A stretch of 46,400 bases of DNA from the NCBI GenBank assembly GCA_001643675.2, contig LSRY02000082.1, forward strand, positions 1-46,400. Reading direction: 5' to 3'. Under the pieces are notes generated by a model. The model was not told where the DNA came from. It saw nothing but the letters and a program-made list of their open reading frames with translations, and ran no database searches. Below, piece after piece: positions 1-46,400 of the stretch (the stretch's first letter is position 1; the number at the start of each line of letters is the position of its first letter). Position numbers and translations under genes: made by a program. The stretch comes from Monocercomonoides exilis PA203 (Eukaryota > Protista > Preaxostyla).

Positions 1-15800: not shown

Positions 15801-18800
15801 CTGATAAAGAAGGAAAAATGACTGAAAAAGGGGGTCATTCAGATAGACTGAAAAAATGAAAATATTTTTTTAAAAAGAAAGAATGACCAGACAACAAAAA
15901 GAATGTGTGTTTGGGAGGTGTTATGACAAAAGTTAAAAAAGAAAAATAAAAACAAATTGCACCTTTCAAAACCTCGGATCGTCAATTCTGAGCAAAATCG
16001 ATAGATTTTGCCTGCCAACACAAAAAATAAAAATTTAAAAAATTGCATAAAAATAACTTACAAACCGAATTGAATGCGAGTTGCTGCGCAACGTGTAACA
16101 ATTGGCGACACACACATATCGCTCGCCTCCACCCCAAATGCTCACCCCTTTTCTGATAAAGAAGGAAAAAATGACTGAAAAAGGGGGTCATTCAGATAGA
16201 CTGAAAAAATGAAAATATTTTTTTAAAAAGAAAGAATGACCAGACAACAAAAAGAATGTGTGTTTGGGAGGTGTTATGACAAAAGTTAAAAAAGAAAAAT
16301 AAAAACAAATTGCACCTTTCAAAACCTCGGATCGTCAATTCTGAGCAAAATCGATAGATTTTGCCTGCCAACACAAAAATAAAAATTTAAAAAATTGCAT
16401 AAAAATAACTTACAAACCGAATTGAATGCGAGTTGCTGCGCAACGTGTAACAATTGGCGACACACACATATCGCTCGCCTCCACCCCAAATGCTCACCCC
16501 TTTTCTGATAAAGAAGGAAAAATGACTGAAAAAGGGGGTCATTCAGATAGACTGAAAAATGAAAATATTTTTTTAAAAAGAAAGAATGACCAGACAACAA
16601 AAAGAATGTGTGTTTGGGAGGTGTTATGACAAAAGTTAAAAAAGAAAAATAAAAACAAATTGCACCTTTCAAAACCTCGGATCGTCAATTCTGAGCAAAA
16701 TCGATAGATTTTGCCTGCCAACACAAAAATAAAAATTTAAAAAATTGCATAAAAATAACTTACAAACCGAATTGAATGCGAGTTGCTGCGCAACGTGTAA
16801 CAATTGGCGACACACACATATCGCTCGCCTCCACCCCAAATGCTCACCCCTTTTCTGATAAAGAAGGAAAAAATGACTGAAAAAGGGGGTCATTCAGATA
16901 GACTGAAAAAATGAAAATATTTTTTTAAAAAAGAAAGAATGACCAGACAACAAAAAGAATGTGTGTTTGGGAGGTGTTATGACAAAAGTTAAAAAAGAAA
17001 AATAAAAACAAATTGCACCTTTCAAAACCTCGGATCGTCAATTCTGAGCAAAATCGATAGATTTTGCCTGCCAACACAAAAATAAAAATTTAAAAAAATT
17101 GCATAAAAATAACTTACAAACCGAATTGAATGCGAGTTGCTGCGCAACGTGTAACAATTGGCGACACACACATATCGCTCGCCTCCACCCCAAATGCTCA
17201 CCCCTTTTCTGATAAAGAAGGAAAAATGACTGAAAAAGGGGTCATTCAGATAGACTGAAAAATGAAAATATTTTTTTAAAAAAGAAAGAATGACCAGACA
17301 ACAAAAAGAATGTGTGTTTGGGAGGTGTTATGACAAAAGTTAAAAAAGAAAAATAAAAACAAATTGCACCTTTCAAAACCTCGGATCGTTAATTCTGAGC
17401 AAAATCGATAGATTTTGCCTGCCAACACAAAAAAATAAAAATTTAAAAAATTGCATAAAAATAACTTACAAACCGAATTGAATGCGAGTTGCTGCGCAAC
17501 GTGTAACAATTGGCGACACACACATATCGCTCGCCTCCACCCCAAATGCTCACCCCTTTTCTGATAAAGAAGGAAAAATGACTGAAAAAGGGGGTCATTC
17601 AGATAGACTGAAAAATGAAAATATTTTTTTAAAAAGAAAGAATGACCAGACAACAAAAAGAATGTGTGTTTGGGAGGTGTTATGACAAAAGTTAAAAAAG
17701 AAAAATAAAAACAAATTGCACCTTTCAAAACCTCGGATCGTCAATTCTGAGCAAAATCGATAGATTTTGCCTGCCAACACAAAAATAAAAATTTAAAAAA
17801 TTGCATAAAAATAACTTACAAACCGAATTGAATGCGAGTTGCTGCGCAACGTGTAACAATTGGCGACACACACATATCGCTCGCCTCCACCCCAAATGCT
17901 CACCCCTTTTCTGATAAAGAAGGAAAAATGACTGAAAAAGGGGGTCATTCAGATAGACTGAAAAATGAAAATATTTTTTTAAAAAGAAAGAATGACCAGA
18001 CAACAAAAAGAATGTGTGTTTGGGAGGTGTTATGACAAAAGTTAAAAAAGAAAAATAAAAACAAATTGCACCTTTCAAAACCTCGGATCGTCGAATTCTG
18101 AGCAAAATCGATAGATTTTGCCTGCCAACACAAAAAAATAAAAATTTAAAAAATTGCATAAAAATAACTTACAAACCGAATTGAATGCGAGTTGCTGCGC
18201 AACGTGTAACAATTGGCGACACACACATATCGCTCGCCTCCACCCCAAATGCTCACCCCTTTTCTGATAAAGAAGGAAAAATGACTGAAAAAGGGGGTCA
18301 TTCAGATAGACTGAAAAAATGAAAATATTTTTTTAAAAAGAAAGAATGACCAGACAACAAAAAGAATGTGTGTTTGGGAGGTGTTATGACAAAAGTTAAA
18401 AAAGAAAAATAAAAACAAATTGCACCTTTCAAAACCTCGGATCGTCAATTCTGAGCAAAATCGATAGATTTTGCCTGCCAACACAAAAAATAAAAATTTA
18501 AAAAATTGCATAAAAATAACTTACAAACCGAATTGAATGCGAGTTGCTGCGCAACGTGTAACAATTGGCGACACACACATATCGCTCGCCTCCACCCCCA
18601 AATGCTCACCCCTTTTCTGATAAAGAAGGAAAAAATGACTGAAAAAGGGGTCATTCAGATAGACTGAAAAATGAAAATATTTTTTTAAAAAAGAAAGAAT
18701 GACCAGACAACAAAAAGAATGTGTGTTTGGGAGGTGTTATGACAAAAGTTAAAAAAGAAAAATAAAAACAAATTGCACCTTTCAAAACCTCGGATCGTCA

Positions 18801-21800
18801 ATTCTGAGCAAAATCGATAGATTTTGCCTGCCAACACAAAAAATAAAAATTTAAAAAATTGCATAAAAATAACTTACAAACCGAATTGAATGCGAGTTGC
18901 TGCGCAACGTGTAACAATTGGCGACACACACATATCGCTCGCCTCCACCCCAAATGCTCACCCCTTTTCTGATAAAGAAGGAAAAAATGACTGAAAAAGG
19001 GGGTCATTCAGATAGACTGAAAAATGAAAATATTTTTTTAAAAAGAAAGAATGACCAGACAACAAAAAGAATGTGTGTTTGGGAGGTGTTATGACAAAAG
19101 TTAAAAAAGAAAAATAAAAACAAATTGCACCTTTCAAAACCTCGGATCGTCAATTCTGAGCAAAATCGATAGATTTTGCCTGCCAACACAAAAAAATAAA
19201 AATTTAAAAAAATTGCATAAAAATAACTTACAAACCGAATTGAATGCGAGTTGCTGCGCAACGTGTAACAATTGGCGACACACACATATCGCTCGCCTCC
19301 ACCCCAAATGCTCACCCCTTTTCTGATAAAGAAGGAAAAATGACTGAAAAAGGGGTCATTCAGATAGACTGAAAAATGAAAATATTTTTTTAAAAAGAAA
19401 GAATGACCAGACAACAAAAAGAATGTGTGTTTGGGAGGTGTTATGACAAAAGTTAAAAAAGAAAAATAAAAACAAATTGCACCTTTCAAAACCTCGGATC
19501 GTTAATTCTGAGCAAAATCGATAGATTTTGCCTGCCAACACAAAAAAATAAAAATTTAAAAAATTGCATAAAAATAACTTACAAACCGAATTGAATGCGA
19601 GTTGCTGCGCAACGTGTAACAATTGGCGACACACACATATCGCTCGCCTCCACCCCAAATGCTCACCCCTTTTCTGATAAAGAAGGAAAAAATGACTGAA
19701 AAAGGGGGTCATTCAGATAGACTGAAAAAATGAAAATATTTTTTTAAAAAAGAAAGAATGACCAGACAACAAAAAGAATGTGTGTTTGGGAGGTGTTATG
19801 ACAAAAGTTAAAAAAGAAAAATAAAAACAAATTGCACCTTTCAAAACCTCGGATCGTCGACATTCTGAGCAAAATCGATAGATTTTGCCTGCCAACACAA
19901 AAATAAAAATTTAAAAAATTGCATAAAAATAACTTACAAACCGAATTGAATGCGAGTTGCTGCGCAACGTGTAACAATTGGCGACACACACATATCGCTC
20001 GCCTCCACCCCAAATGCTCACCCCTTTTCTGATAAAGAAGGAAAAATGACTGAAAAAGGGGGTCATTCAGATAGACTGAAAAATGAAAATATTTTTTTAA
20101 AAAAGAAAGAATGACCAGACAACAAAAAGAATGTGTGTTTGGGAGGTGTTATGACAAAAGTTAAAAAAGAAAAATAAAAACAAATTGCACCTTTCAAAAC
20201 CTCGGATCGTCAATTCTGAGCAAAATCGATAGATTTTGCCTGCCAACACAAAAAATAAAAATTTAAAAAATTGCATAAAAATAACTTACAAACCGAATTG
20301 AATGCGAGTTGCTGCGCAACGTGTAACAATTGGCGACACACACATATCGCTCGCCTCCACCCCAAATGCTCACCCCTTTTCTGATAAAGAAGGAAAAATG
20401 ACTGAAAAAGGGGGTCATTCAGATAGACTGAAAAATGAAAATATTTTTTTAAAAAGAAAGAATGACCAGACAACAAAAAGAATGTGTGTTTGGGAGGTGT
20501 TATGACAAAAGTTAAAAAAGAAAAATAAAAACAAATTGCACCTTTCAAAACCTCGGATCGTTAATTCTGAGCAAAATCGATAGATTTTGCCTGCCAACAC
20601 AAAAAATAAAAATTTAAAAAATTGCATAAAAATAACTTACAAACCGAATTGAATGCGAGTTGCTGCGCAACGTGTAACAATTGGCGACACACACATATCG
20701 CTCGCCTCCACCCCAAATGCTCACCCCTTTTCTGATAAAGAAGGAAAAAATGACTGAAAAAGGGGGTCATTCAGATAGACTGAAAAAATGAAAATATTTT
20801 TTTAAAAAGAAAGAATGACCAGACAACAAAAAGAATGTGTGTTTGGGAGGTGTTATGACAAAAGTTAAAAAAGAAAAATAAAAACAAATTGCACCTTTCA
20901 AAACCTCGGATCGTCAATTCTGAGCAAAATCGATAGATTTTGCCTGCCAACACAAAAAATAAAAATTTAAAAAATTGCATAAAAATAACTTACAAACCGA
21001 ATTGAATGCGAGTTGCTGCGCAACGTGTAACAATTGGCGACACACACATATCGCTCGCCTCCACCCCAAATGCTCACCCCTTTTCTGATAAAGAAGGAAA
21101 AATGACTGAAAAAGGGGGTCATTCAGATAGACTGAAAAAATGAAAATATTTTTTTAAAAAGAAAGAATGACCAGACAACAAAAAGAATGTGTGTTTGGGA
21201 GGTGTTATGACAAAAGTTAAAAAAGAAAAATAAAAACAAATTGCACCTTTCAAAACCTCGGATCGTCAATTCTGAGCAAAATCGATAGATTTTGCCTGCC
21301 AACACAAAAATAAAAATTTAAAAAATTGCATAAAAATAACTTACAAACCGAATTGAATGCGAGTTGCTGCGCAACGTGTAACAATTGGCGACACACACAT
21401 ATCGCTCGCCTCCACCCCAAATGCTCACCCCTTTTCTGATAAAGAAGGAAAAATGACTGAAAAAGGGGGTCATTCAGATAGACTGAAAAATGAAAATATT
21501 TTTTTAAAAAAGAAAGAATGACCAGACAACAAAAAGAATGTGTGTTTGGGAGGTGTTATGACAAAAGTTAAAAAAGAAAAATAAAAACAAATTGCACCTT
21601 TCAAAACCTCGGATCGTCAATTCTGAGCAAAATCGATAGATTTTGCCTGCCAACACAAAAAATAAAAATTTAAAAAATTGCATAAAAATAACTTACAAAC
21701 CGAATTGAATGCGAGTTGCTGCGCAACGTGTAACAATTGGCGACACACACATATCGCTCGCCTCCACCCCAAATGCTCACCCCTTTTCTGATAAAGAAGG

Positions 21801-24800
21801 AAAAATGACTGAAAAAGGGGGTCATTCAGATAGACTGAAAAAATGAAAATATTTTTTTAAAAAGAAAGAATGACCAGACAACAAAAAGAATGTGTGTTTG
21901 GGAGGTGTTATGACAAAAGTTAAAAAAGAAAAATAAAAACAAATTGCACCTTTCAAAACCTCGGATCGTCAATTCTGAGCAAAATCGATAGATTTTGCCT
22001 GCCAACACAAAAAATAAAAATTTAAAAAATTGCATAAAAATAACTTACAAACCGAATTGAATGCGAGTTGCTGCGCAACGTGTAACAATTGGCGACACAC
22101 ACATATCGCTCGCCTCCACCCCAAATGCTCACCCCTTTTCTGATAAAGAAGGAAAAATGACTGAAAAAGGGGGTCATTCAGATAGACTGAAAAATGAAAA
22201 TATTTTTTTAAAAAAGAAAGAATGACCAGACAACAAAAAGAATGTGTGTTTGGGAGGTGTTATGACAAAAGTTAAAAAAGAAAAATAAAAACAAATTGCA
22301 CCTTTCAAAACCTCGGATCGTTAATTCTGAGCAAAATCGATAGATTTTGCCTGCCAACACAAAAAAATAAAAATTTAAAAAATTGCATAAAAATAACTTA
22401 CAAACCGAATTGAATGCGAGTTGCTGCGCAACGTGTAACAATTGGCGACACACACATATCGCTCGCCTCCACCCCAAATGCTCACCCCTTTTCTGATAAA
22501 GAAGGAAAAATGACTGAAAAAGGGGGTCATTCAGATAGACTGAAAAATGAAAATATTTTTTTAAAAAGAAAGAATGACCAGACAACAAAAAGAATGTGTG
22601 TTTGGGAGGTGTTATGACAAAAGTTAAAAAAGAAAAATAAAAACAAATTGCACCTTTCAAAACCTCGGATCGTCAATTCTGAGCAAAATCGATAGATTTT
22701 GCCTGCCAACACAAAAAAATAAAAATTTAAAAAATTGCATAAAAATAACTTACAAACCGAATTGAATGCGAGTTGCTGCGCAACGTGTAACAATTGGCGA
22801 CACACACATATCGCTCGCCTCCACCCCAAATGCTCACCCCTTTTCTGATAAAGAAGGAAAAATGACTGAAAAAGGGGGTCATTCAGATAGACTGAAAAAA
22901 TGAAAATATTTTTTTAAAAAGAAAGAATGACCAGACAACAAAAAGAATGTGTGTTTGGGAGGTGTTATGACAAAAGTTAAAAAAGAAAAATAAAAACAAA
23001 TTGCACCTTTCAAAACCTCGGATCGTCAATTCTGAGCAAAATCGATAGATTTTGCCTGCCAACACAAAAAAATAAAAATTTAAAAAATTGCATAAAAATA
23101 ACTTACAAACCGAATTGAATGCGAGTTGCTGCGCAACGTGTAACAATTGGCGACACACACATATCGCTCGCCTCCACCCCAAATGCTCACCCCTTTTCTG
23201 ATAAAGAAGGAAAAATGACTGAAAAAGGGGGTCATTCAGATAGACTGAAAAATGAAAATATTTTTTTAAAAAAGAAAGAATGACCAGACAACAAAAAGAA
23301 TGTGTGTTTGGGAGGTGTTATGACAAAAGTTAAAAAAGAAAAATAAAAACAAATTGCACCTTTCAAAACCTCGGATCGTCAATTCTGAGCAAAATCGATA
23401 GATTTTGCCTGCCAACACAAAAAATAAAAATTTAAAAAATTGCATAAAAATAACTTACAAACCGAATTGAATGCGAGTTGCTGCGCAACGTGTAACAATT
23501 GGCGACACACACATATCGCTCGCCTCCACCCCAAATGCTCACCCCTTTTCTGATAAAGAAGGAAAAATGACTGAAAAAGGGGGTCATTCAGATAGACTGA
23601 AAAAATGAAAATATTTTTTTAAAAAAGAAAGAATGACCAGACAACAAAAAGAATGTGTGTTTGGGAGGTGTTATGACAAAAGTTAAAAAAGAAAAATAAA
23701 AACAAATTGCACCTTTCAAAACCTCGGATCGTCAATTCTGAGCAAAATCGATAGATTTTGCCTGCCAACACAAAAAAAAATAAAAATTTAAAAAATTGCA
23801 TAAAAATAACTTACAAACCGAATTGAATGCGAGTTGCTGCGCAACGTGTAACAATTGGCGACACACACATATCGCTCGCCTCCACCCCAAATGCTCACCC
23901 CTTTTCTGATAAAGAAGGAAAAATGACTGAAAAAGGGGGTCATTCAGATAGACTGAAAAATGAAAATATTTTTTTAAAAAAGAAAGAATGACCAGACAAC
24001 AAAAAGAATGTGTGTTTGGGAGGTGTTATGACAAAAGTTAAAAAAGAAAAATAAAAACAAATTGCACCTTTCAAAACCTCGGATCGTCAATTCTGAGCAA
24101 AATCGATAGATTTTGCCTGCCAACACAAAAAAAAATAAAAATTTAAAAAATTGCATAAAAATAACTTACAAACCGAATTGAATGCGAGTTGCTGCGCAAC
24201 GTGTAACAATTGGCGACACACACATATCGCTCGCCTCCACCCCAAATGCTCACCCCTTTTCTGATAAAGAAGGAAAAAATGACTGAAAAAGGGGGTCATT
24301 CAGATAGACTGAAAAAATGAAAATATTTTTTTAAAAAGAAAGAATGACCAGACAACAAAAAGAATGTGTGTTTGGGAGGTGTTATGACAAAAGTTAAAAA
24401 AGAAAAATAAAAACAAATTGCACCTTTCAAAACCTCGGATCGTCGAATTCTGAGCAAAATCGATAGATTTTGCCTGCCAACACAAAAAATAAAAATTTAA
24501 AAAATTGCATAAAAATAACTTACAAACCGAATTGAATGCGAGTTGCTGCGCAACGTGTAACAATTGGCGACACACACATATCGCTCGCCTCCACCCCAAA
24601 TGCTCACCCCTTTTCTGATAAAGAAGGAAAAATGACTGAAAAAGGGGGTCATTCAGATAGACTGAAAAATGAAAATATTTTTTTAAAAAAGAAAGAATGA
24701 CCAGACAACAAAAAGAATGTGTGTTTGGGAGGTGTTATGACAAAAGTTAAAAAAGAAAAATAAAAACAAATTGCACCTTTCAAAACCTCGGATCGTCAAT

Positions 24801-27800
24801 TCTGAGCAAAATCGATAGATTTTGCCTGCCAACACAAAAAATAAAAATTTAAAAAATTGCATAAAAATAACTTACAAACCGAATTGAATGCGAGTTGCTG
24901 CGCAACGTGTAACAATTGGCGACACACACATATCGCTCGCCTCCACCCCAAATGCTCACCCCTTTTCTGATAAAGAAGGAAAAATGACTGAAAAAGGGGG
25001 TCATTCAGATAGACTGAAAAAATGAAAATATTTTTTTAAAAAGAAAGAATGACCAGACAACAAAAAGAATGTGTGTTTGGGAGGTGTTATGACAAAAGTT
25101 AAAAAAGAAAAATAAAAACAAATTGCACCTTTCAAAACCTCGGATCGTTAATTCTGAGCAAAATCGATAGATTTTGCCTGCCAACACAAAAAAAAATAAA
25201 AATTTAAAAAATTGCATAAAAATAACTTACAAACCGAATTGAATGCGAGTTGCTGCGCAACGTGTAACAATTGGCGACACACACATATCGCTCGCCTCCA
25301 CCCCAAATGCTCACCCCTTTTCTGATAAAGAAGGAAAAAATGACTGAAAAAGGGGGTCATTCAGATAGACTGAAAAATGAAAATATTTTTTTAAAAAGAA
25401 AGAATGACCAGACAACAAAAAGAATGTGTGTTTGGGAGGTGTTATGACAAAAGTTAAAAAAGAAAAATAAAAACAAATTGCACCTTTCAAAACCTCGGAT
25501 CGTCGAATTCTGAGCAAAATCGATAGATTTTGCCTGCCAACACAAAAAATAAAAATTTAAAAAATTGCATAAAAATAACTTACAAACCGAATTGAATGCG
25601 AGTTGCTGCGCAACGTGTAACAATTGGCGACACACACATATCGCTCGCCTCCACCCCAAATGCTCACCCCTTTTCTGATAAAGAAGGAAAAATGACTGAA
25701 AAAGGGGGTCATTCAGATAGACTGAAAAAATGAAAATATTTTTTTAAAAAGAAAGAATGACCAGACAACAAAAAGAATGTGTGTTTGGGAGGTGTTATGA
25801 CAAAAGTTAAAAAAGAAAAATAAAAACAAATTGCACCTTTCAAAACCTCGGATCGTTAATTCTGGAGCAAAATCGATAGATTTTGCCTGCCAACACAAAA
25901 AATAAAAATTTAAAAAATTGCATAAAAATAACTTACAAACCGAATTGAATGCGAGTTGCTGCGCAACGTGTAACAATTGGCGACACACACATATCGCTCG
26001 CCTCCACCCCAAATGCTCACCCCTTTTCTGATAAAGAAGGAAAAATGACTGAAAAAGGGGGTCATTCAGATAGACTGAAAAAATGAAAATATTTTTTTAA
26101 AAAAGAAAGAATGACCAGACAACAAAAAGAATGTGTGTTTGGGAGGTGTTATGACAAAAGTTAAAAAAGAAAAATAAAAACAAATTGCACCTTTCAAAAC
26201 CTCGGATCGTTAATTCTGAGCAAAATCGATAGATTTTGCCTGCCAACACAAAAAAATAAAAATTTAAAAAATTGCATAAAAATAACTTACAAACCGAATT
26301 GAATGCGAGTTGCTGCGCAACGTGTAACAATTGGCGACACACACATATCGCTCGCCTCCACCCCAAATGCTCACCCCTTTTCTGATAAAGAAGGAAAAAT
26401 GACTGAAAAAGGGGGTCATTCAGATAGACTGAAAAAATGAAAATATTTTTTTAAAAAAGAAAGAATGACCAGACAACAAAAAGAATGTGTGTTTGGGAGG
26501 TGTTATGACAAAAGTTAAAAAAGAAAAATAAAAACAAATTGCACCTTTCAAAACCTCGGATCGTCAATTCTGAGCAAAATCGATAGATTTTGCCTGCCAA
26601 CACAAAAAATAAAAATTTAAAAAATTGCATAAAAATAACTTACAAACCGAATTGAATGCGAGTTGCTGCGCAACGTGTAACAATTGGCGACACACACATA
26701 TCGCTCGCCTCCACCCCAAATGCTCACCCCTTTTCTGATAAAGAAGGAAAAAATGACTGAAAAAGGGGGTCATTCAGATAGACTGAAAAAATGAAAATAT
26801 TTTTTTAAAAAGAAAGAATGACCAGACAACAAAAAGAATGTGTGTTTGGGAGGTGTTATGACAAAAGTTAAAAAAGAAAAATAAAAACAAATTGCACCTT
26901 TCAAAACCTCGGATCGTCAATTCTGAGCAAAATCGATAGATTTTGCCTGCCAACACAAAAAAAATAAAAATTTAAAAAATTGCATAAAAATAACTTACAA
27001 ACCGAATTGAATGCGAGTTGCTGCGCAACGTGTAACAATTGGCGACACACACATATCGCTCGCCTCCACCCCAAATGCTCACCCCTTTTCTGATAAAGAA
27101 GGAAAAATGACTGAAAAAGGGGGTCATTCAGATAGACTGAAAAATGAAAATATTTTTTTAAAAAAGAAAGAATGACCAGACAACAAAAAGAATGTGTGTT
27201 TGGGAGGTGTTATGACAAAAGTTAAAAAAGAAAAATAAAAACAAATTGCACCTTTCAAAACCTCGGATCGTCAATTCTGAGCAAAATCGATAGATTTTGC
27301 CTGCCAACACAAAAAATAAAAATTTAAAAAATTGCATAAAAATAACTTACAAACCGAATTGAATGCGAGTTGCTGCGCAACGTGTAACAATTGGCGACAC
27401 ACACATATCGCTCGCCTCCACCCCAAATGCTCACCCCTTTTCTGATAAAGAAGGAAAAATGACTGAAAAAGGGGGTCATTCAGATAGACTGAAAAAATGA
27501 AAATATTTTTTTAAAAAGAAAGAATGACCAGACAACAAAAAGAATGTGTGTTTGGGAGGTGTTATGACAAAAGTTAAAAAGAAAAATAAAAACAAATTGC
27601 ACCTTTCAAAACCTCGGATCGTTAATTCTGAGCAAAATCGATAGATTTTGCCTGCCAACACAAAAAATAAAAATTTAAAAAATTGCATAAAAATAACTTA
27701 CAAACCGAATTGAATGCGAGTTGCTGCGCAACGTGTAACAATTGGCGACACACACATATCGCTCGCCTCCACCCCAAATGCTCACCCCTTTTCTGATAAA

Positions 27801-30800
27801 GAAGGAAAAAATGACTGAAAAAGGGGGTCATTCAGATAGACTGAAAAAATGAAAATATTTTTTTAAAAAAGAAAGAATGACCAGACAACAAAAAGAATGT
27901 GTGTTTGGGAGGTGTTATGACAAAAGTTAAAAAAGAAAAATAAAAACAAATTGCACCTTTCAAAACCTCGGATCGTTAATTCTGAGCAAAATCGATAGAT
28001 TTTGCCTGCCAACACAAAAAAATAAAAATTTAAAAAATTGCATAAAAATAACTTACAAACCGAATTGAATGCGAGTTGCTGCGCAACGTGTAACAATTGG
28101 CGACACACACATATCGCTCGCCTCCACCCCAAATGCTCACCCCTTTTCTGATAAAGAAGGAAAAAATGACTGAAAAAGGGGGTCATTCAGATAGACTGAA
28201 AAAATGAAAATATTTTTTTAAAAAGAAAGAATGACCAGACAACAAAAAGAATGTGTGTTTGGGAGGTGTTATGACAAAAGTTAAAAAAGAAAAATAAAAA
28301 CAAATTGCACCTTTCAAAACCTCGGATCGTTAATTCTGAGCAAAATCGATAGATTTTGCCTGCCAACACAAAAAATAAAAATTTAAAAAATTGCATAAAA
28401 ATAACTTACAAACCGAATTGAATGCGAGTTGCTGCGCAACGTGTAACAATTGGCGACACACACATATCGCTCGCCTCCACCCCAAATGCTCACCCCTTTT
28501 CTGATAAAGAAGGAAAAAATGACTGAAAAAGGGGGTCATTCAGATAGACTGAAAAAATGAAAATATTTTTTTAAAAAAGAAAGAATGACCAGACAACAAA
28601 AAGAATGTGTGTTTGGGAGGTGTTATGACAAAAGTTAAAAAAGAAAAATAAAAACAAATTGCACCTTTCAAAACCTCGGATCGTCAATTCTGAGCAAAAT
28701 CGATAGATTTTGCCTGCCAACACAAAAAAAAATAAAAATTTAAAAAATTGCATAAAAATAACTTACAAACCGAATTGAATGCGAGTTGCTGCGCAACGTG
28801 TAACAATTGGCGACACACACATATCGCTCGCCTCCACCCCAAATGCTCACCCCTTTTCTGATAAAGAAGGAAAAATGACTGAAAAAGGGGTCATTCAGAT
28901 AGACTGAAAAAATGAAAATATTTTTTTAAAAAGAAAGAATGACCAGACAACAAAAAGAATGTGTGTTTGGGAGGTGTTATGACAAAAGTTAAAAAAGAAA
29001 AATAAAAACAAATTGCACCTTTCAAAACCTCGGATCGTTAATTCTGAGCAAAATCGATAGATTTTGCCTGCCAACACAAAAAATAAAAATTTAAAAAATT
29101 GCATAAAAATAACTTACAAACCGAATTGAATGCGAGTTGCTGCGCAACGTGTAACAATTGGCGACACACACATATCGCTCGCCTCCACCCCAAATGCTCA
29201 CCCCTTTTCTGATAAAGAAGGAAAAAATGACTGAAAAAGGGGGTCATTCAGATAGACTGAAAAAATGAAAATATTTTTTTAAAAAGAAAGAATGACCAGA
29301 CAACAAAAAGAATGTGTGTTTGGGAGGTGTTATGACAAAAGTTAAAAAAGAAAAATAAAAACAAATTGCACCTTTCAAAACCTCGGATCGTCAATTCTGA
29401 GCAAAATCGATAGATTTTGCCTGCCAACACAAAAAAATAAAAATTTAAAAAATTGCATAAAAATAACTTACAAACCGAATTGAATGCGAGTTGCTGCGCA
29501 ACGTGTAACAATTGGCGACACACACATATCGCTCGCCTCCACCCCAAATGCTCACCCCTTTTCTGATAAAGAAGGAAAAAATGACTGAAAAAGGGGGTCA
29601 TTCAGATAGACTGAAAAAATGAAAATATTTTTTTTAAAAAAGAAAGAATGACCAGACAACAAAAAGAATGTGTGTTTGGGAGGTGTTATGACAAAAGTTA
29701 AAAAAGAAAAATAAAAACAAATTGCACCTTTCAAAACCTCGGATCGTCAATTCTGAGCAAAATCGATAGATTTTGCCTGCCAACACAAAAAAATAAAAAT
29801 TTAAAAAAATTGCATAAAAATAACTTACAAACCGAATTGAATGCGAGTTGCTGCGCAACGTGTAACAATTGGCGACACACACATATCGCTCGCCTCCACC
29901 CCAAATGCTCACCCCTTTTCTGATAAAGAAGGAAAAATGACTGAAAAGGGGGTCATTCAGATAGACTGAAAAAATGAAAATATTTTTTTAAAAAAGAAAG
30001 AATGACCAGACAACAAAAAGAATGTGTGTTTGGGAGGTGTTATGACAAAAGTTAAAAAAGAAAAATAAAAACAAATTGCACCTTTCAAAACCTCGGATCG
30101 TTAATTCTGAGCAAAATCGATAGATTTTGCCTGCCAACACAAAAAATAAAAATTTAAAAAATTGCATAAAAATAACTTACAAACCGAATTGAATGCGAGT
30201 TGCTGCGCAACGTGTAACAATTGGCGACACACACATATCGCTCGCCTCCACCCCAAATGCTCACCCCTTTTCTGATAAAGAAGGAAAAATGACTGAAAAA
30301 GGGGGTCATTCAGATAGACTGAAAAATGAAAATATTTTTTTAAAAAAGAAAGAATGACCAGACAACAAAAAGAATGTGTGTTTGGGAGGTGTTATGACAA
30401 AAGTTAAAAAAGAAAAATAAAAACAAATTGCACCTTTCAAAACCTCGGATCGTCAATTCTGAGCAAAATCGATAGATTTTGCCTGCCAACACAAAAAAAT
30501 AAAAATTTAAAAAAATTGCATAAAAATAACTTACAAACCGAATTGAATGCGAGTTGCTGCGCAACGTGTAACAATTGGCGACACACACATATCGCTCGCC
30601 TCCACCCCAAATGCTCACCCCTTTTCTGATAAAGAAGGAAAAAATGACTGAAAAAGGGGGTCATTCAGATAGACTGAAAAAATGAAAATATTTTTTTTAA
30701 AAAAAGAAAGAATGACCAGACAACAAAAAGAATGTGTGTTTGGGAGGTGTTATGACAAAAGTTAAAAAAGAAAAATAAAAACAAATTGCACCTTTCAAAA

Positions 30801-33800
30801 CCTCGGATCGTCGAATTCTGAGCAAAATCGATAGATTTTGCCTGCCAACACAAAAAATAAAAATTTAAAAAAATTGCATAAAAATAACTTACAAACCGAA
30901 TTGAATGCGAGTTGCTGCGCAACGTGTAACAATTGGCGACACACACATATCGCTCGCCTCCACCCCAAATGCTCACCCCTTTTCTGATAAAGAAGGAAAA
31001 ATGACTGAAAAAGGGGGTCATTCAGATAGACTGAAAAATGAAAATATTTTTTTAAAAAAGAAAGAATGACCAGACAACAAAAAGAATGTGTGTTTGGGAG
31101 GTGTTATGACAAAAGTTAAAAAAGAAAAATAAAAACAAATTGCACCTTTCAAAACCTCGGATCGTCAATTCTGAGCAAAATCGATAGATTTTGCCTGCCA
31201 ACACAAAAAAAAATAAAAATTTAAAAAATTGCATAAAAATAACTTACAAACCGAATTGAATGCGAGTTGCTGCGCAACGTGTAACAATTGGCGACACACA
31301 CATATCGCTCGCCTCCACCCCAAATGCTCACCCCTTTTCTGATAAAGAAGGAAAAATGACTGAAAAAGGGGGTCATTCAGATAGACTGAAAAAATGAAAA
31401 TATTTTTTTAAAAAGAAAGAATGACCAGACAACAAAAAGAATGTGTGTTTGGGAGGTGTTATGACAAAAGTTAAAAAAGAAAAATAAAAACAAATTGCAC
31501 CTTTCAAAACCTCGGATCGTCAATTCTGAGCAAAATCGATAGATTTTGCCTGCCAACACAAAAAATAAAAATTTAAAAAATTGCATAAAAATAACTTACA
31601 AACCGAATTGAATGCGAGTTGCTGCGCAACGTGTAACAATTGGCGACACACACATATCGCTCGCCTCCACCCCAAATGCTCACCCCTTTTCTGATAAAGA
31701 AGGAAAAATGACTGAAAAAGGGGGTCATTCAGATAGACTGAAAAAATGAAAATATTTTTTTAAAAAGAAAGAATGACCAGACAACAAAAAGAATGTGTGT
31801 TTGGGAGGTGTTATGACAAAAGTTAAAAAAGAAAAATAAAAACAAATTGCACCTTTCAAAACCTCGGATCGTCAATTCTGAGCAAAATCGATAGATTTTG
31901 CCTGCCAACACAAAAAATAAAAATTTAAAAAATTGCATAAAAATAACTTACAAACCGAATTGAATGCGAGTTGCTGCGCAACGTGTAACAATTGGCGACA
32001 CACACATATCGCTCGCCTCCACCCCAAATGCTCACCCCTTTTCTGATAAAGAAGGAAAAATGACTGAAAAAGGGGGTCATTCAGATAGACTGAAAAATGA
32101 AAATATTTTTTTTTAAAAAAAGAAAGAATGACCAGACAACAAAAAGAATGTGTGTTTGGGAGGTGTTATGACAAAAGTTAAAAAAGAAAAATAAAAACAA
32201 ATTGCACCTTTCAAAACCTCGGATCGTCAATTCTGAGCAAAATCGATAGATTTTGCCTGCCAACACAAAAAATAAAAATTTAAAAAATTGCATAAAAATA
32301 ACTTACAAACCGAATTGAATGCGAGTTGCTGCGCAACGTGTAACAATTGGCGACACACACATATCGCTCGCCTCCACCCCAAATGCTCACCCCTTTTCTG
32401 ATAAAGAAGGAAAAATGACTGAAAAAGGGGGTCATTCAGATAGACTGAAAAAATGAAAATATTTTTTTAAAAAAGAAAGAATGACCAGACAACAAAAAGA
32501 ATGTGTGTTTGGGAGGTGTTATGACAAAAGTTAAAAAAGAAAAATAAAAACAAATTGCACCTTTCAAAACCTCGGATCGTCAATTCTGAGCAAAATCGAT
32601 AGATTTTGCCTGCCAACACAAAAAATAAAAATTTAAAAAATTGCATAAAAATAACTTACAAACCGAATTGAATGCGAGTTGCTGCGCAACGTGTAACAAT
32701 TGGCGACACACACATATCGCTCGCCTCCACCCCAAATGCTCACCCCTTTTCTGATAAAGAAGGAAAAATGACTGAAAAAGGGGGTCATTCAGATAGACTG
32801 AAAAAATGAAAATATTTTTTTAAAAAAGAAAGAATGACCAGACAACAAAAAGAATGTGTGTTTGGGAGGTGTTATGACAAAAGTTAAAAAAGAAAAATAA
32901 AAACAAATTGCACCTTTCAAAACCTCGGATCGTCAATTCTGAGCAAAATCGATAGATTTTGCCTGCCAACACAAAAAATAAAAATTTAAAAAATTGCATA
33001 AAAATAACTTACAAACCGAATTGAATGCGAATTGCTGCGCAACGTGTAACAATTGGCGACACACACATATCGCTCGCCTCCACCCCAAATGCTCACCCCT
33101 TTTCTGATAAAGAAGGAAAAAATGACTGAAAAAGGGGGTCATTCAGATAGACTGAAAAATGAAAATATTTTTTTAAAAAAGAAAGAATGACCAGACAACA
33201 AAAAGAATGTGTGTTTGGGAGGTGTTATGACAAAAGTTAAAAAAGAAAAATAAAAACAAATTGCACCTTTCAAAACCTCGGATCGTCAATTCTGAGCAAA
33301 ATCGATAGATTTTGCCTGCCAACACAAAAAATAAAAATTTAAAAAAATTGCATAAAAATAACTTACAAACCGAATTGAATGCGAGTTGCTGCGCAACGTG
33401 TAACAATTGGCGACACACACATATCGCTCGCCTCCACCCCAAATGCTCACCCCTTTTCTGATAAAGAAGGAAAAATGACTGAAAAAGGGGGTCATTCAGA
33501 TAGACTGAAAAATGAAAATATTTTTTTAAAAAAGAAAGAATGACCAGACAACAAAAAGAATGTGTGTTTGGGAGGTGTTATGACAAAAGTTAAAAAAGAA
33601 AAATAAAAACAAATTGCACCTTTCAAAACCTCGGATCGTCGAATTCTGAGCAAAATCGATAGATTTTGCCTGCCAACACAAAAAATAAAAATTTAAAAAA
33701 TTGCATAAAAATAACTTACAAACCGAATTGAATGCGAGTTGCTGCGCAACGTGTAACAATTGGCGACACACACATATCGCTCGCCTCCACCCCAAATGCT

Positions 33801-34173
33801 CACCCCTTTTCTGATAAAGAAGGAAAAAATGACTGAAAAAGGGGGTCATTCAGATAGACTGAAAAATGAAAATATTTTTTTAAAAAAGAAAGAATGACCA
33901 GACAACAAAAAGAATGTGTGTTTGGGAGGTGTTATGACAAAAGTTAAAAAAGAAAAATAAAAACAAATTGCACCTTTCAAAACCTCGGATCGTTAATTCT
34001 GAGCAAAATCGATAGATTTTGCCTGCCAACACAAAAAATAAAAATTTAAAAAATTGCATAAAAATAACTTACAAACCGAATTGAATGCGAATTGCTGCGC
34101 AACGTGTAACAATTGGCGACACACACATATCGCTCGCCTCCACCCCAAATACTCACCCCTTTTTTCTGATAAA
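3871..34173. repeat. Subtelomeric tandem satellite, ~352-357-bp unit, ~85-86 copies
   Basis: The marker cctcggatcg recurs from 3901 to ~33983 at ~354-bp spacing. Copies differ almost only in homopolymer length, plus a gtcaatt/gttaatt dimorphism. Confidence 0.99.
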
Positions 34174-34208
34174 AAACGCGAAAGCATTTCGCGTTTTTTA
34201 TCAGAAAA
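34162..34208. repeat. Perfect inverted repeat (22-bp arms, 3-nt GCA loop) terminating the satellite array
   Basis: ttttctgataaaaaacgcgaaa-gca-tttcgcgttttttatcagaaaa. Imperfect symmetry continues outward to about 34140 and 34231. Confidence 0.95.
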
Positions 34209-35229
34209 GACGTTCGCATTTTGGATGTCGGACTCGCGCAGAGCGTAAAATGAAGTTTCTTATCGTGATCTTTGTTAATATTTGATTACAGCTGTTTAAT
34301 CATTTTCAATGATCTTTTGTATTATATTTGTATGCTTTCTAAATGATCAAAAAATTTATTTTTCACATATTGAAATTTCAATCTATTAATAAATGAAATT
34401 ATTTTTTTAAGTATATCTCACAGTTAAGTGCTAAATATCAATGTCAAATTTTCATAAATATCTACTTATTGAAATATTTACACATTTTTATTTTTCTAAA
34501 TTGTTCATATTTGTGGAAATTTTATTTGTTATACAATAATTCACTTATTTATTTTGTTTGAGTTTACGCAAAAATTTTTTTTATTCCAATCTGGTTAATT
34601 ACGAAGTGTCTTTTTCAACAACTTTCATTCATTTTCAATACATAAATCAACGAAAAATGTCACCTAATAATGATGTGAAGTCAGATAGAAAAAAAAATTT
34701 AACGATTAAAAATTGAATTTTTAACATAGAAAAATGGTTATGATCTAGATCAAACATTTTTTTTAAAAAATTTATATTTAATAAAGAAGAAGGAATTAGT
34801 GGTTGATGAAAAGTTACGTATATGGGTAATAATATGAGAGGAATTGATTGATATTAAAATCAGAAATTAATTGATTCAAATTGTGGAATGATATGTTAAA
34901 TAAAATTTTTTCTGTCAAAATTTTCATAATTATTTTTAAAATATCTCGATAAATAAATTTTTCTAAGCCGTGAGACTTTACCAGAGTGTTAGTTGGACTA
35001 TTTGTGAATTTTTGAAGTCAGGGTCAAAAATTCGAAAAATGAGAAATTTTCATTTTTTCTGATTAAGTTGAATTTAGCTCAAGTTATTCATAAAAATAGA
35101 AAAATTGGTGAAAATCGGTTTTTATGAAAGTTGTGATCGAAACTTATGAAAACACAAAAAGTTCGGATAATTCGCGAATAGTCCGCTGAATTTTTTTTTC
35201 GGGCCAGATTGGTCTGGTTAGAGAGAAAA

Positions 35230-36080
35230 TGTCATAAGAATATTTTAACTGAAAAAGTGGTGATCTTAGATCAAGGACCGAAAAATATGGGGTCTCAGAT
35301 TCCTTTGATAATTGGCAGGTGGCAAGGACGTGGGCCCCTTATAAACATACTCGAATCTAAATTTTTTCTGTCGAGCGGTTGTGGCAGGGCAGTGCGGACA
35401 AGTTGGCCATTTTGACTGAAAAAATGAAAAAAATATTTTTTTTCTCGAAAATTTCAAAGTCGATATAAAATACGATTAAGCACATGAATACGACTTCTAA
35501 TGTTGTATATTGACGATTTTTTGTTGGATACACTTATTTGTAGTTTTTGAGTTTTAATCGAATTTTTGAGTGAAAATGTTCATTTTTGAGGTAAATCGAG
35601 TATAACTCCAGAAGTAACAGCCAGATAAATTTGAAATTAATATATGATATATGTGCATATAGTGCGGTAAGAGCATGCATATGGGTGTTGGTGGTGGGGG
35701 TCTGGCAGGCGGTGCAGAAAAGAAATATATTTTTCATAGTGACTGGGGGTGCTTGGTTAGTGAGGTCACAGAGAGTGAACCAGGGGCAAGTGGCTGAATC
35801 GAAACACATATGACCGGCACAGTAACCCATGCCCGGATGTGGCCAAACGGCGTTTCGATCGGCCCAGTGGTTGCTGAGAAATCCGATCGGCTAGTTGTTT
35901 TGAGTTCGGTTCTGATTTTTCACATAGAAAAATGACTTGGGGGTATTGACTTGGTGATGCTGTGGAGTGTGAGAGGAGGGCAAGTGATCGGAGTTAGAGG
36001 GATATGTTGGGGAATGTTAGTGGAGGTAGGATGTGGTGCAATTACTAAGAGATTGGGTCAGCGGATATTCCTCCACACAT
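35230..36080. repeat. G/T-rich, relatively GC-rich non-coding block with diverged internal repeats and satellite-related motifs
   Basis: gactgaaaaaatgaaaaaaatatttttt (~35414) and actgaaaaagtggtga (~35248) match satellite motifs. catag..tgact(t)gggggt...aggggcaagtg occurs at ~35735-35792 and ~35923-35985. gatcggc..agt.gtt..tgag occurs twice (~35857, ~35885). Confidence 0.55.
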
Positions 36081-36259
36081 CAATCAGTATAATTACTATT
36101 TGAAAATTGAATTTTTTCTTTTATAATTTTTTTGAAAAATTTATTGCAATGTTAAACCTGCCATTCAACTTTTTATTGCATTGCTTATCATATTATTAAA
36201 CAAACTTTATTACTGCAACATAAAAATCCACTTTCGATAAATTGCAAATAAATAATATT

Positions 36260-38390
36260 GATCAAATCAAATTTTCATGTTTTAAAGATCCTATTTTGGA
36301 ACATGTTGTAAATCAGTAATCTTCTTCGTCAAACAAAGTAAAATCATCGTGCAACTTTTCTTCAGCAACTTTTTAACACGTAAATCTTCTATTTAACAGC
36401 TTATAACTTTTGGACTTGCATCTTTTTCCATATATTTCAGTAATCAAATAATTTGTGAATGATGCAAAAAATGTTGATTGCATACTCAATGTGCACTATT
36501 TCCGGCTGCGCAAATAAACATTCTTCTATGACAAAAGCATTTCTTCTGACATTCTTCCATCTTTGCAAAGAAATTCGTCAAAAATAGTTTAAGATTATCT
36601 GCTCATTCAAACCATGAATTATGATTCAAATTGAGATCGCTTTCGAAATAAGCATATACAGTTAACTTTCTTCAATTGTATTACCAGTTTGTAATATTTC
36701 ATCTTTCTTTTTGTACATTATCTTTCTAATCATATAAATTACTATTATTTCCAGAGATTATCTTATATCAAAACATGAAACATTTTTAAATCATTTCTTT
36801 TCATTTTTATCTTGCTAATTCAATCTCATGAAAAGAAAAATTTTTCTTTTGTTGAGTACAAACAGTTTCAATAATTTAATTCATTGAAATTGTTTGAAAG
36901 CAGATAATATTCCAGTAACATATAAGCTATAAATAATAATTCATGATAATTTGCAAGCATATTCACATATTTTACGCTCAATAAGATTGGCATTGACTTT
37001 CAATTGAATTGTATCACTTTTATTTTGAATTCAATTACCAAGTTTCCGCTTCATTTGATAATCTTTAGTTTTCATTCATATTTAATGAAGAACAATATCT
37101 TTATTTCCATCATTAGAAACTTTCGCAAGTTATTCAATTTCGTTGAGAAAGTTATAAAACTTCATTTTTGTTTGCCAAACTCTTTATTTTTAGTTTTTAT
37201 TTGTTTTAATATTTCGTTTCAAAAATGCTCAATAAGAAACATAACAATTATGAACTTTCACCGTTAAAACAATCGTAAATTGTTAACCTTCTGAATTTCA
37301 TTTTCAGATGATGTTTTCACAGAATTTTAAAAAACAAATGAACGAAAATCTCATTCCAATAATGAATCAAAATATTTCTGTATGCATCTTATTAAATTGG
37401 AGATATTAATGAACATTCTTTTCAAAAATTTATTTGAAAAAAGTGAAATTTCCTTTCATCCGATCATGTTTTCCATTGTCAATTTATGAAAATGTCAAAA
37501 ACCTTGCTCCTTCTTTACTAAATCTAACAAACACTGCAGTAATCTAGACTAAATGCATAACAAATAGTTGCAAAAGCTGATTAGTGTGCTTCTGTAAATT
37601 TACTCTGCTTTTAATCCAACAAATTTTTCCTCAACGAAAATCAATACTTGGCAAAAATGGAAAAGTTTTCATTGAAAATATCATTTCTGGATGCATGGCA
37701 AAGATCATTCCCAAGTATTCCCTTCAAGCGTGTTTGTTGTTTCACCGAAGTTGAACTTCTTCTTCATGTAATTATCCATATTTCTTCTTTGACACGAACG
37801 TTCATAATCTTACTGATAATGACAAAGATCTAAATGAATTTGTATCAAACTTTATATTATGTGTTCATGCTTTTTTGCTTATTTTCTTTGTTCAACTTTT
37901 CTCAGCGATGGATTTACAAAACTTCAATCTTCATCTAGTTTTGTATATTGCTTCCGCATTCAACGAAAAACTGAAACACTTCACCTTTCGATTTCAATTG
38001 TCATATCGCTTTTTTTCTTTTTGCAATAAATTTCTTTGCAATTAACATTTCTCTTTCAAAACAATAAAATTATTAAACAAACCTTTCTAAATAGTCCACC
38101 TTTGTTAATAGATAATTCCTTTCGAAAAACTTTGTAAATAACACTAATTTATTTTGTTCTTTCCAGAATTGAACGATTCCATCGAATTCCTTTTATTTGA
38201 CAAGAAGCATTCAATTATTCTCTTTTTGTTCATTCTTGACTGAACAAAATGATTGAATTTTCAATATTCATCTGTGACGTATTTCATTTCTAAAATATAC
38301 TTTGATTTTCTGTTCATTTTTAACAGAACCTTTCTCGAACAGTCAAGTTTTCCATTTCTTGCTTTTGAAAGTGTATGTAATATTTTCATT
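36260..38390 (-). pseudogene. Probable decayed protein-coding region, product unidentified
   Basis: The minus strand is purine-rich and gives protein-like stretches broken by scattered stops, e.g. VEEKFVGLKAE*IYRSTLISFCNYLLCI*SRLLQCLLDLVKKEQGF* and KVAEEKLHDDFTLFDEEDY*. No family recognised; boundaries approximate. Confidence 0.35.
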
Positions 38391-38471
38391 GACAATATTT
38401 GATGTGAATGATAAAAATATTTAAAATGGAGCAAGCCTGTCAGCAGATTAATTTCAATAAAGGCAAAAAAT

Positions 38472-41214
38472 TCAATTTCCAGAACGTCTTTTCAATTTCT
38501 TCTCTTTGCAATTAACAACAGAAGAAGATGATGTTTTCTTTGACAACTCTTCAAGCGACTTCTTTTTCTTTGTGAACGAGTCCGATTTATTTCTGTAACT
38601 TGCACGGATTAACTCATCAGCAGCATTCAGATCTTCATCTTCGTCATCAACTATGCTTATCGTTAAATCATTGTTCATCTGCTCATTATCGCAACACACT
38701 TCTTCTTCGTTTCTATCATCTTCATCGTCTTCTCTGCTGTCTTCGCATTTGATTTCCTTCCATTCACTTGAATCCGAGCAACTTTCAGAATCATCAACAT
38801 CTTCGGATTCACTTGACTCATTTCTTTGTAAACTGCAGTCATTCGCATCATCCTTTATGACTTTTATTGCGTGAGTATTATTTTCCTTGGCATCGTTCTC
38901 ATCCTCGTCATCATGTATTATTTTCAAACAATGCAACACTTCGTCCCTGGAATATTCTGGGTGCCTTCGCCACTGCTTCTTTTGCAAGTTTCGCCAACGA
39001 TCTTTAAGATCCTGACCACTTCTTCCATCGAATTGAAGCGACATGTCGCACCATCTCATTTTTTGCTGCTTACACCTTCTGAGCAGCTCATCTTCTTCCT
39101 TTGTGAAGAATCTTCTTTTCTTTTGCTTCTTTTTCACCTTTATGGCATTGGAACTTGTGGAATTTTTGTTGTTCATAAGTAATCTATTTGGAAGTTGATA
39201 CGGGTTGTCTGATATAACTTCAACAGATGATGGTGAAGAAGAAGAACTTGAAGTTGCACTGCTGGAAGATTGTGTTGAAGATGATGATGTGCATTCTTGG
39301 TTTGATTGTTTTCCTTCTCCATCTGAGTTCGTGTTTGTGGATTCGCTCCCTTCAGTGTTTTCGCTTTGACCCTGTGACTCTTCATCGGATTGTTGAATTG
39401 AGAGATCATTTTCATTTGAAGATGATGTGCAGTTGGATGATGCTTCTTGAGGGAAACTGCCTTTTAAATCTAGACTGCGTCTCACAGGATAATCACTTAG
39501 ATTAACAAAATCATCAACCAAATTGTCAAGATTAGCTAATGATTTTGACAATTTACAAACCACGTCTTGTCGAATGATTTTCATTCTTATCGTGTGAAAG
39601 TCATTTTCCTTCAAAGCTCTAAAAAGAAGACTTTTCTTTTTGGTGAATGCACGCTTTGCTCTCAAGGAAAGGTTTTCGTTCTTGTCGATATAAGCTTTAG
39701 CACATTTCTTCCATTGGTTTCGAATTTCCCTTTCACCATCTTCCAAGTGCTTCATTGCATCATTGAAATGATCATTCACTGCATTTCTAAATGTCTGAAA
39801 TTGTTCTTTGATTGTTCTTTTTGGGTCTGACAACTTGATACTATGATATGCAGCGATAGAAGTTAGAGCCAGATCTATTACAGTATCTCCAGGCTTGGGA
39901 TTCACTAATCTGGAGCATACCGTTATTTTCTTGGAGGTATTTCTGACGTAAGTTAACTGAGCCCTGCCAAATGGGACCCAGTCAGCGACGTAAGCAGTGT
40001 GTTCAAGTATCCCTCTTAACTTTTCTTCATCTGTTCCGGCTACCATAATTGCAGTACAGATGAAGCCTGCCCTTAAGGAGTGAAAAGAAAAGAGTTTACA
40101 AGGGTACCCTGCTTGCTCTGATCTTTTTCTGAACCTTAAGGACATTGCTGCTGGGCTCATGTCCCACAGCTTTTTCGACAACACATTCTTCGGCCACTTT
40201 TGTCTCGTTTTCAAAGATAGATGGTGGTTAACCTGCAAATGACGCTCAAGCCAATAAACAGGATCTCTGACTTGTTCATGTAAGCTGGTATGAGCAAATC
40301 TTCCTTCGATCGTTACAGAGTGGTTAGAGTTTGGATGTCCCTTCAGCCTTCTCAATCTGATTTCAACCAAGATGCACTCAGCGTGTAAATCCGAAATTGT
40401 TACGTTTTTAACATCCTCTAAAAAACGTTTGCACATGTAATTGACCTAGCTCCGCAGTGAACAGCAAATAGAAAAAGAGAACAATCAAAATCAAAAACAT
40501 ATTACCAGAATTGCTTCTTTCAATGATAAGGGCTACATCGTCAAGCAGTGCCGCTTCTTTTCCTTCTCCTTCCCTTTTGTAGCATCCGCTTTTTCTGACA
40601 GAAGAAAAAGCAGATCGAATTGTTAATTTAAGCTCACTGGAAAAGTCGAATTCTTTCGTTTGTTGAAGATGTTGTGATTTTAAAGATGGAATGACAACAT
40701 TTTCAACACTTTTAATAGAATATAAACATTCAATGCAGAGAAATTGAATGAATGAAGAGATTGTTGATGATTGTATTGGAAAAGGTTGGCTTTTAAGCAA
40801 TTTCGCATATGGAACGTAAAGTTTTTCAGCCCATTTATATTTGCGATGGAGAGAAGGAGATAGAATTGTAACTTGTTGAGAATAACGTTGTAATGTAAGC
40901 GGTTTGCTTTTTTAAGGTTTTTGTAATTTTGTCTCCTTTTTGTTGCTATCCCGCATTCAGCAAAAAACTCATCCCAGTTTGAAGGCATTTCGAAATATGG
41001 TTTGTCCAATTCTTCAGCTTCTTTATCTTTTTCAAATATCCCAAAAAAATATAAATTAACAAAAATGAAATCAACAAGATAAATATGCAAACATAAATAT
41101 AAAAAAACCTTCAAAATGATTGCTTTCAACCTGTTTCAAGTTGTCTAACTTCTTGGTTCGAATATTAAACAGCAAATGTTTTGATCGAGGTTGTCGAAAA
41201 TTTAAATTTGACAT
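38472..41214 (-). CDS. Tyrosine recombinase (Cre/Crypton/DIRS-YR-like) fused to a C-terminal telobox-type Myb domain; frameshifted as assembled
   Basis: The 654-aa ORF contains RRLKG (K), FSFHSLRAGF (HxxR) and ADWVPFGRAQLTY (W..Y). Adding one base in each of three homopolymers (~40420-40425, ~40493-40497, ~40908-40913) joins upstream frames: ...RKYKWAEKLYVPYAKLLKSQPFPIQSSTISSFIQFL (core-binding-like)...SLFLFAVHCGARSITCANVFLEDVK (box I Arg). The 5' end is tentative: ATG at 41214, a 35-codon exon and a GT-AG intron at 41108-41027. Confidence 0.85.
38976..39116 (-). other. Single Myb/SANT repeat with telobox signature inside the recombinase ORF
   Basis: RRFFTKEEDELLRRCKQQKMRWCDMSLQFDGRSGQDLKDRWRNLQKK. 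Helix 3 DLKDRWRNL matches the TRF1/TRF2/plant TRB-TRFL consensus (V-D/M-LKD-K/R-WR-N/T). The domain is flanked by Ser-rich and acidic low-complexity linkers. Confidence 0.85.

Positions 41215-46400: not shown

What the first reader, a model, noticed from the sequence alone, without database searches (positions are those of the whole stretch)
38472..41214. Tyrosine recombinase fused to a telomere-binding (telobox) Myb domain, encoded in a subtelomere
Seen: one reading frame carries the YR catalytic K, HSLR, W and Y and, after a Ser-rich linker, a single Myb repeat ending DLKDRWRNL. The box I Arg (CGAR) lies just upstream across a 1-nt frameshift. Known: LKD(K/R)WR marks TRF1/TRF2/TRB-type domains that bind double-stranded TTAGGG. 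Eukaryotic YRs mostly belong to DIRS-type retroelements (with RT/RNase H), Cryptons (YR only; CryptonF uses a C-terminal GCR1_C domain), Tec elements or Starships. Telomere-targeted elements such as TRAS/SART and MoTeR are non-LTR retrotransposons. Inference: this is a recombinase tethered to telomeric repeats, either the integrase of a telomere-specific Crypton-like DNA element or a domesticated chromosome-end or rDNA-end rearranging enzyme. I know of no described YR-telobox fusion, but could not search.
Basis: partly seen in the sequence, partly recalled or inferred. Interest (0 to 1): 0.92.

Follow-up and report, generated by a model that had tools for sequence, protein, structure and literature searches.

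The report
Subtelomeric tyrosine recombinase–Myb element family
The gene is real: it is one of at least 63 copies of an undescribed recombinase-plus-Myb unit that sits almost only at chromosome ends of the protist Monocercomonoides exilis and whose upstream border is a short telomere-repeat tract, but whether its Myb domain reads telomeric DNA is not shown.

Summary
Window 41214-38472 (minus strand) encodes a two-domain, Cre-like tyrosine recombinase (YR), a Ser-rich linker and one C-terminal Myb repeat. The frameshifts before box I are single-base homopolymer differences. They are absent from the C59 and C31 copies, so they are most likely nanopore assembly errors.

The genome is the Monocercomonoides exilis ONT assembly. 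The gene belongs to a family of at least 63 loci. At least 55 of these lie within 60 kb of a contig end or of telomere-type sequence. The R-K-H-R-W-Y catalytic set is invariant across 21 paralogues, dN/dS is 0.14-0.29, and every full-length member carries the Myb repeat. No RT or RNase H is present.

Units of three M. exilis lineages, and of four distinct relatives on metagenome contigs, begin with 2-8 telomere repeats upstream of the gene. In three of these lineages, copies with different flanks place the border at the repeats. This supports a Crypton-like element tied to telomeric DNA.

The telobox reading is not supported by whole-domain comparison, where c-Myb repeats outscore TRF proteins. 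Only helix 3 looks telobox-like.

There are precedents: TATE (a YR retroelement in telomeric hexamers) and Starship captain/MYB hybrid genes.

First readers flagged the same family in at least eight other windows of this genome. None of those was followed up.

The parts
1..3754 (.). Terminal telomere array, (CCCTAA)n on the + strand; this is the left chromosome end.
   Evidence: TRF: period 6, 631 copies; sequence read.
3871..34173 (.). 353-bp subtelomeric satellite, 85.6 copies.
   Evidence: TRF score 58515, 98% matches. The same satellite flanks the C31 copy.
34174..43044 (.). Unique block shared at 99.2-99.5% identity by five chromosome ends (C83, C85, C59, C43, C31). It holds the YR-Myb gene as its only clear coding sequence.
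   Evidence: blastn extents. No other open frame longer than 170 aa.
38472..40436 (-). Main open frame (654 aa): the YR catalytic domain after box I, a helical linker, a Ser-rich linker, the Myb repeat, and an acidic/Ser-rich tail with a basic C-terminus.
40437..41214 (-). N-terminal part of the same gene: the core-binding domain and the box I Arg. This copy is split over three frames by five single-base homopolymer deletions and one 3-base deletion.
   Evidence: Three-frame translation; five-copy alignment. It is one 533/534-aa frame in the C59 and C31 copies.
40442..40459 (-). Box I: HCGARS, carrying the catalytic Arg.
   Evidence: The Arg is invariant in 21 paralogues (R165 of A1).
39939..40352 (-). 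Remaining catalytic residues: Lys (RRLKGH), His and Arg (HSLRAGF), Trp (ADWVPF) and the Tyr nucleophile (QLTYVRN).
   Evidence: K200, H287, R290, W321 and Y331 are invariant in A1.
39210..39440 (-). Ser-rich, low-complexity linker.
38973..39140 (-). Single Myb/SANT repeat: a basic N-terminal arm (KKKQKKRR), three helices, helix 3 reading DLKDRWRNL. A predicted fourth helix follows at 38913-38957.
   Evidence: Pfam PF13921/PF00249, weak; AF2 pLDDT 88; Foldseek matches to c-Myb, Trichomonas Myb2 and TRF1/2.
43045..43093 (.). Interstitial telomere-repeat tract of 49 bp, in the same orientation as the terminal array, 1.83 kb upstream of the gene's start. It is the proximal border of the shared block.
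   Evidence: The tract is 44-74 bp long in the other four copies. Homology to C85, C59 and C31 ends here.
43094..43400 (.). Fragment of a roughly 1.03-kb subtelomeric satellite. On other chromosomes (C69, C54, C52, C17) it forms arrays that begin near contig ends.
45673..46400 (-). 3' end of a large-subunit rRNA gene, cut by the end of the contig.
   Evidence: Rfam RF02543, 376.9 bits, model positions 2721-3401.

Best explanation
The locus is one of five near-identical subtelomeric copies of a member of a large family of RT-less, Crypton-like tyrosine-recombinase units in Monocercomonoides exilis. None of the searched literature describes this family.

Shown: each unit is about 3.5-5.6 kb and carries one gene. 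The protein is about 830-1000 aa, with a Cre-like core-binding domain plus a catalytic domain holding a complete R-K-H-R-W-Y active site, a helical linker, and one C-terminal Myb repeat preceded by a basic arm. The proteins are under purifying selection.

Shown: the units pile up at chromosome ends. In several lineages, including relatives from other organisms, the upstream border of the unit is a short tract of host-type telomere repeats oriented towards the chromosome end. In three of these lineages the border is fixed by copies with different flanks; in the others the tract is simply seen 240-400 bp upstream of the gene.

Inferred: the recombinase, helped by its DNA-binding modules (Myb and/or the core-binding domain), recombines a site at the unit's telomere-repeat end with telomeric or interstitial TTAGGG tracts. 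Units would thereby be added distal to existing chromosome ends.

Shown: the window copy itself spread to five ends as part of a larger block (gene plus 353-bp satellite) whose proximal junction lies inside telomere repeats. Whether the recombinase or ordinary recombination made those junctions is not shown.

Its apparent frameshifts are homopolymer errors of the nanopore assembly.
For: Fusion and catalysis:
- Continuous frames of 830-1000 aa run from the N-terminal domain through the YR to the Myb repeat in more than 15 paralogues.
- R165, K200, H287, R290, W321 and Y331 are invariant in 21 paralogues that share only 31-38% identity.
- The AF2 model has pLDDT 85. Its top PDB matches are Cre over both domains (E 9e-8), followed by IntI, XerH, XerA and lambda Int.
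- dN/dS is 0.14-0.29 in nine pairs with dS from 0.08 to 1.3.

Assembly errors:
- The five copies differ almost only in the length of A/T runs, and each copy is broken at different places.
- The genome paper states that ONT homopolymer errors had to be corrected (PMC8767320).

Chromosome ends:
- 47 of 63 loci lie within 60 kb of a contig end, against an expected fraction of 0.147 (binomial P 2e-26, counting all loci of unknown position as internal).
- Eight further loci lie within 18 kb of the 14-mer that otherwise lies in or beside telomere arrays.

Unit borders at telomere repeats:
- C41 and C72 copies are 100% identical from the (TTAGGG)2 onwards and have different upstream flanks.
- The same holds for C52, C1 and C27.
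- The metagenome element in L058 and L061 starts at exactly (TTAGGG)3 in different flanks.
- L049, L050 and L059 carry 2-3 telomere-type repeats 240-400 bp upstream of the gene.
- A CCAAC-type motif follows the repeats in four of eight aligned 5' ends.
- The window's ITS abuts a satellite that elsewhere begins near contig ends.

Breadth: 871 clusters at E<=1e-3 and 228 at E<=1e-30 in the 1.84-billion-protein library. Several non-M. exilis relatives carry Myb Pfam hits.
Against: - No transposition event, empty site or circular form was seen.
- The target itself has only five copies, all inside one larger duplicated block, so its own 3' end is undefined.
- Many M. exilis units have no telomere repeats within 1.4-3 kb upstream. 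One lineage (L037, L029, L038) has the opposite orientation, with the 5' end abutting C-strand repeats.
- One apparent unit border (L043, right side) is simply the end of another dispersed repeat.
- Interstitial telomere tracts at duplicon borders are also typical of subtelomeres that have no recombinase.
- The base of many tracts carries a CTAGG-type motif that looks like de novo telomere addition at a break.
- Neither expression nor the true reading frame could be checked with reads.
- The family gives no Pfam match to Crypton-derived DUF3504 or to GCR1_C, and only 2 of 21 members touch PF00589.
Confidence: 0.6

Rival explanations
1. This is a Crypton-like element family whose Myb repeat is a generic accessory DNA-binding or regulatory module, as in PIF/Harbinger or Starships, and which has no affinity for telomeric DNA. 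On this view the units accumulate in subtelomeres passively. These are gene-poor safe havens with frequent ectopic exchange. The flanking telomere tracts are relics of healed breaks and of end-to-end duplication by break-induced replication.
For: - The family Myb profile is closer to c-Myb, SNAPC4 and Reb1 repeats than to TRF or plant telobox proteins.
- Helix 3 varies widely among equally subtelomeric paralogues: DCRDRLRNL, HIDDHIQVL, HIMYHLKVL.
- ITS length varies among the five target copies (44-74 bp), as expected from homologous exchange.
- CTAGG-type motifs sit at tract bases.
- The whole 39-kb distal part, including 30 kb of satellite, moved together.
Against: - Tracts of only 12-18 bp are too short for efficient homology-driven copying, yet they coincide to the base with a fixed unit terminus in different flanks.
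- The repeat number is constant (exactly 3) in copies of the metagenome element, one of which lies beside ordinary genes.
- Similar 5' repeat tracts recur on metagenome contigs that differ widely in G+C (35-47%), with TTTAGGG-type units on L059.
Confidence: 0.25
2. This is a domesticated host gene family that is no longer mobile. Its recombinases act on chromosome ends, for example in subtelomere exchange, recombination-based telomere upkeep, or handling of the adjacent rDNA. The genes spread only by segmental duplication.
For: - There is strong purifying selection even between close pairs (dN/dS 0.17 at dS 0.08).
- Copy number per lineage is low, at 2-5.
- The location is strictly terminal.
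- An rRNA gene lies 2.6 kb beyond the block.
Against: - Many copies are decayed, with 1-7 stop codons.
- There are dozens of deeply diverged lineages in one genome.
- Relatives occur in other settings on metagenome contigs: beside ordinary genes, with a non-LTR element inserted in them, or fused to or beside a UCH protease. This is the pattern of a selfish element.
- Known domesticated Crypton genes have lost the catalytic residues (PMC3212892), whereas here all six are invariant.
Confidence: 0.12
3. The window copy is a dead pseudogene. Its frameshifts are real and it has no present function.
For: Every one of the five assembled copies has at least one frame break.
Against: - The breaks lie in homopolymers, differ from copy to copy, and are commonest in the two short contigs (C83, C85).
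- Apart from homopolymer-length indels, the five copies differ at only about 15 columns in 4.5 kb, clustered at four sites.
- The region is 99.5% identical among copies.
Confidence: 0.03

Closest known systems
Crypton DNA transposons (Goodwin et al. 2003; Kojima and Jurka 2011, PMC3212892)
   Same: - The YR is the only enzyme; there is no RT or RNase H and there are no TIRs.
- One long protein carries a C-terminal DNA-binding module.
- Some relatives carry a cysteine protease (C48 in Cryptons; UCH here).
- Units are 2.3-5.6 kb.
   Different: - The C-terminal module is a Myb repeat rather than GCR1_C.
- There is no Pfam match to DUF3504.
- No 4-6-bp terminal direct repeats were found.
- The 5' terminus is made of telomere repeats, and the location is almost exclusively subtelomeric.
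- Phylogenetic placement among the Crypton groups was not tested.
TATE / VIPER-like YR retroelements of kinetoplastids (PMC6681497)
   Same: These are YR-encoding elements that form tandem clusters at telomeres. TATE is inserted at one fixed position within the telomeric hexamer, so a link between YR elements and telomere repeats has a precedent.
   Different: TATE carries RT and RNase H and is a retroelement. The units here have neither, and they have a Myb repeat.
Starship giant transposons: captain YR (DUF3435) with a MYB/SANT gene, and DUF3435/MYB hybrid genes (PMC12256816)
   Same: A YR is paired with, or fused to, a Myb/SANT domain. The authors suggest the Myb helps to recruit the recombinase to the element's ends. 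An Atlas structural look-alike of a paralogue's YR core is a DUF3435 cluster (TM 0.76 by query).
   Different: - There is no PF11917 hit.
- The units are small, single-gene and carry no cargo.
- The host is a metamonad, not a pezizomycete.
- The setting is telomeric.
PIF/Harbinger transposons with a separate Myb/SANT protein (mentioned in PMC12256816)
   Same: A Myb-type protein is needed alongside the catalytic protein, for nuclear import and binding of the element's ends.
   Different: The catalytic protein there is a DDE transposase, not a YR, and the two proteins are separate.
Yeast Y' subtelomeric elements and fungal telomere-linked helicase genes (own knowledge; the helicase family is mentioned in PMC4522978)
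   Same: Protein-coding units sit directly under the telomere, are separated by short telomere-repeat tracts, and are shared between many chromosome ends.
   Different: They encode helicases, not recombinases, and spread by homologous recombination.
TRF1/TRF2/TRB telobox Myb domains
   Same: - Helix 3 reads DLKDRWRNL in the target and [VI]DCKDRWR[NT]L in many relatives.
- A basic arm precedes helix 1.
- Helix 3 is long; Foldseek aligns 52-53 columns to TRF1/2 against 43 to c-Myb.
   Different: - Whole-domain scores favour c-Myb repeats.
- The Trp-Trp spacing is 19 in the target, against 21 in TRF1.
- Plant telobox proteins score lowest.
- The domain is inherited within the YR family rather than captured from a host telomere protein.
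Cre recombinase
   Same: It is the best structural match over both domains and has the same R-K-H-R-W-Y active site.
   Different: Sequence identity is 13-15%. Cre has no Myb repeat and is a phage protein.

Membership tests
Tyrosine recombinase superfamily (Cre / lambda Int type) | Catalytic residues R, K, H-x-x-R, H/W and the Y nucleophile, in order. | tested here: met
   All six are invariant in 21 paralogues. In the target they lie at 40442-40459 and 39939-40352.
Tyrosine recombinase superfamily (Cre / lambda Int type) | Two-domain fold: a helical core-binding domain plus a catalytic domain. | tested here: met
   AF2 pLDDT 85. Foldseek: Cre at E 9e-8 over about 350 columns, then IntI, XerH, XerA and lambda Int.
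Tyrosine recombinase superfamily (Cre / lambda Int type) | Match to Pfam PF00589. | tested here: inconclusive
   Two of 21 members match, best E 1.1e-6. The target copy gives no hit.
Crypton DNA transposons | YR-encoding unit without RT/RNase H and without TIRs. | tested here: met
   There is a single long frame per unit, no other coding frame in the window's block, and no RT Pfam hit in any family protein scanned.
Crypton DNA transposons | Discrete termini, with copies in different flanks. | tested here: inconclusive
   The 5' border is sharp and the same in different flanks for three lineages. 3' borders are not defined. One apparent border was due to another repeat. No empty site was found.
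Crypton DNA transposons | Short (4-6 bp) terminal direct repeats from the crossover site. | tested here: not met
   None was seen at the borders examined. A possible TTAG at one metagenome copy is not repeated at the second copy.
Crypton DNA transposons | Sequence kinship with described Crypton groups (DUF3504 for animal Cryptons, GCR1_C for CryptonF). | tested here: not met
   No PF12012 or PF12550 hit at E<=1.
Telobox (TRF/TRB-type) Myb domain | Helix-3 motif VDLKD(K/R)WR(N/T)(L/M). | tested here: met
   The target has DLKDRWRNL. Eight or more relatives have [VI]DCKDR[WYF]R[NT][LI]. Most M. exilis paralogues do not have it.
Telobox (TRF/TRB-type) Myb domain | Whole domain closer to TRF/TRB than to c-Myb/SANT repeats. 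| tested here: not met
   Family profile: c-Myb R1-R3 43-45 bits, TRF2 36-37, TRF1 31-36, plant TRP/RTBP1 about 20. Target alone: Trichomonas MYB21 repeat 27, c-Myb R2 19, TRF1 18.5.
Telobox (TRF/TRB-type) Myb domain | Binding to double-stranded TTAGGG repeats. | not testable with these tools
   This needs EMSA or a similar assay.
Starship captain (DUF3435) / MYB hybrid | Match to PF11917 (DUF3435). | tested here: not met
   No hit at E<=1 in 21 members. There is only a structural resemblance in the Atlas.
DIRS / Ngaro / VIPER-TATE YR retroelements | RT and RNase H in the same element. | tested here: not met
   Absent from all units read. The RT next to L056 belongs to a separate non-LTR element inserted into the unit.

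The most novel reading that the evidence does not exclude
YR-Myb units are a new superfamily of eukaryotic DNA elements whose 5' end is built from the host's own telomere repeat. On this reading they colonise chromosome ends by recombinase-catalysed exchange with telomeric or interstitial TTAGGG tracts. They would be a DNA-level counterpart of TATE, HeT-A/TART and TRAS/SART, and in M. exilis they would build and reshuffle much of the subtelomeres.
Probability: 0.35. Interest if true: 0.85.

Novelty: new variant of a known kind. Interest (0 to 1): 0.7.

Why it matters
Eukaryotic tyrosine-recombinase DNA elements are rare, and only one has been seen moving (CryptonF-1 in Chlamydomonas, PMC9977147). 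This family has hundreds of clusters in public data and an intact active site. It also has a fixed architecture and a concrete, testable recognition site: two or three telomere repeats followed by a short subterminal motif.

If the recombinase acts on telomeric DNA, three things follow:
- It would be a site-specific enzyme for chromosome ends.
- It would explain how subtelomeres of the 40-50 small chromosomes of M. exilis are exchanged.
- It could serve as a tool for targeting telomere-repeat tracts.

The result also shows that part of the 35% of 'unclassified repeats' in this genome (PMC8767320) is a definable element family. The M. exilis gene models in this family that were looked up are all labelled uncharacterized or hypothetical protein.

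Tried and rejected
Neither the frameshifts nor expression could be checked.
Later work used only the coordinates returned by the genome search.
- No mended or consensus gene was built. The N-terminal half was studied in the C59 copy, where it is naturally in frame. The junction to the Myb repeat was studied in the window copy and in paralogues.
- I first read the recurrent 14-mer TAACCTAGTTTGAA at tract borders as a possible recombination scar. It occurs 168 times, mostly inside or beside telomere arrays and in their orientation. Truncated versions start many tracts. A telomerase-made variant or initiation sequence is the simpler reading. This remains unresolved.
- The L041/L043 pair seemed to define a 4.47-kb unit. 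Its right border is the end of another dispersed repeat with 27 copies, so it says nothing about the YR unit.
- T-arm-like sequences next to L038 and L058 looked like tRNA genes, but ARAGORN finds none.
- No test separated TRF from c-Myb decisively. I tried single-sequence and profile searches of PDB and a Foldseek search of the Myb model. A tree of a 50-residue domain was judged uninformative and was not made.
- The idea that a telobox helix 3 goes together with telomere-repeat ends was rejected. L059 and L050 have the repeats but a quite different helix 3.
- Pfam, the Atlas and cluster names gave no named relative outside the generic YR space.
Full report
**What the window is.**
The window is contig C83 of an 82.3-Mb, 101-contig assembly. 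A near-identical protein is annotated as 'uncharacterized protein MONOS_18087 [Monocercomonoides exilis]'. Size and contig number match the ONT assembly of that oxymonad (PMC8767320).
- Positions 1-3754 are the terminal (CCCTAA)n array.
- Positions 3871-34173 are a 353-bp satellite in 85.6 copies.
- Unique sequence follows.
- The last 728 bases (45673-46400, minus strand) are the 3' end of a large-subunit rRNA gene.

Neither of the two M. exilis genome papers read mentions recombinases, Cryptons or Myb proteins.

**The observation.**
The 654-aa frame at 38472-40436 (minus strand) holds the catalytic Lys, HSLRAGF, Trp and Tyr. It also holds a Ser-rich linker and a single Myb repeat ending DLKDRWRNL. 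The box I Arg (HCGARS, 40442-40459) and the N-terminal domain lie upstream in other frames.

Four more copies of the 4.5-kb gene region exist, on C85, C59, C43 and C31, at 99.5% identity. Nearly all differences among the five are one-base changes in the length of A or T runs. Each copy is broken somewhere else.
- In C59 and C31, the N-terminal domain, CGAR and the whole YR core form one frame of 533/534 aa.
- In C83 and C85, the YR-to-Myb junction is in frame.

The genome paper itself warns of ONT homopolymer errors. I therefore read the frameshifts as assembly errors.

**The protein.**
Twenty-one paralogous cores (core-binding plus catalytic domain, 31-38% identical to the target) keep R165, K200, H287, R290, W321 and Y331 invariant. 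The AF2 model built on that alignment has pLDDT 85. Its best PDB matches are some thirty Cre structures covering both domains (E down to 9e-8), followed by integron integrase, XerH, XerA and lambda integrase.

Pfam hardly sees the family. Two of 21 members touch PF00589. None touches DUF3504, GCR1_C or DUF3435.

Nine pairs of paralogues, with dS from 0.08 to 1.3, give dN/dS of 0.14-0.29. The proteins are therefore functional.

Every full-length paralogue (830-1000 aa) ends in one Myb repeat preceded by a basic stretch. The fusion is thus the architecture of the family, not an accident of this locus.

**Is the Myb repeat a telobox?**
Only helix 3 says so.
- The target alone scores 27 bits against a Trichomonas MYB21 repeat, 19 against c-Myb R2, 18.5 against TRF1 and 14 against TRF2.
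- A profile of 30 family Myb repeats scores single c-Myb repeats at 43-45 bits, TRF2 at 36-37, TRF1 at 31-36 and the plant telobox proteins at about 20.
- Foldseek on the AF2 model (pLDDT 88) mixes c-Myb R3, Trichomonas Myb2, TRF1 (34% identity over 53 columns) and TRF2.
- The target's Trp-to-Trp spacing before helix 3 is 19, as in c-Myb. TRF1 has 21.
- In the genome, the nearest Myb domains are those of YR paralogues with helix 3 DC[SY]DRWRNI (37-42% identity). The domain was therefore inherited within the family and not captured from a telomere protein.
- On the other side, many relatives outside M. exilis carry R[ST]N[VI]DCKDR[WYF]RN[LI]. That is the telobox motif with Cys in place of Leu.

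The classification stays open, and DNA binding was not testable.

**The family and where it sits.**
A six-frame search of the genome gave 70 matches, from 68 scored out of 291 candidates, which I grouped into 63 loci.
- Forty-seven loci lie within 60 kb of a contig end.
- Two are known to be internal.
- Fourteen could not be placed for lack of contig lengths.

Counting all fourteen as internal still gives a binomial P of 2e-26 against a uniform expectation of 14.7%. Eight of the fourteen lie within 18 kb of a 14-mer that otherwise lies in or beside telomere arrays. That brings the total to at least 55 of 63.

Several copies carry one to seven stop codons, as decaying elements do. First readers of this scan flagged the same family in at least eight other windows of this genome. 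None of those notes had been followed up.

**Telomere repeats at the borders.**
The block shared by the five target copies runs from the satellite to a 44-74-bp interstitial telomere tract (window 43045-43093). Beyond that tract, C85/C59, C31 and C83/C43 continue into three different sequences. In the window, the sequence beyond the tract is a piece of a roughly 1.03-kb satellite. On C69 and C54 that satellite begins about 3.5 kb from the contig start, and on C52 and C17 it forms arrays. The tract therefore looks like a former chromosome end onto which the gene, the 353-bp satellite and a new telomere were added.

The same picture holds for other lineages.
- The unit on C41 and its 100%-identical copy on C72 share sequence from a (TTAGGG)2 onwards and have different upstream flanks.
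- The unit on C52, C1 and C27 does the same.
- In these three lineages, across ten chromosome ends, the repeats are in G-strand orientation, 0.4-1.9 kb upstream of the gene, and the gene points towards the telomere.
- Four chromosome ends (L029, L037, L038, L039) show the order: interstitial tract, one unit of about 4-5.6 kb, terminal telomere.

**Relatives elsewhere.**
The exhaustive profile search found 871 clusters at E<=1e-3 and 228 at E<=1e-30. All named ones looked up are M. exilis 'uncharacterized' proteins. The rest come from ENA, JGI and Logan assemblies.
- Some carry Myb Pfam hits.
- Some are fused to, or lie beside, a UCH protease on a TARA ocean scaffold.
- Four of seven distinct elements on metagenome contigs have two or three telomere-type repeats 240-400 bp upstream of the gene, in the same orientation: L049, L050, L056/L058/L061 and L059. 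L059 has TTTAGGG-type units.
- For one element, copies in different flanks (L058 and L061) begin at exactly (TTAGGG)3. L058 lies beside ordinary genes. In L056 a non-LTR retrotransposon has inserted 58 bp inside the unit.
- After the repeats, four of eight aligned 5' ends show a CCAAC motif three bases on. These include one M. exilis unit whose protein family is only about 35-40% identical to the metagenome ones.
- The repeats occur with very different Myb helix-3 sequences, so they cannot be tied to the telobox-like motif.

**Reading.**
A fixed unit terminus joined to 12-18 bp of telomere repeat, in different flanks and on contigs of very different G+C, is hard to explain by homology-driven copying alone. 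It is what a site-specific recombinase acting on a telomere-repeat site would leave. The Crypton model is relevant here. It proposes recombination between a short sequence at the element's junction and the same sequence in the target, and it fitted the first Cryptons seen moving (PMC9977147).

I therefore favour a Crypton-like element family tied to telomeric DNA. The steps from 'border at repeats' to 'recombinase acts on repeats' and to 'Myb binds repeats' are inferences.

Against this reading:
- Many M. exilis units lack upstream repeats within the sequence held.
- One lineage is inverted, with its 5' end capped directly by the terminal array.
- The five target copies moved as a 39-kb block with variable tract length, which fits ordinary exchange within telomere repeats.
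- Many tract bases start with a CTAGG-type motif that looks like de novo telomere addition.
- No 3' terminus, empty site or circle was found.

**Comparison with what is known.**
Kojima and Jurka's Crypton groups carry GCR1_C, a conserved C-terminal region, or a C48 protease, but no Myb. There are two precedents.
- TATE of Leishmania is a YR retroelement in tandem clusters, inserted at one position of the telomeric hexamer.
- Starships often carry a MYB/SANT gene opposite the captain, and some genes fuse DUF3435 with MYB.

The present family differs from both. It has no RT, no DUF3435 match and no cargo. It consists of small single-gene units in a metamonad, with telomere repeats as the unit's own 5' end. 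I file it as a new variant of a known kind, and I do not claim membership of any named Crypton group.

Noticed in passing
Genome-wide; e.g. C1:2710711-2712636, C39:1744-4146; truncated copies at window 43086-43100: The 14-mer TAACCTAGTTTGAA occurs 168 times (reversed control: 0). Of the 100 places listed, all but a few lie near contig ends, in or beside telomere arrays and in their orientation, often several per telomere. Truncated versions (CCTAG..., CCTAGTTTGA...) form the innermost bases of many terminal and interstitial tracts. It may be a telomerase-made variant or initiation repeat.
   Followed up: partly
window 45673-46400 (-): The 3' end of a large-subunit rRNA gene lies 2.6 kb beyond the interstitial telomere tract and is transcribed towards the telomere. 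The contig ends inside it.
   Followed up: no
window 3560-3900: This is a transition zone in which pieces of the 353-bp satellite unit alternate with telomere repeats, as if a satellite unit had been partly overwritten.
   Followed up: no
window 43094-43400; C69:3520-10881, C52:580745-588457, C17:1327099-1337826: A second subtelomeric satellite, with a period of about 1.03-1.05 kb, forms arrays oriented with the telomere on several chromosome ends. The window holds only a broken piece of it.
   Followed up: partly
window 43400-44034; L045:4491-5129; L029; L023:9517: A repeated segment ends in ...GGTCTGCGCTAA(CCCTAA)2 and is joined to three different sequences. One junction lies inside the 3' end of a YR paralogue on C92. 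This is another subtelomeric piece with a fixed telomere-repeat end.
   Followed up: no
window 34854-36131: A G+C-richer stretch (38%, strong GC skew) is 91% identical to C5 around 52.5 kb (L031:5535-6801). No convincing reading frame was found.
   Followed up: no
L048 (TARA scaffold) 3052-8079; protein P0088: Distant relatives of the YR on a marine metagenome scaffold are fused to, or preceded by, a UCH-type ubiquitin hydrolase. This recalls the C48 protease of some Cryptons.
   Followed up: no
L056:323-5252; L062: A non-LTR retrotransposon (endonuclease plus RT) sits 58 bp inside a metagenome YR-Myb unit. Its poly(A) end abuts the unit's (TTAGGG)3 in two contigs, with the 58-bp stretch repeated on both sides.
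   Followed up: partly
L043:5488-5900 (C38:13187-13599): The start of a dispersed repeat with at least 27 copies (77-89% identity) spread over chromosome interiors. It is unrelated to the YR family and borders one YR unit.
   Followed up: no
L022:8964-9899 (C59:42663-43598): On C59 (and by homology C85), a second, divergent YR-Myb paralogue starts about 0.5 kb beyond the interstitial telomere tract. Units are therefore stacked there, with telomere repeats between them.
   Followed up: partly
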